Shown: in pieces, positions 1-64,000 of the stretch | Position numbering within the stretch: the first letter of the stretch is position 1 | Layout of the letters: each line of letters starts with the position of its first letter | NCBI GenBank assembly: GCA_003563855.1 | Contig: PWTM01000309.1 | Location: forward strand, 18,385 to 82,384 | DNA from: PVC group bacterium | GTDB taxonomy: Bacteria > Verrucomicrobiota > Kiritimatiellia > PWTM01 | Length of the DNA stretch: 64,000 nucleotides | Reading direction: 5' to 3' | Position numbers and translations under genes: made by a program | Notes under the pieces: generated by a model | Told to the model about the DNA's origin: nothing | Seen by the model: only the letters and a program-made list of their open reading frames with translations | Databases searched by the model: none

Positions 1-526
1 AGTAGAGGCAATCGATGGGGATCAGGCCGATCTCCTGGTCTTCCTTCTTGTTCACCTCGGCCGGGCCGAACCCGCGGCCGATGCGCACGTCCAGCTCCAT
101 CTCCAGCTTGCCGCCGCGGTCCAGCGTCGCGATGTGGTGGTCGGCGTTGAGCACCTCGATCAGGCCGTCGGATTCGATGTCGCCGGCGGTCACTTCGCCG
201 GGCCCCTTGGCGCGCAGGCGAAGGCGGCGTGCCTCGCGGGTATGTGCCTTGAGCAGGACCTTCTTGAGATTGAGGATGATGTCGGTCACGTCCTCGACGA
301 CGCCGGGCAGCGAGCAGAACTCGTGCATGGCGCCCTCGATGCGCACCGCGTAGATGGACGCCCCCTCGATCGAGGAGAGCAGCACGCGGCGGAGTGCGTT
401 CCCGATCGTGCGGCCGTAACCGGCCTCAAAGGCCTCGGCTTCGTAGCGGCCGTAGAGCGGGTCGGCCCCGTCGTCCTTCTTCGCGACGAGGCGCGGCATT
501 TCGAATCGGGCAATACGGATCGGCAT
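1..526 (-). CDS. rpoA: DNA-directed RNA polymerase alpha subunit, N-terminal part (3' end runs off window)
   Basis: Manual translation of the reverse complement from ATG at 526 gives MPIRIARFEMPRLVAKKDDGADPLYGRYEAEAFEAGYGRTIGNALRRVLLSS..., typical of the alpha N-terminal domain. A GGGAGGAAG RBS lies upstream. The ORF has no stop in the window, so it is absent from the ORF track. Confidence 0.85.
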   Translation of the reverse strand, partial: MPIRIARFEMPRLVAKKDDGADPLYGRYEAEAFEAGYGRTIGNALRRVLLSSIEGASIYAVRIEGAMHEFCSLPGVVEDVTDIILNLKKVLLKAHTREARRLRLRAKGPGEVTAGDIESDGLIEVLNADHHIATLDRGGKLEMELDVRIGRGFGPAEVNKKEDQEIGLIPIDCLY

Positions 527-624
527 CGGTCTTCCTCCCAGGACCGGTCGTCAGCCGGCCCGTATGGTGGTACGTCGCGCGACGCCCCCGCGGCGTCCGC
601 GCGCCCGCCTCCGGCGGGGTTGGC

Positions 625-1251
625 TTACTTCGAGTACAGCTCGACTACGCGCTGCTCGTTCACGATCGGGGCGATCTCGTCGCGGGTCGGCAGGTGAAGC
701 ACCTCGCCGCGGAAGGCGGTCTTGTCGAGCGCCAGCCATGGGGCGATCCCGCGAGCCTCGGCGCTTTCCATCCCCGGCTGTGCGAGCGCACGGCTGTTCT
801 CCCGCTCCCGGACCTGCACCGCATCGCCGGCCTTCAGCCGCATCGAGGGAATCGTCGCCTTGCGCCCATTGACGCAGACGTGCCCGTGGCGGACGAACTG
901 GCGGGCGGCGGCGCGCGAAGACGCGAAGCCGAGGCGGTGCACGATCGAGTCGAGCCGCATCTCGAGCATCTGCAGGAGCACTTCGCCGGTCACGCCGCGG
1001 CGGGCGAGCGCCTTGTCGAAGAAGAAATGGAACTGCCCCTCCTGCATGCCATACATGCGGCGGAGGCGCTGCTTCTCGCGCAACTGCGCGCCGTAGTCGG
1101 AGAGCTTGCGGCGCCGCTGCCCGTGCACGCCCGGCGGGGGACGGCCGGTCTGCACCGGGCACTTGGCCATGAAACAGCGGTCGCCCTTGAGGAAGAGCTG
1201 CATGCCCTCCCGGCGGCACATTCTGCAAACGGGTCCCGTGTATCTGCCCAT
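625..1251 (-). CDS. rpsD: 30S ribosomal protein S4
   Basis: The 625..1530 ORF contains MGRYTGPVCRMCRREGMQLFLKGDRC...VELYSK. Start set at in-frame ATG 1251, which has a GGAGAGGA RBS. The 5' 93 codons of the track ORF are read-through. Confidence 0.93.
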   Translation of the reverse strand: MGRYTGPVCRMCRREGMQLFLKGDRCFMAKCPVQTGRPPPGVHGQRRRKLSDYGAQLREKQRLRRMYGMQEGQFHFFFDKALARRGVTGEVLLQMLEMRLDSIVHRLGFASSRAAARQFVRHGHVCVNGRKATIPSMRLKAGDAVQVRERENSRALAQPGMESAEARGIAPWLALDKTAFRGEVLHLPTRDEIAPIVNEQRVVELYSK

Positions 1252-1283
1252 CGTCCTCTCCTGAGCCCTTTCTTCCGGCCGTC

Positions 1284-1919
1284 CTAGACGCGCCGCCGCT
1301 TCGGCGGGCGGCATCCGTTGTGCGGCACCGGCGTGACGTCGCGAATCGAGGTGACCGTCAACCCAATGGACTGGAGCGCGCGGATCGCCGATTCGCGGCC
1401 TGCGCCCGGCCCCTGCACGCAGACCTCGACCTCGCGCAGGCCGACGTTGCTCATCGCCGCGCGCGCGGCCTCCTGGGCGACCATGGTCGCGGCGTAGGCC
1501 GTGCTCTTGCGCGAGCCCTTGAAGCCGCACTTCCCGCCCGAACTCCAGGCGAGCGTCGCGCCGCGCGGATCGGTGATCGTCACCTTCGTGTTGTTGAAGG
1601 TCGCGTGGACATACACCACGCCGGTGGGAATCGCGCGGCCGCCCTTGCCACGGAACTTTCGGGGTTTCGCTGCCTCGGCGTCGGCCCCGGCCGCTTCCGC
1701 GGCGCCCTCGCCCCCGGCCGGGGCGGTGTCCGCCGCGGCCGGCGCAGCCGCGGGCTTCGCGGCCGCCTCGTCCCCTGGCTTGGCGGGCGCCTCCGCTGCA
1801 GGCGCGGCGGGCGGCTCGGCCGCGGCGGGCGCGGGCGTCCCTTCGGTCGGCCGCTTGGCGGCCTCGCCGCTCTCCGACGGAGGCGCCTTCTTCGGTTCGT
1901 TTGCGGTGTCTTCTGCCAT
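1284..1919 (-). CDS. rpsK: 30S ribosomal protein S11 with a ~85-aa Ala/Pro/Glu-rich N-terminal extension
   Basis: C-terminal 125 aa ([57 protein letters not shown]...) is canonical S11. Start taken at ATG 1919 ([11 protein letters not shown]) so the gene does not overlap rpsM. ATG 2000 is an alternative. Confidence 0.85.
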
Positions 1920-1950
1920 CGTCCGAATCCCCTGTTCCTGCGACTGCGCC

Positions 1951-2352
1951 TCAGGCGCCGGTCTTCGCCGCCGCTCGCGCCGCCTTGCCCCGCACCGCAC
2001 CGACCGTGCGACGTGGTCCCTTGCGCGTCCGCGCGTTGGTCTTCGTGCGCTGGCCGCGCACCGGCAGCCCGCGGCGGTGCCGCATGCCCCGGTAGCTCGC
2101 GACCGACATGAGCCGGCGGATATTCTGCGAAACTTCGCGCCGAAGGTCGCCCTCGATCCGGTAGTCCTGCTGCAGGATCGCAGCGAGCTGCGTAATCTGC
2201 TCGCCGGTCAGGTCATCGGCCTTCGTCGCCGGATCGATCCCGGCCTTCGCCACGATCGCGCGACCGCGCGCGGGCCCGATGCCGTAGATGTACCGCAGCG
2301 CGTACTCGAGCCGCTTCTTCCCCGGAATCTCGATGCCAAGCACTCTGGGCAT
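1951..2352 (-). CDS. rpsM: 30S ribosomal protein S13
   Basis: [30 protein letters not shown]...; operon position. Confidence 0.93.
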
Positions 2353-2367
2353 AGTCCTACGTCTCCC

Positions 2368-2481
2368 TTATCCCTGCCGCTGCTTGTGCCGCGGGTTCGT
2401 GCAGATCACCCGGACGACGCCCTTGCGCCGGATGACCTTGCACCGCTCACACATTCGTCGGACCGAACTGCGCACCTTCAT
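2368..2481 (-). CDS. rpmJ: 50S ribosomal protein L36
   Basis: Not in the ORF track. Manual translation gives [37 protein letters not shown] (37 aa). It sits between rpsM and infA as expected. Confidence 0.85.
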
Positions 2482-2493
2482 CGTCCTTCTCCG

Positions 2494-2706
2494 TCATCCC
2501 GCCGAAACGATCCGTCCCTTCGACAGGTCGCAGGGCGAAAACTCGACCTGCACCCGGCGTCCCGAGGCCGGCCTTTCCGCCGGCTCCGGGTCGCGCCCGG
2601 CCAGGAAGGCCGTAAAACGGTGCCCGTTTTCGAGTTCCGCCACAAAAGCCCGCTTAGCTAACATACGTACCACCCGGGCGTCCAGCACAAAACGTTCATC
2701 CGTCAC
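2494..2706 (-). CDS. infA: translation initiation factor IF-1 (divergent)
   Basis: AELENGHRFTAFLAGR...VQVEFSPCDLSKGRIV matches the IF-1 S1-like fold motifs. Start is uncertain; an internal Met at 2667 is possible. Confidence 0.7.
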   Translation of the reverse strand: MTDERFVLDARVVRMLAKRAFVAELENGHRFTAFLAGRDPEPAERPASGRRVQVEFSPCDLSKGRIVSAG

Positions 2707-3454
2707 CGCCCGACTCCGTCAGGATCTCCGCCCCGGCCTCGCCCACCGCCACGGTGTGCTCGAAGTGCGCCGAGGGCTGGCCGTCGCGCGTGACCACGGT
2801 CCACCCGTCGCCGAGCACCGTGACGTCCCCAGCGCCGCGGTTCAGCATCGGCTCGATCGCCAGCGTCATACCGGGACGAAGCGTCGGGCCCCGGCCCGGC
2901 GCGCCGAAATTCGGAATCTGCGGCTCCTCGTGCATCGCCCGCCCGATCCCGTGCCCGACGAAGTCGCGGACGACCGAAAACCCGGCCGCCTTCGCCGTCG
3001 ACTCGATCGCATGCGAAAGATCCGAAACCCGCGCGCCGGGCCGCGCGGCCGCGACGGCCGCCTCCAGCGCCTGCCGCGCCACATCGACCAGCCGTATCGC
3101 TTCCACGTCGGAGACGCCAACCATGACCGTCGTTGCCGTATCGCCGACGAACCCGTCGAAAACCACCCCCACGTCCAGGCTGACCAGGTCGCCCATCCGG
3201 ATGCGCCGCGCACCCGGCACCCCGTGGACAACCTCTTCGTTCACCGACGCGCAGATGTGTCCCGGGTACCCCCGGTAGCCCTTGAACGCGCTGCGCGCCC
3301 CGTACTCCCGGATCAACTCCGCCGCCAGCGCGTCCAGGTCGCCGGTCGTCACTCCCGGCCGCGTCTCCGCGGCAATCCGATCGCGGACCGACGCCGCGAT
3401 GCGGTTGCTGCGTCGCATCCGGTCGAGGTCGGCCGGTGACTTGATCGGGATCAT
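2696..3454 (-). CDS. map: type I methionine aminopeptidase
   Basis: MIPIKSPADLDRMRRSNRIAA...FVGHGIGRAMHEEPQIPNF...HFEHTVAV. The upstream 65 codons of the track ORF overlap adk and are not coding. Confidence 0.88.
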   Translation of the reverse strand: MIPIKSPADLDRMRRSNRIAASVRDRIAAETRPGVTTGDLDALAAELIREYGARSAFKGYRGYPGHICASVNEEVVHGVPGARRIRMGDLVSLDVGVVFDGFVGDTATTVMVGVSDVEAIRLVDVARQALEAAVAAARPGARVSDLSHAIESTAKAAGFSVVRDFVGHGIGRAMHEEPQIPNFGAPGRGPTLRPGMTLAIEPMLNRGAGDVTVLGDGWTVVTRDGQPSAHFEHTVAVGEAGAEILTESGGDG

Positions 3455-4107
3455 GCCTCCGGCGGGGGGACGTGCGCCAGGATGCGATCGCGCGTCTCCT
3501 CGCGCGCCCCCGCGGCCGGAACCTCGACCAGCACGTTCTGGCGGCGGTACACCTCGATGAGTCCTTCCGTCTGGCGCCGGTAGACCGCCAGGCGGTTGCG
3601 CACGGTCGCCTCGGTGTCGTCCGGTCGCTGCACGGTCTCCCCGCCGCACCGGTCGCAGACGCCGTCGACTTTCGTCGGGATGTTCCGCACGTGGTAGACC
3701 GCGCCGCAGGCACGGCAGATGCGCCGCCCCGCGAGGCGGTCGACCAGCACCTCTTCCGGAACCTCGAGCTGAAAGACCGCGCAGAGCCGCCCGCCGACGT
3801 CGCGCAGTACCGTTTCGAGACCGCTGGCCTGGGCTTCCGTGCGGGGGAAACCGTCGAAGAGGTAGCGCGCGTTCTTCGCGCCCGCGGCGAGCCGCTCGCG
3901 GACGATCCCGAGGATCACCTCGTCCGGCACCAGCTCCCCCTTCTCCATGTAGCTCTTCGCCTCGAGCCCGACCGGGGAGCCGGCCTTGACGGCCTCGCGC
4001 AACATGTCGCCCGTCGAGACGTGCTGCAGCCCCGTCGATTCCGTCAGCATCGAGGCCACCGTTCCTTTGCCCGCACCCGGCGCGCCCAGCAGAATGAATG
4101 CGTCCAT
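3451..4107 (-). CDS. adk: adenylate kinase
   Basis: MDAFILLGAPGAGKGT P-loop. CRACG...CDRCG zinc lid. Start ATG at 4107 confirmed in sequence. Confidence 0.9.
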   Translation of the reverse strand: MDAFILLGAPGAGKGTVASMLTESTGLQHVSTGDMLREAVKAGSPVGLEAKSYMEKGELVPDEVILGIVRERLAAGAKNARYLFDGFPRTEAQASGLETVLRDVGGRLCAVFQLEVPEEVLVDRLAGRRICRACGAVYHVRNIPTKVDGVCDRCGGETVQRPDDTEATVRNRLAVYRRQTEGLIEVYRRQNVLVEVPAAGAREETRDRILAHVPPPEA

Positions 4108-4124
4108 TGTCCCGTCCCCGTGTC

Positions 4125-5468
4125 CTAGCGCCGCGAGCGCAGTTTGCCCTTCTTCAGGAACCCGTCGTAGTGCCGCATGAGCAGGTGCGACTCCACCTGT
4201 CGCATCGTGTCGAGCATGACGCCCACGATGATCAGCAGGCTCGTACCGCCGAAGAAGGAGCTGACGATCCAGGGCACACCAAACTGGCGGGCCAGGATCA
4301 TCGGCATCACGGCGATGGCCGTCAGAAACACGGCGCCGGCCAGCGTGATCCTCGTCATGGTCCGGTCCAGGAAGTCCGCGGTCGGCCGGCCGGGCCGGAT
4401 CCCGGGCACGTACCCGCCGTACTTCTTGAGGTCGTCGGCGATCTGGACGGGGTTGAACTGGGTGGCGACCCAGAAGTAGGAGAAGAAGAGAATCAGCAGC
4501 GCGTAGAGGGCGGTGTGCAGCGGGGTTCCGTAGTCGACCTGCGCGGCCATGCTGCGGCCGACGGCGCCCATCCGGCGCAGGATCTGGGGCGGGAACATCA
4601 GCAGCGCGGAGGCGAAGATGATCGGCATGACGCCGGCGTAGTTCACGCGCAACGGCATGTAGGTGCTCTGTCCGCCGTAGACCTTGCGGCCGACCACCCG
4701 CTTGGCGTACTGCACGGGGATCTTGCGCTGCGCCTGCGTCACGGCGACGACGGCGGCGACGACGAGGAAGATCAGCACCAGCAGACCGACGAGGTGGAAG
4801 ACGTTGAACTGGGCCACCCCGTCCACCCGGCGGAACATCTGCACCAGCGCCTGGATCGCGCCGGGCAGCCGGCTGACGATACTGACGGTGATGATCAGCG
4901 AGATGCCGTTGCCGATGCCCCGTTCCGTCATCTGCTCGCCGAGCCACATCAGCAGCATCGTGCCCGTGGTCAGGGTAATGACGGTCAGTACGACGAACGG
5001 CACGGGGGCCATGAAGACGATGGGGCGATCGATGCCGAAGGTCGCCGGGTTACGGAGGCCGACGGCCATCACGCCTCCCTGGACGATGCAGAGGGCGACG
5101 GTCAGGTACCGGGTGTACTGTGTGATCTTCTGCCGCCCGCTCTCGCCCTCGCGGGCGAGCCGCTCGAGCGCGGGGACGACCGCCGTCATGAGCTGGAGGA
5201 TGATCGAGGCGCTGATGTAGGGCATGATGCCGAGCGCGCCGACGGCGGCCCGTTCGAAGGCCCCCCCGCTGAAGAGGTCGTAGAGCGCAAGAAACCCGCC
5301 CCCTGCCCGGTGGTGGATATCGGCGATCACCTCGCGCAGCGCCACCGCATCGACCCCGGGCGTCGGGACCATCGCGACGATCCGCGTCGCGAAGACCAGC
5401 CCGAGCGTGAAGAGGATGCGCTGCCGCAGCTCGGGGATCTTCAGGCTGTTGGTAAAGGCGGAGAGCAT
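4125..5468 (-). CDS. secY: preprotein translocase subunit SecY
   Basis: 447-aa polytopic membrane protein with canonical SecY motifs (GIMPYISASII..., NGISLII). Confidence 0.93.
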   Translation of the reverse strand: MLSAFTNSLKIPELRQRILFTLGLVFATRIVAMVPTPGVDAVALREVIADIHHRAGGGFLALYDLFSGGAFERAAVGALGIMPYISASIILQLMTAVVPALERLAREGESGRQKITQYTRYLTVALCIVQGGVMAVGLRNPATFGIDRPIVFMAPVPFVVLTVITLTTGTMLLMWLGEQMTERGIGNGISLIITVSIVSRLPGAIQALVQMFRRVDGVAQFNVFHLVGLLVLIFLVVAAVVAVTQAQRKIPVQYAKRVVGRKVYGGQSTYMPLRVNYAGVMPIIFASALLMFPPQILRRMGAVGRSMAAQVDYGTPLHTALYALLILFFSYFWVATQFNPVQIADDLKKYGGYVPGIRPGRPTADFLDRTMTRITLAGAVFLTAIAVMPMILARQFGVPWIVSSFFGGTSLLIIVGVMLDTMRQVESHLLMRHYDGFLKKGKLRSRR

Positions 5469-5484
5469 GATCGACCGTCCCGGT

Positions 5485-5928
5485 TCAGTCCTTGACTACG
5501 GTGCAGGTTCCGCCGGCCGCCTCGATCTTCGCGCGGGCGGCGCTGCTGAAGGCGTGCGCCTTGACCTCGAGGCGACGGGTGATTTCGCCCTGCGCGAGGA
5601 TCTTGACCGGGCCGGCGCCGCAGGCCAGGCCGGCCGCCCGGAGCGTCGCGGGCGAAACCTCCGTCCCGGCCTCGAACGCCTCGAGGGCGCCGACGTTGAC
5701 CGGCAGGTAGACCGTGCCGAACGCCTGGTTGAACCCGCGTTTCGGCAGGCGGCGGATCAACGGCATCTGGCCGCCTTCAAACGTCGGCCGCGTCTTGCTG
5801 CCGGCGCGCGCATGCTGGCCCTTGTGGCCCCGGCCGGCCGTCTTGCCCCACCCCGATGACTCGCCGCGACCGACGCGCTGCGTGCGCTTCCGGCTGCCGG
5901 GATTGCTCTTCAATGCGTGAAGCTTCAT
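5485..5928 (-). CDS. rplO: 50S ribosomal protein L15
   Basis: MKLHALKSNPGSRKRTQRVGRGESSGWGKTAGRGHKGQ... Confidence 0.93.
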   Translation of the reverse strand: MKLHALKSNPGSRKRTQRVGRGESSGWGKTAGRGHKGQHARAGSKTRPTFEGGQMPLIRRLPKRGFNQAFGTVYLPVNVGALEAFEAGTEVSPATLRAAGLACGAGPVKILAQGEITRRLEVKAHAFSSAARAKIEAAGGTCTVVKD

Positions 5929-5946
5929 GGCGATTCCCCGGCCGCC

Positions 5947-6465
5947 TCAGGCGACGGCGCTGCGCAGCGCCTTCACGTCCTCGTAGCGGCGAAGCTGGTT
6001 GAGCGCCTCGACGGTGGCGCGCGTGACATTCAGCGGGCTGTCGCTGCCCATGGACTTGGCGAGCACATCGCGGACGCCGGCCAGCTCGAGCACGGCCCGG
6101 ACGGCGCCGCCGGCGATGACGCCGGTCCCCTCGGAGGCGGGCTTCAGCAGGACGCGCCCGCCGGCATAGCGGCCGATGACCTCGTGCGGGATTGTCCGCC
6201 CCTTGAGCGTGACGGGGAAGAGCCCGCGTCGGGCCAGCTCGCCGCCTTTGCGGATCGCCTCGGCCACCTCGTTGGCCTTGCCGAGCGCGAAGCCTACCCG
6301 GCCCTTGCGGTCGCCGACGATGACCAGCGAGCTGAAACTGAAGCGGCGGCCGCCCTTGACCACCTTCGAGCAACGGTTGACGAAAACCACGCGCTCCTCG
6401 AGGTCGCCCTCCTGGGGCGTGCGCTCGCGGCGGCCTCTCGGTTCTCTTGTACTGCGTCTCTGCAC
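5947..6465 (-). CDS. rpsE: 30S ribosomal protein S5 (no L30 gene between it and L15)
   Basis: [33 protein letters not shown]... Only 18 nt separate it from rplO. Confidence 0.93.
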
Positions 6466-6484
6466 GGGATTTCTCCTTGCCGTC

Positions 6485-6847
6485 TCAGAACTTCAGGCCC
6501 GCTTGTCGGGCCGCCTCGGCCAGCGCGGCGATCCGGCCGCCGTAGCGGAAGCCGCCGCGATCGAAGACGACGGTCTCGATGCCCTGCGCGCGCGCCGCCT
6601 CGGCGGCCAGCCGCCCCAGGGCGCGGGCCGTCTCGAGGGTCGGATGCCCCCCCTGCGCGCGCAGCGGTTCGGACTGCGTCGAGACGGCCGCCAGCGTGCG
6701 GGCGGCCATGTCGTCGATAAACTGCACGTAGATATGGCGCTGGCTCACGAAAACGCTCATGCGCGGGCGCTCCGCGGTGCCGCGAATCTTGCGGCGCAGG
6801 CGCAGGTGCCGGCGCACGCGGTATTCCTGTTTCGTCCTCGGTCTCAT
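6485..6847 (-). CDS. rplR: 50S ribosomal protein L18
   Basis: [41 protein letters not shown]... Confidence 0.92.
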
Positions 6848-6849
6848 GG

Positions 6850-7386
6850 TCAGGCCACCGTCTTCCCGGCTTTACGCCGCACTTGCTCATCCCGGTATCG
6901 CACGCCCTTGCCCTTGTACGGCTCGGCCGGGGAAAAGCCCCGGATGCGCGCGCTTACGTCGCCCACCTGCTGCTTGTCGGCCCCCGAGACGGTCAGGTGC
7001 GTCGCGTCGGGCGCCGTCACCGTCACCCCCTCCGGCACCGCGAACTCGATCGGGTGCGAGAACCCCAGGTTCAGGACGAGCGATTGGCCCTGGACCTGGG
7101 CGCGGTAGCCAACCCCCTGGATCTCGAGCGAACGCTCGAACCCGCGGGTCACGCCCTCGACCATGTTCGCGATCAGACTCCGCGCGGTGCCGTGCATCGC
7201 CCGAAGCTCCGACGTCTCCGCCGCCCGCTCGACCGTGAGCTGGGCGCCCTCCTGCCGCACCGTGATCCCTTCCGGGCACCGCCAGCTCCGCTCGCCCTTC
7301 GGCCCACGCACTGTCACCGCGGATCCCTCGATCGCAACGGTCACCCCCGCGGGAACGGGAATCGGTTTCTTCCCCACTCTCGACAT
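6850..7386 (-). CDS. rplF: 50S ribosomal protein L6
   Basis: MSRVGKKPIPVPAGVTV...YKGKGVRY. Confidence 0.93.
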   Translation of the reverse strand: MSRVGKKPIPVPAGVTVAIEGSAVTVRGPKGERSWRCPEGITVRQEGAQLTVERAAETSELRAMHGTARSLIANMVEGVTRGFERSLEIQGVGYRAQVQGQSLVLNLGFSHPIEFAVPEGVTVTAPDATHLTVSGADKQQVGDVSARIRGFSPAEPYKGKGVRYRDEQVRRKAGKTVA

Positions 7387-7423
7387 GATCGCTTCCTCGC
7401 TGCACCGGCCCCGGGGGCCGCGC

Positions 7424-7822
7424 TTACCAGACCTGACAAAGCACCTCGCCGCCGACCCGCGCGCGCCGGGCCTCGCGGTCGGTCATGAGCCCGGAGGACG
7501 TGGTCAGAATCGCCACACCGATCCCATGCAAAACGCGCGGCACGCGGTCGGCGCCGACATAGTCGCGCCGGCCCGGCCGGCTCACCCGCCGCAACCCCTG
7601 GATCACCGGCTGCTCATCGGCGGTGTACTTCAGCCGCACCTGGAGCGCCCGCTTCGCCCCTTCGCCCTCGACGCCAAAGCCGGCGATGAACCCCTCGCGC
7701 TCGAGGAGCCGGGCGATCTCGCGCTTCATCCGCGAGTAGGGCATGCGCACTTCCGGCTGCCGCGCGGCGCTCCCGTTGCGAATGCGCGTCAGCATGTCCG
7801 CGATCGGATCCGAACCACTCAT
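7424..7822 (-). CDS. rpsH: 30S ribosomal protein S8
   Basis: DPIADMLTRIRNGSAARQ... Confidence 0.93.
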   Translation of the reverse strand: MSGSDPIADMLTRIRNGSAARQPEVRMPYSRMKREIARLLEREGFIAGFGVEGEGAKRALQVRLKYTADEQPVIQGLRRVSRPGRRDYVGADRVPRVLHGIGVAILTTSSGLMTDREARRARVGGEVLCQVW

Positions 7823-7843
7823 CCGTAAACCTCCGCCCGCCGG

Positions 7844-8029
7844 CTACCAGCTCGCCTTGATCACGCCCGGCAGCTTGCCCTGCGAGGCCAGCTCCCGGAA
7901 GCAGATCCGGCACATTTCGAACTTCTGCATGTACGCGCGGCGCCGCCCGCACCGGGAACACCGGCGCACGCGCCGGACCGGGAACTTCGGGGTCCGCTTC
8001 GCCTTCGCTATCCACGATTTCTTCGCCAA
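7844..8029 (-). CDS. rpsZ: 30S ribosomal protein S14, zinc-binding type Z
   Basis: 61 aa with [23 protein letters not shown], a C4 zinc ribbon. Confidence 0.9.
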
Positions 8030-8048
8030 GGTCTGTTCCTCCGGTCCG

Positions 8049-8606
8049 CTACCGCGCGAACGGCATCCCGAGGAGGCGGAGCAATTCCTGCGCCTCCCCG
8101 TCCGTGCCGGCCGTCGTTACGAACGTGATATCCATCCCCTGCACCCGCTTGACCCGGTCCGGGTCGATCTCGGGGAAGATCGACTGCTCCTTCACGCCCA
8201 GCGTGTAGTTGCCTGACCCGTCGAAACTGCGCGGGGAGATGCCGCGGAAGTCCCGGATACGCGGGAGGGCGGTATTCACGAGGCGATCGAGAAACTCGTA
8301 CATGCGCGCGCCGCGCAGCGTGACCTTCGCGCCCACGGGCATGCCCTGCCGGAGCTTGAAGTTCGAAATGCTCTTGCGCGCCTTCGTCACGATCGGTCGC
8401 TGGCCGGTGATCCGGGCCAGGTCGTCGGTCACGGCCTTGAGCGCATCGCGATCGACGTCGGTGCTGACGCCGATGTTGACCACGATGCGGGTCAGGCGCG
8501 GAATCTGCATCGCATTGGCGTAGCCCCGGCTCTCGCGCAGGGCCGCCTGCACCTTCGTTCGATAGTGCTCACTCAGTCGCGCCGTCATCGTCGTTGCTTC
8601 CTTCAT
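8049..8606 (-). CDS. rplE: 50S ribosomal protein L5
   Basis: [25 protein letters not shown]... An alternative start at MTARL (8588) is possible. Confidence 0.92.
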
Positions 8607-8627
8607 GCCAGCCCCGGGGCGTGTCCC

Positions 8628-8876
8628 CTACTCCGTCGCCTTGTCCACGCGGCGGAGGTTGGACACCGCCATGGGCGCCTCCCGTTCCACGATGCCGCCC
8701 TGCGGGTTGTCCTGGCTCTTGCGCATGTGCTTCTTGACCGTGTGCAGCCCCTCGACGATGGCGCGTCCCTCGCGAGGCAGCACGCGCAGCACCTTGCCGC
8801 GCTTGCCCTTGTCGGCCCCCGCGATGGCGACCACCGTGTCCCCGCGACGGAGGCGGCATTTTGCGCGCGCGGCCAT
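8628..8876 (-). CDS. rplX: 50S ribosomal protein L24
   Basis: The last 82 aa of the 8628..9182 ORF ([32 protein letters not shown]...) are L24. The 5' part overlaps rplN out of frame. Confidence 0.88.
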
Positions 8877-9241
8877 CACACCACCTCCGGGGCCAGCGAG
8901 ATGATCTTCATGAAATTCTTCTCCCGCAGTTCGCGCGCGACCGGTCCGAAGATGCGCGAACCGCGCGGGTTCATCTGGTCGTCGACCAGCACCACGGCGT
9001 TGTGGTCGAAGCGCAGCGAGGACCCGTCTGCCCGGGGAATCGGGTAGCACGTGCGCACCACGATTGCCTTGTGCACCTCGCCCTTCTTGACCGCCCCGCG
9101 AGGCTGGGCCTCCTTGACCGACACACGGATCAGGTCCCCGATCCGCGCGTAGCGGCGGCGGTGGCCGAGTACGCGGATACACTGCGCGCGCTGCGCGCCG
9201 GTGTTGTCGGCCACGTCCAGGTTGGTCAGCACCCCGATCAT
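8876..9241 (-). CDS. rplN: 50S ribosomal protein L14
   Basis: [26 protein letters not shown]... Confidence 0.93.
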
Positions 9242-9537
9242 GACGCGGTCTCCCCGGCCGGCGCCGCAGCCGAACGCACGACCTCGAGCAGCCGCCAGCG
9301 CTTGAGCCGGCTCATGGGACGCGTCTCGACGACGCGGACCTCGTCGCCCACCCGCGCCCGATTCTCGGGATCGTGCACGTGCAGCCGCGTAAACCGCCGG
9401 ACCACCTTGCCGAGCAGGGGATGCCGGTACCGCCGCTCGACGGCCACGACCACGGTCTTGTCCATCGCGTCGCTCACGACGCGACCCACGCGCTGCTTGC
9501 GGCGTCCGCGTGTTCCGCCGGCACTCGCCTCAGTCAT
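9238..9537 (-). CDS. rpsQ: 30S ribosomal protein S17
   Basis: [31 protein letters not shown]... Confidence 0.92.
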
Positions 9538-9733
9538 CGGCCTCTCTCCTGCGCTCGTTCGTCACGGTCCGTACCCGCGCCCGATCCCGCCGCAGCAGGC
9601 GGATGCGGGACGGGTTCTCGACCTGCGCCGTCGCCTGCTGCATCCGCAGGTGGAACAGCTCGCGGTCCACCTCGCGCCCCCGCTGCGCGAGTTCTTCGTC
9701 CGTCAGCTCCCTGAACGTCTTCGCCTTCGTCAT
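9530..9733 (-). CDS. rpmC: 50S ribosomal protein L29
   Basis: [31 protein letters not shown]... Confidence 0.9.
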
Positions 9734-9748
9734 CCCCGGCTCCCCCGC

Positions 9749-10168
9749 TCATGCCCCGGCGTGCCGCTGCAGGAAGCGCGTCGCGATCGGCAGCTTGAAC
9801 GCCGCCAGCCGCATCGCCTCGCGCGCGACCGGTTCGGGCACGCCGTCGATCTCGAACAGTACACGCCCCGGGCGCACCACGGCCACCCAGGCCTCGGTCG
9901 CGCCCTTGCCCTTGCCCATGCGTACTTCCAGCGGCTTCTTCGAGACCGGCTTGTCGGGAAACACGCGGACCCAGAGCCGGCCCTTGCGCTTCGTCGCGCG
10001 GTTGATCGCCACGCGGCAGGCCTCGAGCTGGATGTTCGTGATCCATGCCCGCTCCATCGCCTGGAGCGCGTACGCCCCGAACGCCACGCCGGTCCCGGAT
10101 TGCGCCGTGCCCGCGCGGCTGCCCCGCTGCTGCTTGCGGAACTTAATCCGTTTAGGCATAAGCGGCAT
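9749..10168 (-). CDS. rplP: 50S ribosomal protein L16
   Basis: [17 protein letters not shown]...; start at 10168 or 10159. Confidence 0.92.
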
Positions 10169-10814
10169 GCGGTCTCTCCTTCTCCTCGGCGGTCGGCGCC
10201 GCGTGACAGATCCAGACCTTGACGCCGATCGTCCCGGCCACGGTCTGCGCCTCGGCGAACCCGTAATCGATGTTCTCGCGCAGCGTATGCAGGGGAACCT
10301 TGCCCTCGCGCAGCCGCTCCTCGCGCGCCAGCTCCGCGCCGCCCAGCCGCCCGCCGAGGTGGATGCGCACGCCCTCGGCCCCCAGCTCCATGGCCATCTG
10401 CGCCGCGCGCTTCGTCGCGCGGCGGAACGAAACCCGGCGCTCGAGCTGCATGGCGATGTTCTCGGCCACCAGTTGCGCGTTCTTGTCCGCGTCGCGGATT
10501 TCCCGGATGTCGAGGTAGATCTCCCGCCCCGTCATCCGCGCGATCTCCTCGCGCAGCGTGTCGATATCCTGCCCCTTGCGCCCGATCACGATACCCGGGC
10601 GAGCCGTCAGGATCGTCAGGCGCGCCCGGTTCGCATAGCGCTCGATCAACACCTCGGGCACGGCGCCGTCCTTGAGCCGGCGCCGCACCAGCGTGCGGAT
10701 GCGGTCGTCTTCCGCGGCGAGCGCGCCGTACCCGCGCTTCCCGGCAATCCAGCGGGACCGCCAGTCCTTGCTCACGGTCACGCGAAGTCCGATCGGATGT
10801 ACTTTCTGGCCCAC
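10152..10814 (-). CDS. rpsC: 30S ribosomal protein S3
   Basis: [29 protein letters not shown]... (KH domain). Confidence 0.93.
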
Positions 10815-10836
10815 GCCGAACTCCTTCCCAACGCCC

Positions 10837-11172
10837 TCAGTCGCGCTCCGCCAGCACGATCGTAATGTGGCTCGTGCGCTTCTGGATGGGGCTCGCCATG
10901 CCGCGCGACCGGGGCCAGTAGCGGCGCTGGGTCGGCCCCTGGTCGACGACCGCCGCGCGCACGACCAGCGCGTCGGCCGAAAGGTTGTGGTTGTTCTCGG
11001 CGTTGGCGACCGCCGATTTCAGCGTCTTCCCGATCAACAGGGCCGCCTTGCGCCGGCTGAGCGAGGTGACGCGCAACGCTTCCGCCACGTCCTTGCCCGC
11101 GATTTCGCGGGCCAGGTCCCGGGCCTTGCTCGGCGCGATGCGCACGTACCTGGATTTCGCTGTCACTTCCAT
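10837..11172 (-). CDS. rplV: 50S ribosomal protein L22
   Basis: MEVTAKSRYVRIAPSKARDLAREIAGKDVAEAL... Confidence 0.92.
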   Translation of the reverse strand: MEVTAKSRYVRIAPSKARDLAREIAGKDVAEALRVTSLSRRKAALLIGKTLKSAVANAENNHNLSADALVVRAAVVDQGPTQRRYWPRSRGMASPIQKRTSHITIVLAERD

Positions 11173-11180
11173 AATTCCGC

Positions 11181-11705
11181 TCAGCGTCTCCGCTGCTCCC
11201 CCGCCACCGCCCGGTCACCCGCGCGCGGCGCCCATCCCGGCCGGATCTCTTCCACCCGCGCTCCTGTCACCTCGGCCCGCACGTCCGTCGCCCGTACACG
11301 CGCTACCCAGGCCCCGTCCCGGAACACGTCGAGGACATCGCCCCGGCGTATGCCGCTGCCCGCGCCGCCGGCCAGCACCGTCAAACCCAGCCGCCCGTCG
11401 TAGCCCAACACCGCCCGCCCCTCGGCCGGCGATTCGTCCGGCAGCCCTTCCCCGCCCGGCGCCCGATCCGCGCGCGCCTCGGCATCGGCGAGGGAGCGGG
11501 TCAGTCTAGCGACCCGGCCGGACAAGTCCAGCATTTCCTTTTCCGCTTCCGCAGCCGCCCGCGCTTCCGCATCCGCGGCCGTCCCACCCGCCGCCGGCGC
11601 GGCGCCTCCCGGCGTCCGCCGGCCCAGCGACCAGCCCGCCGCCAGGCCCGCCGCCAGGAGCAACGGCGCAGCGAACCGGCGCGCCGCTGCCGCCCCGGTC
11701 CACAT
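11181..11705 (-). CDS. hypothetical signal-anchored protein inserted inside the S10 operon between rpsS and rplV
   Basis: 174-aa ORF lying 12 nt after the rpsS stop and 8 nt before the rplV start. The N-terminus has a hydrophobic stretch (AAPLLLAAGLAAGWSLG), followed by a coiled-coil-like AEAEKEMLDLSGRVARLTRSLADAEAR and then a C-terminal beta-rich segment (GDVLDVFRDGAWVARVRATDVRAEVTGARVEEI). No r-protein similarity was recognised. Confidence 0.55.
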   Translation of the reverse strand: MWTGAAAARRFAAPLLLAAGLAAGWSLGRRTPGGAAPAAGGTAADAEARAAAEAEKEMLDLSGRVARLTRSLADAEARADRAPGGEGLPDESPAEGRAVLGYDGRLGLTVLAGGAGSGIRRGDVLDVFRDGAWVARVRATDVRAEVTGARVEEIRPGWAPRAGDRAVAGEQRRR

Positions 11706-11717
11706 GCGCCCGCCGTC

Positions 11718-12002
11718 CTACTTGAGCGAGACGGTCTTGTCCGTCGCCGCCCCGTGCCGTCGGAACGCCCGGGTCGGCGAGAACTCGCCCAGCCGGTGTC
11801 CCACCATGTTCTCCGTCACGAACACCGCGATAAACGCCTTGCCGTTGTGCACGAGAAACGTGTGCCCCACGAACTCCGGCAGGATCATCGAGCGGCGCGA
11901 CGAGGTCCGGATCTGCCGGCGCTCGCCGGTCTGGTTCATCCGCTCGACCCGCCGCAGCAGCTTGTCTTCGACGTAGGGTCCCTTCTTGATGGAACGGGCC
12001 AT
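11718..12002 (-). CDS. rpsS: 30S ribosomal protein S19
   Basis: [23 protein letters not shown]... Confidence 0.93.
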
Positions 12003-12005
12003 GGG

Positions 12006-12836
12006 TTACGCTCTCCGCTTGATGATGAATTTGCCCGAGCCCTTGTTGCGGGCGCGTGTACGGCGGCCCTTCGCCAGTTGGCCCCACGGCGAGACCGGGT
12101 GCCCCCCGCCGGAGGAGCGCCCTTCGCCGCCGCCCATGGGATGGTCGATCGGGTTCATGGCGACGCCGCGCACCGTGGGCCGAATGCCGAGCCAGCGCTT
12201 GCGCCCGGCCTTGCCCAGCGAAATCGACTCGTGCTCGGCGTTGCCGACCTGGCCGACGGTCGCGTAGCAGGACTCGCGCACGCGCCGGATTTCGCCCGAG
12301 GGCAGCTTCAGGTTCGCGAACCCTCCCTCGCGCGCCATCAGTTGCACGACCTGCCCGGCCGCGCGCGCAATCTGCGCGCCGGCGCCCGGCCGCAGTTCGA
12401 CGCAGTGAACCGGCATGCCCAGCGGAATACGCGCCAGCGGCAGCGCGTTGCCGACCGAAGGCTCGACCCGCTCGCCCGCCACCACCTCCTGGCCGGGCCG
12501 CAGCCCCTCGGGCGCGAGGATGTAGCGCTTCTCGCCGTCGCGGTAGTGCAGGAGCGCCAGCCGCGCGGAGCGGTTCGGGTCGTACTCGATCGCCGCCACG
12601 CGCGCGGGAATGTCCCGCTTCTCGCGCCGGAAGTCGACGAGGCGGACGTGCCGCTTGTGCCCACCGCCACGGTGCCGCACCGTGATGCGGCCCTGGCTGT
12701 TGCGGCCCGACCCCCGCTTCTTGTGCGCCAGGAGCCTGCGCTCGGGGCGCTTGTCGGTCAGGTCCTCGCCTCCGGACAGCTCCGTGAAGCGCCGGCTCGG
12801 GGTATAAGGTTTGCTCTTCTTCAACGCCATGGCCAT
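12006..12836 (-). CDS. rplB: 50S ribosomal protein L2
   Basis: ...[24 protein letters not shown]... Confidence 0.93.
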
Positions 12837-12840
12837 CGCC

Positions 12841-13122
12841 TCATGTCAGGTCGATCGCATCGCCCGGCTTCAGGGTCACCAGCGCCTTCTTCCAGCGCGC
12901 CGTGGTCCCGTAGTTGCGCGTGCGTTCCCGCTTCTTCTTGCCCTTGCGGTTCAGCGTGTTCACCTTCACGACCGTCACGCCGAAGAGGTGTTCGATCGCC
13001 GAGCGCACGTCCGCCTTCGTTGCCCGCACGTCCACCCGGAACTGGTAGGTGTTGTGGGCCTCGGTCAGGCGCGTGCCCTTCTCCGACAGCACGATCCGAT
13101 CCACGGTCCGATAGGCGTCCAT
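12841..13122 (-). CDS. rplW: 50S ribosomal protein L23
   Basis: Only the last 93 aa of the 310-aa track ORF ([49 protein letters not shown]...) are L23. The remainder is out-of-frame overlap with rplD. Confidence 0.88.
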
Positions 13123-13766
13123 CACGCTCCCCTCCGCACCGGCGCCTTGACCCGCGCCTCGAGCGCCTCCATCGCCTCGCGGGTGACGGCCACGAGCGGG
13201 AAACGAAGGAGCGTCACGACCCCGAGCCGCGCGGCCGAAACCGCGTCGACGGCCGGATGGTTGCGCACCGCACGCGCGAGCGCCTCGTCCACTGCGGGCA
13301 CGACCAGCAGCAGGCCCGGCGGCTCGCCGAGGCGCCGGTGCAGCTCGGCTACGTGGCGCGTGCGGGCCTCCGGAAGGCTCAGGCTGTCGAGGACGACGAG
13401 TTCGCCGGCCGCGATCTTCTCGCTGAGCGCCCGCCGGAAGGCGAGGCGCGCCGCCTTCTTCGGAAGGCGCACGGCGAAGTCGCGCGGCTTCGGGCCGAAC
13501 GCGACGCCGCCGCCGCGGCGCACGGGCGAGCGCAGGTAACCGGCGCGCGCGCGACCGGTCCCCTTCTGCCGGTAGGGCTTGCTGCCGCGGCCGGCCACCT
13601 CGCCCTTCGTCCGCGTCGAGGCCGTGCCCGCCCGCTGCGCCGCCTGCTCCGCGATCACCGCGTCGTGCAGCGCCTGGCGGCCGCGGTCGTGGACGAGCAG
13701 CCCCTCGGCCAGCTCCCATTCGCCGGCCGGCTCGCCCTGCATGGTCTTCACCGGTATCCTGCTCAT
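13122..13766 (-). CDS. rplD: 50S ribosomal protein L4
   Basis: ...GSKPYRQKGTGRARAGYLRSPVRRGGGVAFGPKPRDF... Confidence 0.92.
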   Translation of the reverse strand: MSRIPVKTMQGEPAGEWELAEGLLVHDRGRQALHDAVIAEQAAQRAGTASTRTKGEVAGRGSKPYRQKGTGRARAGYLRSPVRRGGGVAFGPKPRDFAVRLPKKAARLAFRRALSEKIAAGELVVLDSLSLPEARTRHVAELHRRLGEPPGLLLVVPAVDEALARAVRNHPAVDAVSAARLGVVTLLRFPLVAVTREAMEALEARVKAPVRRGA

Positions 13767-14404
13767 GCCGCACCCGCCGCCTTCTTGATCGCCTTACGCA
13801 CGACCACCAGCCCGCCCGTCGGCCCTGGCACGGACCCCTCGACCAGCAGCACGTGGTCGTCGGCCCGCACCTCTACGACGCGCAGGTTCTGCGTGGTGAC
13901 CCGGCGATGGCCCATATGGCCGGGCATCTTCTTGTTCTTCAGCACGCGGCCCGGCCACTCGCGCATGCCGACCGCACCGGTGCGCCGGTGCATCGTGTGC
14001 CCGTGCGAGGCCGGCTGCCCGCCCATCCCGTGCCGCTTCATCACGCCCTGGAACCCGCGGCCCTTCGAAACGCCCGTGACATCCACGTGCCCGACGCCGT
14101 CGAAGATCGCGACCGTCACGACCGCGCCCGGCTCGACCGACTCGCCCTCGGCCAGCGGGACCTCCATCAGCCGCGCAGCCGGCGCCCCGCCGTGTTTCGC
14201 GAAATGGCCCCGGGCCGGACGGCTCAGCCGTCGCTCGCGCACCTCGCCCAGCCCCAGTTGCGCCGCGCCGTACCCGTCGCGCTCCGGCGTCCGGCACTGC
14301 ACGACGACGCAGGGCCCCACCTCGAGCACCGTCACGGGAACCTGGCGCCCGTCCGGCGCGTAGACCCGCGTCATCCCCCGTTTACGTCCCAACAAAGCGT
14401 CCAT
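13763..14404 (-). CDS. rplC: 50S ribosomal protein L3
   Basis: [15 protein letters not shown]...[12 protein letters not shown]... Confidence 0.93.
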
Positions 14405-14407
14405 GGC

Positions 14408-14716
14408 CTATACCTTGATCGTGATGTCCACGCCCGCGGGGAGGTTCAGCTTCTTGAGCTCGTCCACCGTGCGGGCCGTGGGCTCGATGATGTCCAGAAT
14501 CCGCTTGTGGGTGCGGATCTCGAACTGCTCCATCGACTTCTTGTCCACGTGCGGACTTCGGTTGACGGAGTAGCGCTCGATCCGTGTCGGCAGCGGGATC
14601 GGGCCCATGACCTGCGCGCCCGTCCGCTTGGCGGTCTCCACGATGTCCCCGGCCGACTGGTCGAGAACCCGGTGGTCGTAGCCGCGCAGTCTAATCCTGA
14701 TCCGTTGCCCGCTCAT
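14408..14716 (-). CDS. rpsJ: 30S ribosomal protein S10
   Basis: [34 protein letters not shown]... Confidence 0.93.
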
Positions 14717-14726
14717 GTTCGCATCC

Positions 14727-16865
14727 TCACCGGTTCAGCACGCCCGCCTGCAGCGCGTCGGGCACGGGTTCGAACGACTTCGGTTCCATCACGTACGTGG
14801 CGCGCCCGCGCGAGAGGGAACGCAACGCCGTCGCGTACCCGAAGAGCTCGACCAGCGGAACGTCGGCGGCGATGTGGTGCAGACCCTGCTCCACGACCAT
14901 CTCGCGCACCTGGCCCCGGCGCCCGTTCAGGTCGCCGAGCACCTCTCCCATCGCGTCCTCCGGCGTCACCACCTCGACCGCCATGATCGGCTCGAGCAGC
15001 GCCGGCTTCGCCTGCTGGAGCGCCTCGCGCAGCGCCATCATCGCCGCCGTCCGGAACGCGATCTCGGTCGACTCCTCGCTGCGCAGCCCGGCGCCGCAAA
15101 TGCGCGCCTCGACATCGACCATCGGATAGTGGCCCAGCACGCCGGTGCAGAGTCCGTCCCGGATGCCTTCCTCGACAGCCTGCCGGAAGGCCTTGGGAAG
15201 ACCGTCGGCCACGGGGGTCTCCCAGCAGACGGCATTGCCCTCGCCGCGCGCGCGCGGCCGCAGCGCCAGCGCGACCTCCGCGTACTGCGCTCCCCCCCCG
15301 ATCTCGCGCTGGAACACGTGCGTGGCGCGCGCCTCGGCGCGGATCGTCTCGCGATACGAAACCATGGGGCGGCCGGTGTTGGCGGCCACCCGGAACTCCC
15401 GCAGCATGCGGTCGCGGATGATCTCCAGGTGCAGCTCGCCCATGCCGCTGACCAGCGTCTGGCCCGTTTCCGCATCGACGGTGATGCGGAACGTCGGGTC
15501 CTCGGCGGCCAGGGCGGCCAGCGCCGCCTCGAGCGCCGGGCGATCTCCCGCCGTCCGCGGCTCGACCGCCATCGCGATGACCGGCTCCGGAAAGACGATC
15601 CGCTCGAGCACCACCGGATCGTTCTCGGCGCAAAGCGTGTCGCCGGTCGTCGCCTCGCGCAGGCCCACGAGCCCGCCGATCTCGCCGGCGTAGAGCGCAT
15701 CGACGTCACGGCGGTCGTTCGCGTGGAGTTGGAGGATGCGCGAGGTCCGCTCGCGTTTTCGCAGGCGGGGGTTGTAGATATTCTGCCCCTTGCGCAGCAC
15801 CCCGGAGTATACCCGGACGAAGGTCAACTTGCCCACGTACGGGTCCGTGGCAATCTTGAATGCCAGCACGCTCAACGGCGCGAAATCGTCGGCGGAACGC
15901 TCCACCGGAGCCTCTGTCTTCGGATGATGGCCGCGGATGGGCGGGACATCGAGCGGCGAGGGCAGATAGTCGACAATCGCGTCCAACAGCAGTTGCACGC
16001 CCTTGTTCTTGAGCGCGCTGCCGCAGAGCACCGGCGTAAGCCGGCCCGCCAGCGTGGCGCGACGCAGGCCGGCGGTGAGGAGCTCGGCGGGAATGTCCGC
16101 CTCCCTCAGGTAGGCGTCCTGCACGGCCTCGTCCGCCTCGGCCACCGCCTCGACGAGGCGCGCGCGCTCCGCCTCTGCCTTCTCGGCCCACGGGGCCGGG
16201 ATCGGCTCGCGCCGGACCTCGGCGCCCTGCGAAGCCTCGTCGAACGAAACGGCCTCCATGCGGACCAGGTCGAGCACGCCGCGAAAGGCGTCCGCCTCGC
16301 CCCAGGGCCAGCAGGTCACCGCGGGCGAGGCGTGCAGGCGGTCGCGCAGCCGCGCGACCACCCATTCGAACCGCGCGCCCATGCGGTCGAGCTTGTTGAC
16401 GAAGGCAATCCTCGGCACCCGGTACCGGGTCGCCTGGCGCCAGACGGTCTCCGACTGCGGCTGGACGCCGGCCACGCCGCAGAAGACGCCGACGGCGCCG
16501 TCCAACACCCGCAACGCACGCTCCACCTCCGCGGTGAAATCCACGTGGCCGGGCGTGTCGATCAGGTTGATCTGCCGGTCCCGCCAGGCGCACGTCGTGG
16601 CCGCGCTCTGGATCGTGATGCCCCGCTCCTGCTCCTGGGCCATCCAGTCCATCGTCGCGGTGCCCTCGTGCACCTCGCCGAGCCGGTGCACGCGGCCGGA
16701 ATAGAACAGGATCCGTTCCGAGACCGTCGTCTTGCCGGCATCGATGTGTGCGACGATCCCGACGTTGCGGATTGCGGACAGACCGCGGCGCCGCTCCGGC
16801 GCCTCGAGGGGCCGGGGCTTCGCATCTGCGTGCGTCTCGCCGGGTCTGTTCACGGTCTGCACCAT
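14727..16865 (-). CDS. fusA: elongation factor G (divergent, ~25-aa N-terminal extension)
   Basis: [17 protein letters not shown] and NKLD GTPase motifs; 712 aa; lies between rpsJ and rpsG. Confidence 0.9.
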
Positions 16866-16880
16866 CGGAAACCCGCCCGC

Positions 16881-17351
16881 CTACCAGCGGTAATGGGCGA
16901 AGGCCCGGTTGGCCTGGGCCATCTTGTGGGTGTCGTCACGCTTCTTCACGGCCGCACCCTGGTTGTTGAACGCGTCCATCAGCTCGTAGGCCAGGGCCTC
17001 CTTCATCGCCACGCCCTTGCGCGCCCGGGCATACTGCTTGAGCCAGCGAAGCGCCAGCGCAAGCTGACGCTGCTCGCCGACCTCGATCGGCACCTGGTAG
17101 GTGGCGCCGCCGACCCGGCGGGACTTGACTTCGAGGCGGGGTTTCACGTTCTCGATCGCGCGCGTCGCGATCTCGAGGCTGTCGCCCTCCATCTTCTCGC
17201 CGATCAGGTCCAGCGCCCCGTAGACGATCCGCTGTGCGACCGACTTCTTGCCCCGCTGCATGAGCATGCTGATCATCCGCGCGACCAGTTCGCTCTCGAA
17301 CCGCGCGTCGGGCGTCAACACCCGCTTCTCCGCTTTGCGTCTTCGTGCCAT
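16881..17351 (-). CDS. rpsG: 30S ribosomal protein S7
   Basis: [36 protein letters not shown]... Start at ATG 17351; the upstream 31 codons of the track ORF are read-through. Confidence 0.92.
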
Positions 17352-17361
17352 GGCGCCCGTC

Positions 17362-17748
17362 CTACTTCTTCGCGCTATCCTTCGGCGCCTTCGCGCCGTA
17401 CTTCGACCGGCCGCGCCGGCGGCCCTCCACGCCCAACGCGTCAAGCGTCCCGCGCACGACGTGGTAGCGGACGCCGGGCAGGTCCTTCACCCGTCCCCCG
17501 CGCACGAGCACCATGCTGTGCTCCTGGAGGTTGTGCCCCTCGCCGGGGATGTAGGCCGAAACCTCGTACCCGTTCGTGAGCCGGACGCGCGCCACCTTCC
17601 GGAGCGCGGAGTTCGGCTTCTTCGGCGTCATCGTCTTGACCAGCAGGCATACGCCGCGGCGCTGCGGGCAACGCGCCAGCGCGGGCGACTTGCTCTTGCG
17701 GCGCGGCGGCGTCCGCGGATTCCGAATCAGTTGGTTGATCGTCGGCAT
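17362..17748 (-). CDS. rpsL: 30S ribosomal protein S12 (short Lys-rich C-terminal tail)
   Basis: [51 protein letters not shown]... Start at 17748. Confidence 0.92.
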
Positions 17749-17782
17749 GCTGTATCCTCGTCCCAATGCAAAGCCGGGAAAC

Positions 17783-20700
17783 CTACCCGATCGATCCCGG
17801 GCTCGGCAACTCCATTCGCTCATCTTCCGACGGTTTCTGCTCGAGCAGCTTCTCGCCGAGCATCTCCTCGATCGCGATCGGCTCGGCCAGCGGCACGAGC
17901 CGGACGTTCCGGTGCATCGGGAAACCGCTCCCGGCCGGGATCAGGTGCCCCATGATCACGTTCTCCTTGAAGCCGCGCAGGTAGTCGCGCCGCCCGAGGG
18001 TCGCCGCGTCGGCCAGCACCCGCGTGGTGTCCTGGAAGGACGCCGCCGAGATGAAGCTCTCCGTCTCGAGCGCCGCCTTCGTGATGCCCAGCAGGACGGG
18101 GCTCGCCGCCGCCGGCCGCTTGCCCTCCGCCGCGGCCTTCTGGTTCACCTGCTGGAAGGCGTGCCGCTCGATCTGCTCGCCCCAGAGGAACTCGGTGTCG
18201 CCCGGGTCCGTGATCCGCACCTTGCGCAGCATCTGCCGCACGATGATCTCGATGTGCTTGTCGTTGATCTCGACGCCCTGGAGCCTGTAGACCTCCTGGA
18301 TCTCGTTGAGCAGGTACTCCTGCAGCTCCTTCGGCCCGCAGACGTCCAGCACCTCCTGCGGCACGACGGGCCCCTCCGTGAGCTGCTGCCCCTTGTGCAC
18401 CTGGTCGCCACGGTAGACCACAACGTGCTTGCCCATCGGGATGAGGTGCTCCTCCTCGTCCCCGGTGACCGGATCGCGGACGACCAGCTTGCGGCGGCCC
18501 TTGACGGTACCCGCGAACTCGACGGTGCCGTCGATCTTCGCGATTTCGGCCGCATCCTTCGGGCGGCGCGCCTCGACCAGTTCGGCCACGCGCGGGAGGC
18601 CGCCCGTGATGTCCTTCGTGCGGACGGCCTTGCGCGGCATGCGCGCCATGCGTTCACCGGCGCGGACCTGGCTGCCCGCCGCGACCATCACGTAGGCGCC
18701 CGCCGGGATCGTGTACGAGGCCAGCGGCTCGCCACCGTCCGGGGGCACGATCAGGATTTGCGGGTGGAGCTCCTCCTTGTGCTCCATGATCACCGTCTCG
18801 GTGCGGCCCGTGGCCTCGTCGCGATCCTTGCGGAAGGAGACGCCCTCGATGAAGTCGCGGAACTGCACCACGCCGGCCTTCTCGGCCAGGATCGGGACGT
18901 TGTGCGGATCCCACTTCACGAAGCTCTGCCCCTTCTTGACCCGCCCGCCGTCCTCGACCGCGATCTCCGCGCCGAGCACCGGCGAATGCCGCTCGAGTTC
19001 CCGCCCCACATCGTCGTAGATGCTGAGGACGCCGTTCTTGTTCAGCACGATGAACGTGCCGTCCGTCGCCTGCGCCGTCCGCAGGTCCTCGTAGCGCACG
19101 AGGCCGTCGTGCTTGGCCACGATCTGCGGCTGCTTGAACACCGAGCTGGCCGTGCCGCCGATGTGGAAGGTCCGCATGGTGAGCTGTGTGCCCGGCTCGC
19201 CGATCGACTGCGCCGCGATGATGCCGACGGCCTCGCCGAGGGCGACCTGCCGGCCGGTGGCCAGGTTGCGCCCGTAGCACTTGGCGCAGACGCCCCGGAG
19301 CGACTCGCAGGTCAGGACGCTGCGGATGCGGACCCGGTCGAGGTTCGCGCGCACGATGCGGCTGGCGGCGACCTCGTCGACCTCCTGGCCGGCGGCCACC
19401 AGGATCTCCTGCTTGAGCGGCTCGCGAACATCGTCCAGGGCCGTGCGCCCCATGATCCGCGACTCGAGCGAGACCAGCTCGTCGTCCCCCTCGTAGATGC
19501 CCGAGACCTCGATGCCGTTGAGCGTCCCGCAGTCCTCCTCGACGACGATGATGTCGTGGGCGACATCGACCAGCCGCCGCGTCAGGTACCCCGCGTCCGC
19601 CGTCTTCAGCGCCGTGTCGGCCAGCCCCTTGCGGGCGCCGTGCGTGCTGATGAAGTACTCGAGCACGCTGAGCCCCTCGCGGAAGTTCGAGATGATCGGC
19701 CGCTCGATGATCTCGCCCGACGGCTTGGCCATCAGGCCGCGCATGCCCGAGAGCTGGCGGATCTGCTGGCGGCTGCCGCGCGCCCCGGAATCCACCATCA
19801 TGAAGACCGGGTTGATGTCCTCCTGGCGCGGACGCCGGGGATCGAAGGCGTTGAACTCCAGCGCCCGGTACATCACGTTCGAGATCTCTTCGGTCGCGTG
19901 CGTCCAGATGTCGATGATCTTGTTGTAGCGCTCGCCGTCGGTGATGACGCCCCGGCGGTACTGCGTCTCGACGGTGGCGATGCTGCGGCGGGCGTCCGCG
20001 ACGATCTTCGCCTTCTCGGGCGGCACGATCATGTCTTCCATGCCGATCGAGATACCCGCCCGCGTCGCGTGCTCGAACCCGAGATCCTTGAGCCGGTCGA
20101 GCACGGTCACGGTCTGCTCGTGCCCGGCCACCTGGTAACAGCGCCAGATCGTCTCGGCCAGTCGCTTCTTCGTCACGACCTGGTTGACGAAGCCCAGCGC
20201 GTCCGGCCAGATCTCGTTGAAGAAGACGCGCCCGACGGTCGTGACGATCCCCCGCCGTTCCGCGTCCCCATAGACGGTCGAGCGACCGAAATCGGGATTA
20301 CGGAACCGGATGCGGTCGTGAATCTGAAGCGCACCGTCGTCGAACGCCGTGTGGACCTCCGCTTCGTCGGCGAGGATCGGCAGGCGCTCGTCCGCGGGCG
20401 CCCCGCCGCGCCGCTGGCGGATGCGGTCCGCCTGCGAATCGCTCGTCAGGTAGTAGCACCCCAGCGCGATGTCCTGGCTCGGCGTCGTGATCGGCCGCCC
20501 GCTCGACGGCGAAAAGATATTGTTCGGCGCCAGCATGAGCAGCCGCGACTCCATCTGCGCCTCGATCGAAAGCGGCACGTGCACCGCCATCTGGTCGCCG
20601 TCGAAGTCCGCGTTGTAGGCCGTGCAGACCAGCGGATGGATGCGGATCGCCTCGCCCTCGATCAGCACAGGCTCGAACGACTGGATGCTGAGGCGGTGCA

Positions 20701-21994
20701 GCGTCGGCGCCCGGTTCAGCATCACCGTGTGCCCGTGCGTGACCTCGTCGAGAATGTCCCAGACCTGGTCGTCCTCGCGCTCGATCAGCTTCTTGGCGCT
20801 GCGCACGGTATGCACGATGCCCAGGTCCTTCAGCCGGCGGATGATGAAGGGTTCGAAGAGGACGAGCGCCATCTTCTTGGGCAGCCCGCACTCGTTCATC
20901 CGAAGGTCCGGCCCGACCACGATCACCGAACGGCCCGAGTAGTCCACCCGCTTGCCGAGCAGGTTCTGCCGGAACCGGCCCTGCTTGCCCCGCAGCATGT
21001 CGCTGAGCGACTTGAGGGGGCGGTTCCCCGCGCCGGTCACCGCGCGACCGTGCCGGCCGTTGTCGAAGAGCGCGTCGACGGCCTCCTGCAGCATGCGCTT
21101 CTCGTTGCGGATGATGACGTCGGGCGTCTTGAGCTGCAGCAGGTTCCGCAGGCGGTTGTTCCGGTTGATCACGCGGCGGTACAAGTCGTTGAGGTCCGAG
21201 GTCGCGAACCGGCCGCCCTCGAGGGGCACGAGCGGACGCAGGTCCGGCGGGATGACCGGCAGGACGTCGATGATCATCCACTCCGGGCGCGAACCGCTCT
21301 GAAGGAACCCCTCGATCAGCTTCATGCGCTTCGTCAGTTTCTTCCGCACCTGCTTGCTGCGCGTCAGCTCCATCTCCTCGGTGAGCTGCGCCCGCTCCTT
21401 CTCGAGGTCGATCTCCGCCATCAGCGTCCGCACCGCCTCGGCGCCCATGCCCGCCGTGAAGGCGGCCCCGTAGGTGTCCTGCGCCTCGCGGTACTGGATC
21501 TCGTCCAGGAGCTGCTTGGCCTTCAGCGGCGTGTCGCCCGGGTCGATGACGATGTAGTCCTCGTAGTAGAGCACCCGTTCGAGTGCCCGCATCGTCATGT
21601 CCAGGATCAGCCCCATCCGGCTCGGGGTGCACTTGTAGAACCAGATGTGCGAGACCGGCACGGCCAGTTCGATCGTGCCCATCCGCTCGCGGCGGACGCG
21701 GGCCTGGGTCACCTCGACGCCGCAGCGGTCGCAGATCACGTTCTTGTGCTTGATGCGCTTGTACTTCCCGCAACCGCACTCCCAGTCCTTCGTCGGGCCG
21801 AAGATGCGTTCGCAGAACAGCCCGCCCTTCTCGGGCTTGAAGGTCCGGTAGTTGATCGTCTCCGGGTTCTTGACCTCGCCGTGACTCCACCCCCGGATCT
21901 GCTCCGGCGACGCCAGCGTGATGCTGACGGAGTCGAAGGTATCCTGGATGTCGAGGCCCAACGCTTGTGCGGCACTGTCGGTCAGCTCTGCCAT
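17783..21994 (-). CDS. rpoC: DNA-directed RNA polymerase beta' subunit
   Basis: 1403 aa with a [21 protein letters not shown] zinc-finger region and [14 protein letters not shown]. Confidence 0.95.
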
Positions 21995-22035
21995 GATCGC
22001 TCCTGCCCGGCGCCCGCGGCGCCGTTCGGCTTTCC

Positions 22036-25797
<3,762 letters not shown>

Positions 25798-25888
25798 GCA
25801 ACACCTTCAGGCGAGAGACGACCCCTCCAACGCCAAATCCCGGGACGGCCACGCGCCGCCCCGGGCCCACCACGCCGGCCCGACCCCG

Positions 25889-26308
25889 CTACTTGATCTC
25901 GACCTGGGCACCGGCCGCTTCCAGTTTGGCCTTCATGGCCTCGGCCTCTTCCTTCGTGGCCCCCTCCTTGACCGTCTTCGGCGCCGCGTCCACCAGGTCC
26001 TTCGCCTCCTTGAGCCCGAGGCTGGTCATGGTGCGAAGTTCCTTGATGACCTGGATCTTCTGGCTGCCGGCCGCCTTGAGGATCACCTCGAACTCCGTTT
26101 GCTCTTCTTCCTTGGCTTCCGCGGCCCCGCCCGCCGGCATGGCCATCATGCCCATCGGCGCGGCGGCCGAGACGCCCAAGCGGTCCTCCAGCGCCTTGAC
26201 CAGTTTCGAGAGCTCCAGCACGCTGATGCCCTCGATCCAATCGACGAACTCCGCCATCTTCCCCTCGAGCTTCGGCTGCTCGACCGTGGCTGCTTCCTGC
26301 TCCGCCAT
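25889..26308 (-). CDS. rplL: 50S ribosomal protein L7/L12
   Basis: [11 protein letters not shown]...[36 protein letters not shown]... Start at ATG 26308 with a GGAGAG RBS. Confidence 0.9.
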
Positions 26309-26405
26309 GTTCGCTCTCCTTCTCGACTGCGGATGCGCCCCGCGCATCCCGACTGTTTCCCCTACACTCCACCGGCCGCGGAACCGCGCCGGTCCCGCGC
26401 GCGCG

Positions 26406-26960
26406 TCATGCGCCCGCTTTCTTCTCCTCGATCGCCTTGAGCACGTAGACGATGCTCGCCGCCTTCTGGTGAAGCGCCCCGGCGAGCTGCCGCATCGGCG
26501 CCGCCAGCGTGCCGACCAGCATCGCCTGCATCACCGGCTTGGCCGGGAGGCTGCCCAGCGCCTTGACCTCTTCGGCCCCGATCCGCCGGCCCTCGACGAA
26601 CCCCGCCTTGACGACCGGCCGCTCATGCTCCTTCACGAAACCCAGCAGCGCCCGCGCCGCCTCGACGCCGTCGCCCTCGCCGGCCACGACCGCCGTGGCG
26701 CCGCCCAGCCCCTCGACCAGTACGCCGCACCCGGCCTCGTCCGCCGCCCGGCGGAAGAGCCGGTTGCGCACCACGCGGTAGCGACCGCCCGCCGACCGAA
26801 GCCGCGTGCGCAGCTCCGCCGTGCGCGCCATGCCCATGCCCCGGTTGTCGGCCAGGAACAGGAAGCCAGACCCCTCGATGAGCGATCGGAACTCCGCCAC
26901 CATCGCCGTCTTCTCCGGCCGGGCTTTCCGGCCCGCGGCCCGCCTGCTCGCTTCACTCAC
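26406..26960 (-). CDS. rplJ: 50S ribosomal protein L10
   Basis: L10-like from [27 protein letters not shown] onward. Proposed GTG start at 26960 with a GAAGGAGG RBS. It overlaps the rplA stop by 4 nt (GTGA). Confidence 0.8.
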
Positions 26961-27652
26961 GCGACCGCCTCCTTCACCTGGATCCGCAGGCCCGGCCCCA
27001 TCGTCGAACTGACCGTGCAGCGCTTGATGTAGATGCCCCGCGCGGCCGCCGGCTTCGCCGCCCAGACCGCCTCGATCACGGCCTGCGCATTCTCCGCCAG
27101 GTCCGCCTCGGAGAACGAGAGCCGCCCGAACGGCGCCAGGATGTTCCCCTGCCGGTCCATGCGGAACTCGACCCGGCCCGCCTTGCACTGCCGCACCGCC
27201 GCGGCCGTGTCCGCCGTGACGGTCCCGGTCTTGGGGTTCGGCATCAGCCCCCGCGGCCCCAGCACCTTGCCCAGCTTGCGCACCTCGCGCATCGCCTCCG
27301 GCGTCGCCACGGCCACGTCAAAATCCAGCCAGCCGCCCTGCACCTTCGCCAGCAGATCCTCGAAGCCGACCGCCTCCGCGCCTGCCTCGCGCGCCGCCTC
27401 CGCGGCCGGCCCGTCCGCAAACACCGCCACGCGCACCTCCCGGCCCGTGCCGTGCGGGAGCGTCACCGTACCCCGCACCGCCTGGTCGGACTTCTTCGGG
27501 TCGAGCCCCATGCGGAAGGCGATCTCGGCCGTCTCGTCGAACGTCGCCACCGGGTGGGCCTTCATGAACCGGACCGCCTCGGTCAGCTCGTAGGTGCGCG
27601 CGCGGTCGACCTCGGTCGCCGCCGCGCGATACTTCTTCCCGTGCTTCGCCAT
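26957..27652 (-). CDS. rplA: 50S ribosomal protein L1
   Basis: MAKHGKKYRAAATEVDRARTYELTEAVRFMKA... Confidence 0.93.
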   Translation of the reverse strand: MAKHGKKYRAAATEVDRARTYELTEAVRFMKAHPVATFDETAEIAFRMGLDPKKSDQAVRGTVTLPHGTGREVRVAVFADGPAAEAAREAGAEAVGFEDLLAKVQGGWLDFDVAVATPEAMREVRKLGKVLGPRGLMPNPKTGTVTADTAAAVRQCKAGRVEFRMDRQGNILAPFGRLSFSEADLAENAQAVIEAVWAAKPAAARGIYIKRCTVSSTMGPGLRIQVKEAVA

Positions 27653-27653
27653 G

Positions 27654-28076
27654 CTACACCACCTCGATGCCCATGCTCCGGGCCGTGCCCTCGATGATCC
27701 GCACCGCCTGCGCCGTATCCGCCGCGTTCAGGTCCTTGACCTTCGTGCCGGCGATCTCCTCGACCTGCGCCCGTGTGACCTTCCCGACCTTCTCGCGATT
27801 GGGCGTCCCCGACCCCTTCGCGATCCCGGCAGCCCGCTTCAGAAGGACCGCGGCCGGCGGGCTCTTCGTGATGAACGTGAAGGACTTGTCCTGGTAGACC
27901 GTGATCACGACCGGGATCACCAGCCCCGCCTGGCTCTGCGTCGCCGCGTTGAACTGCTTGCAGAAGTCCATGATATTGACCCCCTGCTGGCCGAGTGCCG
28001 GCCCGACCGGGGGCGCCGGATTGGCCTGCCCCGCAGGGATCTGCAGCTTGACGATGCCCGTGATTCTTTTCGCCAT
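27654..28076 (-). CDS. rplK: 50S ribosomal protein L11
   Basis: [44 protein letters not shown]... Confidence 0.93.
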
Positions 28077-28096
28077 AGTCCGGTTTCCCGCCCGCG

Positions 28097-28645
28097 CTAC
28101 CCGCGCTCCACCTGCGCGTACTCCAGTTCAACCGGCGCCGACCGGCCGAAGATCGAGACCGACACCTTCAGCTTGCCGTGCTCCGGATCCACCTCTTCCA
28201 CGACCCCCGCAAAATTCTGGAACGGCCCGTCCGTGATCGTAACCGTCTCGCCCGGCTCGAAGAGCACCTTCGGCCGGATCTTGTCCTTCTTCTCCTCCAT
28301 CTGCCGGAGGATGACCTCGACCTCTTCCGGCCGCAGCGGCACCGGCCGATCGCCGCCCACGAACCCGATGATCCCCGGCGTCTCCTGCGTGAAATACCAG
28401 ACGCGCTCGCGGATCGCCCGCTTCTCGTCGTAGAGCGCCATCTCCACCAGCACGTAGCCGGGGAAAAACTTCCGCACCGTCGTCGTCCGCCGCTGCCCCT
28501 TCGTCTCGGTCACCTTCTCCGTCGGAATCAGCACGGCCCCGAGGTACGCCCCCATGTCCTCGAGCCGGGCGCGCCGCTCGATGCTCTCCTTGACCTTGTT
28601 CTCCTGCCCGGAGAGCGTGTGCAGCACGAACCATTGCATTTCCAT
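28097..28645 (-). CDS. nusG: transcription termination/antitermination factor NusG
   Basis: The last 182 aa of the 291-aa track ORF ([18 protein letters not shown]..., with a KOW-type C-terminus) are NusG. Start at ATG 28645. Confidence 0.88.
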
Positions 28646-28671
28646 GGCAGTCACCCGTCCCCCCGCCAGCC

Positions 28672-28875
28672 TCAGCGGATCACCGCCTCCAGGGCGAACC
28701 TCGTCACGACGTCGCTGAGCGCCACGAACGCGCTCAGCAGGATGACCGAGACGATCACGACCACCGTGGATTGCATCAGCTCGGGACGTGTCGGCCAGGC
28801 ACACTTCTTGAGCTCGACGTTCACCTCGTCCAGGAACTGGCGCAACTGCCGACTCCACGCCGCGATCTTGCTCAT
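28672..28875 (-). CDS. secE: preprotein translocase subunit SecE
   Basis: MSKIAAWSRQLRQFLDEVNVELKKCAWPTRPELMQSTVVVIVSVILLSAFVALSD (67 aa, single TM). It lies between nusG and tRNA-Trp. Confidence 0.8.
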   Translation of the reverse strand: MSKIAAWSRQLRQFLDEVNVELKKCAWPTRPELMQSTVVVIVSVILLSAFVALSDVVTRFALEAVIR

Positions 28876-28911
28876 CTCCACCGCCTTTCGCCGGCCTCGC
28901 CGCGCATGCGC

Positions 28912-28988
28912 TGGCAGGCCAGGAGGGACTCGAACCCCCAACAACCGGTTTTGGAGACCGGTGCTCTGCCAAATTGAGCTACTGGCCT
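28912..28988 (-). tRNA. tRNA-Trp (anticodon CCA), CCA end encoded
   Basis: Reverse complement is AGGCCAGTAGCTCAATTTGGCAGAGCACCGGTCTCCAAAACCGGTTGTTGGGGGTTCGAGTCCCTCCTGGCCTGCCA. It has a 7-bp acceptor stem, a CU-CCA-AA anticodon loop and a GTTCGAGTC T-arm. Confidence 0.85.
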
Positions 28989-29007
28989 GTCCGCGCCGCG
29001 CGGCCGG

Positions 29008-29160
29008 TCACCGCGTTTCCCGGTGCGCCGTGTGCCGGCGGTCGAACTTGCAGAACCGGCGGAGCTCCAGCCGGTCCGGTTTCGTCCGCTTGTTCTTCGT
29101 TGTCGTGTAGTTCCGCCGCTTGCACTCCGTGCACGCCAGCGTGATGATTTCCCGGGGCAT
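29008..29160 (-). CDS. rpmG: 50S ribosomal protein L33
   Basis: Not in the ORF track. Manual translation gives [50 protein letters not shown] (50 aa). Canonical position between tRNA-Trp/secE and tuf. Confidence 0.85.
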
Positions 29161-29229
29161 GACTCCACCCTCCGGCATGCGCAGACCGGGGCGGCTCGCC
29201 GCCGCCCCGGCCCACGCCGGCGCCTCGCG

Positions 29230-30438
<1,209 letters not shown>

Positions 30439-30499
30439 GACCCTATCTCCCCTGCTTCGGTTGCCCTGTTCCTGCCTTCCCCCGCCCGCGCGGCCCCGC

Positions 30500-30575
30500 T
30501 GGAGCCCACGAGCGGGATTGAACCGCTGACCTCATCCTTACCAAGGATGTGCTCTACCAACTGAGCTACGTGGGC
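30500..30575 (-). tRNA. tRNA-Thr (anticodon GGT), CCA end encoded
   Basis: Reverse complement is GCCCACGTAGCTCAGTTGGTAGAGCACATCCTTGGTAAGGATGAGGTCAGCGGTTCAATCCCGCTCGTGGGCTCCA. The anticodon loop is TT-GGT-AA. Confidence 0.85.
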
Positions 30576-31098
30576 CGCTCCCGCGTCCCGCGGCCCATCG
30601 GCCGCCCGCCGCGGACCTGCTCGACTCGTTCCTCCGTCCACCGACCGGACCTAGACAAAAAGACCCCCCGGCCGCCCGCGTTCCCACGGAGCAACGCGCC
30701 GGCGAGAAGCCTTCCTTTCCCGTCTTTTTTCGAAATCCCCGCCCCCGGTTGTTCCGATGGCGAACCGGGAGTCTAGCTAAACGAGCCGCTGTGTCAAACC
30801 GTTTTCTGCTTTTTTTCGACCGGGGGCCCTCGGGGTCCCTGAAGCAGCACGGGGGAGGCCCCGGCGAAAGGAGGAATCTTCCCTGCTGTCTTGACTCGCC
30901 ACGGGGCAACGGCACTATGACGGTCATGCTCGGAGCCGGGAGCGAGCACACAGGGGGGCAAGGGCCATTGGAACGGGCCCGCGGAGTCGTCACCCTGCTC
31001 TTTCGTGCCTCGCTGCGGATTCGGCCGGGGCCGGGGGGCCGTCGTGCGACCCGCCCTCGGCCCGCGATCGCTCAGCGCACGAGAGAGGGAAGGAAGCC

Positions 31099-31926
31099 AT
31101 GAGCAAGATGCGACCCAGCGGCGGATACCGGGACCTGCGCAGCTTCCAGATCGCCACGGTGATCTACGACGCCACCCACTGGTTCTGCGAGCGGTTCCTC
31201 GACCCGCGCTCGCGCACGTGCGACCAGATGATGCAGGCCGCCCGCAGCGGCCGGCAGAACATCGCCGAAGGCAGCCGCGCCTCCGCGACCTCGTCGCAGA
31301 CCGAGCTGCGGCTCCTGAACGTCGCGCGGTCGAGCCTCGAGGAACTCCTGCTCGACTACGAGGACTACCTGCGCCACCGCCGCCTGCCCCAATGGGCGCC
31401 CGAATCGGCCAAAGCCATGGAAGTCCGCGAAATCGGCCGCCGGCAAGGGCGGGAGGATCAGACCGATCGGACCGATCGGTCGGATCGGACCGATCCGTCC
31501 GATCAACCCGACGAAGAAGACCAGGCGCCGACGCGGATCGCCGACGACCGGCGCTATGCGCTCTACGCGCGCTGGCTGGACCACGCGGAGCCCGCCGTCC
31601 GCGCGAATGCGCTCATCTGCCTCATCCACCAGGCCAACACCCTGCTCGACCGCCAGATCCCGTCCCTCGAGCAGTCGTTCATCGAGGACGGCGGCTACAG
31701 CGAGCAACTCGCCGCCGCCCGCCTCGCCGAACGCCAGCGCCGGCGGGCGCGACAGACCGATCCGTCCGATCCGACTGATCCGTCCGATCCGTCCGATCGC
31801 ATCCCCGACTGCCCCGCCTGCGGAAGGCCGATGGTCCTGCGCACGGCAAAGCAGGGCCGGAATGCCGGCCGGCAGTTCTGGGGCTGCTCAGGCTACCCCG
31901 AATGCAAGGGAATCGCGGAGGTCTGA
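31099..31926 (+). CDS. four-helix-bundle (23S-rRNA-IVS-protein family) domain fused to a topoisomerase-type C4 zinc ribbon, with internal (T/S)D(R/P) microsatellite-encoded repeats
   Basis: N-terminus FQIATVIYDATHWFCERF...QNIAEGSRAS...LEELLLDYEDYL carries the four-helix-bundle family motifs (from memory). C-terminus CPACGRPMVLRTAKQGRNAGRQFWGCSGYPECKG is a topo-I-type zinc finger. GGAAGGAAG RBS. Two in-frame patches of 9-bp repeats encode TDRTDRSDRTDPSD and TDPSDPTDPSDPSD. Confidence 0.7.
   Translation: MSKMRPSGGYRDLRSFQIATVIYDATHWFCERFLDPRSRTCDQMMQAARSGRQNIAEGSRASATSSQTELRLLNVARSSLEELLLDYEDYLRHRRLPQWAPESAKAMEVREIGRRQGREDQTDRTDRSDRTDPSDQPDEEDQAPTRIADDRRYALYARWLDHAEPAVRANALICLIHQANTLLDRQIPSLEQSFIEDGGYSEQLAAARLAERQRRRARQTDPSDPTDPSDPSDRIPDCPACGRPMVLRTAKQGRNAGRQFWGCSGYPECKGIAEV
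31460..31505. repeat. 9-bp-period GATC-containing microsatellite (GACCGATCG/GATCCGTCC), intragenic patch 1
   Basis: Direct reading: gaccgatcggaccgatcggtcggatcggaccgatccgtccgatc. Confidence 0.8.
31755..31800. repeat. 9-bp-period microsatellite, intragenic patch 2
   Basis: gaccgatccgtccgatccgactgatccgtccgatccgtccgatcgc. Confidence 0.8.
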
Positions 31927-31939
31927 GCGATCCGCCTGA

Positions 31940-31991
31940 CCCAACCGATCCGTCCGATCCGTCCGATCCGACCGATCGGACCGATCCGTCC
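31940..31991. repeat. 9-bp-period microsatellite, intergenic patch just after the gene stop
   Basis: ccaaccgatccgtccgatccgtccgatccgaccgatcggaccgatccgtcc. Confidence 0.8.
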
Positions 31992-32024
31992 AAGAACCAC
32001 GACAACGCGCCCGGCCGACGCCGG

Positions 32025-33332
32025 CTACGGGAGTTCGACCCCCCCCGCGTAGGCCCCCTCCGCCGGCTGGATGCCGAGCAGGCGGGCGACGGTGGCGTGC
32101 AGTTGAAGGGAATGCGTCGGGCCGAGGTCCACGCCGCCGAGCGGGTCCGGGTACCGCCAGATGAGCAGTATCCCGTTCATCTCCGGGTTCTCCGCCACGT
32201 CGCAGCCGTGCATGCCGAGCGACGCCCGGGCCTCCGCCGGGGTGCCGGTCAGGGCCTCCAGCCGGCGCCCGAACGTGTAGCCGGCGGGGAGCGTGATCAC
32301 CAGGTCCCCGGTCCGGGTCGGATGCGCGTACCCCCAGCGCTCCGGCAGCTCCTCGCGACGGTAGACCGTGGCGAAGGCGTGCGGCGCGACGGACCGGATC
32401 ACGGCGTCCAGCCGCCGCTCCCGTTCCGCTTCGTCGGCGATGCCGTGCACATACACGTGGGCCAGCGTGCCGGAGGCCATGACCAGCACCTTCTCCTCGC
32501 GTTCCTCCTCGCGGTCGACGCCGGCGAGGAGGAGGGGGTGGACGACGGTGTGCACCTCGCTCATGCCATGGTCGGAGGTGACGATGAAGTAGAGCACATC
32601 CCCCCGGCGCATGCGGCGCCGGAAGATGCGGACCGCCTGCTCCGCCATCCAGTCCAGGTGCGCATCGGTCGCGCGCATCGACGCATCGACCTCGGGGGCG
32701 TTCGGGCCGAACTCGTGCCCCACCTTGTCGGGCATGACCTGGTAGCCCATGACGAGTTGAAGGGGCGGCCGGCCGGTGTCCTTCCGCCAGACCCGTTCCA
32801 GCCGTTCGACCCGCTGCCGGTCCGTCATGCGGTCGTCATACCGGTCGCCCGAATAGGCGGCGGCGTATGCGCCGGACTGGCGATGGGACAGGACCCAGTC
32901 ATGGACGGCCACGCGCAGACCCTGCCGCTGCGCGGTCGTCCAGATCGGCTCGGCTTCGAGCAGGAACCCGAAGGGGGGATAGGCGTAACGCCGGCCCCGC
33001 GCGGTGTCGAAGAAAGAGTTCATCGGGATCCCGTGCCGGTCGACGGTCACCCCCGTGGCCTGCGAGGCGTGACTGGGGAACGTCATCGACGGGAAGACGG
33101 GGGCCAGCGCCAGCGAGTAGGCGCCCTCCTCCATCATGCGGCGGAAGAAGGGCAGCTCGGTGCGGTCGAGGTAGTCGGGTCGCACCCCGTCGACGCTGAT
33201 CCAGACCACGACCGCGCGCGACTCGCCGGCCGCCCCGGTCCGATCCCGCCACGCCGCGCAACCGACCAGGACCAGCAGCAGGGCCAGCCCCAGGGTCAAC
33301 CCGGCGCGGCGGAAAAACGTGCGCCTCTTCAT
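32025..33332 (-). CDS. secreted ectonucleotide pyrophosphatase/phosphodiesterase (alkaline-phosphatase superfamily, NPP type), probable lipoprotein
   Basis: Signal/lipobox LLLVLVGC. VVVWISVDGVRPDYL and FPSMTFPSHASQATG match the NPP metal-binding/nucleophile motifs (from memory). Confidence 0.75.
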   Translation of the reverse strand: MKRRTFFRRAGLTLGLALLLVLVGCAAWRDRTGAAGESRAVVVWISVDGVRPDYLDRTELPFFRRMMEEGAYSLALAPVFPSMTFPSHASQATGVTVDRHGIPMNSFFDTARGRRYAYPPFGFLLEAEPIWTTAQRQGLRVAVHDWVLSHRQSGAYAAAYSGDRYDDRMTDRQRVERLERVWRKDTGRPPLQLVMGYQVMPDKVGHEFGPNAPEVDASMRATDAHLDWMAEQAVRIFRRRMRRGDVLYFIVTSDHGMSEVHTVVHPLLLAGVDREEEREEKVLVMASGTLAHVYVHGIADEAERERRLDAVIRSVAPHAFATVYRREELPERWGYAHPTRTGDLVITLPAGYTFGRRLEALTGTPAEARASLGMHGCDVAENPEMNGILLIWRYPDPLGGVDLGPTHSLQLHATVARLLGIQPAEGAYAGGVELP

Positions 33333-33359
33333 CCGCCGAATCTACCCGCCGGCGCCGGG

Positions 33360-33450
33360 GAATCAAGCACCCTCCCCCGTCTTCGTCCTCGTCCCTCGAC
33401 CCCACTCCGGCGTCGGGAGTCCGGCGTCCGGCGTCCCGCGCACGCCGCGG
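33360..33450. repeat. composite GC-rich intergenic repeat element, copy a (GAGGAC-rich arm, G-run, CCGGCGTCGGGAGTCCGGCGTCCGGCGTCC core)
   Basis: cgtcctcgtccctcgaccccactccggcgtcgggagtccggcgtccggcgtccc; near-identical core at 39118 and 40522. Confidence 0.75.
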
Positions 33451-33756
33451 AGACGGGGGGCTGACCAAACCTGACGCGGCGCGGCACGGGCTCTCCAAGG
33501 CCTGGAAAGCGCGCGGTCGTTCGCTGCCAAGGCTTGGACGCGGCCGAGCATCCGCTCGGCATCCTCCCGGGGTTGTCCCCCTCCCTCTCCTGCCGACCGG
33601 ACGGTCGGCGCTCCCGGCGCTTCCGTCCCCCGCTCCCTGCCCGGCGCCTTCGCCGTGCAGGACTCCGCCGCTATGGAGTATGCGCAGGCTCCCCTCATCG
33701 CCGGCCAGCCTTGGGCACACGACGCCCGCGGGCGAGCCGGCACAGGCGACCTATGA

Positions 33757-36700
33757 CTAGCGGCGCTCGACGCGAAGGCGGATGAATAACCGGCCGTCTT
33801 CCGCCAGGCTTTCGCTGAAGTCGACGATCACCTTGTCGATGCCGGTGCCGAAGCCGTCGCCTATCTCGCTTATGTCGATTTCCTCGATCTGTTCATCGTC
33901 CGCTTCGGCCCAGGCGACGAGATCGGTGCTGAACATCGCAACGAGGGCGGCGTCTTTCGCGAAGACGGCCCTGCGATAGGTGAAGCGGAGAAAGTCCTCG
34001 CCTTCGCCCGCGATCCGCTCGAGCGTCGGCAATAACCCGCGGGCATCCTCGTCCGGACCCTCCGCGCCCAGCGCCCAGGCGAGGCCGTTGGCCACGCCGT
34101 CGCCCAGGAAGTCGTCGTCGAAACCCGTCTGGCCTTCGAAGCCGTCCATCCATTCCTCGAAGGGCATCGAATCCGGCGCGGTGGAAACGATGATCACCAC
34201 CTCGTCGTATACCTGCTGGAAGCCGTCGTCCGCCGTCAGGCGGAGCGTATACTCGCCTTCGCCAAAGAACGCGACGGTGGTCTCGGGGTCGGACGGATCA
34301 TCGAAGACCACCCGCACGTCGGGACCGTCGATCTTGCTCCACTCGGTCGTCAGCGGATCCCCGTCAGGGTCGAGGGCCGACCCATTGAGGGTAACAACGG
34401 CACTCGGAGCGCCGGGTGCGACATCCTCGTAGGGATGTCCTTCTTCCAAGGTCACCCCCCACTTGTGCGCCAGATACCCCTCAATTTGCCGGGCCGTTTC
34501 CGCATCTTCTTCGCCATCGGTAAAAATGAATTCGCCTGCGGCTCCATGATCCCAATACTGCCAGTCATTGGCTCCACCCAAAAGCCTCCAAACCGAATCA
34601 ATGGAGGAATCAGCAACCGCTTTCCAAAGCGTTGGCCCCATGGGCAATGCAGCAGTCGTCGATGATTCAGAACCATCGCGATACATGGTGAACGGATAAT
34701 CCGACCCGGTCCTCCATGCTGTCCCGCCGTTGCTGCCTTGCACTCTGGCGTCATTGGTGTTTTGGGACAAGAGCACCCGATGACTTGAGAATGTAGCGTT
34801 GTCGTAGTACGTGACAATATATGCGTTGCGCAATTCGAATGCACCAGTTGTTTCCAAGAATGTCCTGTTGCCCCCCGAACGTCCAACTGTGGGCATATCG
34901 TTCAAAAGGCTATCTTCGGCATTGAATGGCGGTCTTAATGATGCGTCACTCTGCTCGGCATGATTCTCGTTGCCGGACTTGTCACTCCACACATGAACCT
35001 TTCCATCAACAATATCCAGCGTGGATTCATCCATGGCATCAAACCAGGCGGCAAGATTCACTTGCTCCGGCGTCCACGGTGCGCTCTCGGTCATATACAC
35101 CGTCTGGTCCGGTCCCGCATCGACCTCCGGCGGAGCCTTCCACCGGGCGTAAAGCGTCACATCTTCAGCCGGCATGGCAAAGGTCGCATCCGCCGCGTAA
35201 CCGATACCTGTACCATCCGCCGCGGTATTCCATCCGCCGAATACGAATCCGGCGCGCACCAGGTTGCCCGTATTGCCAAGGACCGTCACGTCCGAACCGG
35301 GCAGATACGGCCCTTCGGTATCGACCGGCACATCGCCGCTGTCGGCGTTGTTGGCATGATAGGTGACGCTGTACCGTCGCAGGGTCGTGGCGGAGAGCGT
35401 GTCCGACCAGCCGGTCTCGTTCTGCGCCGGCGCCTTGTCGCGCGCGCGGACGCGGTAGCTGTAGGTCGTCTCCGGGGTGAGGCCGGTGTCGGTGTAGACG
35501 GTGCTGTCCTGCCAGCCGCTGTCGGATCCGCCCGGATTGCCAGAGGTCTCTTCGAAGAAGTACTCGACGCCGCTCGGATCGCTGGCGGTGGTGGCCGTCA
35601 TCGTGATCGAGGTCTCGCCGGTCGCGGTGGGCGCGACGGCGAAGGTCATCGGATCGGGCGTCGGCGGATCGAGGTCCGGTGCGTCGGTCGTGGCCGAGGC
35701 CGGCTCGGAGTCGGCCGTGGTGTTGCCGATCGAATCGCGGGCGCGGACCACGTAGGTATACGTCGTGCCCGGGCTGAGGCCGGTATCGGTGTATTCCGGA
35801 GACGCCTGCCAGTCGGAGTCGCTCCCGCCGTCGGTCGCCTCGAAGTAGTATTCGACGCCGTTGATGTCGACGGCGGTGGTGGCCGTCATCGTGATCGCGT
35901 TTTCGCCGAGCGCGGCGGGCGGCGAGGCGAAGGTCATCGGATCGGGCGTCGGCGGGGTAGTGTCGAGCCCGGCCGTCGCGCTGCGTTCGTCGGACCATTC
36001 CCCGACGTTCCCCACGGCGTCGCGGGCTTGCACCCGGAACGTGTAGGTCTCGCCGTCGGCGAGGCCGGTGCTGTCCCAGCGGGTCTCGGTGATCCAGCCG
36101 CTGTCTTCCCCCGTCGTCACGTTCTCGAAGAGGTATTCGACCGGGCCGGAGGGATCGGCGGCGGTGGTGGCGACCATTCCGATGACGCCGGATTCGACCG
36201 GGCTCGGCGGGATGGCGAAGGTCATCGGGTTGGGCGTGGGCGGCGTCTCGTCGTCCATCAATTCGATCATGGCGCGACCGAGGGCATCGCCGACGAGCAG
36301 GAAGGTTTCGGCGTTGTGGTTGTAGTGGTAGCCCGTGCTGCTCGGGGACACATCACTCGCTCTCCAGTAGGAGCGTGCTTCGACGGTCTTCACGTTGCCC
36401 TCGAACTGCGGGTAGTTGCCCGTTTCGCCATCGACCGCGAGCTGCGCCTCGGCCACGGTTAGCGTATTGCCACTCATATCCCAGCCGGAAAACGCGATCG
36501 TGGCCAGCACGAAAGGCGCATTGGGGGCGATGTTGTCGGGATAGCGGTTCTCGTAATAGCCCCGCAACTGCTCGATGAACTGCACGAGATTCTGCTCGTA
36601 ACGGCCGGCCGTGCGAGAATTGCCCTGGTCCCAGTGCCCTTGAAACCACGCAAAACCGGCGATCTCGAAGCCCTGGTCGGCCCATTGGGGATATTCGGCT

Positions 36701-38766
36701 GCAAAATTATCCAGTACATCCACGACATTGAACCGGTTGTACACCGTCCAGTAATCTCCCCAATCCGCGCCCACGCCGGGTTCCGACTCCGCGGTGGCGG
36801 TATGCTCCATCCGGCTCACATACACAGCATTGTTATGCCTCACATGCAGTTTGTCTCTATGATAATGCTTACCCTCTTCCCAGGTCAGGTTGGGCCCCAT
36901 ATCGGCTTCGTCGAGGAAAAGCTTATCGAAGGTGTAGCCACCGTACCAAGTGCCTGGCGTAGGAGATTCATTGTCAATATTCCAGGACGACGGCGAATCG
37001 CCGTAGCCGGCGTAAACGGTGTCGCCAATGATATGTTGCGGGCTGCCCGGGGGGAGCATATCCCAGTACAATCCACGATTGCCCTGAGAGGCCTTGATAA
37101 TCAAGACGGGTTCATCGTGGTACCAGCCCATGATATGCCCGAAGCCGTACTCGGGGCCGAAGACGCTGCTGGTGGCGCCGAATTCCGGCTTGAGCAGATC
37201 GTCGCCCGTGGCCGCATGGATGCCGCGGTAGCGCACGTCCTCGCGTGCAACCCAGCCGCTGCCGTCATGCAGGTTCGGGAACTTGTTTTCCCGCAATACC
37301 ATGGTCTCGAGCGTTCCGGGGGCCCTGCCGCTTCGGGTGCCGAAACCGACCATGTTGGATTGACCGGAGAGAATGTAGACCCTTACGGGGCGATCGGAAG
37401 AACCGGTATCGCCCGGCTCCGGGGCGGGCAGCGGATAGTCCACAACCGGCCTGTCGTCCGGATCGAGCGGGTCGGTAAACGCGGCGTAGATCTCGTACCA
37501 GTCGCCGACGCCGTCACCGTCGGTATCGGGGTTGAGCGGATCGGTGCCGTAGACCGCGACTTCCATGCCATCGGGAATCCCGTCGTTATCGGTATCCGGA
37601 TCGAGCGGGTCGGTACCATGGGCGATCTCGCCAAGAAAGGTGCGCTGGCCCCCTTCTTCGGTGAAGAAGATGCCCCTTTCCTCCCATTGGTCGTAGCGCG
37701 GATCCGCGCTGGTGACGGTGATGTTGTCGCCGTCGAGCAGCCCGTCGCCGTCCGTGTCGGGATCAAGCGGGTCGGTGCCGAAGTGCGCTTCGCCGTAGAA
37801 CGTGCGCTCGCCCCCGGCGTCGGTATAATAGTAGCCCGCGGTCGCGAAGTCGGTGTAACGCGGATCCTCACTCGTCACGACGATATTGTCGCCGTCGAGC
37901 AGCCCGTCGCCGTCGGTGTCCGGGTTGGTCGGATCCGTTCCGAGAAGAAATTCCTCCATATTGGTCAGACCATCGCCATCGACATCTTCATCGGGATCGG
38001 CGCCGGTGGGGTCCCCGAAGTACTTCTCCTCCCACCAGTTCGGCAGGCCGTCCCCGTCGTCGTCGGGCGGGTGCTCGACGGTGATCTTTTCCGAGAGGGC
38101 ATACATGCGCAGCGAGTCGCCGACGCCGCGCCGTTCTGCGGCGCTGCCGGCGATCCAGCCGCGGCCGGTGCTTCCCGCGCGGCCGGTGAGAGCGGATTCG
38201 GTCCCGTTGCGGAGCGGGTAGAGGTTGTGCGCCACCCCGGCGTCCGTCGAACCGCTCCAGGTGAGCTCCGACTGCGCGCCGGGGACCACGGTGAGGTTCT
38301 GGGTGATCTGGATCGGGTTGGCGATCGAGCCGTTCCACAGGTCGTCGTAGCCGGTGGCCACCAGAAGGCCGTCGAGGCGATAGACCGGCGCCTCGACAAC
38401 GGCATTGTCGCGGGCATCGACCGCGGCCTCGTCCCCTGCCGCTCTCGTGGAGACGATGGCCCGCCATTCGAGGTCCTCGAGCGTCGGCTGGATTTCCGGC
38501 ACCGTCGATGCGGCGGCGGCATTGCTGACGAACGTGTTCCAGTGGGAAATGGGGTGATTATCCTCGCCGCCGCCCGAGTTGCGGTTGGTGGTGTTGCTGG
38601 TCGCGAAGACCAGGTGGAAGGAATCGCCGGGCCCCAGGTCCGGCGGAATCAGCGGGTTGTCGTACTGGACGAAGTGCTCCGCCGCGGCCGGGGCGGCGGC
38701 AGCGAGCGCCGCGACCAGGGCGAGGCGCGCCAACGGGGCGAAACGGGATCGGGATACGGTTTTCAT
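33757..38766 (-). CDS. giant secreted multidomain protein: TSP3-like Ca-binding repeats + SASA/SGNH-type carbohydrate (sialate-O-acetyl)esterase domain + 3 tandem FN3-like repeats + Listeria-Bacteroides (Flg_new) repeat + LamG/ConA-like lectin domain + PKD/cadherin-like domain
   Basis: Start ATG 38766 (MKTVSRSRFAPLARLALVAALAAAAPAAA signal peptide). The 5' 202 codons of the 1871-aa track ORF are read-through. Motifs: DPDTDGDGLLDGDN (x4), ILSGQSNMVGFG...FAWFQGHWDQGN, PPTP(N/D)PMTFA.PP (x3), YSVTYHANNADSGDVP...FGGWNTAADGTG...DVTLYARW. Confidence 0.85.
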   Translation of the reverse strand: MKTVSRSRFAPLARLALVAALAAAAPAAAEHFVQYDNPLIPPDLGPGDSFHLVFATSNTTNRNSGGGEDNHPISHWNTFVSNAAAASTVPEIQPTLEDLEWRAIVSTRAAGDEAAVDARDNAVVEAPVYRLDGLLVATGYDDLWNGSIANPIQITQNLTVVPGAQSELTWSGSTDAGVAHNLYPLRNGTESALTGRAGSTGRGWIAGSAAERRGVGDSLRMYALSEKITVEHPPDDDGDGLPNWWEEKYFGDPTGADPDEDVDGDGLTNMEEFLLGTDPTNPDTDGDGLLDGDNIVVTSEDPRYTDFATAGYYYTDAGGERTFYGEAHFGTDPLDPDTDGDGLLDGDNITVTSADPRYDQWEERGIFFTEEGGQRTFLGEIAHGTDPLDPDTDNDGIPDGMEVAVYGTDPLNPDTDGDGVGDWYEIYAAFTDPLDPDDRPVVDYPLPAPEPGDTGSSDRPVRVYILSGQSNMVGFGTRSGRAPGTLETMVLRENKFPNLHDGSGWVAREDVRYRGIHAATGDDLLKPEFGATSSVFGPEYGFGHIMGWYHDEPVLIIKASQGNRGLYWDMLPPGSPQHIIGDTVYAGYGDSPSSWNIDNESPTPGTWYGGYTFDKLFLDEADMGPNLTWEEGKHYHRDKLHVRHNNAVYVSRMEHTATAESEPGVGADWGDYWTVYNRFNVVDVLDNFAAEYPQWADQGFEIAGFAWFQGHWDQGNSRTAGRYEQNLVQFIEQLRGYYENRYPDNIAPNAPFVLATIAFSGWDMSGNTLTVAEAQLAVDGETGNYPQFEGNVKTVEARSYWRASDVSPSSTGYHYNHNAETFLLVGDALGRAMIELMDDETPPTPNPMTFAIPPSPVESGVIGMVATTAADPSGPVEYLFENVTTGEDSGWITETRWDSTGLADGETYTFRVQARDAVGNVGEWSDERSATAGLDTTPPTPDPMTFASPPAALGENAITMTATTAVDINGVEYYFEATDGGSDSDWQASPEYTDTGLSPGTTYTYVVRARDSIGNTTADSEPASATTDAPDLDPPTPDPMTFAVAPTATGETSITMTATTASDPSGVEYFFEETSGNPGGSDSGWQDSTVYTDTGLTPETTYSYRVRARDKAPAQNETGWSDTLSATTLRRYSVTYHANNADSGDVPVDTEGPYLPGSDVTVLGNTGNLVRAGFVFGGWNTAADGTGIGYAADATFAMPAEDVTLYARWKAPPEVDAGPDQTVYMTESAPWTPEQVNLAAWFDAMDESTLDIVDGKVHVWSDKSGNENHAEQSDASLRPPFNAEDSLLNDMPTVGRSGGNRTFLETTGAFELRNAYIVTYYDNATFSSHRVLLSQNTNDARVQGSNGGTAWRTGSDYPFTMYRDGSESSTTAALPMGPTLWKAVADSSIDSVWRLLGGANDWQYWDHGAAGEFIFTDGEEDAETARQIEGYLAHKWGVTLEEGHPYEDVAPGAPSAVVTLNGSALDPDGDPLTTEWSKIDGPDVRVVFDDPSDPETTVAFFGEGEYTLRLTADDGFQQVYDEVVIIVSTAPDSMPFEEWMDGFEGQTGFDDDFLGDGVANGLAWALGAEGPDEDARGLLPTLERIAGEGEDFLRFTYRRAVFAKDAALVAMFSTDLVAWAEADDEQIEEIDISEIGDGFGTGIDKVIVDFSESLAEDGRLFIRLRVERR

Positions 38767-38974
38767 GGTTACTCCATGGGGTGGGACAGAGGCGGGGGTC
38801 GAGTTCCAGGTCGTGCCAGACACTCTTCTACACTGGAATGCACTCGCACTGCCGCCCGTTGAGACTCTTTCCGCCGTACATGAGAAGGACAAATTAGCAC
38901 GATACGATGCCGACTGCACATTCGCCGATTGCGGATTTGTTTCTTGTACTATCCCGACACGGGGGAGAGAGGCG

Positions 38975-39165
38975 AGGAGCCAGGAGCGAGGAGCGGAGGG
39001 TGGCTTGCCCGTCGTCCTCGTTCTCGTCCTCGTCCTCGAACTTCCCCTGGGCCTTCCCGGTCTACGAGTACGTTCGACGAGTAGGGTCGACGAGTGGGGA
39101 GGGGCCGCACCGGCGTCGGGAGTCCGGCGTCCGGCGTCCCCGGACGGCGCCCCGCGCACGTCGCG
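38975..39165. repeat. composite GC-rich intergenic repeat element, copy b (imperfect GAGGAG/GAGGAC hairpin, tcgacgagtagggtcgacg, G-run, CCGGCGTCGGGAGTCCGGCGTCCGGCGTCC)
   Basis: Sits in the divergent promoter region between the giant esterase gene and the XylR-like regulator. Direct reading. Confidence 0.75.
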
Positions 39166-39202
39166 TTCGCGTGTTCCCCGCGACTGTGCTATAAGTGCCG
39201 CC

Positions 39203-40486
39203 ATGACAGGCTCCGGACAGGCATCGCCGCGCCGGCGCCGGCCGGGAAAATCTGACTCGCCGGGGGCGCGGCACAAGACGCGGACGGTCGCGCTGCTGGG
39301 CGGCCCGCGCCCGGAAATCCTGGCCGAGACGCAGGCGCGCGGATGGCGGCTTCTGCACCTCCAGCATTCCAACTACGTGGTTCCCCCGGGCCTGGAGATC
39401 GATGGCGCGCTGCTGCTCGCGACGTACAATGACCCCCGCATTCGCAAGGCCCTGACGCGGGTGCGGGCCGCCGTTCGGCTGGGCTCGGCGCCCGCCCCGG
39501 AGGCCCGGCGGTTTCCCGCCGTTCTGCCCGACCAGGCGGCGGAAGGGCGACTGGCGGCCGGGCATTTCGCGGAACGCGGATTCCGTCAGGTCGGCTACGT
39601 CGGGAGCCGGCCGCTGCAGGAACTCCGGCCCCTTTTCGAGAGCTTCCGGGACCGGTCGGCGGAGTTGGGAATGGCGTGTCATCTCCTCGAGATCGACCGG
39701 GGCGCGCTCGCCCGGTCCCAGGATCCGCACATCATGACCAAGCAACGGGTGTTCACCGACTGGCTGCGCACCGTTCCCAAACCCGTCGGCATTCTCGCCC
39801 CCAACGATAGTCGCGCGGCCCGCTATGCCTTCTGGACCGCCGAAGCCGGCTTCAACGTGCCCCTGGAAGTGGCCATTCTCGGCCGGGGAAACCGGACCGA
39901 GATCTGCGAGAGCGTGACGCCGACCCTCTCCTCGATCGATCCCGACAAGGCGGGACGAGCTCGGGCGGCCTGTGACCTGCTCGCGCGGCTGATGGCCGGC
40001 GAACCGCCGCCCCGGAAACCGGTCATCGTTCCGCCCGCGGTCGTCGTGGAACGGGAGAGCACGCGCCTGCTCGTGACGGCCGACCCGCAGTTGGCGGCCG
40101 CCCTGCGCTACCTGCGGGAGCACCTGCGCGAAGAGCTTTCCGTGGACGGCGTGGCGCGGGAGGTCGGCGTCTCGCGGCGCAAGCTCGAGCGGGCCTTCCA
40201 GCAGCACCTGCACCGCGGCATCAACGACGAGTTGCGCCGCATCCGGCTGGAGGAGTTCTGCCGCCTGATGCTCACGACCGACCGCTCCATCGCCAGGCTC
40301 GCCCCCGAGGTGGGCTTCCACAACCTGGCCAACCTTTACCGGGCCTTCAAGGCCGCCTGCGGCATGACGCCGCGACAGTACCGAATGCGGAACGCTCCGA
40401 ATGCGGAACGCGGAATGCGGAATGCGGAACGGCGGGGGAGCGGAGAGCGGCGCGCGTCACGGAGAGGGAAGACTCGTCGGGCGTAG
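39203..40486 (+). CDS. XylR-type transcriptional regulator (periplasmic-binding-protein-like sugar-sensing domain + C-terminal AraC-family HTH)
   Basis: C-terminus ALRYLREHLREELSVDGVAREVGVSRRKLERAFQQ...FHNLANLYRAFKAACGMTPRQYR is an AraC HTH. N-terminus TVALLGGPRP...VGILAPNDSRAA is PBP1-like. Start ATG 39203; the 5' part of the 38579 ORF is antisense to the esterase gene. Confidence 0.75.
   Translation: MTGSGQASPRRRRPGKSDSPGARHKTRTVALLGGPRPEILAETQARGWRLLHLQHSNYVVPPGLEIDGALLLATYNDPRIRKALTRVRAAVRLGSAPAPEARRFPAVLPDQAAEGRLAAGHFAERGFRQVGYVGSRPLQELRPLFESFRDRSAELGMACHLLEIDRGALARSQDPHIMTKQRVFTDWLRTVPKPVGILAPNDSRAARYAFWTAEAGFNVPLEVAILGRGNRTEICESVTPTLSSIDPDKAGRARAACDLLARLMAGEPPPRKPVIVPPAVVVERESTRLLVTADPQLAAALRYLREHLREELSVDGVAREVGVSRRKLERAFQQHLHRGINDELRRIRLEEFCRLMLTTDRSIARLAPEVGFHNLANLYRAFKAACGMTPRQYRMRNAPNAERGMRNAERRGSGERRASRRGKTRRA
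40378..40432. repeat. short tandem repeat (cgaatgcggaacg units) at the 3' end of the regulator gene
   Basis: ccgaatgcggaacgctccgaatgcggaacgcggaatgcggaatgcggaacgg, encoding MRNAPNAERGMRNAERRGS. Confidence 0.7.
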
Positions 40487-40489
40487 TTG

Positions 40490-40580
40490 TTCGACGATCA
40501 GGGTCGGCGAAGGGGGGGGCGACCACTCCGGCGTCGGGAGTCGGGCGCCCGGCGTCCACGGACCGCGCCACGGTCTCCGA
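40490..40580. repeat. composite GC-rich intergenic repeat element, copy c
   Basis: gttcgacgatcagggtcggcgaaggggggggcgaccactccggcgtcgggagtcgggcgcccggcgtccacgg. Confidence 0.7.
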
Positions 40581-40619
40581 GTGGCGGGCGTCACACCGCG
40601 TCATCAGGGGGCAGAAAAA

Positions 40620-40694
40620 TGGAGCGAGCGATGGGATTCGAACCCACGACATCTACCTTGGCAAGGTAGAGCTCTACCACTGAGCTACGCTCGC
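40620..40694 (-). tRNA. tRNA-Gly (anticodon GCC), CCA end encoded
   Basis: Reverse complement is GCGAGCGTAGCTCAGTGGTAGAGCTCTACCTTGCCAAGGTAGATGTCGTGGGTTCGAATCCCATCGCTCGCTCCA. Confidence 0.85.
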
Positions 40695-40786
40695 CCCGTA
40701 AGGACGGGGGATGTATACCCCGGAACGCGCCGGGGTGCAACCCCCATCTTGGTCAAGCATCGAAGAGACGACGGGAAGACCGGCGC

Positions 40787-41746
40787 TTACCCGGCCAGTG
40801 TCGGGGCGGCCGGGCCGCCTTCGGCGGCTTCGCGCCAGACGTCGTGGAAGAGGAAGCACTGGTAAGGATAGTCGCGCGTGTAGGCCTCCATCATGCGCGC
40901 GAAGGCCCCGACCCAGGCCTGGCGTTGTGCGGCCCTGGGCCGGCCCGGCGCGTAGCGCGGATGCCAGACGCCAGCCACGGTCACAACGTAGCCCCTGACC
41001 GAACGCTTGGCCGAGGTGAGCGCCACCACCGGGCAGCCGGCGACGGCCGCGATGTGGAAGCCGCCGCAGGAGAGCCGCGCGGGCGCGCCGAGAAAGGGCA
41101 CGGTGACCGCGCTGAACCCGTAGCTGCGGTCGCCCATGACCGCGACCAGCCCCCCCTCCTGCAAGGCGCGCGCAATGGGTACCGCCCCGCCGAGGTGGCT
41201 CTCCGGCGAGATGATCCGCAGCCGCTCGGCGCCGTCCGAGAGCCGCAACGACTCGGCCACCGCCGGGTTGTCCTCGGGGCGCATCACGAGGTGCACCGTA
41301 CGGTCGAGCCGGTCGAGACAGGTCATCACCGCCTGCCAGTTGCCGAGGTGGGCGGTCAGGAGGACGATGCCGCGCCCCTCCGCCATCGCCGCGCGCAGCC
41401 GGTCCTCCCCTTCCAGCCGCAGGTCGTAGCGGACCGCGCCGCTCAGCAGGCCGTGCCGGTCGATCAGGCTGCGGCCCTGGCCCAGGAATAGCCGGTAGAT
41501 GTCGCGCACGCGCCGGAGCCGGCCGTGCGCGGGAAACCGTCGCCGCACGTAGGCGGACGCCGCGCGCACCGCCGCGCGGTCGAACAGCAGGTAATAGGCG
41601 CACACAGGCCGCAGCAGCCCGTAGGCGCCGCGCAGGCCGAAGAGCCGGAGGCTGGCGCGGAAGAACCAGAAGCCCAGGGCATTCCCGCGCCGGCGCGTCC
41701 GGATACGGCGTCCGGCGTCCACGCGGGGCGGTGCGGGTTCGGTCAT
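40787..41746 (-). CDS. lysophospholipid/lipid-A-type acyltransferase (LPLAT, HtrB/MsbB-like)
   Basis: Last 319 aa of the track ORF (MTEPAPPRV...IVLLTAHLGNWQ...PIARALQEGGLVAVMGDR...). ATG at 41746 confirmed in sequence. Confidence 0.75.
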   Translation of the reverse strand: MTEPAPPRVDAGRRIRTRRRGNALGFWFFRASLRLFGLRGAYGLLRPVCAYYLLFDRAAVRAASAYVRRRFPAHGRLRRVRDIYRLFLGQGRSLIDRHGLLSGAVRYDLRLEGEDRLRAAMAEGRGIVLLTAHLGNWQAVMTCLDRLDRTVHLVMRPEDNPAVAESLRLSDGAERLRIISPESHLGGAVPIARALQEGGLVAVMGDRSYGFSAVTVPFLGAPARLSCGGFHIAAVAGCPVVALTSAKRSVRGYVVTVAGVWHPRYAPGRPRAAQRQAWVGAFARMMEAYTRDYPYQCFLFHDVWREAAEGGPAAPTLAG

Positions 41747-41751
41747 CCGTC

Positions 41752-42618
41752 TCACCGCCGCACCGGCACGCGGCGCTCCGAGGCGAAGAGGGTCCACGTG
41801 AGCACCGAGCCGATCGTCACGGAATTTTGCCGGCGGACAAGCGGGCTGTCGGCAAAGACGGCCCCGTCGATATTGTCCCAGCGCCCGTGGATGCCCCAGG
41901 AGAGACGCGGCCCGAGCGTGCGCTCGGCGTAGCCCATCGCCGAGAACCCGGCGTAGCCGGAGCCCGCGCGGTAGGGCGGCCGGTCCGGACGTGCCGCCTC
42001 GCCGGGCACGTCGTAGAGCAGGCCCGCGACGCCGCGATCGATCCATTCGACGCCGGCGCTCGCGCTGAAGCGCCACTCCGGCGCCCGGTCCGGCCGGACC
42101 TCCTGCAGCACGACCCACGCCGACACGCGATACCCCTCGTGGCGCAGGCTAAGCTCGCGGTGATCCGCGGAGAACACCGCGCGGGCGGTCAACCACAGGT
42201 AGGGCGAGAGCGGTGGCCGCTCGGGCTCCGGGTAGAGATGGACCGCGGGCCCGACCTCGCCGATCGCGCGCAGCCGCGCCATGCCCTCGCGCGCCCGTGT
42301 CCGGCTCGTCGGCGGCGGGTGGCCGGAGAACGAAAGATCGGACTCGATCCAGGACCGCCGGACCCAGACGCTGCGCACGCCCTCGCGGTCCGCCTCGACC
42401 AGGCGGCCGCGCAGGATCAGGAACGGGATCGGGACCGCGTAGATCGAGTGCTCGTCGGAGCCGCGGTAATGGGGGATACGGGCGACGCCGATCCCCAGGT
42501 TGACCTCCCAGAGCGGCTCCGTCTCCATCGCCGCGCCGCCGGCGGCGCCGGCCACGGTCCCGCCCCCGGCCAGGAGCGCGGCCGCGAGGCCCGCGACGAG
42601 CGCGCGGCCCGCGCTCAC
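41752..42618 (-). CDS. MipA/OmpV-family outer-membrane protein
   Basis: METEPLWEVNLGIGVARIPHYRGSDEHSIYAVPIPFLILRG... is MipA-like and is preceded by a 30-aa Ala/Gly-rich signal peptide. Proposed GTG start at 42618 overlaps the upstream TGA (GTGA). Confidence 0.65.
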   Translation of the reverse strand: MSAGRALVAGLAAALLAGGGTVAGAAGGAAMETEPLWEVNLGIGVARIPHYRGSDEHSIYAVPIPFLILRGRLVEADREGVRSVWVRRSWIESDLSFSGHPPPTSRTRAREGMARLRAIGEVGPAVHLYPEPERPPLSPYLWLTARAVFSADHRELSLRHEGYRVSAWVVLQEVRPDRAPEWRFSASAGVEWIDRGVAGLLYDVPGEAARPDRPPYRAGSGYAGFSAMGYAERTLGPRLSWGIHGRWDNIDGAVFADSPLVRRQNSVTIGSVLTWTLFASERRVPVRR

Positions 42619-43811
42619 GTCGCCGCCTCCGCTCGGCGCGCAGCGCTGCCGCGGACCGCCAGCGCGATCCCGTACGTTGCCAGCCCGGCCACGATCCCGA
42701 GGACCGGCGCGGCCACGAGCGCGCCAAGGAACCACTCCCAGATCCGCTCGTGCAACTGGTGGACCAGGATCTCGACCGACAAAGTTCGAATCGGCTGGCC
42801 GTGCCGCATGACGTGCCCGATCTGGACGCAGAGCACGGGGACGATCGGCGGAGCACAGAGGTTCTGGATCGAGAGCGCCATCACGCGGTTGAGCCGGAGC
42901 CGCGTCGTCACGTAGAGGATCGTCACCGAGTGCAGCCCGATCAGGGGCAGCGTAGCCAGGAATACGCCGACACCACCCGCCACGCCGAGCCCGGCGGGGG
43001 TCGCGTGCTCCCGCAGGAGGCTGCCGAAAAAGCGAAGCGGATGGCGCAGCAGCCGCACCCCCGGCTCGGGCGGGCTCGGCGCCAGCCGGCGCATGGGCCA
43101 GGGGACCAGCCGGCGCCCGACCAGCCGCGCATGCATCGCGGTCAGGCGCAGGTTGTCGCGCCACGGCCGGAAGTGCGAGACGCGCCGCCCCGGCGGCGCG
43201 TAGGTGACGCCGACATCGACCGACCGGATCGCGAGGCCGGCCCAGGCCGCGCGGGCCAGCACCTCGGCCTCGAAGTCGAAATGCCGGCCGCGCAGCTTCA
43301 GCTCCGAGACCAGGGCGACCGGGTACGCCCGGAACCCGCTCTGCGAGTCCCGGACCGGCAGGCCGGTCTCCATCCGGACCCAGGTGTCGGAGAACCGCAT
43401 GCCGAACCGGCTCGACCGCGGCACGTTCGGCCCGCGCATGTTGCGCGCCCCGATGACGATCGCCTCCGGGTCCTCCTCGAGCGCGGCGAGCAGCTTCGGG
43501 ATCTCCGCCGGGTCGTGCTGCCCGTCGGCATCGAGCGTCACCATGAACGCCCCGCCGCGCTCGCGCACCCAGGCCAGGGCGGTGCGCAGCGCGCAGCCCT
43601 TCCCGCGGTTGCGCGGGTGGCGCACGACCGCGATGTCCGTGTCCGCCAGCAGCGCGGCCACGTCCACATCGGTGCTCCCGTCGTCCACCACCAGCACGCG
43701 CGGAAGCACGGCCCGGCAGCCCTTCGCGACGGCCGCGACCGTGGTCCCGTTGTTGTAGACGGGCACGGCGCACCAGGCGCGCTCGCGGACCGGACGCCCG
43801 TCAGCCGCCAT
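42615..43811 (-). CDS. family-2 glycosyltransferase fused to a DUF2062-like C-terminal membrane domain
   Basis: CAVPVYNNGTTVAAVAKGCRAVLPRVLVVDDGSTD...VTLDADGQHDP is a GT2 (DXD) signature. The C-terminal half is hydrophobic. Confidence 0.8.
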   Translation of the reverse strand: MAADGRPVRERAWCAVPVYNNGTTVAAVAKGCRAVLPRVLVVDDGSTDVDVAALLADTDIAVVRHPRNRGKGCALRTALAWVRERGGAFMVTLDADGQHDPAEIPKLLAALEEDPEAIVIGARNMRGPNVPRSSRFGMRFSDTWVRMETGLPVRDSQSGFRAYPVALVSELKLRGRHFDFEAEVLARAAWAGLAIRSVDVGVTYAPPGRRVSHFRPWRDNLRLTAMHARLVGRRLVPWPMRRLAPSPPEPGVRLLRHPLRFFGSLLREHATPAGLGVAGGVGVFLATLPLIGLHSVTILYVTTRLRLNRVMALSIQNLCAPPIVPVLCVQIGHVMRHGQPIRTLSVEILVHQLHERIWEWFLGALVAAPVLGIVAGLATYGIALAVRGSAARRAEAAT

Positions 43812-45165
43812 CGCGCCCCCTCCGCGCCGGCCGGGGCTTGAGCAGCAGGTCCGTCAGCGAACCCGTGAACCCGAGCCGCAGCAGCGCGTGCAGTTGCGCG
43901 TCCAGCGCGTCGGGCGGGAAGACGATGTGGCGGTGGCCCGCGAACGCCTCGGTCAGCGTCGCCTCGAGCCAGGCACGATCCACCTTCGGCGACAGGTAGT
44001 AGACCGGTTCGAGCAGGTCCTGCCCCTCCCGGACCAGGCCTTCGCGCAGGGCGCGCCGCGCCAGCCCGGTGTCGGGCAGGATGCGCACGCCCATGAAGAC
44101 GAAGATCGCCGTGCGGTCGAGCGCCTGGAGATTCGCGATCCCCTCGCGCACCGTCTCCGGCGTCTCGCCGGGGCAGCCGAACATGAAGTAGTGGGCCGTG
44201 CTCACGCCGCCCTCGAGAAACAGGGCGTTGCACCGCCGCACGTCGGCGAAGGTGAAGTCCTTCCCGATCCCCCGCAGCGTCGCGTCGCTCGGCGCGTCCG
44301 AGCCGATCTCGGCCGCCTTGAGCCCGGTCGCCTGCATCTCCGCGACCGTCGCGGCGTCCAGCTCGTCCGAGGGTTTGAAGAACGCCGTCCACGGCACGGT
44401 CAGGCCGCGTCGCCGAAGTTCGGCCACGACCGCGCGGTACTGGCCCGTCTCGTCGTTGAAAACCGAATCGGTAAAGAAGACGTAGCGCGCGCCAAGCTTG
44501 ACGAGCCGTTCGACGTCGTCCACCACCGCCGCCGGATCCCGCGCGCGAACGGCGCGGCCTTCCAGCACGGGGTACGTGCAGTAGGCACAGGCGTGCGCGC
44601 ACCCGCGCTTGGTCTGCACCGGCGCGACGTTCCCCTGCGCGAAGTAGAAGGCGAGCAGGTCTTCGTCGTAGTCCGGCGCACCGATGCCCGCGCCTTCCAG
44701 GTCACCGGGCGCCGCAAGAATGCGCTCGGCCGGGTAGCGCCCGGCCTCGGCCTCGCGGACGAAATCGGCGAACGCCCGCTCCCCCTCGCCGACGATCCCG
44801 TAGTCCGCCCCGACCGCGCGCAGAACGGGACCGGGCATGACGGAGAAGCCGGACCCGCCGAGCACGATCCGGGCCGGCGTCTCCTCACGGATCGCCCGGA
44901 CCATGTCGGCGACCACCGCGATGTAGCGCTGCTCGTGCAGCAGGTTCACGTTGTCCACGTTGCGGATCGAGACGCCGATCAGCGCCGGCCGCCGGCGGCG
45001 CACCTCGGCCCGCAAGGCCTCGAACGACTGGCCGCTGCGCAGGAAGTCGAAGAGCGCGACCTCGTGCCCCTCGCGCCGCAGTGCGGCCGCGACCATGCTC
45101 GCCCCGAGCGGGTAGACGCAGTAGGGCGTGCTGGCGACGTTGGCCGAGATCAGCAGGACTCTCAC
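43801..45165 (-). CDS. class-B (B12-binding domain) radical SAM enzyme, copy 1
   Basis: VRVLLISANVASTPYCVYPLGASMVAAALRREGHEVALFD is a B12-binding Rossmann region. KRGCAHACAYCTYP is a CxxxCxxC rSAM triad. GTG start at 45165 with a GGAGGG RBS overlaps the upstream TGA. Confidence 0.8.
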   Translation of the reverse strand: MRVLLISANVASTPYCVYPLGASMVAAALRREGHEVALFDFLRSGQSFEALRAEVRRRRPALIGVSIRNVDNVNLLHEQRYIAVVADMVRAIREETPARIVLGGSGFSVMPGPVLRAVGADYGIVGEGERAFADFVREAEAGRYPAERILAAPGDLEGAGIGAPDYDEDLLAFYFAQGNVAPVQTKRGCAHACAYCTYPVLEGRAVRARDPAAVVDDVERLVKLGARYVFFTDSVFNDETGQYRAVVAELRRRGLTVPWTAFFKPSDELDAATVAEMQATGLKAAEIGSDAPSDATLRGIGKDFTFADVRRCNALFLEGGVSTAHYFMFGCPGETPETVREGIANLQALDRTAIFVFMGVRILPDTGLARRALREGLVREGQDLLEPVYYLSPKVDRAWLEATLTEAFAGHRHIVFPPDALDAQLHALLRLGFTGSLTDLLLKPRPARRGRDGG

Positions 45166-46430
45166 GGGCCGCCCTCCACCGCCCGGCCCGCCCACGCCCG
45201 ACGCGGCCTGCGGGCCGGGCGGTAGGTGCCGTCGGCGACTTCCTTGCCGATGACCTTCATGAAAAGGCGCCCCATCTTCACTTCCTTCGTCAGGTCGCGG
45301 TAGAAGGCGCTCCAGGCGTACTCGTACATCTCCTGGAGCTTTTCGGGGCTCATCTGCGCGGGCTGGAAGACCACCGTGTCGCCCGTGTACTCGATCCAGC
45401 GGTTGTGCAGGATGCGGCCCTGCGCCTCGAGCTGCGCGCGGATCGGCGTGTGCGGGAACGGCGTGAGCACCGTGAACTCCGCGAGGTCGAGCTCGATCTC
45501 GAGGAGGAAGTCCACGAGCCGCCGGATGCCGTCCTCGTCGTGGTCGTCGGTGCCGAGAATGATCGTGCCCTCCACGCCGATCCCGTGGTCCTTGAGGCGG
45601 CGGATGCGGCGGCGGATGTAATCGGACGTGTCGACGATCGCCTGGTAGACATACCAGCAGCCGGCCTTCGCCGCGAGGTCGAGGATTTCGTCGTCGTCCT
45701 TGATCGGGTGCGAGACCCACTTCTTCTTCAGCGGCGCCAGCGCACGGAACAGGTCCTTCTCCCAGGCGTCGTCCTGGGCCAGCGAGTTGTCGACGAAGAA
45801 GAGTCGGTTGTTGTCGATGCCCGCCACTTCCTCGACCACCCGGTCAATCGGCCGCGGGCGGAATCGGCGCCCGCCGAGAAACGGCGTGCAGCAGGGGAAG
45901 CAGTTGAACCGGCAGCCGCGCGAGGCGTGCACGAGGTCCACCATCTGCAGCCCACGGAAGGCGTACCGGTCGCGCTCCAGGATGCCCCGGCGCGCGGTCC
46001 CGATGAGGGCCGCGTCGGGGAAGTCGGTCAGGTAGTCGTAGCGCGGCCGCAGCCGGCCGGCGCGGAAGTCCTCGAGCACGCCCTCGAACCGGCCTTCCGC
46101 CTCGCCCAGGAAGACGGCGTCGGCATGGCGCGCGGCCTCGTCGGCATGGAGCATCGTGCCGATACCGCCGAGGATCACAGGCACGCCGCGCGCGCGGTAG
46201 CCGTCGGCGATCTCGAAGGCCCGCGGCATCTGGCAGGTAAGCATGACGGAGAGCGCGACCAGGTCGGGCGTGTCCTCGAGGTCGAGCGGCTGCACGTTCT
46301 CGTCGCAGAACGTCAGCCCGACGCCGTCCGGCACCGTCGCCGCGAAACAGACGGGGCCGTGCGGCGGAAGGTGAAACTCCGGCTGGTTCTTGAGCTTCGG
46401 CCAACGGGGATAGACCAGCTTCAGGTGCAT
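45162..46430 (-). CDS. class-B (B12-binding domain) radical SAM enzyme, copy 2
   Basis: MHLKLVYPRWPKL...DLVALSVMLTCQ is a B12-binding region. ASRGCRFNCFPCCTPF is a CxxxCxxC triad. ATG 46430 with an AGGAGG RBS. Confidence 0.8.
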   Translation of the reverse strand: MHLKLVYPRWPKLKNQPEFHLPPHGPVCFAATVPDGVGLTFCDENVQPLDLEDTPDLVALSVMLTCQMPRAFEIADGYRARGVPVILGGIGTMLHADEAARHADAVFLGEAEGRFEGVLEDFRAGRLRPRYDYLTDFPDAALIGTARRGILERDRYAFRGLQMVDLVHASRGCRFNCFPCCTPFLGGRRFRPRPIDRVVEEVAGIDNNRLFFVDNSLAQDDAWEKDLFRALAPLKKKWVSHPIKDDDEILDLAAKAGCWYVYQAIVDTSDYIRRRIRRLKDHGIGVEGTIILGTDDHDEDGIRRLVDFLLEIELDLAEFTVLTPFPHTPIRAQLEAQGRILHNRWIEYTGDTVVFQPAQMSPEKLQEMYEYAWSAFYRDLTKEVKMGRLFMKVIGKEVADGTYRPARRPRRAWAGRAVEGGP

Positions 46431-47122
46431 GCGGCCCCTCCTTCCGGTGCGGCGCGGCCGAGCGCGCGGGCGGCGGCCCGCGGCGCGCGGCTTCGACCGA
46501 TCCGTTTGATCGCCGTCTCGAGCGGCCAGCCGTCCGAACCCGCGCCCGGCCCGACCAGGAACGCGAGCGCGCCGCGCGCGTCGAAATCCACGGCGAGCAG
46601 CGCCTCGGCCGCGTCGCAGGCGATCAGTTCTCCCGCCATCCGCAGCAGTTCGGCCGGCCGCGGCGCCGGGAGCCCGGCGAAGAGCAGCGGACCGCGCAGC
46701 CCGCAGTGGATCGAAGCTTCGGCCAGCGGGCTGCTCGGAAGCGTATAGACGAAAAGGTTGCCCCGCGCCAGCGTGCGGCCGGCCGCGACGTAGTCCTCGA
46801 AGTAGGCGCGGTTCGCCCGCAGGCTGCCGTCCGGGCCGGTTCCGAGCAGCCCGATGCCAAGGGTCCCGCCTTCGGCGTAGTCGAACCCCGCATCGCGCAG
46901 CGCCAGGGCGCAGGCCGCGCAGACGCGGCGCGCGTCCCCGTCCATCCGGCCGTAGTTGCGGACCGGGTAGGCGAACGGCCCGCCGTGCGCCCGGGTGGCG
47001 CCGGCTCCCTCGCCCGCCGCGGGCGGCGGCGACGCGCGCAGACCCCGGCGCGCGCCCCCTGCGCGCGCCGGCTCGACCCAGCCGGCGCCCCGCACCACGA
47101 GCTGGCATCCGGCCCCGCTCAT
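46421..47122 (-). CDS. beta-ketoacyl-synthase-like N-terminal-domain protein lacking the active-site Cys (chain-length-factor-like partner)
   Basis: NLFVYTLPSSPLAEASIHCGLRGPLLFAGL aligns to the FabF region just upstream of the catalytic Cys, but the Cys is absent. ATGA overlap with the KS stop. Confidence 0.55.
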   Translation of the reverse strand: MSGAGCQLVVRGAGWVEPARAGGARRGLRASPPPAAGEGAGATRAHGGPFAYPVRNYGRMDGDARRVCAACALALRDAGFDYAEGGTLGIGLLGTGPDGSLRANRAYFEDYVAAGRTLARGNLFVYTLPSSPLAEASIHCGLRGPLLFAGLPAPRPAELLRMAGELIACDAAEALLAVDFDARGALAFLVGPGAGSDGWPLETAIKRIGRSRAPRAAARALGRAAPEGGAACT

Positions 47123-48237
47123 GGCCCGAGCACCAGCGCGGCGTTCACGCCGCCGAATCCCGAGTTCGTGGACAGCGCCAGCCGACCGGGCGGGAGCGGC
47201 ACGGGCTCCGGCGCAACCCAGCCCGCCGCCTCGGGCGCCGCGGTCCGCAGCCCGGCCGTAGCCGGCGCGACACCCGCCTTCATCGCGGTCAGCGCCACCG
47301 CCGCCTCAACCAGGCCGGCCGCCCCCATCGTGTGGCCGATCGCGCCCTTGACCGAGTAGACGGGCGCGGGGCGCGCGAAGACCCGGCCGAAGGCGCGCAT
47401 CTCCATGGCATCGTTGTACGGCGTGCCCGTCCCGTGCGCGCAGATCGAGCCGACCGCCTCCGGCCCCGCCGACGCCCGGCGCAGCGCCGCCTCGATCGCG
47501 CACGCCAGTCCGTCGCCGTCGCGCGACGGACCGGTCATGTGGTTGGCATCCGACGCAAGGCCCCACCCCGCCACCGTGCCGAGACGCGGGCGGCCCTCGC
47601 GTGCCGCCCGGTCCTCGCGCAGGAGGACCGCGACACCGGCCGCCTCCCCGACCGTGAGCCCGCGCCGGTCCCGGTCAAACGGTCGCGCGCCGTCCGGATC
47701 CAGCGCCATCAGGGCGGAGAACCCGGCGTGGACGAACTCGGTCACCGCGTCGCAGGCCACGACCACGACGGCCTCGCGCCGGCCGGTCTCGATCAGGCCC
47801 GCGCCCAGCGCGAGCGCGGTCGACGAGGAGGCGCAGGCAGCCGAGACGAGCCGCCCGGCGCGCACGCCGCAGAGCCGCTTCACCCGGGCCAGCAGCCGGT
47901 CCGGCCGGCTCGCCTCCGGGTCGCCTTGCCCGAGCAGCACGTGCCGTTCGAGCCGGTCGACCTCGCCCGCCGTCGTCGCCAGCAGCAGGAGCGCATCGGC
48001 CGGGATCGCCGGGCGCAGCCGCGCCAGGAGCGGACGCAGGAGCTGCATCGCCAGCGAATCGCGCGCGCGCGGGTTCAGCCCGGCCGCCGTCGCCGCCAGC
48101 CGCGAGGCGAGGTGGCCGGCCGGGAAGCGGGTCAGCTCGGAAAAAGCCCGCCGCCCGTCCCGGATGGCGGGCCAGGCTTCCGCGAGGCCCGCACCGCAGG
48201 CGGTCGCAGCGTCGAAGGCAACGACGACCGCCTTCAT
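47119..48237 (-). CDS. beta-ketoacyl-ACP synthase (FabF/FabB-like, full catalytic triad)
   Basis: MKAVVVAFDAATACGAG..., SAACASS (Cys), CAHGTGTPYND (His), VKGAIGHTMGAAG (His). Start ATG 48237. Confidence 0.8.
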   Translation of the reverse strand: MKAVVVAFDAATACGAGLAEAWPAIRDGRRAFSELTRFPAGHLASRLAATAAGLNPRARDSLAMQLLRPLLARLRPAIPADALLLLATTAGEVDRLERHVLLGQGDPEASRPDRLLARVKRLCGVRAGRLVSAACASSSTALALGAGLIETGRREAVVVVACDAVTEFVHAGFSALMALDPDGARPFDRDRRGLTVGEAAGVAVLLREDRAAREGRPRLGTVAGWGLASDANHMTGPSRDGDGLACAIEAALRRASAGPEAVGSICAHGTGTPYNDAMEMRAFGRVFARPAPVYSVKGAIGHTMGAAGLVEAAVALTAMKAGVAPATAGLRTAAPEAAGWVAPEPVPLPPGRLALSTNSGFGGVNAALVLGP

Positions 48238-48722
48238 GCCTGGAGCGCCGCGAATTCGCCGGCCCGCCAGCGTTTCCGGCACCGGGCCAGCAGCGGGGGC
48301 GGCGTGAGGCAGACCTCGCCGCTGGCGGCCGAGACCAGCAGTTGCACGGTCTGCCCGGCGGCCGTGGGCACGCCGTCCGCCGCGGTCAACGTGTATTCGA
48401 AATTGAGCCGCGCGCCCTCGCACCAGATCAGCGCGCAGCGAATCGTGAACGCCTCGTCGAGCCGAAGCGGCCGGAAATACTCGACGTGGTAGCGCACGAC
48501 CGGCGCCCGCAGTCCGGCCTCGTAGTAGTCCGCGTAGGACAGCCCGCAGCGGCGACCGAGCTCCGCCGCGCCTTCCTCGAAAAACACCGCGTAGCGCCCG
48601 AACCAGGCGATCCCCATCGGGTCCGCCTCGCCGAACCCGACGCGGCGCGGGAGTTCCACCGCCAGCGGGGCCGGGGCGCCCGGCTCGCGCGGGAAACGTG
48701 CGGAGCGCGCGCGCGGGCTCAC
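48234..48722 (-). CDS. 4HBT/YbgC-type hotdog acyl-(ACP/CoA) thioesterase
   Basis: LAVELPRRVGFGEADPMGIAWFGRYAVFFEEGAAELGRRCG...YHVEYFRPLRLDE. Proposed GTG start at 48722 overlaps the upstream TGA. Confidence 0.65.
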   Translation of the reverse strand: MSPRARSARFPREPGAPAPLAVELPRRVGFGEADPMGIAWFGRYAVFFEEGAAELGRRCGLSYADYYEAGLRAPVVRYHVEYFRPLRLDEAFTIRCALIWCEGARLNFEYTLTAADGVPTAAGQTVQLLVSAASGEVCLTPPPLLARCRKRWRAGEFAALQA

Positions 48723-49108
48723 GGAGCGGCGTCTCCGGCGGACGCGGACACCGCCAGGCGCAGGTCCGCCACGCGCTCCCCGGCGAGCGTCACGCGCACA
48801 CGAAGCGGGGTCGGCCCGGCGCCGTTCGGACCGGGCTCGACGGAGAAATCGAGGACCTCCCCGGCCGACACCGGCCGGTACCACTTCGCCGAGGCGATCT
48901 CCGAGAGTTCACCGGTCCCGCACCCGGCGGCTTCGGCGAGGATCAGCGCCGCACGGATCATGCAGACCCCGGGCAGCACGGGTTGCCCGTCGAAGTGGCC
49001 GCGGAACCCGACGAACCCGGACGGGAAGATGAACCGTCCGCGCACCGCGCCCCCTTCCCGCGCCGTTTCGCGCAGGCACGCCCTGATCTCGCCGTCGAGT
49101 CCGCTCAT
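48719..49108 (-). CDS. 3-hydroxyacyl-ACP dehydratase (FabZ/FabA-like hotdog)
   Basis: MSGLDGEIRACLRETAREGGAVRGRFIFPSGFVGFRGHFDGQPVLPGV... Only the last 129 codons of the 575-aa track ORF are real; the rest is antisense to creD. Confidence 0.7.
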   Translation of the reverse strand: MSGLDGEIRACLRETAREGGAVRGRFIFPSGFVGFRGHFDGQPVLPGVCMIRAALILAEAAGCGTGELSEIASAKWYRPVSAGEVLDFSVEPGPNGAGPTPLRVRVTLAGERVADLRLAVSASAGDAAP

Positions 49109-49330
49109 CGAATGCTGCCCCGCGTCCAGCGACCCTCGCCCTGCGCCGCGCGGGCAGCCACGGCGCCGGCCGGGACTCCCCGAGGCAAGTCGCCGGCGCA
49201 GGTAGGAACGCCGATTCAACATCGCAGAACGGCCCCGCGCTGTCAAACAGCGGCCATCGGGCCCCGATCGCGCGCGGGCTTGCGCGGCGGACGGCGGGCC
49301 TTGTAGTCTCGCGGGCGGAGGTACTTGCCG

Positions 49331-50788
49331 ATGAATGAGACCCCTGCCCAGCCGCCACCGGCCCAGCCGCCACCTGCCCAGCCGCCACCGGTTCCCCCCG
49401 TCAGCTCGGAAGCACGCGCGGCCGCCCGCTGGATTTCCGGCCGGCCGCGCCCGGTGCTGAAGCTCCTCACCATCGGCGGCCTCATCCTGGTCCTGCTGAT
49501 CCCCCTGCAGATGATCCGCGGAGTGCTGACCGAGCGACTCGTCCGCCGGAACGAGGCGGTCGCCGAAATCACGGGAACCTGGGGCGGCGACCAGACGGTG
49601 ATCGGGCCGGTGCTGATGGTGCCGTACCGGTACCCGGTCAAGACGGTGCGCGACCAGACCGTGGACGGGCGCGTCCAGCGGGTCGAGGTCGAGGAAATGG
49701 GCCTGGCGCAGGCCTTCTTCCTTCCGGACCGCGTCGAGATCGCCGGCGATCTCGACCCGCGCGTATTGCACCGCGGCATCTACCGGGCGGTCGTCTACCG
49801 CGGCCGGCTGACGATCGAAGGCGCCTTTGCACGGCCCTCGTTCGAGGACTGGCGGGTTCCGCCCGAGAACGTGCTCTGGGAGGACGCCGCCGTCGGGTTC
49901 GCGATCACGGACCTGCGCGGGGTCGAGGACGCGCTTCAGCTCGACTGGAACGGCCGCGCGGTGCCGCTCGAGCCCGGCAGCCTGGTCCCGGGCTTCAACG
50001 TCGGCGTGACGGCCCGGCTGCGCGAAACGGAGGCGCTGGAGGCCGACGATCTCCCGTTCGCGCTGACCCTGGCGCTCAACGGCAGCAACGGCATCCGGTT
50101 CGCGCCGGTCGGCGCGCGGAATACCGCGCGGTTGACCTCGTCCTGGCCGGACCCGAGCTTCCAGGGCCAGTTCCTGCCCGCCGACCGGACGGTTGGCCCG
50201 GAGGGCTTCGAGGCGCAGTGGGCGCTCTCCTATTACGGGCGCGCCTACCCGCAGCAGTGGACGGTGACGCCGGGCGCCGGCGCGCGCCCGCCGGCGCTGG
50301 GCTCGGCGCTCTTCGGCGTCGACCTCCGGATGCTGGTGGACCAGTACCGGAACGTCGAACGCGCGATCAAGTACGGGATTCTCTTCCTCGTGCTCGTCTT
50401 CACGGGGTTCTTCCTTTTCGAGACCCTCGGCGTGGCACGCGTCCACCCGTTCCAGTATGCGCTGGTGGGGGCGGCGTTGTGCCTCTTCTACCTCGCGTTG
50501 CTGTCCCTCTCGGAGTTCATCCGCTTCGGCGCCGCATACCTGGTCGGCGCCGCGGCGGCCACCGCGATGATCTCGCTCTATTGTGCGAGCGTCCTGCGCG
50601 GGGGCCGGCGCGCGGCGATCGTGGCGGTGGAACTGGCGGCGATTTACGGCTTCCTGTTCGTGCTCCTGCAGCTCCAGGACTACGCGCTGCTGATCGGGAC
50701 CGCGGGCCTCTTCGCCGCGCTCGGCGCCGTCATGTACCTGACGCGCAACGTGAACTGGTACGAGCAGCGGCCCGCGTCCGGCGGGTAG
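49331..50788 (+). CDS. creD: cell-envelope integrity inner-membrane protein CreD
   Basis: MNETPAQPPPAQ...TGTWGGDQTVIGPVLMVPYRY... plus multiple C-terminal TM segments. ATG 49331 with a GGAGGT RBS. Confidence 0.75.
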   Translation: MNETPAQPPPAQPPPAQPPPVPPVSSEARAAARWISGRPRPVLKLLTIGGLILVLLIPLQMIRGVLTERLVRRNEAVAEITGTWGGDQTVIGPVLMVPYRYPVKTVRDQTVDGRVQRVEVEEMGLAQAFFLPDRVEIAGDLDPRVLHRGIYRAVVYRGRLTIEGAFARPSFEDWRVPPENVLWEDAAVGFAITDLRGVEDALQLDWNGRAVPLEPGSLVPGFNVGVTARLRETEALEADDLPFALTLALNGSNGIRFAPVGARNTARLTSSWPDPSFQGQFLPADRTVGPEGFEAQWALSYYGRAYPQQWTVTPGAGARPPALGSALFGVDLRMLVDQYRNVERAIKYGILFLVLVFTGFFLFETLGVARVHPFQYALVGAALCLFYLALLSLSEFIRFGAAYLVGAAAATAMISLYCASVLRGGRRAAIVAVELAAIYGFLFVLLQLQDYALLIGTAGLFAALGAVMYLTRNVNWYEQRPASGG

Positions 50789-50822
50789 CGTCGGCCGTGG
50801 CGGCGCCGGTTGCGCGGCCGGG

Positions 50823-51728
50823 CTAGAGGTGTGTCATGAAGCTGACGCCGGCATCGACGACATAGACGCGGTGCCGTCCGCCGGGCCCGCCGTCCGGATC
50901 CGACGTGACCACGTAGCCCTCGCGCCGCAGCGTCTCCACCCAGGTTTCAATCAGGCGCCGCCGCCGCGGTTCGTCTTCGATCGCCTCGAGCTGCGCGCGC
51001 AGCTCCCGCGCCTGCGACATCAGCTCCCCGCGCCGCGCGTTCGCCTGGCTGCGCTCCTCCCGAATCCGGGCGCGCTCGGCCGCGATCTCCTCGCCCGTCA
51101 TCTCCCGTTGCGCGGTCCCGACGACCGCCGTCGTGGAGAACGCGTCCCCCCGCAGGACCAGGCGCCAGGTTCCATCCGGCCGCTCCGTCGCTTCGGCGAA
51201 GTGCCCCTCCCCGCGGAGCTCCTGCACGAACTGGTCGACGAGCGACGCCGCGCGCGCCCGGTTCGACCCCACGGCGTCGACGCGTTCGCGCAGCTCGGCG
51301 ACCCGCCGGCGGATCTCCGCGAACTGTGCCCGGCGCGCCCGCATGCGCTCCGCAAACGCGGCGCGTGGCGAAGGCGGCTCCTCCGCCGGAGGCGCGACCC
51401 CGCGCTCCGGCATGCCGTGCAGCGGAAGCACCGCCACCTCCCCGGCGTGGCGCAGGGTGGCCCGTTCCCGCTCGAAGTCGGCCCCCACCAGCTCGATGCC
51501 CCGAAGGGTCTCGCCGGAACGCAGAAAGAAGGCCTGGCCGGATTCCACGTCGAACAGGCCCACGCGCGACTCGAGGCCCACGGCGACGATCGAGGTCAGG
51601 CGCAGGTTCCGGGCAAACGCCGGCGGCTCGTCGTTCGCCGCAACGGTTGCAGCAGCGATCAGGAACCCGGCCGCCGCCGAGAACCGTCCCACGCGCCCTC
51701 TCCCCATCCGTACCCACGCAGTCCTCAT
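50823..51728 (-). CDS. hypothetical secreted coiled-coil protein
   Basis: MRTAWVRMGRGRVGRFSAAAGFLIAAATVAAN is signal-like; the central region is Arg/Glu-rich coiled coil. No family recognised. Confidence 0.4.
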   Translation of the reverse strand: MRTAWVRMGRGRVGRFSAAAGFLIAAATVAANDEPPAFARNLRLTSIVAVGLESRVGLFDVESGQAFFLRSGETLRGIELVGADFERERATLRHAGEVAVLPLHGMPERGVAPPAEEPPSPRAAFAERMRARRAQFAEIRRRVAELRERVDAVGSNRARAASLVDQFVQELRGEGHFAEATERPDGTWRLVLRGDAFSTTAVVGTAQREMTGEEIAAERARIREERSQANARRGELMSQARELRAQLEAIEDEPRRRRLIETWVETLRREGYVVTSDPDGGPGGRHRVYVVDAGVSFMTHL

Positions 51729-51864
51729 ACCCCACGTATCCCACGCCATCGAAGCCCCTGTCAAGCCGACAAGCCGACGCCTTGACGGCGGGCGGCGGGC
51801 AGGGCGAGACTCGGGCATCGCGGCCGATGCACGGGTACCGGCCGCCCAACCGGAGGGATGAACC

Positions 51865-52560
51865 GTGGCGCCCGACTTCACCCTGGCTGAGATCGCCGGC
51901 ATGATCGATCACTCGATGCTCGCGCCGACGATGACGATGGACGTTCTGGAGAAGGGCTGCGCGCTGGCCGCACGCGCGCAGGTGGCGAGCGTCTGCCTCA
52001 TGCCCTACTACCTGCGACGCTGCGCGGAACAGCTCAAGGGCACCCCGGTGCGCCCCACCACCACCATCGGGTTTCCCCACGGCGGGCAGGCGTCGGCGAC
52101 AAAGGCGGCCGAGACCCGCCAGGCGATCGACGACGGGGCGGCGGAGGTCGACATGGTGATCAACATCAGCCGCGCGTTGAGCGGCGACTGGGACGGCGTC
52201 CGGGAAGACATCGCCGCCGTGATCGAACCCGCGCACACCGCCGGCGTGAAGGTGAAGGTCATCTTCGAGACCTGCTACCTCGACCGCGCGCAGAAGATCC
52301 GGCTCTGCGAAATCTGCGGCGAGCTCGGCGCCGACTGGGTCAAGACCTCGACCGGGTTCGGCACGGGCGGCGCGACGCTGGAGGACCTCGAGCTGATGCG
52401 CGCACACGCCCCGCCGGCCGTCCAGGTCAAGGCCTCCGGCGGCATCCGCGACCTCGACACGATCCTGGCCATGCGCGCCCTCGGTGTCACCCGCGTCGGC
52501 TGCTCGCGCACGGCCGAGGTCCTCGACGAGTGCCGCCGCCGGCTTTCGCAGAAGACCTGA
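51865..52560 (+). CDS. deoC: deoxyribose-phosphate aldolase
   Basis: LAEIAGMIDHSMLAPTMTMDVLEKGCALAARAQVASVCLMPYY...VKTSTGF... GTG start with a GGAGGG RBS. Confidence 0.8.
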   Translation: MAPDFTLAEIAGMIDHSMLAPTMTMDVLEKGCALAARAQVASVCLMPYYLRRCAEQLKGTPVRPTTTIGFPHGGQASATKAAETRQAIDDGAAEVDMVINISRALSGDWDGVREDIAAVIEPAHTAGVKVKVIFETCYLDRAQKIRLCEICGELGADWVKTSTGFGTGGATLEDLELMRAHAPPAVQVKASGGIRDLDTILAMRALGVTRVGCSRTAEVLDECRRRLSQKT

Positions 52561-52584
52561 GCGGCGACGCGTCTCCGCTCTGCC

Positions 52585-52655
52585 CCGCCGCGTCGCGACA
52601 CGGCGGAAAGCGAAAGCGGCCTCGCGAGGCCGCACTCCAAAGGCGCGCGCGGCGC
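52585..52655. repeat. ~65-bp palindrome-containing repeat (core GCGGCCTCGCGAGGCCGC), copy 1
   Basis: ccgccgcgtcgcgacacggcggaaagcgaaagcggcctcgcgaggccgcactccaaaggcgcgc. Near-identical copy at 59904-59975. Confidence 0.8.
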
Positions 52656-52785
52656 GCGCCCGCCGATCTCGCGCCGCGCCGGCGCCTTGCCGCGCCTTGA
52701 AACGCGCGGGGCGCTCGCGTAGGGTGCGGAGGTCGCCGCGCCCGGGTTCGGGCCGGCGCGGCCCTGGTCGGGGCGGGAGGTCCGG

Positions 52786-55464
52786 ATGCGCGACGAGATC
52801 CCCTGGACGGACAGCGACGCCGACGCGGAGGAGACCCGCGACTGGCAGGAATCGCTCGACGAGGTCATCGCGCGCAGCGGACCGCGCCGCGCCGCGCGGC
52901 TGCTGAGCGAGCTTCACCTGCGGGCGCACCAGCAGGGGGTCCGGCTCCCGTTCACCGCCAACACGCCCTACATCAACAGCATCCCCGCCGGCGAACAGCC
53001 CCCCTACCCCGGCAATCGCGAACTCGAACGCCGGATCAAGAGCCTGGTGCGCTGGAACGCGATGGCCATGGTCGTGCGGGCCAACCGCGAGGAGGAGGGC
53101 ATCGGCGGCCATATCTCGACCTACGCCTCCGCCGCCACGCTCTACGAGGTCGGGTTCAACCACTTCTTCCGGGCGCCGACCGACGGGCACCCGGGCGACC
53201 TGGTGTACTTCCAGGGCCATGCCTCGCCGGGCATCTACGCGCGGGCCTTCCTCGAGGGCCGGCTTTCGGCCGAACGCATCGGCAACTTCCGCCACGAACT
53301 GCACGACACGCCCGGGCTCCCCTCCTATCCGCACCCCTGGCTGATGCCGGACTTCTGGCAGTTCCCCACCGTCTCGATGGGGCTCGGCCCGCTGGCCGCC
53401 ATCTACCACGCCCGGTTCGTGAAGTACCTGCACGACCGCGGACTGCGCCCGCCCTGCGACCAGAAGATCTGGGCCTTTCTCGGCGACGGGGAGACGGACG
53501 AGCCCGAATCGCTCGGGGCGATCACGCTGGCCGCGCGCGAGCGGCTCGACAACCTGGTCTTCGTCATCAACTGCAACCTCCAGCGGCTGGACGGGCCGGT
53601 CCGGGGGAACGGCAAGATTATCCAGGAGCTCGAAGCGGCCTTCCGCGGCGCGGGCTGGAACGTGATCAAGGTGGTCTGGGGCAGCGACTGGGATCCGCTG
53701 CTCGACGCCGACCGCGACGGCGCGCTCGTGCGGCGCATGGCCGAGGTCGTCGACGGCGAATACCAGAAGTACACCGTGGCCGGCGGGGCCTACATCCGCG
53801 AGCGCTTCTTCGGCGCCGACCCGCGGCTGCTCGACCGGGTCCGGCATCTCTCCGACGAGGACCTCGCCCGGCTGCGGCGCGGCGGGCACGACCCCGAGAA
53901 GGTCTACGCCGCCTACGCGGCCGCCGTCCGCCACGAAGGCGCGCCGACCGTGATCCTGGCCAAAACGATCAAGGGCTACGGCCTCGGCGAGAGCGGCGAA
54001 GGCAAGAACATCACGCACCAGCAGAAGAAGCTCAACGAGGAGGAATTGCGCGAGTTCCGCTCCCGGTTCGGCATCCCGATCTCCGACGAGGATGTCGGCC
54101 GCCTGCCCTTCTACCGCCCGCCCGAGGACAGCCCGGAGATGGCCTACCTGCGCGCGCGCCGCGAGGCGCTCGGCGGCTTCCTGCCCACCCGCCGGCCGGT
54201 GTCCGTGCAGCTCCGTCTCCCGGAAGCGTCGGTCTACGCCGAGTTCCTGAAGGGCAGCGCGCGCGAGGTGTCCACGACGATGGTGTTCGTCCGGCTCCTC
54301 GGCAAGCTGCTGCGCGAACCGGAGCTCGGACCGCGCATCGTGCCGATCGTCCCCGACGAGGCGCGCACCTTCGGCATGGAGGCGCTCTTCCGCCAATGCG
54401 GGATTTACGCCCACAGCGGCCAGCTCTACGATCCGGTCGACTCGGACAGCCTGCTCTACTACCGCGAGGCGCGCGACGGGCAGATCCTCGAGGAAGGCAT
54501 CACGGAAGCCGGCAGCCTGGCGTCCTTCATCGCTGCCGGAACCGCCTACGCGAACCACGGGATTCCGACGATCCCCTTCTACATCTACTACTCGATGTTC
54601 GGTTTCCAGCGCGCGGGCGACCTGGTCTGGATGGCCGGCGATTCGCGGTGCCGCGGGTTCCTCGTCGGCGGAACCGCCGGCCGCACCACGCTCGCGGGCG
54701 AAGGCCTCCAGCACCAGGACGGGAACAGCCACCTGCTGGCGCTGCCGGTGCCGAACCTGCGCGCCTACGATCCCGCGTTCGCCTTCGAGCTGGCGGTCAT
54801 CGTCGAGGACGGACTCCGCCGCATGGGCCGCGAGAACGAGGACGTGTTCTACTACCTGACCGTCGAGAACGAGAACTACGCGCAGCCGGCCATGCCGGAC
54901 GGCGTGCGCGAGGGCATCCTGCGCGGCCTCTACCGGTTCCGCGCGGCGGAGCACGCCGGCGGCGACGCGCCGCGGGTGCGCCTGGTCGGCAGCGGCGCGA
55001 TCCTCAACGAGGCGCTCAAGGCGCAGGCGCTGCTCGCCGCCGAGCACGGCATTGCCGCGGATGTCTGGTCGGCCACCAGCTACAAGAGCCTGCTGGCCGA
55101 CGCGCTGGCGGCGGAACGCTGGAACCTGCGGAACCCCGGCAGGAAGCCGCGCGTGCCGCATGTCGCCGCCGAGCTGGCCGCGGGCACCGGTCCGGTCGTC
55201 GCCGCCTCGGACTACCTCAAGGCGCTGCCGGCCTCGCTCGCGCGCTGGATTCCCGGTCCGCTCGCGCCGCTCGGCACGGACGGCTACGGGCGCAGCGATG
55301 GGCGCCCGGCGTTGCGCCGGCACTTCGAGGTCGATGCGGCAGCGATCGCCGCCGCCGCGCTCGGCGCGCTCGCCCGCGAGGGTACGCTCGACGCCGCCAA
55401 GGCCCGCAAGGCCATCCGCGCCCTCGGCATCGACCCCGAGCACCCCGACCCCGCCCTGGCTTGA
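52786..55464 (+). CDS. aceE: pyruvate dehydrogenase E1 component (homodimeric type)
   Basis: 892 aa: YPGNRELERRIKSLVRWNAMAMVVRANREEEGIGGHISTYASAATLYEV...; GGGAGG RBS. Confidence 0.9.
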   Translation: MRDEIPWTDSDADAEETRDWQESLDEVIARSGPRRAARLLSELHLRAHQQGVRLPFTANTPYINSIPAGEQPPYPGNRELERRIKSLVRWNAMAMVVRANREEEGIGGHISTYASAATLYEVGFNHFFRAPTDGHPGDLVYFQGHASPGIYARAFLEGRLSAERIGNFRHELHDTPGLPSYPHPWLMPDFWQFPTVSMGLGPLAAIYHARFVKYLHDRGLRPPCDQKIWAFLGDGETDEPESLGAITLAARERLDNLVFVINCNLQRLDGPVRGNGKIIQELEAAFRGAGWNVIKVVWGSDWDPLLDADRDGALVRRMAEVVDGEYQKYTVAGGAYIRERFFGADPRLLDRVRHLSDEDLARLRRGGHDPEKVYAAYAAAVRHEGAPTVILAKTIKGYGLGESGEGKNITHQQKKLNEEELREFRSRFGIPISDEDVGRLPFYRPPEDSPEMAYLRARREALGGFLPTRRPVSVQLRLPEASVYAEFLKGSAREVSTTMVFVRLLGKLLREPELGPRIVPIVPDEARTFGMEALFRQCGIYAHSGQLYDPVDSDSLLYYREARDGQILEEGITEAGSLASFIAAGTAYANHGIPTIPFYIYYSMFGFQRAGDLVWMAGDSRCRGFLVGGTAGRTTLAGEGLQHQDGNSHLLALPVPNLRAYDPAFAFELAVIVEDGLRRMGRENEDVFYYLTVENENYAQPAMPDGVREGILRGLYRFRAAEHAGGDAPRVRLVGSGAILNEALKAQALLAAEHGIAADVWSATSYKSLLADALAAERWNLRNPGRKPRVPHVAAELAAGTGPVVAASDYLKALPASLARWIPGPLAPLGTDGYGRSDGRPALRRHFEVDAAAIAAAALGALAREGTLDAAKARKAIRALGIDPEHPDPALA

Positions 55465-55527
55465 ACGCCGCGTTCCGGCTGGCAAGGGGGGCGGGGAGGC
55501 GGTAAGGTACGGCACACGCGAGCGGGG

Positions 55528-56889
55528 GTGTGCATGGACGTCAAGATTCCCGAACTGGGCGAGAATATCGAGGGTGGCGATGTTGTAGCGGTGCGCGTTG
55601 CCGAAGGGGACACGGTCGAGGCCGAGCAGCCGTTGCTCGAGCTCGAAACCGGCAAGGCGACGATCGAGCTGCCCTCCCCGTCCGGCGGCCGCATAAGCGC
55701 CATCCGCGTGAAGGCCGGGGACACCGTGACCGTCGGCCAGGTCGTCATGGAACTGGACACCGGCGCGAAGGCCGAGGCCGCGCCGCCGAAGGAAGAAGCG
55801 GACGCTCCCGCCCCTAAGCCGGAACCGAAACCGGCCGAACCCGAGGCGCCACCGGAATCGGCGCCCGCCGAACCCGAACCCGAGTCGGACGCGAAGCCCG
55901 ACTCGACGGAGCCTGCCGCACCGAGCCCGGCGCCGGAGCCCGCGCGCGAGCCCGCGCCGCCGCTGCCGAAGCCGCCGGCCGTGCCCGTCGCCGCCGCCCC
56001 CTCCGTGCGCCGGTTCGCCCGCGAGATCGGCGTGGACATCGAGCAGGTCGTCGGGCACGGCAAGGGCGGCCGCATCTCGATCGACGACGTCAAACAGTTC
56101 GCCCGCCAGGCCGCGACCGGCCGGGCCGTTCGCGGCCACTGCGCGCTCGAGGCCGAGCCGCTGCCCGACTTCTCCCGCTGGGGTCCGGTCCGGCGCGAGA
56201 CGATGTCGAAGATCCGCACCGTCACCGCCGAGCACCTCGGCCGGGCCTGGGCGCTGATCCCGCACGTCACGCAGCACGGCAAGGCAGACGTGACGGAACT
56301 CGAGACGCTGCGCAAGCGCCTCGCCCCGCGCGCCGAGGCCGCGGGGGCGAAGCTGACGCTGACCGCGATCCTCGTCCGCATCGTCGCCGCCGCCCTGCGC
56401 GTCCACCCGAAGTTCAACGCCAGCGTCGACCTCCCGGGCCGCGCGATCGTCTTCAAGGACTACGTCCATATCGGCATCGCCGTCGATACCGAGCGCGGCC
56501 TGCTCGTGCCGGTCGTGCGCGACGCGGACCGCAAGAACATCGTGCAGATCGCCGCCGAGCTCGGCCGCCTGGCCGAGGCCGCGCGCGCGGGCAAGCTCGC
56601 ACCCGACGATCTCCAGGGCGGCACGTTCACGGTGACGAATATCGGCGCGATCGGCGGCTCGTTCTTCACGCCGATCATCAACGCGCCGGAAGTCGCGATC
56701 CTCGGCGTCGGACGGGCCGAGCGCGAGCTTCGGCTGCAGCCCGGCAGCGATACGCCGGAGCCTCGCCTGATGCTCCCCCTCTCGCTCTCCTACGACCACC
56801 GGCTGATCGACGGCGCCGACGGCGCCCGGTTCCTGCGCTGGCTCGTCGACGCGGTGGCCGAGCCGATGCTGATCTCGCTGGAGGGGTGA
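55528..56889 (+). CDS. aceF: dihydrolipoyllysine-residue acetyltransferase (PDH E2)
   Basis: Lipoyl domain ELETGKATIELPSP; E3-binding SVRRFAREIGVDIEQVVGHGKGGRISIDDV; catalytic SYDHRLIDGADGARFL. The start may be at MDVK 55534. Confidence 0.9.
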   Translation: MCMDVKIPELGENIEGGDVVAVRVAEGDTVEAEQPLLELETGKATIELPSPSGGRISAIRVKAGDTVTVGQVVMELDTGAKAEAAPPKEEADAPAPKPEPKPAEPEAPPESAPAEPEPESDAKPDSTEPAAPSPAPEPAREPAPPLPKPPAVPVAAAPSVRRFAREIGVDIEQVVGHGKGGRISIDDVKQFARQAATGRAVRGHCALEAEPLPDFSRWGPVRRETMSKIRTVTAEHLGRAWALIPHVTQHGKADVTELETLRKRLAPRAEAAGAKLTLTAILVRIVAAALRVHPKFNASVDLPGRAIVFKDYVHIGIAVDTERGLLVPVVRDADRKNIVQIAAELGRLAEAARAGKLAPDDLQGGTFTVTNIGAIGGSFFTPIINAPEVAILGVGRAERELRLQPGSDTPEPRLMLPLSLSYDHRLIDGADGARFLRWLVDAVAEPMLISLEG

Positions 56890-57920
56890 ACGTGCGCCCG
56901 GCCGAGATCCCCATGCGGCGGGTGGGGCCTGTGCGGCTCGCCGGCCCGGAGGTCGAGGACGAGGTCATGCTCCCGCTGGCCACGTTCGAGACCCCGCTCT
57001 GGCCGTCCGTCGCCCGCGGCGCGCGCGTGACGCGCGAGGCCGGCGGCATACGGGCGGTCGTCGTCGACGAGCGCATGACCCGCTCGATCCTGCTCGAAGC
57101 GCCCGACGCCGTCGCGGCGGTCGAGGCGGGTCGCGCGATCGAGGCGCAGCGGGAGGAACTCGCCGCCGTGGTCGCGGCGACGGGTCGGTTCGTGCGCCTG
57201 CTGGAACTCCGCGCGCAGTACGCCGGCCCGCTGCTCTTCCTCCGCGTTGCCGTCGCCACGGGCGACGCGGCCGGCCACAACATGGCGACCAAGGCCGCGC
57301 AGGCCGTGCTCGACCGGATCGCCGAAACGCGACCCGCGCTGCGCCCGGTCTCGGTCTCCGGCAACCTCTGCACCGACAAGAAGGTCTCGGCCGTCAACGG
57401 CCTCCTCGGCCGCGGCCGCCACGTGGTCGCCGAGGCGCGGATCCCCGCCGACCTCTGCCGGCGACGGCTGCGCGTGGCGCCCGGGGATCTCGTCGGCCTC
57501 CACGTGCGCAAGAACCTGGTCGGCTCCATCCTGGCCGGCAGCCTGCGGAGCGCGAACGCGCATGTGGCGAACATGCTGCTGGCCTTCTACCTCGCCACCG
57601 GCCAGGACGGCGCGAACGTCGTCGAAGGCTCACAGGCGATCACGCACGCCGACGTGTCAGACGGCGACCTCGCCTTTTCCGTTACCCTGCCCAACCTCGT
57701 ACTCGGCACCGTCGGTGCGGGGAAGGACCTGCCCTTCGTCGCGGAGAACCTCGAGGCGCTCGGTTGCCGCGCCCCGCGTCCGCCCGGCGCCAATGCGCGG
57801 CGGCTGGCCGTGCTCGCCGCGGCCGCGGTGCTCTGCGGCGAGCTCTCGCTGCTCGCCGCACTGGCAAACCCCGGCGAATTGGTGCGCGCGCACCTGCGGC
57901 TCGAGCGGAACGCCGGGTGA
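56886..57920 (+). CDS. HMG-CoA reductase class-I catalytic-domain homologue, N-terminally truncated
   Basis: DAAGHNM (cf. DAMGMNM), VSGNLCTDKKVSAVNGLLGRGRHVVAEARIP (cf. [30 protein letters not shown]), ATGQDGANVVEGS and GTVGAG (cf. GTVGGG). GTG start overlaps the aceF TGA. Confidence 0.7.
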   Translation: MNVRPAEIPMRRVGPVRLAGPEVEDEVMLPLATFETPLWPSVARGARVTREAGGIRAVVVDERMTRSILLEAPDAVAAVEAGRAIEAQREELAAVVAATGRFVRLLELRAQYAGPLLFLRVAVATGDAAGHNMATKAAQAVLDRIAETRPALRPVSVSGNLCTDKKVSAVNGLLGRGRHVVAEARIPADLCRRRLRVAPGDLVGLHVRKNLVGSILAGSLRSANAHVANMLLAFYLATGQDGANVVEGSQAITHADVSDGDLAFSVTLPNLVLGTVGAGKDLPFVAENLEALGCRAPRPPGANARRLAVLAAAAVLCGELSLLAALANPGELVRAHLRLERNAG

Positions 57921-57935
57921 ACCGCGGCTGCAGGT

Positions 57936-58236
57936 AGAGCGCAGCGGCGATGGCGCGTTCGTCCCCCCCGGCCGAGCGGCCCGGCCCGTGCCACGGGCGA
58001 CTCCACAGGCATCGGCAAAGCGGCGTCGCCGGGCTTCGCCCTTTGCCGCCGCACTCCACATGGCTGCGATGCTGCACGGACACGGCCCTCCACATTATGG
58101 AGTGCGCCGGCAGAGCGCAGCGGCGACGGCGCTTTCGCCTCTCCCGGCCGGGCGACCCGGCCCGTGCCACGGGCGACTCCACAGGCATCGGCAAAGCGGC
58201 GTCGCCGGGCTTCGCCCTCTGCCGCCGCACTCCACA
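57936..58236. repeat. tandem duplication, two ~125-bp copies with 177-bp period (57936-58060 and 58113-58236)
   Basis: Both copies read agagcgcagcggcga.ggcgc.ttcg...ggcccggcccgtgccacgggcgactccacaggcatcggcaaagcggcgtcgccgggcttcgccct.tgccgccgcactccaca at ~90% identity. Confidence 0.85.
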
Positions 58237-58369
58237 GCGCCGCTCCGCGGCGCGCAGCAACCCGGCGCGCGCCGGGCGTGCCCAGGGTGCACCAAGGCCG
58301 GCGTGCAAGACGCCGCCGGCTGTGGTATAGGGGCGGCGGGCGGTGTGGCTGCCCTGCAGGGAGAGTGAC

Positions 58370-58879
58370 ATGAGCAAGCGCATACTGGTGGCGTATGCCT
58401 CGAAGTACGGGGCGACGGAGGCGATCGCCGAGCGCATCGCGAAGACCCTGGAGCAGGCCGGCCTGCCGGTCGACTGCCTCGCCGTTCAGCGTGCCGGCGA
58501 GCTGGCCCCTTACGGGGCGGTGGTGCTCGGCAGCGGCGTCTACGCGGGCCAGTGGCGCAAGGAGGCCGCGACGTTCCTCAAAGCCAACGCCGAGGCGCTC
58601 GCGGAGCGTCCGGTCTGGCTCTTCTCGAGCGGCCCCACCGGGAAGGGCGAGCCCTCGGCCCTGCTCCAGGGCTGGCGCTTCCCGAAGAAGCTACAGCCGC
58701 TCGCCGATCGGATCGGGCCGCGCGACTTCGCCGTCTTCCACGGCGCCCTCGACGCCGCGAAGATGAACCGGCTCGAACGCATGATGATCAAGGCGGTGAA
58801 GGCCCCCGCGGGCGACTTCCGGGACTGGGACGCCATCGAGGCCTGGGCGCGGGGCATCGCCGAGGCGCTGAAGGCGTAG
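58370..58879 (+). CDS. flavodoxin-family protein (HemG/flavodoxin_5-like)
   Basis: MSKRILVAYASKYGATEAIAERIAKTLEQAG...VVLGSGVYAGQW...; GGGAGAG RBS. Confidence 0.7.
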   Translation: MSKRILVAYASKYGATEAIAERIAKTLEQAGLPVDCLAVQRAGELAPYGAVVLGSGVYAGQWRKEAATFLKANAEALAERPVWLFSSGPTGKGEPSALLQGWRFPKKLQPLADRIGPRDFAVFHGALDAAKMNRLERMMIKAVKAPAGDFRDWDAIEAWARGIAEALKA

Positions 58880-58892
58880 TGACCAGGCCATC

Positions 58893-58975
58893 AGCGTCGT
58901 CCTCGTGCTCGTCCTCGTCCTCGTTCTTCGACATCCGAGAACGAGAACGAGAACGAGGACGAGGACGATCGGAAA
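58893..58975. terminator. long imperfect GAGGAC/GAGAAC hairpin just downstream of the flavodoxin gene (terminator-like; member of the GC-rich repeat family)
   Basis: tcgtcctcgtgctcgtcctcgtcctcgttcttcgacatccgagaacgagaacgagaacgaggacgaggacga. Confidence 0.5.
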
Positions 58976-59034
58976 GGGTTGCCTAGCTTCGAGGGTGCGC
59001 GCTTAGCCTGCGCGGAAGCCCGGGGGATTCGGCC

Positions 59035-59511
59035 ATGCCGATCTACGAATACGAATGCCGGAAATGCGGGCGGGTGGCGAGCTTCCTCGTCCGGAACACC
59101 GGGGCGCACCGCAGGCCGCCCTGTCCGCACTGCCGGGCGCGCGCCATGCGGCGTGTTCTCTCGCGCTTCAGCGCGGTCGGCGGCCGCAAGACGCGGACCG
59201 ACGACGCGCCCGCGCCGGAGGCAGACGACGGCGGCTTCGACGCGGAGGGCGGCGAAGGCCCCGACGACACGGGCTTCGACGAAGCCGGCCTCGAGGCGGC
59301 CATGGAGGGCGTGGACGAGAACGACCCGCGCTCGATGGGCCGCATGATGCGCCGGCTCGCGCAGCAGACCGGCGAACCGCTCGACGAAGAAACCGACGAA
59401 GTCGTCCGCCGCCTCGAAGCCGGCGAAGACCCCGAATCCATCGACGACGCCGTGGACGGCGGGGGAGCCGACGACGCCGGTGACACCGGCGACGAACTCT
59501 ACGACGCATGA
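59035..59511 (+). CDS. FmdB-family zinc-ribbon protein with an acidic C-terminal tail
   Basis: MPIYEYECRKCGRVASFLVR...PPCPHCRA (CxxC...CxxC). Confidence 0.75.
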   Translation: MPIYEYECRKCGRVASFLVRNTGAHRRPPCPHCRARAMRRVLSRFSAVGGRKTRTDDAPAPEADDGGFDAEGGEGPDDTGFDEAGLEAAMEGVDENDPRSMGRMMRRLAQQTGEPLDEETDEVVRRLEAGEDPESIDDAVDGGGADDAGDTGDELYDA

Positions 59512-59903
59512 TCCCCGGCAACCGGGGCAAGGATGGACAGAATCATTGGGGACAGAATCGGGGACAGAGCGACGGGAGCCCGCCGCCCCTCGATGCTGAC
59601 CTGCTTCCAAGGCCTGGAAGTCTGGGTGCCCACGGGTTCCAAGGTTTGGAGGGGCACGCCCCCCGCCGGGGGCTGAGCCCTGGCCCACAGCACCGTCGAC
59701 CGATCCTCCCGTTTCGCGAAAAGGGGGATGGGATCGGCGTGAGGCGGGCGCCTGGGGCCGATGGGTGGACGCCGGACGCCCGACGCCCGACGCCGCGCGA
59801 CCGTGGCGAGCGAGGGGCGGCGGTGCGGAACCGGCACGGGCGAGAGCCCTCCCGCGCCGCGTCGCGGCGCCTTGGAGTGCGGCGACGTGTCGCCGCTTTG
59901 TTC

Positions 59904-59975
59904 CGCCGCGTCGCGACGCGGCGAGAAGCGAAGACGGCCTCGCGAGGCCGCACTCCGAAAGGCGCGCTACGCGCG
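59904..59975. repeat. ~65-bp palindrome-containing repeat, copy 2
   Basis: ccgccgcgtcgcgacgcggcgagaagcgaagacggcctcgcgaggccgcactccgaaaggcgcgc. Confidence 0.8.
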
Positions 59976-60178
59976 CCGGGAAGGCCTGGGCCGTCGTCCC
60001 TTCGCCCGGGGCCGCTTCTCTCTGAAGCTGAAGTTCGCGACAAAGGGAGAGAGCGCCCGCCCCATCGTCGACCGTACTCCTCGACCCTACTCGTCGACCG
60101 GAGAGACCAAGTGCTGAAACCGGCGAAGCGCCACGCCGGTCAGCATTTCAGCACTTCAGCATTTCAGCGTTTCCCCGG

Positions 60179-60565
60179 TCAGTCCCCAAGGCTGCCGAGC
60201 TTCTCTTTCAGCGTCCGCAGCAGGGTCTGGGGCTGGATCGGCTTCTGGAAGACGCCGTCGAGGCCGAGGTCGACGTAGCTGGTCGTCTGGCTGAGCTGGT
60301 CGCCCGCCGAGCTGAGCATGTAGATCGGGGCCTTGTTGCCGAGCAGCCGCAGCTCCTTGACGAAGCTCGTCCCGGAATCGACCTCCTCCATCATGAGGTC
60401 GACGATGACGAGGTCGGGCTTCGTCTCCTTGTAGACGCGCAGCCCCTGCTCGGCGCTGTGCGCCTCCTCCATGATGTAGCCGTTGGACTCCAGGATCACG
60501 CGAACCGAATCCAGGAAGTCGGGGTCATCGTCGATGTACAGGATTACGTACTTGCCGTCGCGCAT
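60179..60565 (-). CDS. single-domain response regulator (CheY-like receiver)
   Basis: ILYIDDDPDFLDSVRVILESNGY...DLVIVDLMMEE...; GGAGGAA RBS. Confidence 0.75.
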   Translation of the reverse strand: MRDGKYVILYIDDDPDFLDSVRVILESNGYIMEEAHSAEQGLRVYKETKPDLVIVDLMMEEVDSGTSFVKELRLLGNKAPIYMLSSAGDQLSQTTSYVDLGLDGVFQKPIQPQTLLRTLKEKLGSLGD

Positions 60566-61077
60566 GGTCGTTCCTCCGTTGGGCCCGTCCGGTTCATCCA
60601 GGGTTCGAGCGCCCGCACCGCCTCGGACAGCGTCGCCGCGCGGAGCGCCGGCGTCAAGGCCCGGAGCGCGGCCTTGAGGTGGGCGGAGGCCCGTTCTCCC
60701 AGCCGCTCGCCGAACCCGTCGAAATCGTACCCCCGCAGCCCGATCGCCCAGGCGGGCGGCGCGGCGCCGAAGAGGTCGCGCGCGAGCGCCATGACCGCGC
60801 CGGAGCTCACGCTGTGCGTGCTGAATCCCGCCCCTTCGTCGGTCGGCGCCACGGGGTAGAGCGCGAAGGGCGCCGGACCGCGCACCGCCGCGTCGGCGAA
60901 GAGCACGAGCCCGTGCCCGGCGACCGCCGCCGCGTGCTCGACCGTCAACTGGTAATCCGCGTCCACCGCCACGCCCTCAAGGCCCATCCCTTCGACCGCC
61001 GCCGCGAAGGCCGGTCCGAGCCCGTCGTCCAGGCGGCCCGGGTTGCCGTAGCCGATCAGCAGCAGCGGCGGGTTCAT
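60544..61077 (-). CDS. [NiFe]-hydrogenase maturation endopeptidase (HoxW/HycI-like)
   Basis: MNPPLLLIGYGNPGRLDDGLGPAF... The ATG at 61077 overlaps the large-subunit TGA (ATGA). The upstream part of the 997-aa track ORF is not real. Confidence 0.7.
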   Translation of the reverse strand: MNPPLLLIGYGNPGRLDDGLGPAFAAAVEGMGLEGVAVDADYQLTVEHAAAVAGHGLVLFADAAVRGPAPFALYPVAPTDEGAGFSTHSVSSGAVMALARDLFGAAPPAWAIGLRGYDFDGFGERLGERASAHLKAALRALTPALRAATLSEAVRALEPWMNRTGPTEERPCATAST

Positions 61078-62540
61078 GCCTCCGCGGAAAGCGAAACGCC
61101 CTTGGCGCCGCGGCCGACCCGCTGGCCTTCGGCGTCGACGACCTCGACGACCAGCGGCATGCGGCCCATCGCGTGCGTCGCGCAGGAGAGGCAGGGATCG
61201 TAGGCGCGGATCGCCACCTCGATCCGGTTCAGCAGCCCTTCGGTCACCTCCACGCCTTCGAGATGGTCGCGGGCCACCTTCTCGACCGCCCGGTTCATCG
61301 GCGTGTTGTTGTTCGTCGTCGATACGATGAGGTTGCAGCGCACGATCTGGTCGCGGTCGTTCACCTCGTAATGGTGGAAGAGCGTCCCGCGCGGCGCCTC
61401 GATCAGGCCGATGCCGACGGGCCGGCGCTCGCCGGTCACGACCAGGTCCTCGCCCTGCAGGTCCGGATCGTTGAGCAGGTCGCGGATCTTCTCCGTGGCG
61501 TGCAGCATCTCGATCATCCGCGCCCAGTGGTAGGCCATCGTCACCTGGACCGGCTTGCCGCCGCCGAGTTCCATGAATGCGGCGCGGGCCTTCTCCGCCT
61601 CCGGCGTGTCGATTGCGTCGCAGATGTTCACGCGCGCCAGCGGTCCGACGCGGTACCAGCCGCGGTCCGGCCCCAGCGAGCGGATGAACGGGAACTTCAT
61701 GTACGACCAGGGCTTCACCTCTTCCTCGATGTACTCGAGGTATTTTCGGTAGTCGACCTGGTCGAAGATCGCCTTCCCCTCGGCGTCCACCGCGCGCAGG
61801 TTCCCGTGGTAGAGATCCATCGCGCCGTCCTCGCGCACAAGGCCCAGGTGGTTCGAGACGAACGACCCGAAGTCGGCCAGGTCGGCCAGGTGCTCGGCCG
61901 TGTAGTCGGCGGCGATCTTCAGCGCGCCGCGCGACCACTCGAGCATCTGCTCGATGTCCTTGAGGAACCCGTCGCGCTCGGCGATCGAGAGGTTCTTGTT
62001 CCCCCCGCCGGGGATCGCGCCCGTGCCGTGGATCTTCTTGCCGGCCGTCGCCTTGATGATCTCCTGGCCGTACTTGCGCAGCATCACGCCCTGCACCGCA
62101 AGGTCCGGGAACTTGCGCGCCACGCCGACGACGTTGCGCTCGACCGGGTCGGCGTCGAACCCGAAGAGCAGGTCCGGCGAGACGAGGTGGAAGAAGTGCA
62201 GCGCGTGCGACTGGAGCGTCTGCCCGTAATGCATGAGCCGGCGCATCTTCTCGGCGGTCGGCGTCAGGCGCTCCCCGCCGACGATCCAGTCCATCGCCTT
62301 GGCCGCCGCGAGGTGGTGGCTCACGGGGCAGATGCCGCAGAGGCGCTGCACGAGCACGGGCGCCTCCCAGAAGGGGCGGCCCTGCACGAAGCGCTCGAAG
62401 CCGCGGAACTCCACGATGTGAAGCCGGGCCTGGCGGACCTTGCGTTCTTCGTCGAGCAGGATGGTCACCTTCCCGTGCCCCTCCACGCGGGTAACGGGCT
62501 CGATGACGATCTTGCGGGTCTGCGGTGCGGCGGTGGCCAT
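61074..62540 (-). CDS. [NiFe] hydrogenase large subunit, group 3 (bidirectional/NAD(P)-linked type)
   Basis: N-terminal RVEGHG and RLCGICPVSH; C-terminal DPCLSCATH nickel-binding motifs. Confidence 0.85.
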   Translation of the reverse strand: MATAAPQTRKIVIEPVTRVEGHGKVTILLDEERKVRQARLHIVEFRGFERFVQGRPFWEAPVLVQRLCGICPVSHHLAAAKAMDWIVGGERLTPTAEKMRRLMHYGQTLQSHALHFFHLVSPDLLFGFDADPVERNVVGVARKFPDLAVQGVMLRKYGQEIIKATAGKKIHGTGAIPGGGNKNLSIAERDGFLKDIEQMLEWSRGALKIAADYTAEHLADLADFGSFVSNHLGLVREDGAMDLYHGNLRAVDAEGKAIFDQVDYRKYLEYIEEEVKPWSYMKFPFIRSLGPDRGWYRVGPLARVNICDAIDTPEAEKARAAFMELGGGKPVQVTMAYHWARMIEMLHATEKIRDLLNDPDLQGEDLVVTGERRPVGIGLIEAPRGTLFHHYEVNDRDQIVRCNLIVSTTNNNTPMNRAVEKVARDHLEGVEVTEGLLNRIEVAIRAYDPCLSCATHAMGRMPLVVEVVDAEGQRVGRGAKGVSLSAEA

Positions 62541-62555
62541 GGGGGCTCTCCTCGC

Positions 62556-63104
62556 TCAGTCGTACTTGATCAGCTCGTAGGGCAGTTCCAGCGGCTTGCC
62601 GGTCAGCAGCGCCACGAGGGCCTGCCAGATCGCGTCCGCCGGCGGCGGACAGCCCTGCAGGTGGTAGTCGACCTTGACCACCTCGTGGCACGGGTAGACC
62701 TTGTCGAGCAGCAGCGGAAGGTCGGGGTCGTTCGGGATGTGGCCGGCCGGGTTGTGCACGGTCGGCCCCTTCAGGTAGGCCTCGTCGAGGCATTCCTTGA
62801 GCGGAACGGCGTTGCGCATCGCGGGGATGCCGCCGCAGATGGCGCATTCGCCAACGGAGACAAGCACGTCGCAGTGCTTGCGGAAGAGCTGCAGCACGCG
62901 GACGTTCTCCTCGTTGCAGCAGCCGCCTTCGACGAGCCCGACGGCGCAGCGGCCGGTGAACTCCTTCAGGTCGTTGATCGGCGACTTGTCGAACTCGATC
63001 AGCTCGATGAGCTCGAAGATCCGCTCGTCGATATCGAGGATCGACATGTGGCAGCCGAAGCAGCCGGCGAGCGATGCGGTCGCGACGCGGGGTTTGGCGG
63101 CCAT
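62556..63104 (-). CDS. [NiFe] hydrogenase small subunit, group 3 (HoxY-like)
   Basis: LAGCFGCHMS...GGCCNEEN...GECAICGG cysteine clusters. Confidence 0.8.
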   Translation of the reverse strand: MAAKPRVATASLAGCFGCHMSILDIDERIFELIELIEFDKSPINDLKEFTGRCAVGLVEGGCCNEENVRVLQLFRKHCDVLVSVGECAICGGIPAMRNAVPLKECLDEAYLKGPTVHNPAGHIPNDPDLPLLLDKVYPCHEVVKVDYHLQGCPPPADAIWQALVALLTGKPLELPYELIKYD

Positions 63105-63106
63105 GA

Positions 63107-63841
63107 TCAGTCCTCCTCTCCGGCGCCGGCGGCCGCGGCGGCCTTCGCCTCGATGTCCGATCCGATCGGATCGCGGTCGTAGGGTCGCTGGCCGATCGGG
63201 ACGCGGTAGCCTTCGCGCTTGCGCAGGATCGCCCCGACCGGGCAGACCTCCACCGCCCGGTCGGCGGCTTCGATGTCCGTGCCCCCCAACCCGTCCGCGG
63301 CGTTGAAGGCGATCCGCTTCTCCGGGCCGCGGCCGACGAACTGGAAGGCCGAGCGTCCATCGAGATCGCGCGAGGCCCGCACGCAGCGGCCGCAGAGAAT
63401 GCAGCGGTTGCGGTCGACCATGACGTCGGGATGCGAGGCGTCCACCTCCCGGACGGGGAACTGGTAGGGGTAGCGGGGCGAGAGCATGCCGAAGCGGTAC
63501 CCGAGGGCCTGGAGCTCGCAGCCGCCGCTGCGCTCACAGAACATGCAGAAGTGGTTGCCCTCGACGAAGAGCATCTCGATCAGCCGCTTCCGGTGCTCCT
63601 TCAGCTCGTCGGTCGCCGTGTCCACGACCATGCCGGGCGTGGCGGGCGTCGTGCAGGCCGACTGCGGGCGGCCGTTGACGAGCACCGTGCAGACCCGGCA
63701 GGAGCCGTGCGGCACGAGGTCCTTGTGCCCGCAGAGCCGCGGGATGTAGACCCCGGCAGCGTCGGCGGCCTGGAGGATCGTCCACCCCGGCTCGGCCTTC
63801 ACGGCCGTGTTGTCGATCGTCAGCGTGAACGTCTTGCTCAT
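63107..63841 (-). CDS. hydrogenase diaphorase iron-sulfur subunit (HoxU-like, NuoG-N-terminal type)
   Basis: 2Fe-2S CGHKDLVPHGSCRVC; 4Fe-4S CMFCERSGGCELQ and CILCGRCVRASRD. Confidence 0.75.
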   Translation of the reverse strand: MSKTFTLTIDNTAVKAEPGWTILQAADAAGVYIPRLCGHKDLVPHGSCRVCTVLVNGRPQSACTTPATPGMVVDTATDELKEHRKRLIEMLFVEGNHFCMFCERSGGCELQALGYRFGMLSPRYPYQFPVREVDASHPDVMVDRNRCILCGRCVRASRDLDGRSAFQFVGRGPEKRIAFNAADGLGGTDIEAADRAVEVCPVGAILRKREGYRVPIGQRPYDRDPIGSDIEAKAAAAAGAGEED

Positions 63842-64000
63842 CCTTCCCCCTCCCCGCCCGTGTACACCACCGATGCGCGGCCCGCCAGCCGCTCCGACTC
63901 CGCGAGCGCGCCGCGGATGTCGAAGGCGGGCAGGAACGCGTCGCCGCGGTCCGGCCCGAGCCGGGACTCGTAGAGGTCGCGGAACGCCTGCAGGCTCGAG
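63838..64000 (-). CDS. upstream hydrogenase-operon gene, C-terminal fragment (HoxF-like diaphorase subunit assumed from position only)
   Basis: In-frame reading ends ...RGDAFLPAFDIRGALAESERLAGRASVVYTGGEGEG*. Its TGA overlaps the hoxU-like ATG (ATGA). Confidence 0.35.
   Translation of the reverse strand, partial: SSLQAFRDLYESRLGPDRGDAFLPAFDIRGALAESERLAGRASVVYTGGEGEG

Follow-up and report, generated by a model that had tools for sequence, protein, structure and literature searches.

A large unnamed gene family in the rpsS–rplV slot of the Verrucomicrobiota S10 operon encodes probably exported proteins with a divergent FlgT_C/TsaP-like beta-barrel

We find that rpsS and rplV are separated, in the S10 operon of the 64-kb stretch of DNA analysed here (the window), by a genuine protein-coding gene, here called gene X, and that this gene belongs to a large unnamed family which is apparently restricted to Verrucomicrobiota and which, in the genomes sampled, always occupies the arrangement rpsS-X-rplV. 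Few gene arrangements in bacteria are as conserved as the internal order of the S10 operon, and here the gene for a non-ribosomal, probably exported protein has become established within that order throughout the sampled branches of a single phylum. The reading that we favor, and consider probable, is that gene X encodes an exported or membrane-anchored envelope scaffold with a FlgT/TsaP-like barrel, the synthesis of which is tied to the expression of the ribosomal proteins.

The minus strand of the window, which has a GC content of 69.7%, carries a canonical str-S10-spc ribosomal superoperon, and the order rpsJ-rplC-rplD-rplW-rplB-rpsS-X-rplV-rpsC-rplP-rpmC-rpsQ is canonical apart from gene X. 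The gene is a 525-nt ORF (11181..11705, minus strand) with an ATG start and a TGA stop, and it encodes a protein of 174 aa that represents the "medium" form of the family; this assignment is based on the ORF, on a 56% identical orthologue in the same slot, on dN/dS and on hhalign. The stop codon of rpsS (S19; PF00203; 11718..12002, minus strand) is separated from gene X by 12 nt (11706..11717, minus strand; GACGGCGGGCGC), and a further 8 nt (11173..11180, minus strand; GCGGAATT) lead from gene X to the start of rplV (L22; PF00237; 10837..11172, minus strand). In 12 other loci of the family, the gap between rpsS and X measures 5–33 nt and that between X and rplV −1 to 41 nt. An earlier note on this DNA, made from the sequence alone, had given these ORF coordinates and the tight fit between rpsS and rplV correctly, and it was also right in describing an unrecognised non-ribosomal gene at this junction, which no Pfam or NCBIfam model fits.

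The length of the ORF alone proves nothing, because long spurious ORFs are common in this sequence and the antisense frame is open: ORFs of such length arise by chance in all frames of a window of 70% GC, and the mirror frame on the plus strand of gene X is one of them. The composition of gene X is also atypical. Its GC content is 0.775, as against 0.64–0.76 in the neighboring ribosomal protein genes, and by codon position it amounts to 0.82/0.67/0.83, whereas the ribosomal protein genes have a GC3 of 0.90–0.93 and a GC2 of 0.40–0.54. A GC3/GC2 gene filter that all neighboring ribosomal protein genes pass is failed by gene X, and the earlier statement that the ORF shares the codon and GC style of the ribosomal protein genes is refuted by its GC of 0.775, GC3 of 0.83 and GC2 of 0.67. 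These features, together with the low complexity of its N-terminal half, speak for the possibility that gene X is non-functional, that is, a chance ORF in a GC-rich spacer or the decaying remnant of a recent insertion. Comparison with other genomes argues otherwise. A search of 5.8 billion proteins with the single gene X protein returned identical proteins encoded on two further contigs in the context rpsS-X-rplV (one of them the JGI contig SL_1KL_011_SED) and otherwise a single orthologue of 178 aa, 56% identical, which is encoded directly after rplB-rpsS on an independent contig. Identity between gene X and this orthologue is 0.68/0.74/0.49 at the three codon positions, of which the third is the most variable. 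The dN/dS ratio of the whole gene is 0.41, with 0.56 for its N-terminal half and 0.28 for its C-terminal domain; therefore, the called frame is under purifying selection. In the same orthologue pair, rpsS and rplB show a dN/dS of 0.08–0.09, and gene X evolves ~7–8 times faster than its neighbors (dN 0.38 vs. ~0.05), with its N-terminal half as the fastest-evolving part. Furthermore, no direct or inverted repeats of note flank the gene, on which ground we rejected a mobile-element origin, and a barrel HMM detected no remnants of gene X in those Verrucomicrobiota loci that are without it. We conclude that gene X is real because it has an orthologue in the same slot, a codon-position and dN/dS signal of selection, homology to a syntenic family and a C-terminal domain with a confidently predicted fold. 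With hundreds of homologues in the same slot across one phylum, a chance ORF or remnant is effectively refuted, and we give this explanation negligible weight.

The extent of the family became apparent from 80 S10 loci of species-representative genomes, which were probed by the adjacent L22 and in each of which the rpsS–rplV gap was measured. In this sample the gaps outside Verrucomicrobiota are mostly ~12–80 nt long, and all of them are without an ORF. Two Clostridia loci, of a Clostridium sp. and a Lachnospiraceae (L063:2820-3001 and L064:2814-3001), have unusually long spacers of ~181–187 nt with a GC of 0.37 and no ORF, and they are unrelated to the Verrucomicrobiota gene. The gap is enlarged and holds a homologous ORF in 12 Verrucomicrobiota loci: in Verrucomicrobiaceae and Chthoniobacterales it measures ~850–880 nt with an ORF of 259–283 aa, and in several Opitutae ~380–460 nt with an ORF of 112–132 aa. 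All gap ORFs encode a hydrophobic N-terminus and a C-terminal segment of ~75 residues that can be aligned with the gene X protein. The family thus takes three forms, of ~112 aa in Opitutae, ~260 aa in Verrucomicrobiae/Chthoniobacterales and 174–178 aa in the lineage of the window. A 13th carrier locus, L010, has a long form that is broken off by the contig end. This gene (L010:1-551; barrel HMM E 3e-36) lies on contig JBBROU010000190.1 of a MAG labelled Bryobacterales (Acidobacteriota) and sits upstream of a Chthoniobacterales-like L22; the contig is probably mis-binned. As to whether the insertion recurs in related genomes, the answer is positive and far broader than expected.

Homology among these proteins is supported by several comparisons. 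Across an alignment of 14 sequences, V110, G114, G118, G122, G163 and D164 show no variation, and V127 and R129 are almost invariant. When the window protein and its orthologue were compared by hhalign with the 11 gap ORFs, in a target profile that left out the window lineage, the match had a probability of 96.5% and an E value of 8e-10 over 80 columns, and BLASTP against one long form gave an E value of 2e-6. Profile searches added 86 short-form and 381 long-form relatives, all of them unnamed, and an exhaustive HMMER scan of 1.84 billion cluster representatives (clusters at 50% identity) retrieved 698 of them at E≤1e-10. Few proteins have the medium form: of the top 150 representatives, none besides the window protein and its orthologue is a full-length protein of that size. 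When four divergent members were looked up, three were encoded between S19 and L22 and the fourth directly before L22 at a contig end. Where source names of family members are given, they are almost always "hypothetical protein". Pfam and NCBIfam scans of family members reached no model at its cut-off, and direct scans of the gene X protein gave no significant match; hits of this protein to HutF_N (E 0.003) and Tic110 were rejected as noise. The HutF_N hit recurs below threshold in both gene X and its orthologue (E 0.00025–0.003) over the last barrel beta-hairpins (11211–11291, residues 139–165), and the barrel profile also matches the lipoyl/beta-hairpin region of the periplasmic adaptors MexC/MexA (E 9e-5 to 0.5); both matches probably reflect shared hairpin motifs and not homology. 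PUMA_CC, Mod_r and other coiled-coil Pfam matches of the long forms fall below their cut-offs and look compositional. Metagenome scans from two family alignments returned pattern matches, none of which was confirmed as a relative, and one of the scans was probably swamped by the low-complexity pattern ADAEARAD. We also considered the PVC "signature protein" CT421.2, which has about 53–80 aa and is common to all PVC phyla, and for which S19 or L22 is not mentioned (PMC2474590, PMC3444138); by these descriptions it differs from gene X in size and distribution, and we dropped it as a match. No relevant paper on the rpsS-X-rplV arrangement in Verrucomicrobia was found in the literature. What appears to be undescribed is the family as such, with its three architectures and its constant place in the S10 operon; the general protein type and the fold are known.

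In a rough neighbor-joining tree of L2, S19, L22 and S3 (659 columns), the sampled Verrucomicrobiota group together in a single clade that splits into three branches, and gene X is present in all three. Long forms are found on the Verrucomicrobiae/Chthoniobacterales branch and short forms in part of the Opitutae, and the 174-aa form stands alone on its branch, its nearest sampled relatives (66% identical) being without gene X. The gene is also absent from Puniceicoccaceae, Oceanipulchritudo, Ereboglobus and some other loci, as well as from the loci in the sample that are labelled Kiritimatiellales. On this small tree, the simplest history would be a single ancient insertion that was followed by several losses and by remodelling of the helical part. 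Gene X is not universally required, because several sub-clades of Verrucomicrobiota have lost it, among them the sister group that is nearest in the sample. As presence, absence and form follow sub-clades, gene X can serve as a clean Verrucomicrobiota marker.

Some of the loci without the gene have spacers with features of their own. The nearest sampled relatives of the window, one labelled Kiritimatiellales SZUA-127 and two "uncultured Verrucomicrobiota", have rpsS–rplV spacers of ~100 nt (L004:2900-3001, L005:452-556, L006:2896-3001), which exceed those of most other phyla several-fold in length and have a GC of 0.40–0.41 vs. 0.50–0.55, and in which we found neither an ORF nor a barrel remnant nor an Rfam match. 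In Ereboglobus sp. PH5-10 the spacer (L016:2780-3000) is 222 nt long, with a GC of 0.47 vs. 0.60 for the locus, and has neither a family ORF nor an Rfam match. It contains an imperfect inverted repeat, made of GATTTTCGATTTTGGATTTTGG-type units and the complement AATCCAAAATCGAGAATCGAAAATCG, which could be a hairpin left at the gene-X slot or replacing the gene there.

The architecture of the gene X protein was predicted with AlphaFold2 from a 43-sequence alignment (mean pLDDT 77.6). The model consists of a hydrophobic helix (residues 14–25), a low-complexity linker, a long helix (43–81) and a six-stranded barrel (97–168, pLDDT 90–97), which matches the anatomy read from the sequence earlier, in which a hydrophobic N-terminus is followed by a helical segment and then by a beta-rich C-terminus. 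Residues 1–28 (11622..11705, minus strand) constitute a putative signal peptide or signal anchor according to hydrophobicity and charge analysis and the AlphaFold2 helix; they comprise an n-region with RR, an uncharged run of 18 residues, FAAPLLLAAGLAAGWSLG, and RR again. Residues 29–42 (11580..11621, minus strand) form an Ala/Gly/Pro-rich linker, identified by sequence reading and low pLDDT, where the GC content climbs to 0.79. The single long alpha-helix of residues 43–81 (11463..11579, minus strand; pLDDT 73–91) aligns weakly to the last of three long helices in the 260-aa forms and is possibly a coiled-coil or oligomerisation segment. The barrel of residues 97–168 (11202..11417, minus strand) is the conserved core of the family, and gene X carries its sole copy within the window. 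The C-terminal tail, AGEQRRR with the TGA stop (11181..11201, minus strand), was delimited by comparison with the orthologue (locus L001), in which it reads AGEQRER, so that AGEQR[RE]R is conserved; the tail would overlap the region in which the ribosome-binding site and translation-initiation signals of rplV are expected.

A model of a long form shows a signal peptide, helices at residues 36–88, 96–136 and 140–172, and then the same barrel. The number of helices between N-terminus and barrel is 0 in Opitutae, 1 in the window lineage and 3 in Verrucomicrobiae/Chthoniobacterales. In long forms (e.g., L009:2168-2956) a strongly conserved R-M-E-A-L-G lies between helices 1 and 2, and the helical region has further invariant or near-invariant E, R, L and Q positions; this pattern of conservation suggests a specific functional site that is missing from the 174-aa form.

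The most fitting description of the barrel is that of a divergent FlgT_C/TsaP-like domain with remote homology to these proteins. It stands outside PF16538 as a formal family because no member reaches the Pfam cut-off: against a gathering score of 27 bits, FlgT_C (PF16538) scores 12.6 bits on full-length gene X, 14.5 bits on its barrel alone and 13.7–17.7 bits on homologues. When 64 members were scanned singly, FlgT_C was found in 34 (E≤1; best 1.9e-5, sub-threshold) and Pfam MreC in five (best E 0.0034), and the barrel profile of these 64 members matched Myxococcus TsaP (E 7.4e-6) and a MexC-like periplasmic adaptor (E 9e-5). In fold, the barrel resembles the C-terminal domain of FlgT from the Vibrio flagellar H-ring (PDB 3W1E, 8Z5N), being a beta-roll or six-stranded barrel as that domain is, and the FlgT-like CI/CII domains of TsaP, which is associated with the type IVa pilus secretin (PDB 3JC8). 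The FlgT and TsaP beta-rolls are described with an extruding "finger" subdomain; in the model, the 72 residues of the gene X barrel comprise six strands and a single short helical turn and show no obvious long insertion. In a cryoEM preprint, the two FlgT-like beta-rolls of TsaP are described as building a belt of 14 that encircles the PilQ secretin (bioRxiv 10.1101/2020.05.29.123786). Gene X differs from FlgT and TsaP in that it has a single barrel and coiled-coil helices instead of the N/M domains of FlgT or LysM domains, neither of which was found in the family by Pfam and NCBIfam scans. It differs also in its location in the S10 operon, and the fetched flanks are without flagellar or pilus genes.

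Other barrels are less close. The N-terminal "crown" barrel of the F1/V1-ATPase alpha/beta subunits and the N-terminal barrels of HerA, FliI and EscN show a likeness at the level of fold only, with negligible sequence similarity (a single ATP-synt_ab_N match, E 0.08), and, unlike gene X, they are cytoplasmic domains of large ATPases. RimM, which binds S19, was considered together with YajC and other ribosome- or translocon-linked barrels, and none of these gave a sequence match or a structural match among the best 60. By structure and sequence, the strongest neighbors of the barrel are FlgT, TsaP, MreC and the RND adaptors, all of which are periplasmic.

The likeness to MreC (PF04085), the rod-shape scaffold of the elongasome, deserves separate consideration, as gene X could encode a minimal protein of the MreC kind that regulates or scaffolds peptidoglycan synthesis: its anchor, coiled coil and barrel would bind a PBP or SEDS complex and activate it, and its expression would be scaled to growth via the ribosomal operon. 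The similarity is, however, marginal: the NCBIfam MreC model (PRK13922) scores 13.6–13.8 bits vs. cut-offs of 343–385, PDB MreC gives an E value of 0.21, and FlgT and TsaP outscore MreC by every measure. MreC has two barrels and is encoded in mreBCD, whereas gene X has one barrel, is encoded in the S10 operon and lacks an mreB/mreD context. Additionally, the short forms of Opitutae have neither coiled coil nor anchor and therefore fit a membrane scaffold of the MreC type poorly. We thus regard an MreC-like role as improbable.

The cellular location of the family was judged from its N-termini by simple sequence statistics. K/R precedes the hydrophobic run in 85–99% of members, the uncharged run has 18–22 residues, and no lipobox was found in the family N-termini. 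Long forms have a c-region of small residues that is followed by an acidic mature N-terminus, and the median pI of the mature part is 6.2 in long and 7.0 in short forms. Most members of the family therefore appear to carry Sec-type signal peptides, and their non-basic mature parts are unlike ribosomal proteins and in keeping with a periplasmic protein. The N-terminus of gene X itself is atypical for a cleaved signal peptide, with Arg pairs on both sides of the 18-residue run, and may be an uncleaved anchor; because these pairs flank both sides, the positive-inside rule does not fix its orientation. The weakest step in our argument is the periplasmic location of the gene X barrel, which is suggested mainly by the homologues. 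The earlier idea that the product is membrane-tethered is plausible for the 174-aa form, although its globular domain is most likely on the periplasmic side and not on the side of the ribosomes.

It was also proposed earlier that gene X could encode a lineage-specific ribosome-associated protein. Spelled out, such a protein would be a membrane-anchored factor facing the cytoplasm, with its N-terminal helix as an N-out/C-in anchor, and the barrel would dock to translating ribosomes, for example close to the L22-lined exit tunnel or at S19, and so couple them to the membrane. A ribosome-bound role is unlikely because most members have Sec-type signals and non-basic mature parts, and the short and long forms in particular combine textbook signals (MK/MR, hydrophobic core) with near-neutral or acidic mature sequences. 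The basic pI of gene X is explicable by its Arg-rich composition at 77% GC. Furthermore, the kin of the barrel are periplasmic, and Pfam and NCBIfam scans of the family gave no match to ribosomal or ribosome-biogenesis families. We consider a ribosome tether of this kind very improbable: the sequence of the gene X protein taken by itself is compatible with it, but the signal peptides of the family and the periplasmic kin of the barrel speak against it.

Gene X is likely co-transcribed with the S10 operon, because the gaps on its two sides are only 12 and 8 nt and there is no sigma-70-like promoter or intrinsic-terminator-like site nearby on its own strand; the co-expression claimed in the earlier note is, on the same grounds, probably right. 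An RNA element in the gap is not indicated, since an Rfam scan found only three tRNAs in the window, none of them in the gene X region, and nothing in loci with "empty" rpsS–rplV gaps. Other passengers are known from ribosomal protein operons, such as secY, adk, map and infA in spc, and secE and nusG beside rplK. Gene X resembles the passengers of the secY type in being, on our reading, an envelope- or secretion-related gene that is embedded in, and presumably co-transcribed with, ribosomal protein genes. However, those passengers occur almost universally and are found at the ends of operons or within the spc/alpha clusters, whereas gene X breaks the almost invariant internal order of S10 and is limited to one phylum. 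In the spc operon of the window, we take the ORF at 4125–5468 to be secY, on the basis of its sequence and the usual layout of the operon. Elsewhere in this operon, only 18 nt (5929–5946) lie between rpsE (5947–6465) and rplO (5485–5928), identities that were read from the sequence, and rpmD (L30) appears to be absent from it. Elsewhere in the window, the region 34000–38000 has a GC of 0.59–0.66 per kb, vs. a mean of 0.70, and few ORFs with the usual GC3 signature, and it includes three short ORFs with similar hydrophobic "AVVAVIVI"-type peptides (35501–36325); this region may be foreign or non-coding DNA.

Returning to the envelope scaffold that we favor, its mode of action could be as follows. 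Gene X would be transcribed on the S10 operon mRNA, and its product would be constitutive and made in proportion to ribosomal protein synthesis. The N-terminus would direct the protein to the Sec translocon, helix and barrel would reach the periplasm, and the 174-aa form would probably remain attached to the inner membrane through its uncleaved anchor. There, the barrel could act as a protein–protein docking or oligomerisation module of an envelope structure, in the manner of the FlgT, TsaP and MreC barrels, and the helices of the family may provide self-association or spacing. A bolder version of this hypothesis, which we put forward as a rather unlikely conjecture, is that gene X encodes an abundant periplasmic scaffold, ancestral to Verrucomicrobiota, in which FlgT/TsaP-like barrels on coiled-coil stalks form a ring or lattice, and whose production is hard-wired to ribosome synthesis through the place of the gene in the S10 operon.

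The family comprises three length classes and hundreds of clusters, for which we found no matching curated model and no describing paper, and annotation pipelines could now give a name to genes that are called "hypothetical" or are missed in GC-rich genomes. If the placement within the operon is functional, it would show how a bacterium links the making of an envelope component to that of its ribosomes. If the bolder conjecture is true, this would be a previously undescribed direct coupling of envelope construction to ribosome output, and how far the structure reaches, or how it is spaced, would depend in each class on the number of helices (0, 1 or 3).

Follow-up and report, generated by a model that had tools for sequence, protein, structure and literature searches.

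The aryl-polyene lipid APEL is a GalNAc-phosphate-glycerol bearing polyene acyl chains, and its system includes the acyltransferase ApeD, the glycosyl/acyltransferase ApeJ and export to the outer membrane (10.1101/2020.12.19.423268; PMC8253772). In anoxic water, non-anammox phyla were found to express ladderane-annotated clusters (PMC9902471). The kind of cluster described here is already recognised by annotation tools (antiSMASH 'ladderane', TIGR04072) and is biochemically uncharacterised; no product is known from the literature for any member of the cluster family. We analysed one such cluster in a 64-kb stretch of DNA from an uncultured PVC group bacterium (hereafter the window). With a probability of roughly 0.6, it is a compact PVC-lineage form of the widespread aryl-polyene/flexirubin-derived "type II PKS-like" lipid cluster, with a radical-SAM (rSAM)-tailored, envelope-anchored glycophospholipid-like product.

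An earlier note on this DNA had described nine back-to-back genes on the minus strand. GC3 frame analysis resolved exactly nine genes at 40787-49108, and the same set is present in public gene calls (GCA_003567235.1, PWZY01000156.1). From the presumed promoter side to the last gene, the features are:

49109..49306, strand not assigned (.): intergenic region of 198 bp, shared with the divergent CreD gene; the sole sizeable non-coding gap adjoining the operon
48719..49108, minus strand: g9, putative ApeI-like hotdog protein, 129 aa, the operon's first gene (Pfam, PDB, motif)
48234..48722, minus strand: g8, 4HBT/YbgC-type acyl thioesterase, 162 aa (Pfam, NCBIfam, motif)
47119..48237, minus strand: g7, short beta-ketoacyl synthase (KS) with Cys-His-His triad, 372 aa (Pfam KS N and C domains)
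46421..47122, minus strand: g6, truncated Cys-less KS-fold partner, 233 aa; ApeC-like short CLF or "factor"
45162..46430, minus strand: g5 (rSAM2), radical-SAM enzyme with N-terminal Rossmann domain, 422 aa, in no curated family
43801..45165, minus strand: g4 (rSAM1), TIGR04072 "lipid biosynthesis B12-binding/radical SAM protein", 454 aa (NCBIfam)
42615..43811, minus strand: g3, GT2 lipid-phosphate-type glycosyltransferase fused to a DUF2062 membrane domain, 398 aa
41752..42618, minus strand: g2, MipA/OmpV-family outer-membrane protein, 288 aa (Pfam MipA 1.4e-28)
40787..41746, minus strand: g1, LpxL/PatA-family (PF03279) membrane acyltransferase, 319 aa, the operon's last gene

The starts of g8 and g2 lie slightly further upstream than in a minimal reading; that of g8, a GTG at 48722, follows the public call and a conserved N-terminal extension. 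Seven of the junctions are overlaps of 4-11 nt and one is a gap of 5 nt, and a scan found no terminator-like site within the operon above shuffled expectation. As judged from the sequence, the nine genes are translationally coupled in one tightly packed operon. Its upstream boundary is the divergent CreD gene, which begins at 49307; the region between them is by position alone the presumed operon promoter region, and no sigma-70 consensus was found in it. On the downstream side lie a tRNA-Gly gene (40620-40694) and a convergent AraC-type regulator. The operon had been said to lack ACP, ketoreductase, enoyl reductase and adenylating enzyme, and none of these was found anywhere in the 64 kb; an ApeP-type dehydratase, a ligase and an exporter were likewise absent from both operon and window. 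Several steps are therefore assumed to be supplied from elsewhere.

The gene-neighbourhood comparison that the earlier note had proposed was carried out, and the order hotdog-thioesterase-KS-partner-rSAM2-rSAM1-GT2-(MipA)-LPLAT was conserved in some 30 loci, which span at least six phyla. Because the same order recurs in so many loci from several phyla, the arrangement is not a product of chance. All eight non-MipA genes are colinear in 15 of the loci; these come from MAGs of the PVC group, Omnitrophota, Hydrogenedentota, Planctomycetales, Pseudomonadota and Thermodesulfovibrionia. The 11 related loci that carry MipA are without exception of the Verrucomicrobiota/Kiritimatiellia/Victivallales type; the gene is missing from the Omnitrophota-type clusters. 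Neighbours of the core in Omnitrophota, Hydrogenedentota and Thermodesulfovibrionia include ACPs, a FlxY-like ligase, LolA2 and MMPL proteins and an ApeP-like domain (in extended relatives, FlxY-like ligase 447.7 bits and LolA2_flexi 120.7 bits), and the extended flexirubin/aryl-polyene-type cluster around it comprises roughly 22 genes with further KS pairs. At one locus an aromatic amino-acid lyase adjoins the rSAM pair. By gene content, the copy in the window is of the compact PVC type: it has MipA but no ACP, reductase, ligase or exporter.

Pfam and NCBIfam searches upheld the earlier domain assignments (4HBT, KS N and C, Glycos_transf_2 with DUF2062, MipA and Lip_A_acyltrans), the FabA/ApeI-like hotdog match being weak. 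We noticed that g9, formerly called a FabZ-like dehydratase, matched the Pfam models FabA and ApeI-like at 19.1 and 16.8 bits, each below cutoff; its public gene call carries a precomputed ApeI-like match, and its PDB matches are 3esi and ApeI (6qsr_A). The hotdog assignment stands, as ApeI-like rather than FabZ-like and from weak sequence scores or fold only. The motif GHF(P)xxPvLPGvC is kept in 24 homologues, but the position of the FabZ catalytic Glu is Gln in the family and Arg in the window copy, so the activity of g9 may differ from that of the models used. For g8, matches to 4HBT_2 (3.2e-13), 4HBT (3.6e-10) and YbgC/FadM TIGR00051 (1.5e-13) are accompanied by a conserved E-x-D...W-G-Y motif that contains the catalytic Asp.

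The top NCBIfam match of g7 is AmcF, full length at 194 bits (cutoff 325), followed by FabF at 185 bits, and its PDB neighbours are 9s5h_B, FabF, ApeO (6qsp_A) and Iga11 (6kxd_A). The full Cys-His-His triad expected of this protein consists of Cys135, His268 and His302, which are kept across 25 homologues. Its partner g6 does lack the nucleophile Cys and has a KS/thiolase fold, as a CLF-like protein was expected to; it is, however, a half-size protein of the ApeC kind and not a full-length CLF. It resembles ApeC in size and KS fold, a likeness seen by weak sequence scores or fold only.

The two rSAM enzymes differ in how securely they can be assigned. HMM searches placed rSAM1 as a bona fide member of TIGR04072 (577.6 bits, cutoff 360; residues 2-442 align to model positions 1-442 of 443), which by name and literature ties the operon, as anticipated, to the anammox "ladderane" candidate clusters and to unexplained non-anammox "ladderane" BGC calls. 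It also matches Pfam B12-binding (70.6 bits) and Radical_SAM (55.2 bits). BzaD follows in NCBIfam with 182 bits and Trp 2-C-methyltransferase with 142 bits, and CysS is a further relative. TsrM is the closest solved relative (6wte, 2.1e-38); its Arg69 motif is kept as S-x-R-N-x-D, while the position of Glu273 is Val in rSAM1. For rSAM2, Radical_SAM scored below cutoff (25.2 bits) and no NCBIfam model reached its cutoff. The AF2 model (pLDDT 88.9) matched AprD4 best (6fd2, TM 0.76/0.71), then MgmA, TsrM, MiaB and CysS. Both enzymes had been read as B12-binding, which is secure for rSAM1 and not for rSAM2: cobalamin use by rSAM2 is unproven, because its B12-binding score of 33.8 bits is barely above the Pfam threshold of 32.1 and its nearest structure is AprD4, which to our knowledge uses no cobalamin. 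Both CxxxCxxC motifs reported earlier (CAHACAYC and CRFNCFPC) are present and kept in homologues. In rSAM2, CRFNCFPC is invariant among 41 homologues (mean column identity 78%), and identity between phyla is 68-80%. Among rSAM2 paralogues, one forms a fusion with an MMPL/HpnN-like lipid transporter, and others have a fatty acid desaturase and a PAP2 phosphatase as neighbours.

The glycosyltransferase g3 matched Pfam GT2 (3.8e-21) and DUF2062 (1.7e-10), and its DAD and D-x-QSGFR-x-YP motifs are conserved. Its top NCBIfam match is the polyprenyl-phospho-GalNAc synthase PpgS (8.5e-27), with ArnC and dolichyl-P hexose transferase also matching; the nearest solved structures are ArnC and DPMS. The acyltransferase g1 (Lip_A_acyltrans 4.1e-13) is matched best in NCBIfam by the PIM acyltransferase PatA (2.7e-12), which acylates the sugar on a glycophospholipid, and then by LpxL-type families; its PDB neighbours are LpxM (5kn7) and PatA (5f2t). 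All 26 homologues examined (26/26) contain HxGNWQ, in which Gln replaces the usual Glu/Asp; lacking the acid of HX4D/E, g1 may differ in activity from the models used.

As an aryl-polyene/flexirubin-type lipid pathway, the operon could work as follows. The g7 protein would pair with the half-size, Cys-less g6, as ApeO does with ApeC, and together they would use malonyl units to lengthen an acyl chain borne by a carrier protein whose gene lies elsewhere. Reduction would be borrowed from the housekeeping FAS II, with g9 taking part in dehydration; the resulting specialised acyl chain would be unsaturated or partly reduced, and g8 would release or proofread it. Since its characterised relatives are all C-methyltransferases, the cobalamin-dependent rSAM1 would most likely C-methylate the chain or head group, and the AprD4/HpnJ/BchE-like rSAM2 could perform a second, non-methylating radical step on the lipid (dehydration, desaturation or C-C bond formation). 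A hexosamine-type sugar would be added to the lipid phosphate by g3, and the special chain esterified to the sugar-bearing lipid by g1, as in APEL. The product would then reach the outer membrane, with MipA (g2) standing in for the LolA/MMPL export module of other phyla; we know of no lipid-transport role of MipA.

From the gene order, the target of the rSAM enzymes may be the acyl chain, the sugar or the finished lipid. AprD4 and HpnJ act on amino-sugar substrates. Within the same pathway frame, both enzymes might thus tailor the sugar head group and not the acyl chain, with rSAM2 deoxygenating or ring-contracting a lipid-linked hexosamine (the substrate being paromamine for AprD4 and hopanoid-glucosamine for HpnJ) and rSAM1 C-methylating the sugar. 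The structural match of rSAM2 to AprD4 and the presence of HpnJ among its best NCBIfam matches (8.9e-13) favour this, as does the position of the rSAM genes immediately upstream of g3, with an overlap of 11 nt. Polysaccharide deacetylases in the extended clusters, one of them fused to DUF2062, echo the logic of HpnI (GT2), HpnK (deacetylase) and HpnJ. However, the scores, that of HpnJ included, are all far below the family cutoffs, and in one locus (L019) the rSAM pair accompanies KS genes with no GT2 present, while in two others (L032 and L033) it has neither. Flexirubin-type clusters that lack radical-SAM enzymes can likewise contain a polysaccharide deacetylase and GT2-DUF2062, and we regard exclusive action on the sugar as rather unlikely.

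A lipid A pathway is a less promising reading still. Its model is the rhizobial very-long-chain fatty acid system (AcpXL/FabZXL/FabF1,2XL/LpxXL), taken together with an ArnC-type transferase: the operon might provide lipid A with a sugar modification as well as with a special secondary acyl chain. In favour, g1 falls in PF03279, the lipid A acyltransferase family, and matches LpxL/LpxM; g3 is ArnC-like; and the operon includes an outer-membrane protein along with its own KS and hotdog genes. This reading is improbable in view of the missing dedicated ACP and of PatA, not LpxL, as the best match of g1. Partners in other phyla are the FlxY-like ligase, LolA2, MMPL, ApeP-like and aromatic lyase proteins, with no lipid A genes among them, and we know of no precedent for radical-SAM enzymes in lipid A acylation.

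It is very improbable that the window copy is a decaying remnant without a product. A close relative, the PVC MAG locus L046, keeps ACP, KS and KS/CLF genes immediately after the LPLAT gene, where the window has the tRNA gene and a lower-GC region, and this module could have been lost. Against this, none of the nine reading frames is broken, GC3 is high and the catalytic motifs are all in place, and the nine-gene-only form recurs with unrelated flanks in L006 and L009, which argues for a self-sufficient unit. The rSAM_ladder_B12 name and the antiSMASH class suggest ladderane (concatenated cyclobutane) lipids as the product of the operon, which is hardly credible: rSAM1 belongs to TIGR04072, and anammox candidate clusters likewise join KS/CLF-like pairs, FabZ and B12 radical-SAM enzymes, but ladderanes are known from anammox Planctomycetota only, the cluster regarded as specific to them has amxACP, amxFabZ and a phytoene-desaturase-like enzyme, none of which is in the window, the TIGR04072 family is spread across many non-anammox phyla, and no ladderanes were found in Desulfotalea psychrophila despite its syntenic cluster (PMC2649909).

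Consistent with the aryl-polyene/flexirubin-type reading is a plasmid cluster of this type in cultured Persicobacter, which holds homologues of g8 (31% identity), g7 (32%, full length), g3 (31%, 83% coverage) and g1 (25%) together. It also contains a tyrosine/aromatic lyase, FabG, KS/CLF, ACPs, LolA, a polysaccharide deacetylase and an AMP ligase. No NCBIfam flexirubin model was among the matches listed for the nine window proteins. The resemblance to aryl-polyene clusters noted earlier goes beyond shared domains, as seen in the Persicobacter cluster and in the FlxY-like, LolA2, MMPL, ApeP-like and ACP flanks of the core in other phyla.

Because the G+C content of the window is ~70%, raw ORF lists were uninformative. 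Third-position GC (GC3) analysis identified nine consecutive minus-strand genes at 40787-49108, and the public gene calls for contig PWZY01000156.1 (GCA_003567235.1) contain the same nine genes. The coordinates and gene list that an earlier note had given for this region were correct by GC3 analysis, the public gene calls and the Pfam and NCBIfam matches. The genes are listed from first to last.

Genes of the operon (GC3 analysis and public gene calls)
48719-49108, minus strand, g9, ApeI-like hotdog protein
48234-48722, minus strand, g8, 4HBT thioesterase (TE)
47119-48237, minus strand, g7, ketosynthase (KS)
46421-47122, minus strand, g6, half-size, Cys-less KS-fold partner
45162-46430, minus strand, g5 (rSAM2), radical-SAM enzyme
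43801-45165, minus strand, g4 (rSAM1), radical-SAM enzyme
42615-43811, minus strand, g3, GT2-DUF2062 protein
41752-42618, minus strand, g2, MipA protein
40787-41746, minus strand, g1, acyltransferase (LPLAT)

Adjacent genes overlap by 4-11 nt at seven of the junctions and are separated by a 5-nt gap at the remaining one. The scans found no intrinsic terminator above shuffled expectation inside the operon and no sigma-70 promoter above shuffled expectation. No cobalamin riboswitch or other RNA element was found before the operon, and the only Rfam matches in the window were three tRNAs. As judged from the sequence, the nine genes are predicted to be one translationally coupled operon. The features around it are as follows.

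Features flanking the operon (protein families by Pfam where marked)
29230-30531, EF-Tu (Pfam)
32025-33341, type I phosphodiesterase (Pfam)
ending at 40486, plus strand, AraC/periplasmic-binding-type regulator, convergent with the operon, past the tRNA-Gly
40620-40694, minus strand, tRNA-Gly(GCC), directly downstream of the operon
49307-50788, CreD (Pfam), divergent from the operon, with its start at 49307
52723-56889, pyruvate dehydrogenase E1 and E2 (Pfam)
61074-62555, NiFe hydrogenase large subunit (Pfam)
flanking regions, DeoC-type aldolase, flavodoxin and Nqo3-like Fe-S subunit (Pfam)

A ribosomal-protein/rpoB-rpoC block is also apparent in the flanks (1-33000 and 49307-64000), judged by ORF size. 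The flanks are ordinary chromosomal surroundings and not an island. The stretch at 33757-40486, which encodes the regulator and a 1871-aa surface protein with TSP3, fn3, PKD, SASA and InlB-repeat domains, has a lower G+C content (0.62 vs. 0.70-0.76). This stretch beside tRNA-Gly may be an insertion, located at the site occupied by ACP, KS and chain-length factor (CLF) genes in relatives such as L046, a locus of a PVC metagenome-assembled genome (MAG).

The two radical-SAM enzymes can now be told apart, with rSAM1 being of the TsrM/BzaD-like cobalamin methylase type and rSAM2 an uncurated, AprD4-like protein. rSAM1 is a full member of TIGR04072 ("lipid biosynthesis B12-binding/radical SAM protein"), one of the models that the earlier note had proposed for HMM searches: its score of 577.6 bits exceeds the cutoff of 360, and its residues 2-442 align with positions 1-442 of the 443-position model. 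Its CxxxCxxC motif, CAHACAYC, is kept in 37 homologues, and Pfam recognizes both the B12-binding (70.6 bits) and Radical_SAM (55.2 bits) domains. The next-best NCBIfam matches were the cobalamin-dependent C-methyltransferases BzaD (182 bits) and TsrM, and the closest solved structure was TsrM (2.1e-38), with CysS, which acts on a carrier-linked substrate, also matching. Thus, rSAM1 resembles TsrM, BzaD and CysS in domain architecture, in sequence and in the Arg motif under the corrin, but it scores below the cutoffs of all these families. In the TsrM structure, Arg69 is reportedly positioned beneath the corrin, and the unique iron is blocked by Glu273. The Arg69 motif is kept in rSAM1, while the Glu273 site is an invariant Val; rSAM1 therefore looks like a cobalamin enzyme capable of ordinary radical chemistry, and the non-radical mechanism of TsrM is not implied. 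No characterized member of TIGR04072 is reported in the literature. Our literature search found no paper that deals with TIGR04072, its product name or the presence of DUF2062 in such clusters; one unrelated paper names aryl polyene together with DUF2062.

In rSAM2, the motif CRFNCFPC is invariant in 41 homologues. The protein reached no NCBIfam cutoff; its Pfam B12-binding match was partial and borderline (33.8 bits vs. a cutoff of 32.1), and its Radical_SAM score (25.2 bits) fell below the cutoff of 29.5, although its fold matches radical-SAM enzymes. Its AF2 model (pLDDT 88.9) contains a Rossmann domain and is closest to AprD4 (TM 0.76/0.71), ahead of MgmA, TsrM, MiaB and CysS. AprD4, a 1,2-diol dehydratase, is not known to bind or use cobalamin. 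Given the borderline B12-binding match and AprD4 as the nearest structure, rSAM2 is only a candidate cobalamin enzyme. Of the earlier claim that both enzymes bind B12, the part concerning rSAM1 is supported by Pfam and TIGR04072 and both CxxxCxxC motifs are kept, while the assignment of rSAM2 is insecure. With AprD4, HpnJ and BchE, rSAM2 shares a Rossmann-like N-domain, a radical-SAM barrel and weak sequence matches to all three; however, at 18-19% identity and 30-48 bits against cutoffs of 480-578, it is not a member of their families. The context of rSAM2 is lipid synthesis, as opposed to that of aminoglycosides or tetrapyrroles.

rSAM2 is also the most conserved protein of the set, with a median identity of 71% (range 68-80%) across phyla, compared to 38-57% for the others, and a mean column identity of 78%. 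An exhaustive HMMER search recovered its orthologues as only two full-length clusters at 50% identity. Below a gap in identity lies a large family of paralogues of 33-42% identity, with 775 representatives at E<=1e-30; ten were examined, and all stayed below the curated family cutoffs. One paralogue, P0372 (1210 aa), is an MMPL/HAE3 (HpnN-like) lipid RND transporter with a C-terminal rSAM2-like domain of 39% identity, which hints that the rSAM2-type radical-SAM family acts on membrane lipids as they are exported. A locus on a Citrobacter portucalensis plasmid (L048; NZ_CP134684.1, 51417-63512) contains five rSAM2-like genes, the matched one encoding a protein 32% identical to rSAM2, and seems to be a lipid-modification cluster of a cultured enterobacterium, since it also encodes a fatty acid desaturase and a PAP2 phosphatase, along with an N-acetyltransferase and a GH3-family adenylating enzyme. 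These paralogue contexts are circumstantial support for lipid substrates. In the plasmid collection, relatives of rSAM2 were only distant (~32% identity) and stood in other contexts.

Among the remaining proteins, Pfam and NCBIfam confirmed g8 as a 4HBT/YbgC-type thioesterase, g3 as a GT2-DUF2062 fusion and g2 as MipA. g7 has both KS domains by Pfam and NCBIfam but is shorter than FabF, and its triad (Cys135, His268 and His302) is kept in 25 homologues. Its best full-length NCBIfam match was the cispentacin KS AmcF. Of the solved structures, those of FabF enzymes, of the aryl-polyene KS ApeO and of the ishigamide KS are similarly close to it. The adjoining g6 is Cys-less, has a KS fold and is of ApeC size; it had no NCBIfam match at E<=0.01. 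By analogy to ApeO/ApeC, g7 and g6 are predicted to form a KS/partner pair. In locus L045, on the Persicobacter psychrovividus plasmid pPP6, a 194-aa hypothetical protein (8720-9304) follows the g7-like KS, at the g6 position. It has an F-x-YTLP...GE block in common with the g6 family, with a weak hhalign probability of 39%; a remote member of this partner family may thus be present in flexirubin clusters, which we regard as a lead and not as homology.

g9, which the earlier note had called a FabZ-like dehydratase, is instead ApeI-like. It matched PDB entries 6qsr_A and 3esi, and the public gene call carries a precomputed ApeI-like match. That it is a true FabZ is ruled out, as it scored 26 and 23.8 bits against FabZ models with cutoffs of 113 and 155 and lacks the catalytic Glu. 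The His of the GHF(P)xxPxLPG motif is kept in g9 and in 23 homologues, while, in an alignment by eye to E. coli FabZ, the site of the catalytic Glu is Gln in the relatives and Arg in the window. g9 may need a partner subunit, or it may be no dehydratase. The nearest relatives of g3, which carries DAD and D-x-QSGFR motifs, are PpgS, ArnC and DPMS (polyprenyl-phosphate GalNAc, aminoarabinose and mannose transferases). g1 belongs to PF03279 (49.6 bits vs. a cutoff of 22.3) and best matched PatA, an enzyme that adds an acyl chain to a glycophospholipid sugar. It lacks the HX4(D/E) motif: H-x-G-N-W-Q aligns to HFGTWE of LpxM, and its Gln, in place of Glu/Asp, is invariant in 26 homologues (L006-L036).

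A scan of species-representative genomes with rSAM1 identified 37 related loci in Verrucomicrobiota/Kiritimatiellia/PVC, Omnitrophota, Planctomycetales, Lentisphaerae/Victivallales, Hydrogenedentota, Pseudomonadota and Thermodesulfobacteriota MAGs. The gene-neighborhood comparison for which the earlier note had called revealed one gene order, hotdog-TE-KS-partner-rSAM2-rSAM1-GT2-(MipA)-LPLAT, kept throughout the related loci and across several phyla. All eight non-MipA genes are colinear in fifteen loci, and MipA is restricted to PVC-type loci. In Omnitrophota, Hydrogenedentota, Thermodesulfovibrionia and others, this core lies within an extended cluster of ~22 genes. Upstream of the core are genes for an ACP, a PlsC-type acyltransferase, an AMP ligase, a radical-SAM/SPASM-ApeP-like fusion, LolA, MMPL and a 221-aa protein; downstream are those for an ACP, a KS, a KS/CLF, another ACP, a 448-aa protein, an FAD oxidoreductase and a third, BchE/HpnJ-like radical-SAM enzyme. 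The LolA/MMPL export module, present in Omnitrophota-type relatives, is absent from the window and PVC-type relatives, which have MipA instead.

Several relatives encode fusion proteins. The SPASM-ApeP-like fusion proteins, of an unusual kind (L040, 2133-3608; L042, 754-2238; L047, 1141-2256) had AhbD/NirJ-type proteins as their best radical-SAM matches, all far below the cutoffs, and the precomputed Pfam matches of that in L047 are the SPASM and ApeP-like domains only. In L025, a polysaccharide deacetylase fused to DUF2062 (1437-2717, minus strand) accompanies the radical-SAM pair, and in L032 (350-1936 and 11301-12734) an alpha/beta-hydrolase-radical-SAM-SPASM fusion and a beta-lactamase-fold gene are found in the context of the pair.

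In L046, which is the closest of the long relatives, ACP, KS and KS/CLF genes come after the nine genes, while in two other loci, L006 and L009, the nine genes stand alone among unrelated neighbors. Thus, the nine-gene unit recurs as an independent module. The earlier note had reported no ACP, ketoreductase (KR), enoyl reductase or adenylating enzyme in the operon, which was borne out for the entire 64 kb: no ACP, LolA, MMPL, ligase or second KS pair was detected there even at E<=10. The window also contains no KR, no ApeP, no aryl starter supply (ammonia-lyase and/or acyl-ACP/CoA ligase) and no FAD/phytoene-desaturase gene; the ApeI-like hotdog, itself below the Pfam cutoff, is the sole dehydratase-type component of aryl polyene (APE) pathways in the window. 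Given that the accessory genes are absent from 64 kb and the nine-gene module recurs alone, the carrier protein and reductase would have to be provided in trans.

The resemblance to APE-type clusters that the earlier note had pointed out is strengthened by these relatives. The ligase of the extended clusters nearly reached the cutoff of the NCBIfam flexirubin model FlxY (447.7 vs. 520 bits), as did their LolA that of LolA2_flexi (120.7 vs. 125). FlxY-like ligases or aromatic lyases are present among L040, L042, L016, L022, L035 and L033; in the last, a Verrucomicrobia locus, an aromatic amino-acid lyase gene (3858-5420, plus strand) lies directly downstream of the radical-SAM pair. The pPP6 cluster, which is of the classical flexirubin/APE type and belongs to a cultured host, includes homologues of the lipid attachment set (g3, g1 and g8) and of g7. 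Based on these FlxY- and LolA2-like relatives, the aromatic lyase and the Persicobacter homologues, we conclude that the cluster family is an offshoot of the APE/flexirubin lipid pathways to which radical-SAM enzymes were added. The overall interpretation of the operon in the earlier note is therefore supported, with corrections. What is new here is the compact, MipA-bearing, ACP-less variant; the family itself is already flagged by standard tools. This minimal, self-contained form occurs in at least 3 genomes with unrelated flanks, which makes it tractable for heterologous expression.

From the kinship with APE and flexirubin clusters, concrete expectations follow as to what six of the nine genes do and what the anchor lipid is (a sugar-phosphate-glycerolipid). 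The aryl-polyene lipid (APEL) is GalNAc-phosphate-glycerol with a polyene acyl chain on the glycerol and an aryl polyene on the sugar; ApeD is the acyltransferase and ApeJ the glycosyl/acyltransferase, and the product is exported to the outer membrane (10.1101/2020.12.19.423268; PMC8253772). If APEL is taken as the model, the whole mechanism that we infer would start with g7/g6 lengthening an acyl chain on an ACP, with reduction by FAS II and g9-assisted dehydration. rSAM1 would then carry out a C-methylation and rSAM2 a second radical step, after which g8 would release or proofread the chain. g3 would add a sugar to a lipid phosphate, g1 would join the special chain to the lipid, and MipA would take the place of the LolA/MMPL module at the outer membrane. 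Two features sit uneasily with this scheme: the H-x-G-N-W-Q of g1 and of all 26 homologues in place of HX4D/E, and the lack of the FabZ acid in g9. The best candidate for new chemistry is rSAM2.

A wider and more novel reading is that the core makes a new envelope-lipid class of numerous phyla, largely anaerobic and uncultivated (Omnitrophota, Kiritimatiellia/Verrucomicrobiota, Lentisphaerota, Nitrospirota, Desulfobacterota and Hydrogenedentota), in which a polyketide-like chain would be methyl-branched and cyclized or desaturated by O2-free radical-SAM chemistry. We give this reading a probability of about 0.2. Less likely than the proposed mechanism is that the radical-SAM enzymes tailor the sugar instead, by the logic of AprD4/HpnJ, a reading favored by the polysaccharide deacetylases in the extended clusters, one of them fused to DUF2062. 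An acyl-chain system of lipid A is an unlikely reading of the operon. Its decay to a dead remnant is very improbable because no reading frame or catalytic motif is disrupted, and true ladderane synthesis is ruled out for practical purposes, as the operon lacks the anammox-specific components and belongs to a family that occurs across many non-anammox phyla.

Were this wider envelope-lipid reading true, radical-SAM tailoring would for the first time be proven for a ketoacyl (non-isoprenoid) membrane lipid, leaving aside what has been proposed for ladderanes and jawsamycin. The ladderane machinery of anammox bacteria would then probably have been recruited in evolution from the core, which would also be a candidate origin of orphan lipid biomarkers in sediments. 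Identification of the product would give poorly known anaerobic phyla a further lipid class and bear on the long-open ladderane problem.

The anammox "ladderane" candidates of Kuenenia (kuste3335-3352 and kuste3603-3608) were compared by gene content. kuste3335-3352 shares with the extended clusters an adjacent radical-SAM pair, FabF paralogues (one non-canonical), ACPs, a phenylacetyl-CoA-type ligase, FabZ, a glycosyltransferase and a polysaccharide-deacetylase-like protein, and the window enters this frame through rSAM1, whose family is named rSAM_ladder_B12. The anammox-specific cluster is amxACP-amxFabZ-FabF2-FabFmut-PDH-B12 rSAM (PMC10139942). The window does not belong to it: the host is not anammox, the operon has no amxACP or other ACP, no amxFabZ, no phytoene-desaturase-like gene and no SAM methylase, and its KS partner is half-size, as opposed to two full-length FabF proteins. 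The anammox candidate clusters are themselves unproven, and heterologous expression of their radical-SAM proteins failed. In non-anammox bacteria, antiSMASH "ladderane" calls number thousands of clusters (PMC9902471; PMC11968836); those in Desulfobacterota, Omnitrophota, Verrucomicrobiota and others are reported to be expressed, with their function unexplained.

Like g7 and g6, the cispentacin heterodimer AmcF-AmcG pairs a short KS with a small partner, the "cyclization factor," that is without recognizable motifs. Membership of this type is ruled out by the curated cutoffs, as g7 scored 194.4 bits against 325 for AmcF and g6 was not matched by the AmcG model present in NCBIfam; equivalents of AmcH, AmcB and AmcE are also missing in the window. 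The flexirubin cluster of pPP6 holds homologues of g8, g7, g3 (GT2-DUF2062) and g1 (lipid A-type acyltransferase), but at identities of just 25-32%. Radical-SAM genes are absent from flexirubin clusters, whose tyrosine ammonia-lyase, FabG, SAM methyltransferase and ACPs are in turn missing from the window.

With the APE clusters (E. coli CFT073, Xenorhabdus doucetiae; apeA-R), the window shares an ApeI-like hotdog, an ApeK-like 4HBT protein, an ApeO-like KS with a half-size ApeC-like partner, an ApeJ-like glycosyltransferase, a lipid acyltransferase and products destined for the outer membrane, the last predicted from the genes in the case of the window. The extended relatives share in addition an ApeH-like ligase, an ApeL-like LolA, an ApeM-like MMPL, an ApeP-like domain and tandem ACPs. 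In contrast to APE clusters, the window is without ACP, KR (ApeQ), ApeP, ApeR, ligase and the methyltransferase ApeB, has two radical-SAM enzymes and MipA, and encodes a PF03279 (LpxL/PatA type) acyltransferase; its proteins resemble the Ape proteins only weakly in sequence. Given that it lacks several defining features of the APE, the anammox-specific and the AmcF/AmcG clusters, the operon is not filed as a member of any of them but is described as working like an APE-type lipid pathway.

What the first reader, a model, noticed from the sequence alone, without database searches (positions are those of the whole stretch)
56886..57920. Truncated class-I HMG-CoA-reductase-like gene translationally coupled to pyruvate dehydrogenase E1/E2, with no E3 gene following
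The 344-aa product aligns, by motif memory, with the C-terminal two-thirds of eukaryotic/archaeal HMGR: DAAGHN, SGNLCTDKK...GRGRHVVAEARIP, GQDGANVVEGS, GTVGAG, and a terminal His region. The catalytic-domain N-terminal ~100 residues are missing. The Glu of the ENVIG motif has no in-frame equivalent upstream, because upstream is aceF and the start is a GTG overlapping the aceF TGA. The gene is either a non-canonical HMGR-family enzyme fed directly by PDH-derived acetyl-CoA, or a repurposed paralogue. lpdA is not in the operon.
Basis: partly seen in the sequence, partly recalled or inferred. Interest (0 to 1): 0.65.

Follow-up and report, generated by a model that had tools for sequence, protein, structure and literature searches.

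The report
Short bacterial HMG-CoA reductase beside PDH
The gene is this bacterium's mevalonate-pathway HMG-CoA reductase, one of a large uncharacterised bacterial clade that naturally lacks the enzyme's N-terminal segment and one "catalytic" glutamate; its position behind the pyruvate dehydrogenase genes is a local rearrangement, not a new pathway.

Summary
The ORF is real and is a class-I-type HMG-CoA reductase (HMGR) homologue (Pfam PF00368, 4e-81; model TM 0.90-0.93 to human HMGR). It lacks the first ~60-90 residues of archaeal enzymes, including the ENVIG glutamate. This is not a local truncation. Hundreds of 335-360-aa homologues in Kiritimatiellia, Verrucomicrobiota, Lentisphaerae, Legionellales/Coxiellaceae MAGs and Endozoicomonadaceae share the short N-terminus.

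Of 80 related genome loci, 70 carry mevalonate-pathway or IDI genes beside the gene, and none carries aceE/aceF. A 73%-identical orthologue heads a complete HMGR-IDI2-HMGS-MVK-PMK-MDD operon. The same MAG as the window encodes HMG-CoA synthase plus mevalonate kinase on another contig. The aceF-HMGR junction is shared only with one 79%-identical relative.

The HMG-binding residues (Ser684, Lys735, Leu862 equivalents) are kept, which excludes the fatty-acyl-CoA reductase FcrA. Lys, Asp and His catalytic residues are kept. The clade replaces DAMGMN with DAxGHN and Asn870 with Glu. No E3 gene is in the window, but E2 has an E3-binding domain.

Verdict: an ordinary pathway role for an atypical, biochemically uncharacterised HMGR variant. 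The PDH-linked reading is not supported.

The parts
52786..55464 (+). aceE, pyruvate dehydrogenase E1 (homodimeric type), 892 aa
   Evidence: TIGR00759 1390.9 bits (cutoff 859.9); PDH_E1_M and Transketolase_N domains
55528..56889 (+). aceF, dihydrolipoyl acetyltransferase E2, 453 aa, with one lipoyl domain, an E3-binding domain and a catalytic domain; stop codon TGA at 56887-56889
   Evidence: PF00198 6e-79, PF00364, PF02817 (E3_binding); TIGR01348 458 bits
56880..56884 (+). GGAGG Shine-Dalgarno-like motif inside the end of aceF, 7 nt upstream of the GTG at 56892
   Evidence: read from the sequence; the orthologue L087 has GGAAGG, then 6 nt (which include the aceF stop codon TAG), then ATG
56886..57920 (+). 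Short class-I-type HMG-CoA reductase gene (longest ORF 344 aa; probable start GTG 56892, giving 342 aa)
   Evidence: PF00368 4.4e-81; 100% identical to P0001 of MAG GCA_003567235.1; model pLDDT 94 and TM 0.90-0.93 to human HMGR
57264..57281 (+). DAAGHN (res 127-132), the counterpart of the NADPH-site motif DAMGMN; His131 replaces Met657
   Evidence: His in all 145 short-clade-type sequences, Met in 119 of 119 canonical ones; Met655/Met657 are listed as NADPH-site residues in PMC7503714
57357..57383 (+). SGNLCTDKK cis-loop (res 158-166): equivalents of Ser684, Asp690, catalytic Lys691 (Lys165) and Lys692
   Evidence: columns conserved in 137-138 of 138 short and 119 of 119 canonical sequences
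57600..57632 (+). GQDGANVVEGS (res 239-249): catalytic Asp767 equivalent (Asp241), plus clade-specific Asn244 (canonical Gln) and Gly248 (canonical Ser)
57873..57911 (+). C-terminal flap helix GELVRAHLRLERN (res 330-342): Leu862 equivalent (Leu332), catalytic His866 equivalent (His336), clade-specific Glu340 in place of Asn870
   Evidence: Asn870/Arg871 are listed as NADPH-contacting residues in PMC7503714
57930..58254 (+). Two 149-nt direct repeat copies (57930-58078 and 58106-58254, 88% identical) filling the 422-nt spacer after the HMGR gene; probably the end of the transcription unit
58343..58879 (+). Flavodoxin_5-domain gene (178 aa), also downstream of HMGR in the 79%-identical relative
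   Evidence: PF12724 2.5e-28; 87% identical fragment in L087

Best explanation
The gene encodes the organism's HMG-CoA reductase for the mevalonate route to isoprenoids. It reduces HMG-CoA, made by an HMG-CoA synthase encoded elsewhere in the genome, to mevalonate, which the adjacent-to-HMGS mevalonate kinase then uses. NADPH is the likely cofactor.

It belongs to a large bacterial clade of class-I-type HMGRs that are naturally about 340-355 aa long. They keep the complete L and S domains, the cis-loop Lys, the Asp, the flap-helix His and all HMG-binding residues. They lack the N-domain and the first strand of the ENVIGx3(I/L)P dimer element, including the glutamate usually counted as catalytic.

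Inferred, not shown: catalysis proceeds with Lys165 as the proton donor, and/or the clade-specific His131 (DAAGHN) or Glu340 (flap helix) takes over the Glu's role.

In this lineage and one close relative, the HMGR gene has left the mevalonate operon and has been inserted 2 nt behind aceF. It is therefore probably co-transcribed, and possibly translationally coupled, with PDH E1/E2. That co-expresses acetyl-CoA supply with the committed step of isoprenoid synthesis, but it is not a physical or mechanistic link to PDH.
For: Family and fold:
- PF00368 at 273 bits.
- Best solved relatives are plant, human and archaeal class I HMGR, E=1e-56 to 1e-63.
- AlphaFold model pLDDT 94.2, TM 0.90-0.93, rmsd 1.3-1.5 A to the human catalytic portion.

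Residues:
- Equivalents of Lys691, Asp767, His866, Asn755, Lys735, Ser684, Asp690, Lys692, Leu853, Leu862 and Arg627 are present in the window protein. They are conserved in at least 125 of the 138 clade members (lowest Arg627, 125 of 138; the others 132-138).

The short form is native:
- More than 120 clusters of 335-390 aa at 60-79% identity.
- Short representatives extend down to ~40% identity, ranking above the eukaryotic and archaeal hits.
- Longest possible ORFs have a median of 355 aa across 57 loci.

Pathway context:
- 70 of 80 related genome loci have HMGS, MVK, PMK, MDD or IDI within 8 kb, and 37 have HMGS+MVK+MDD (profiles).
- A 73%-identical orthologue lies in HMGR-IDI2-HMGS-MVK-PMK-MDD.
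- The same MAG (GCA_003567235.1, contig PWZY01000015.1) and the same run (SRR490155) encode HMGS (73% identical to that operon's) and MVK (70%), with matching GC3 of 0.94-0.96 against 0.92.
- Cultured Kiritimatiella glycovorans is reported to make isoprenoids via mevalonate with Proteobacteria-like enzymes (PMC5148204).

Junction: aceF-HMGR-flavodoxin is also present in a 79%-identical relative.
Against: - No member of this clade has been assayed. PMC11948995 states that no bacterial class I HMGR has been characterised.
- The Glu559 equivalent, invariant in 119 of 119 canonical sequences, is absent. The score is below NCBIfam's equivalog cutoff (280.7 against 441.8).
- PMK, MDD, IDI and thiolase were not located in this MAG, and the presence or absence of the MEP pathway is unknown.
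- HMGS/MVK are linked to the window only through MAG binning and co-occurrence in samples.
- The proposed compensating residues form a single clade-level change, so their co-occurrence with loss of the Glu is one evolutionary event, not statistical proof.
Confidence: 0.78

Rival explanations
1. A repurposed HMGR paralogue acting on another thioester, functionally tied to PDH. Possible substrates would be a fatty or short acyl-CoA as in FcrA, or an acetyl thioester produced by E2.
For: Tight juxtaposition with aceF, conserved in two species. The canonical Glu is missing and the cofactor pocket is remodelled. HMGR homologues are known to have been repurposed as the fatty acyl-CoA reductase FcrA, said to make up 57-77% of bacterial 'class I HMGR' annotations (PMC11948995).
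Against: FcrA keeps Glu559 and changes Ser684 to Glu, Lys735 to a small residue and Leu862 to Trp. The window protein has Ser158, Lys209 and Leu332, as does almost all of its clade. Orthologues are embedded in mevalonate operons as the only HMGR. 0 of 80 loci are PDH-linked. HMGS + MVK are present in the same MAG.
Confidence: 0.08
2. A catalytically dead or weakened HMGR-like protein (a pseudoenzyme or regulatory subunit), because the ENVIG Glu and part of the dimer interface are gone.
For: Glu559 is counted among the four catalytic residues and ENVIGx3(I/L)P forms a dimer-interface beta-sheet (PMC7503714). Both are lost.
Against: All other catalytic and substrate-binding residues are conserved at 90-100% across a clade spanning at least three phyla and down to ~40% identity. 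It is the only HMGR in dozens of otherwise complete mevalonate operons. A QM/MM study cited in PMC7503714 assigns protonation to Lys691 with a neutral Glu559, so the Glu may be dispensable.
Confidence: 0.05
3. A split enzyme: the missing N-terminal segment with the Glu is provided in trans by a separate small protein.
For: The boundary falls exactly at a structural element (the ENVIG strand), and small unannotated ORFs are common near these operons.
Against: An HMM of the canonical N-terminal ~100 residues (116 sequences; controls E=1e-12 to 1e-48) gave no hit at E<=10 in all six frames of the window and 97 loci, 23,440 segments in total.
Confidence: 0.03
4. A catabolic (mevalonate-oxidising) HMGR working towards HMG-CoA and acetyl-CoA, like the class II enzyme of Pseudomonas mevalonii, and therefore grouped with central acetyl-CoA metabolism.
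For: Placement in a central-carbon operon rather than with biosynthetic genes.
Against: No HMG-CoA lyase or mevalonate transporter in the window. Relatives sit with biosynthetic HMGS, MVK, PMK, MDD and IDI. Arg627, listed among the NADPH-site residues in PMC7503714, is conserved; that it marks NADPH rather than NADH use is from general knowledge of class I HMGR, not tested here.
Confidence: 0.04

Closest known systems
Class I HMG-CoA reductase (EC 1.1.1.34) of archaea and eukaryotes, e.g. human catalytic portion 1DQA and Methanothermococcus thermolithotrophicus 6HR7
   Same: Same fold (TM 0.90-0.93). Same cis-loop SGNxC(T/S)DKK with the catalytic Lys, same GQD Asp, same flap-helix His, same HMG-binding Ser/Asp/Lys/Lys/Asn/Leu. 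38-48% identity. Same pathway context in relatives.
   Different: Lacks the N-domain (including the CoA-stacking Tyr479 region) and the ENVIG strand with Glu559. DAMGMN becomes DAAGHN. Gln770 becomes Asn, Ser774 becomes Gly, the Thr of GGGT becomes Lys, and Asn870 becomes Glu. Scores below the TIGR00533 equivalog cutoff.
FcrA, HMGR-derived fatty acyl-CoA reductase (PMC11948995)
   Same: A bacterial class-I-type HMGR homologue annotated as HMGR in databases; a four-electron thioester reduction on the same scaffold.
   Different: FcrA retains Glu559 but replaces Ser684, Lys735 and Leu862, often carries N-terminal Lad or ACP domains, and occurs in genomes without the mevalonate pathway. The window protein is the opposite on every one of these points.
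Class II HMG-CoA reductases (P. mevalonii, Gram-positive cocci, Borrelia; also L. pneumophila Q5ZTV6 as treated in preprint PMC13370337)
   Same: Same reaction, and a bacterial mevalonate-operon context.
   Different: A different sequence class. No class II model hit at E<=0.01. No L. pneumophila protein appears among the top 120 relatives of a 'Legionella sp.' MAG member of the short clade, so those kinetics cannot be transferred.
aceE-aceF(-lpdA) pyruvate dehydrogenase operons
   Same: Canonical homodimeric E1, and an E2 with lipoyl, E3-binding and catalytic domains.
   Different: The third position is occupied by HMGR instead of lpdA. E3 must be encoded elsewhere, since E2 keeps its E3-binding domain.

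Membership tests
HMG-CoA reductase superfamily (Pfam PF00368) | Domain match above the gathering threshold | tested here: met
   273.2 bits against a cutoff of 27; profile positions 42-368 of 368
Class I HMGR, NADPH (NCBIfam TIGR00533 equivalog) | Score above the curated equivalog cutoff with full-length coverage | tested here: not met
   280.7 bits against a cutoff of 441.8; only profile positions 71-402 of 402 are matched
Class I HMGR | Catalytic Lys691 in the cis-loop, Asp767 in GQD, and His866 on the C-terminal helix | tested here: met
   Lys165, Asp241 and His336; columns conserved in 136-138 of 138 clade members and 118-119 of 119 canonical sequences
Class I HMGR | Catalytic Glu559 within ENVIGx3(I/L)P | tested here: not met
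   The column is absent in the window protein and in 128 of 138 clade members, against Glu in 119 of 119 canonical sequences. No conserved acidic residue in the N-terminal tails: 8% at the homologous -8 position.
Class I HMGR | HMG-binding residues Ser684, Asp690, Lys692, Lys735, Asn755, Leu853 | tested here: met
   Ser158, Asp164, Lys166, Lys209 and Asn224 by residue number; the Leu853-equivalent column reads Leu in the window protein. All six are conserved clade-wide.
Class I HMGR | NADPH-site motif DAMGMN and Asn870/Arg871 | tested here: inconclusive
   Asp, Gly, Asn and Arg871 are kept. Met655 becomes Ala, Met657 becomes His and Asn870 becomes Glu, and these changes are clade-specific. The effect on the cofactor or on catalysis is unknown.
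Class I HMGR | L + S domain fold | tested here: met
   Model pLDDT 94.2, TM 0.90-0.93, rmsd 1.3-1.5 A to 1HWI, 1DQA and 7ULI
Class I HMGR | Operates with the other mevalonate-pathway enzymes | tested here: met
   HMGS + MVK in the same MAG. 70 of 80 related loci have mevalonate or IDI neighbours. Full operon at 73% identity. PMK, MDD and IDI of this MAG were not located.
Class I HMGR | [quoted passage not shown] | not testable with these tools
   Needs an enzyme assay. No clade member is reported as characterised (PMC11948995).
FcrA fatty acyl-CoA reductase | Ser684 to Glu, Lys735 to a small residue, Leu862 to Trp or another bulky residue, with Glu559 retained | tested here: not met
   Ser158, Lys209 and Leu332 are retained and the Glu is absent. 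Criteria are from PMC11948995; its 'Lys795' corresponds to Lys735 by its own numbering offset.
FcrA fatty acyl-CoA reductase | Occurs in genomes or loci without the mevalonate pathway | tested here: not met
Class II HMGR | Match to class II models or sequences | tested here: not met
   Only the class I models TIGR00533 and TIGR00920 hit at E<=0.01. All PDB sequence hits at E<=1e-3 are class I.
PDH complex operon (aceE-aceF-lpdA) | E3 (dihydrolipoamide dehydrogenase) encoded with E1/E2 | tested here: not met
   No E3 in the Pfam-annotated gene calls for +/-10 kb, in the selected ORFs scanned elsewhere, or by tblastn probe of the whole window (best E=0.47). E2 keeps an E3-binding domain.

The most novel reading that the evidence does not exclude
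The short clade is a natural 'Glu-less' class I HMGR. The general-acid and pKa-tuning role assigned to Glu559 would be carried by Lys165 alone, or by the clade-specific His131 (Met657 position, nicotinamide pocket) and/or Glu340 (Asn870 position, flap helix). The dimer interface would be rebuilt without the ENVIG strand. If so, it is a ready-made natural experiment on the disputed roles of Glu559 and Lys691 in HMGR catalysis. It may also have distinct cofactor and statin-binding properties. In addition, the aceEF-hmgR operon would be a lineage-specific device that co-regulates acetyl-CoA supply with isoprenoid commitment.
Probability: 0.3. Interest if true: 0.6.

Novelty: new variant of a known kind. 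Interest (0 to 1): 0.4.

Why it matters
For this window, the result turns an apparently exotic "PDH-coupled truncated HMGR" into an ordinary pathway enzyme in an unusual chromosomal position.

At clade level it flags something worth an experiment. A very widespread bacterial HMGR type appears to be the only HMGR of many mevalonate operons in PVC bacteria and in Legionellales/Coxiellaceae-like Gammaproteobacteria. It lacks a residue that textbooks list as catalytic, together with part of the dimerisation motif, and it has a remodelled NADPH pocket. According to a 2025 paper, no bacterial class I HMGR has been characterised.

Characterising one member would test the Glu559-versus-Lys691 proton-donor question. 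It would define cofactor and statin sensitivity for a group that includes relatives of intracellular pathogens. It would also improve annotation rules that currently have to separate true HMGR from FcrA among bacterial "class I HMGR" genes.

Tried and rejected
1. Conserved PDH linkage. tblastn of the window's aceE and aceF against 80 related genome loci gave 0 hits. Only the 79%-identical relative shares the junction, and the 75%- and 73%-identical relatives do not.

2. Other mevalonate genes in the window. tblastn with HMGS, MVK, PMK, MDD, IDI1 and IDI2 found none.

3. lpdA in the window. None was found.

4. Transfer of biochemistry from L. pneumophila HMGR (Q5ZTV6, preprint PMC13370337). A search seeded with a 'Legionella sp.' MAG member returned no L. 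pneumophila protein in the top 120. That enzyme is probably not in this clade, so this was rejected as evidence.

5. FcrA identity. Rejected on the three diagnostic residues and on context.

6. Split gene or trans-supplied N-terminus. No hit. A first attempt used a faulty filter that left only 2 sequences and was redone.

7. Frameshift or assembly artefact. Rejected because the identical gene occurs in three independent assemblies and the short length is family-wide.

8. A conserved substitute Glu in the N-terminal tail. None.

9. Literature on a 'class III' or short bacterial class I HMGR, or on ENVIG-less enzymes. Nothing was found in the searchable library. The library does not hold most subscription papers, for example Gophna et al. 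2006.

10. Three-dimensional distance of His131 and Glu340 from the substrate. This could not be computed, because the tools return no coordinates and no multimer model.
Full report
**1. The observation**

The window has an ORF at 56886-57920 (+) of 344 aa, starting at a GTG that overlaps the TGA of the preceding gene (GTGA). The preceding genes are a homodimeric-type PDH E1 and an E2.
- E1: 52786-55464; TIGR00759 at 1391 bits against a cutoff of 860.
- E2: 55528-56889; one lipoyl domain, an E3-binding domain and the acyltransferase domain.

Profile searches place the protein firmly in the HMG-CoA reductase family. PF00368 scores 4.4e-81 but matches only profile positions 42-368 of 368. TIGR00533 (class I, NADPH) matches only positions 71-402 of 402, at 280.7 bits, below the equivalog cutoff of 441.8.

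Against solved structures the best sequence matches are Arabidopsis, human and Methanothermococcus class I enzymes (E=1e-56 to 1e-63). Query residues 6-340 align with residues 93-426 of the archaeal chain. The N-terminal shortening is therefore real and amounts to about 60-90 residues.

The more likely initiation codon is the GTG at 56892, giving the 342-aa product annotated in NCBI.
- The GGAGG at 56880-56884 is 7 nt from 56892 and only 1 nt from 56886.
- The closest orthologue starts at an ATG 2 nt after its aceF stop.

The identical protein is found in three independent assemblies, so there is no frameshift artefact.

**2. The short form is a family, not an accident**

The word-indexed search returned more than 120 clusters at 60-79% identity, almost all 335-390 aa long. 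Where named, they come from Kiritimatiellia and Verrucomicrobia.

The exhaustive search of 50%-identity representatives shows short proteins whose alignment starts at residue ~5-30, with identity down to ~40%. These rank above the eukaryotic proteins (~600-1400 aa) and archaeal proteins (~400-416 aa, alignment starting at ~60-80).

In the species-representative genome collection, 248 stretches encode a relative. The best 80 come from Kiritimatiellia, Lentisphaerae, Verrucomicrobiota, KSB1, many Coxiellaceae/Legionellales/Gammaproteobacteria MAGs, and a cultured Parendozoicomonas. The longest possible ORFs at these loci have a median of 355 aa, so a longer N-terminus is not available.

**3. Active-site anatomy**

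I aligned 265 sequences: the window protein, the close family and the diverse representatives.

In 119 canonical sequences, the Glu and Gly of ENVIG and both Met of DAMGMN are invariant.

In 138 short-clade sequences:
- The Glu column is a gap in 128 sequences and a non-conserved residue in the rest.
- The second Met is His. This column was part of my definition of the clade, but all 7 additional sequences with longer called N-termini also have His and no Glu.
- The first Met is Ala or Ser.
- The N-terminal tails are short (median ~11 residues before the conserved (I/V)P) and carry no conserved acidic residue: 8% at the position homologous to Glu559.

Everything else is kept in the window protein and in at least 125 of the 138 clade members (Arg627 125; the others 132-138):
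- Ser684, Asp690, Lys691, Lys692, Lys735, Asn755, Asp767, Leu853, Leu862, His866 and Arg627.
- In the window protein these include Ser158, Asp164, Lys165, Lys166, Lys209, Asn224, Asp241, Leu332 and His336.

Five columns separate the clade from canonical enzymes at 90% or more on both sides:
- Met657 to His131
- Gln770 to Asn244
- Ser774 to Gly248
- Thr of GGGT to Lys280
- Asn870 to Glu340

Met655, Met657, Asn870 and Arg871 are listed as NADPH-site residues in a structural review. The same review describes ENVIGx3(I/L)P as a dimer-interface beta-sheet. It also reports the debate over whether Glu559 or Lys691 is the proton donor (PMC7503714).

An AlphaFold2 model built on a 40-sequence family alignment is confident (pLDDT 94.2, pTM 0.92). 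It superposes on the human catalytic portion at TM 0.90-0.93 and rmsd 1.3-1.5 A over ~330 columns. The L and S domains are therefore complete.

**4. Genomic context decides the function**

None of the 80 related genome loci has aceE or aceF within 8 kb. Instead:
- 70 of 80 have at least one of HMG-CoA synthase, mevalonate kinase, phosphomevalonate kinase, diphosphomevalonate decarboxylase or IPP isomerase.
- 37 have HMGS + MVK + MDD.
- The gammaproteobacterial loci show HMGR-HMGS-MVK-PMK-MDD with IDI alongside.

A 73%-identical orthologue from a 115-kb contig heads HMGR-IDI2-HMGS-MVK-PMK-MDD. A 75%-identical one is solitary among unrelated genes.

The 79%-identical one has the same aceF (88% identical)-HMGR-flavodoxin-like arrangement as the window. 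The PDH junction is thus a recent, lineage-restricted relocation.

The window itself has no other mevalonate or MEP genes.

HMG-CoA synthase followed by mevalonate kinase is encoded on contig PWZY01000015.1 of the same MAG (GCA_003567235.1) and in the same run (SRR490155). Their divergence from the complete-operon lineage is 73% and 70%, against 73% for HMGR. Their GC3 matches as well.

The cultured Kiritimatiella glycovorans is reported to synthesise isoprenoids via mevalonate with enzymes related to those of Proteobacteria (PMC5148204). That fits the phyletic pattern seen here. I did not verify that its HMGR is of the short type.

**5. Rivals**

FcrA. A 2025 paper showed that many bacterial "class I HMGR" genes encode FcrA, which reduces fatty acyl-CoA and not HMG-CoA. 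FcrA keeps all four catalytic residues but replaces Ser684, Lys735 (printed as Lys795) and Leu862, and it occurs without mevalonate genes (PMC11948995). The window protein and its clade are the opposite on every criterion, so FcrA is rejected. One sequence in my set, P0261, retains the ENYIG Glu and has Gln at the Met657 position. By my own reading of its sequence, it also has Trp at position 862 and Ser at position 735, which is FcrA-like. That reading was not computed.

Split enzyme. This was tested with an HMM of the canonical N-terminal segment against all six frames of the window and 97 loci. There were no hits at E<=10, and the controls scored 1e-12 to 1e-48.

Pseudoenzyme. This is unlikely given the near-invariance of the remaining catalytic and binding residues across phyla, and its position as the only HMGR in many operons.

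Catabolic role. This has no support from context.

**6. What is and is not shown**

Shown:
- family membership at superfamily and fold level;
- loss of the Glu and the N-terminal segment as a clade trait;
- retention of the HMG-binding and other catalytic residues;
- mevalonate-operon context of orthologues;
- HMGS + MVK in the same MAG;
- the restricted distribution of the PDH junction.

Inferred:
- that the protein is an active HMGR;
- that it uses NADPH (from conserved Arg627);
- that it is co-transcribed with aceEF (2-nt spacing, no room for a terminator; one search found no promoter-like site);
- that His131, Glu340 or Lys165 cover the role of Glu559.

The co-occurrence of Glu loss with the His and Glu gains is a single clade-level event, so it is suggestive only.

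**7. Known or new**

Databases already call these proteins HMG-CoA reductase. The mevalonate pathway in Kiritimatiella is published. In the searchable literature I found no description of a short, ENVIG-less bacterial class I HMGR. One paper states that no bacterial class I HMGR has been characterised. The biochemistry reported for L. pneumophila Q5ZTV6 (PMC13370337) probably concerns a different class, because no L. pneumophila protein appears near the short clade.

I therefore classify the gene as a new variant of a known kind. Its role is ordinary and its active-site solution is atypical and untested. The headline feature of the original finding, coupling to PDH without E3, is incidental. 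E2 retains its E3-binding domain, so E3 is simply encoded elsewhere.

**Verdict**

- Observation: confirmed.
- Interest: 0.4.

Noticed in passing
window 57930-58078 and 58106-58254; window 52561-52641 and 59879-59959: Intergenic repeat families. Two 149-nt copies (88% identical) lie directly downstream of the HMGR gene. An 81-nt element (86% identical) lies between deoC and aceE and again near 59.9 kb. The elements share a ~32-nt module in inverted orientation and contain GC-rich palindromes (GCGGCGACGCGTCGCCGC). They look like REP- or MITE-like elements flanking the aceE-aceF-HMGR unit.
   Followed up: partly
window 40787-49200 (- strand): A lipid or aryl-polyene-like biosynthetic cluster: LpxL-type acyltransferase, GT2/DUF2062 glycosyltransferase, two B12-binding radical SAM proteins, a ketoacyl synthase, then a 4HBT thioesterase and an ApeI-like protein.
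   Followed up: no
window 60544-64000 (- strand): NAD(P)-linked bidirectional [NiFe] hydrogenase genes (HoxH-like large subunit, Oxidored_q6 small subunit, 2Fe-2S/4Fe-4S diaphorase subunits, probable maturation protease), with a response-regulator gene at 60179-60565.
   Followed up: no
window 33757-39372 (-): An ORF of 1871 aa for a surface-type protein with bacterial TSP3, fn3, PKD, Listeria-Bacteroides repeat and SASA esterase-like segments.
   Followed up: no
window 49325-50788 (+): A CreD-family inner-membrane protein with an N-terminal PPPAQ x3 repeat.
   Followed up: no
window 58903-58968: A 25-nt inverted repeat (92% complementary, 16-nt loop) made of GAC/GAG-type triplets, just after the flavodoxin-like gene. 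It is possibly a terminator hairpin.
   Followed up: no
protein P0121 (487 aa): A short-clade HMGR fused to an N-terminal ~140-residue domain carrying a CX5R(S) motif (LCSGNYYRS), typical of low-molecular-weight phosphatase/ArsC-like proteins. This hints at regulation of this HMGR type in some lineages.
   Followed up: no
protein P0256 (357 aa): A short HMGR that lacks the N-domain but still has CENIKG and DAMGMN. It is a possible evolutionary intermediate between canonical enzymes and the Glu-less clade.
   Followed up: partly
loci L090-L093 and L094-L097: In several PVC lineages the mevalonate genes are dispersed. Examples are IDI2-HMGS-MVK without HMGR, PMK or MDD, and HMGS-MVK followed by CbiA-like and URO-D genes in the window's own MAG. 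Operon break-up is therefore common in this group.
   Followed up: partly
window 1-30500 (- strand): A conserved ribosomal-protein/secY/map/EF-G/rpoC/rpoB/L1/EF-Tu cluster with three tRNA genes (28915-28988, 30503-30575, 40623-40694). There is no rRNA in the window.
   Followed up: no
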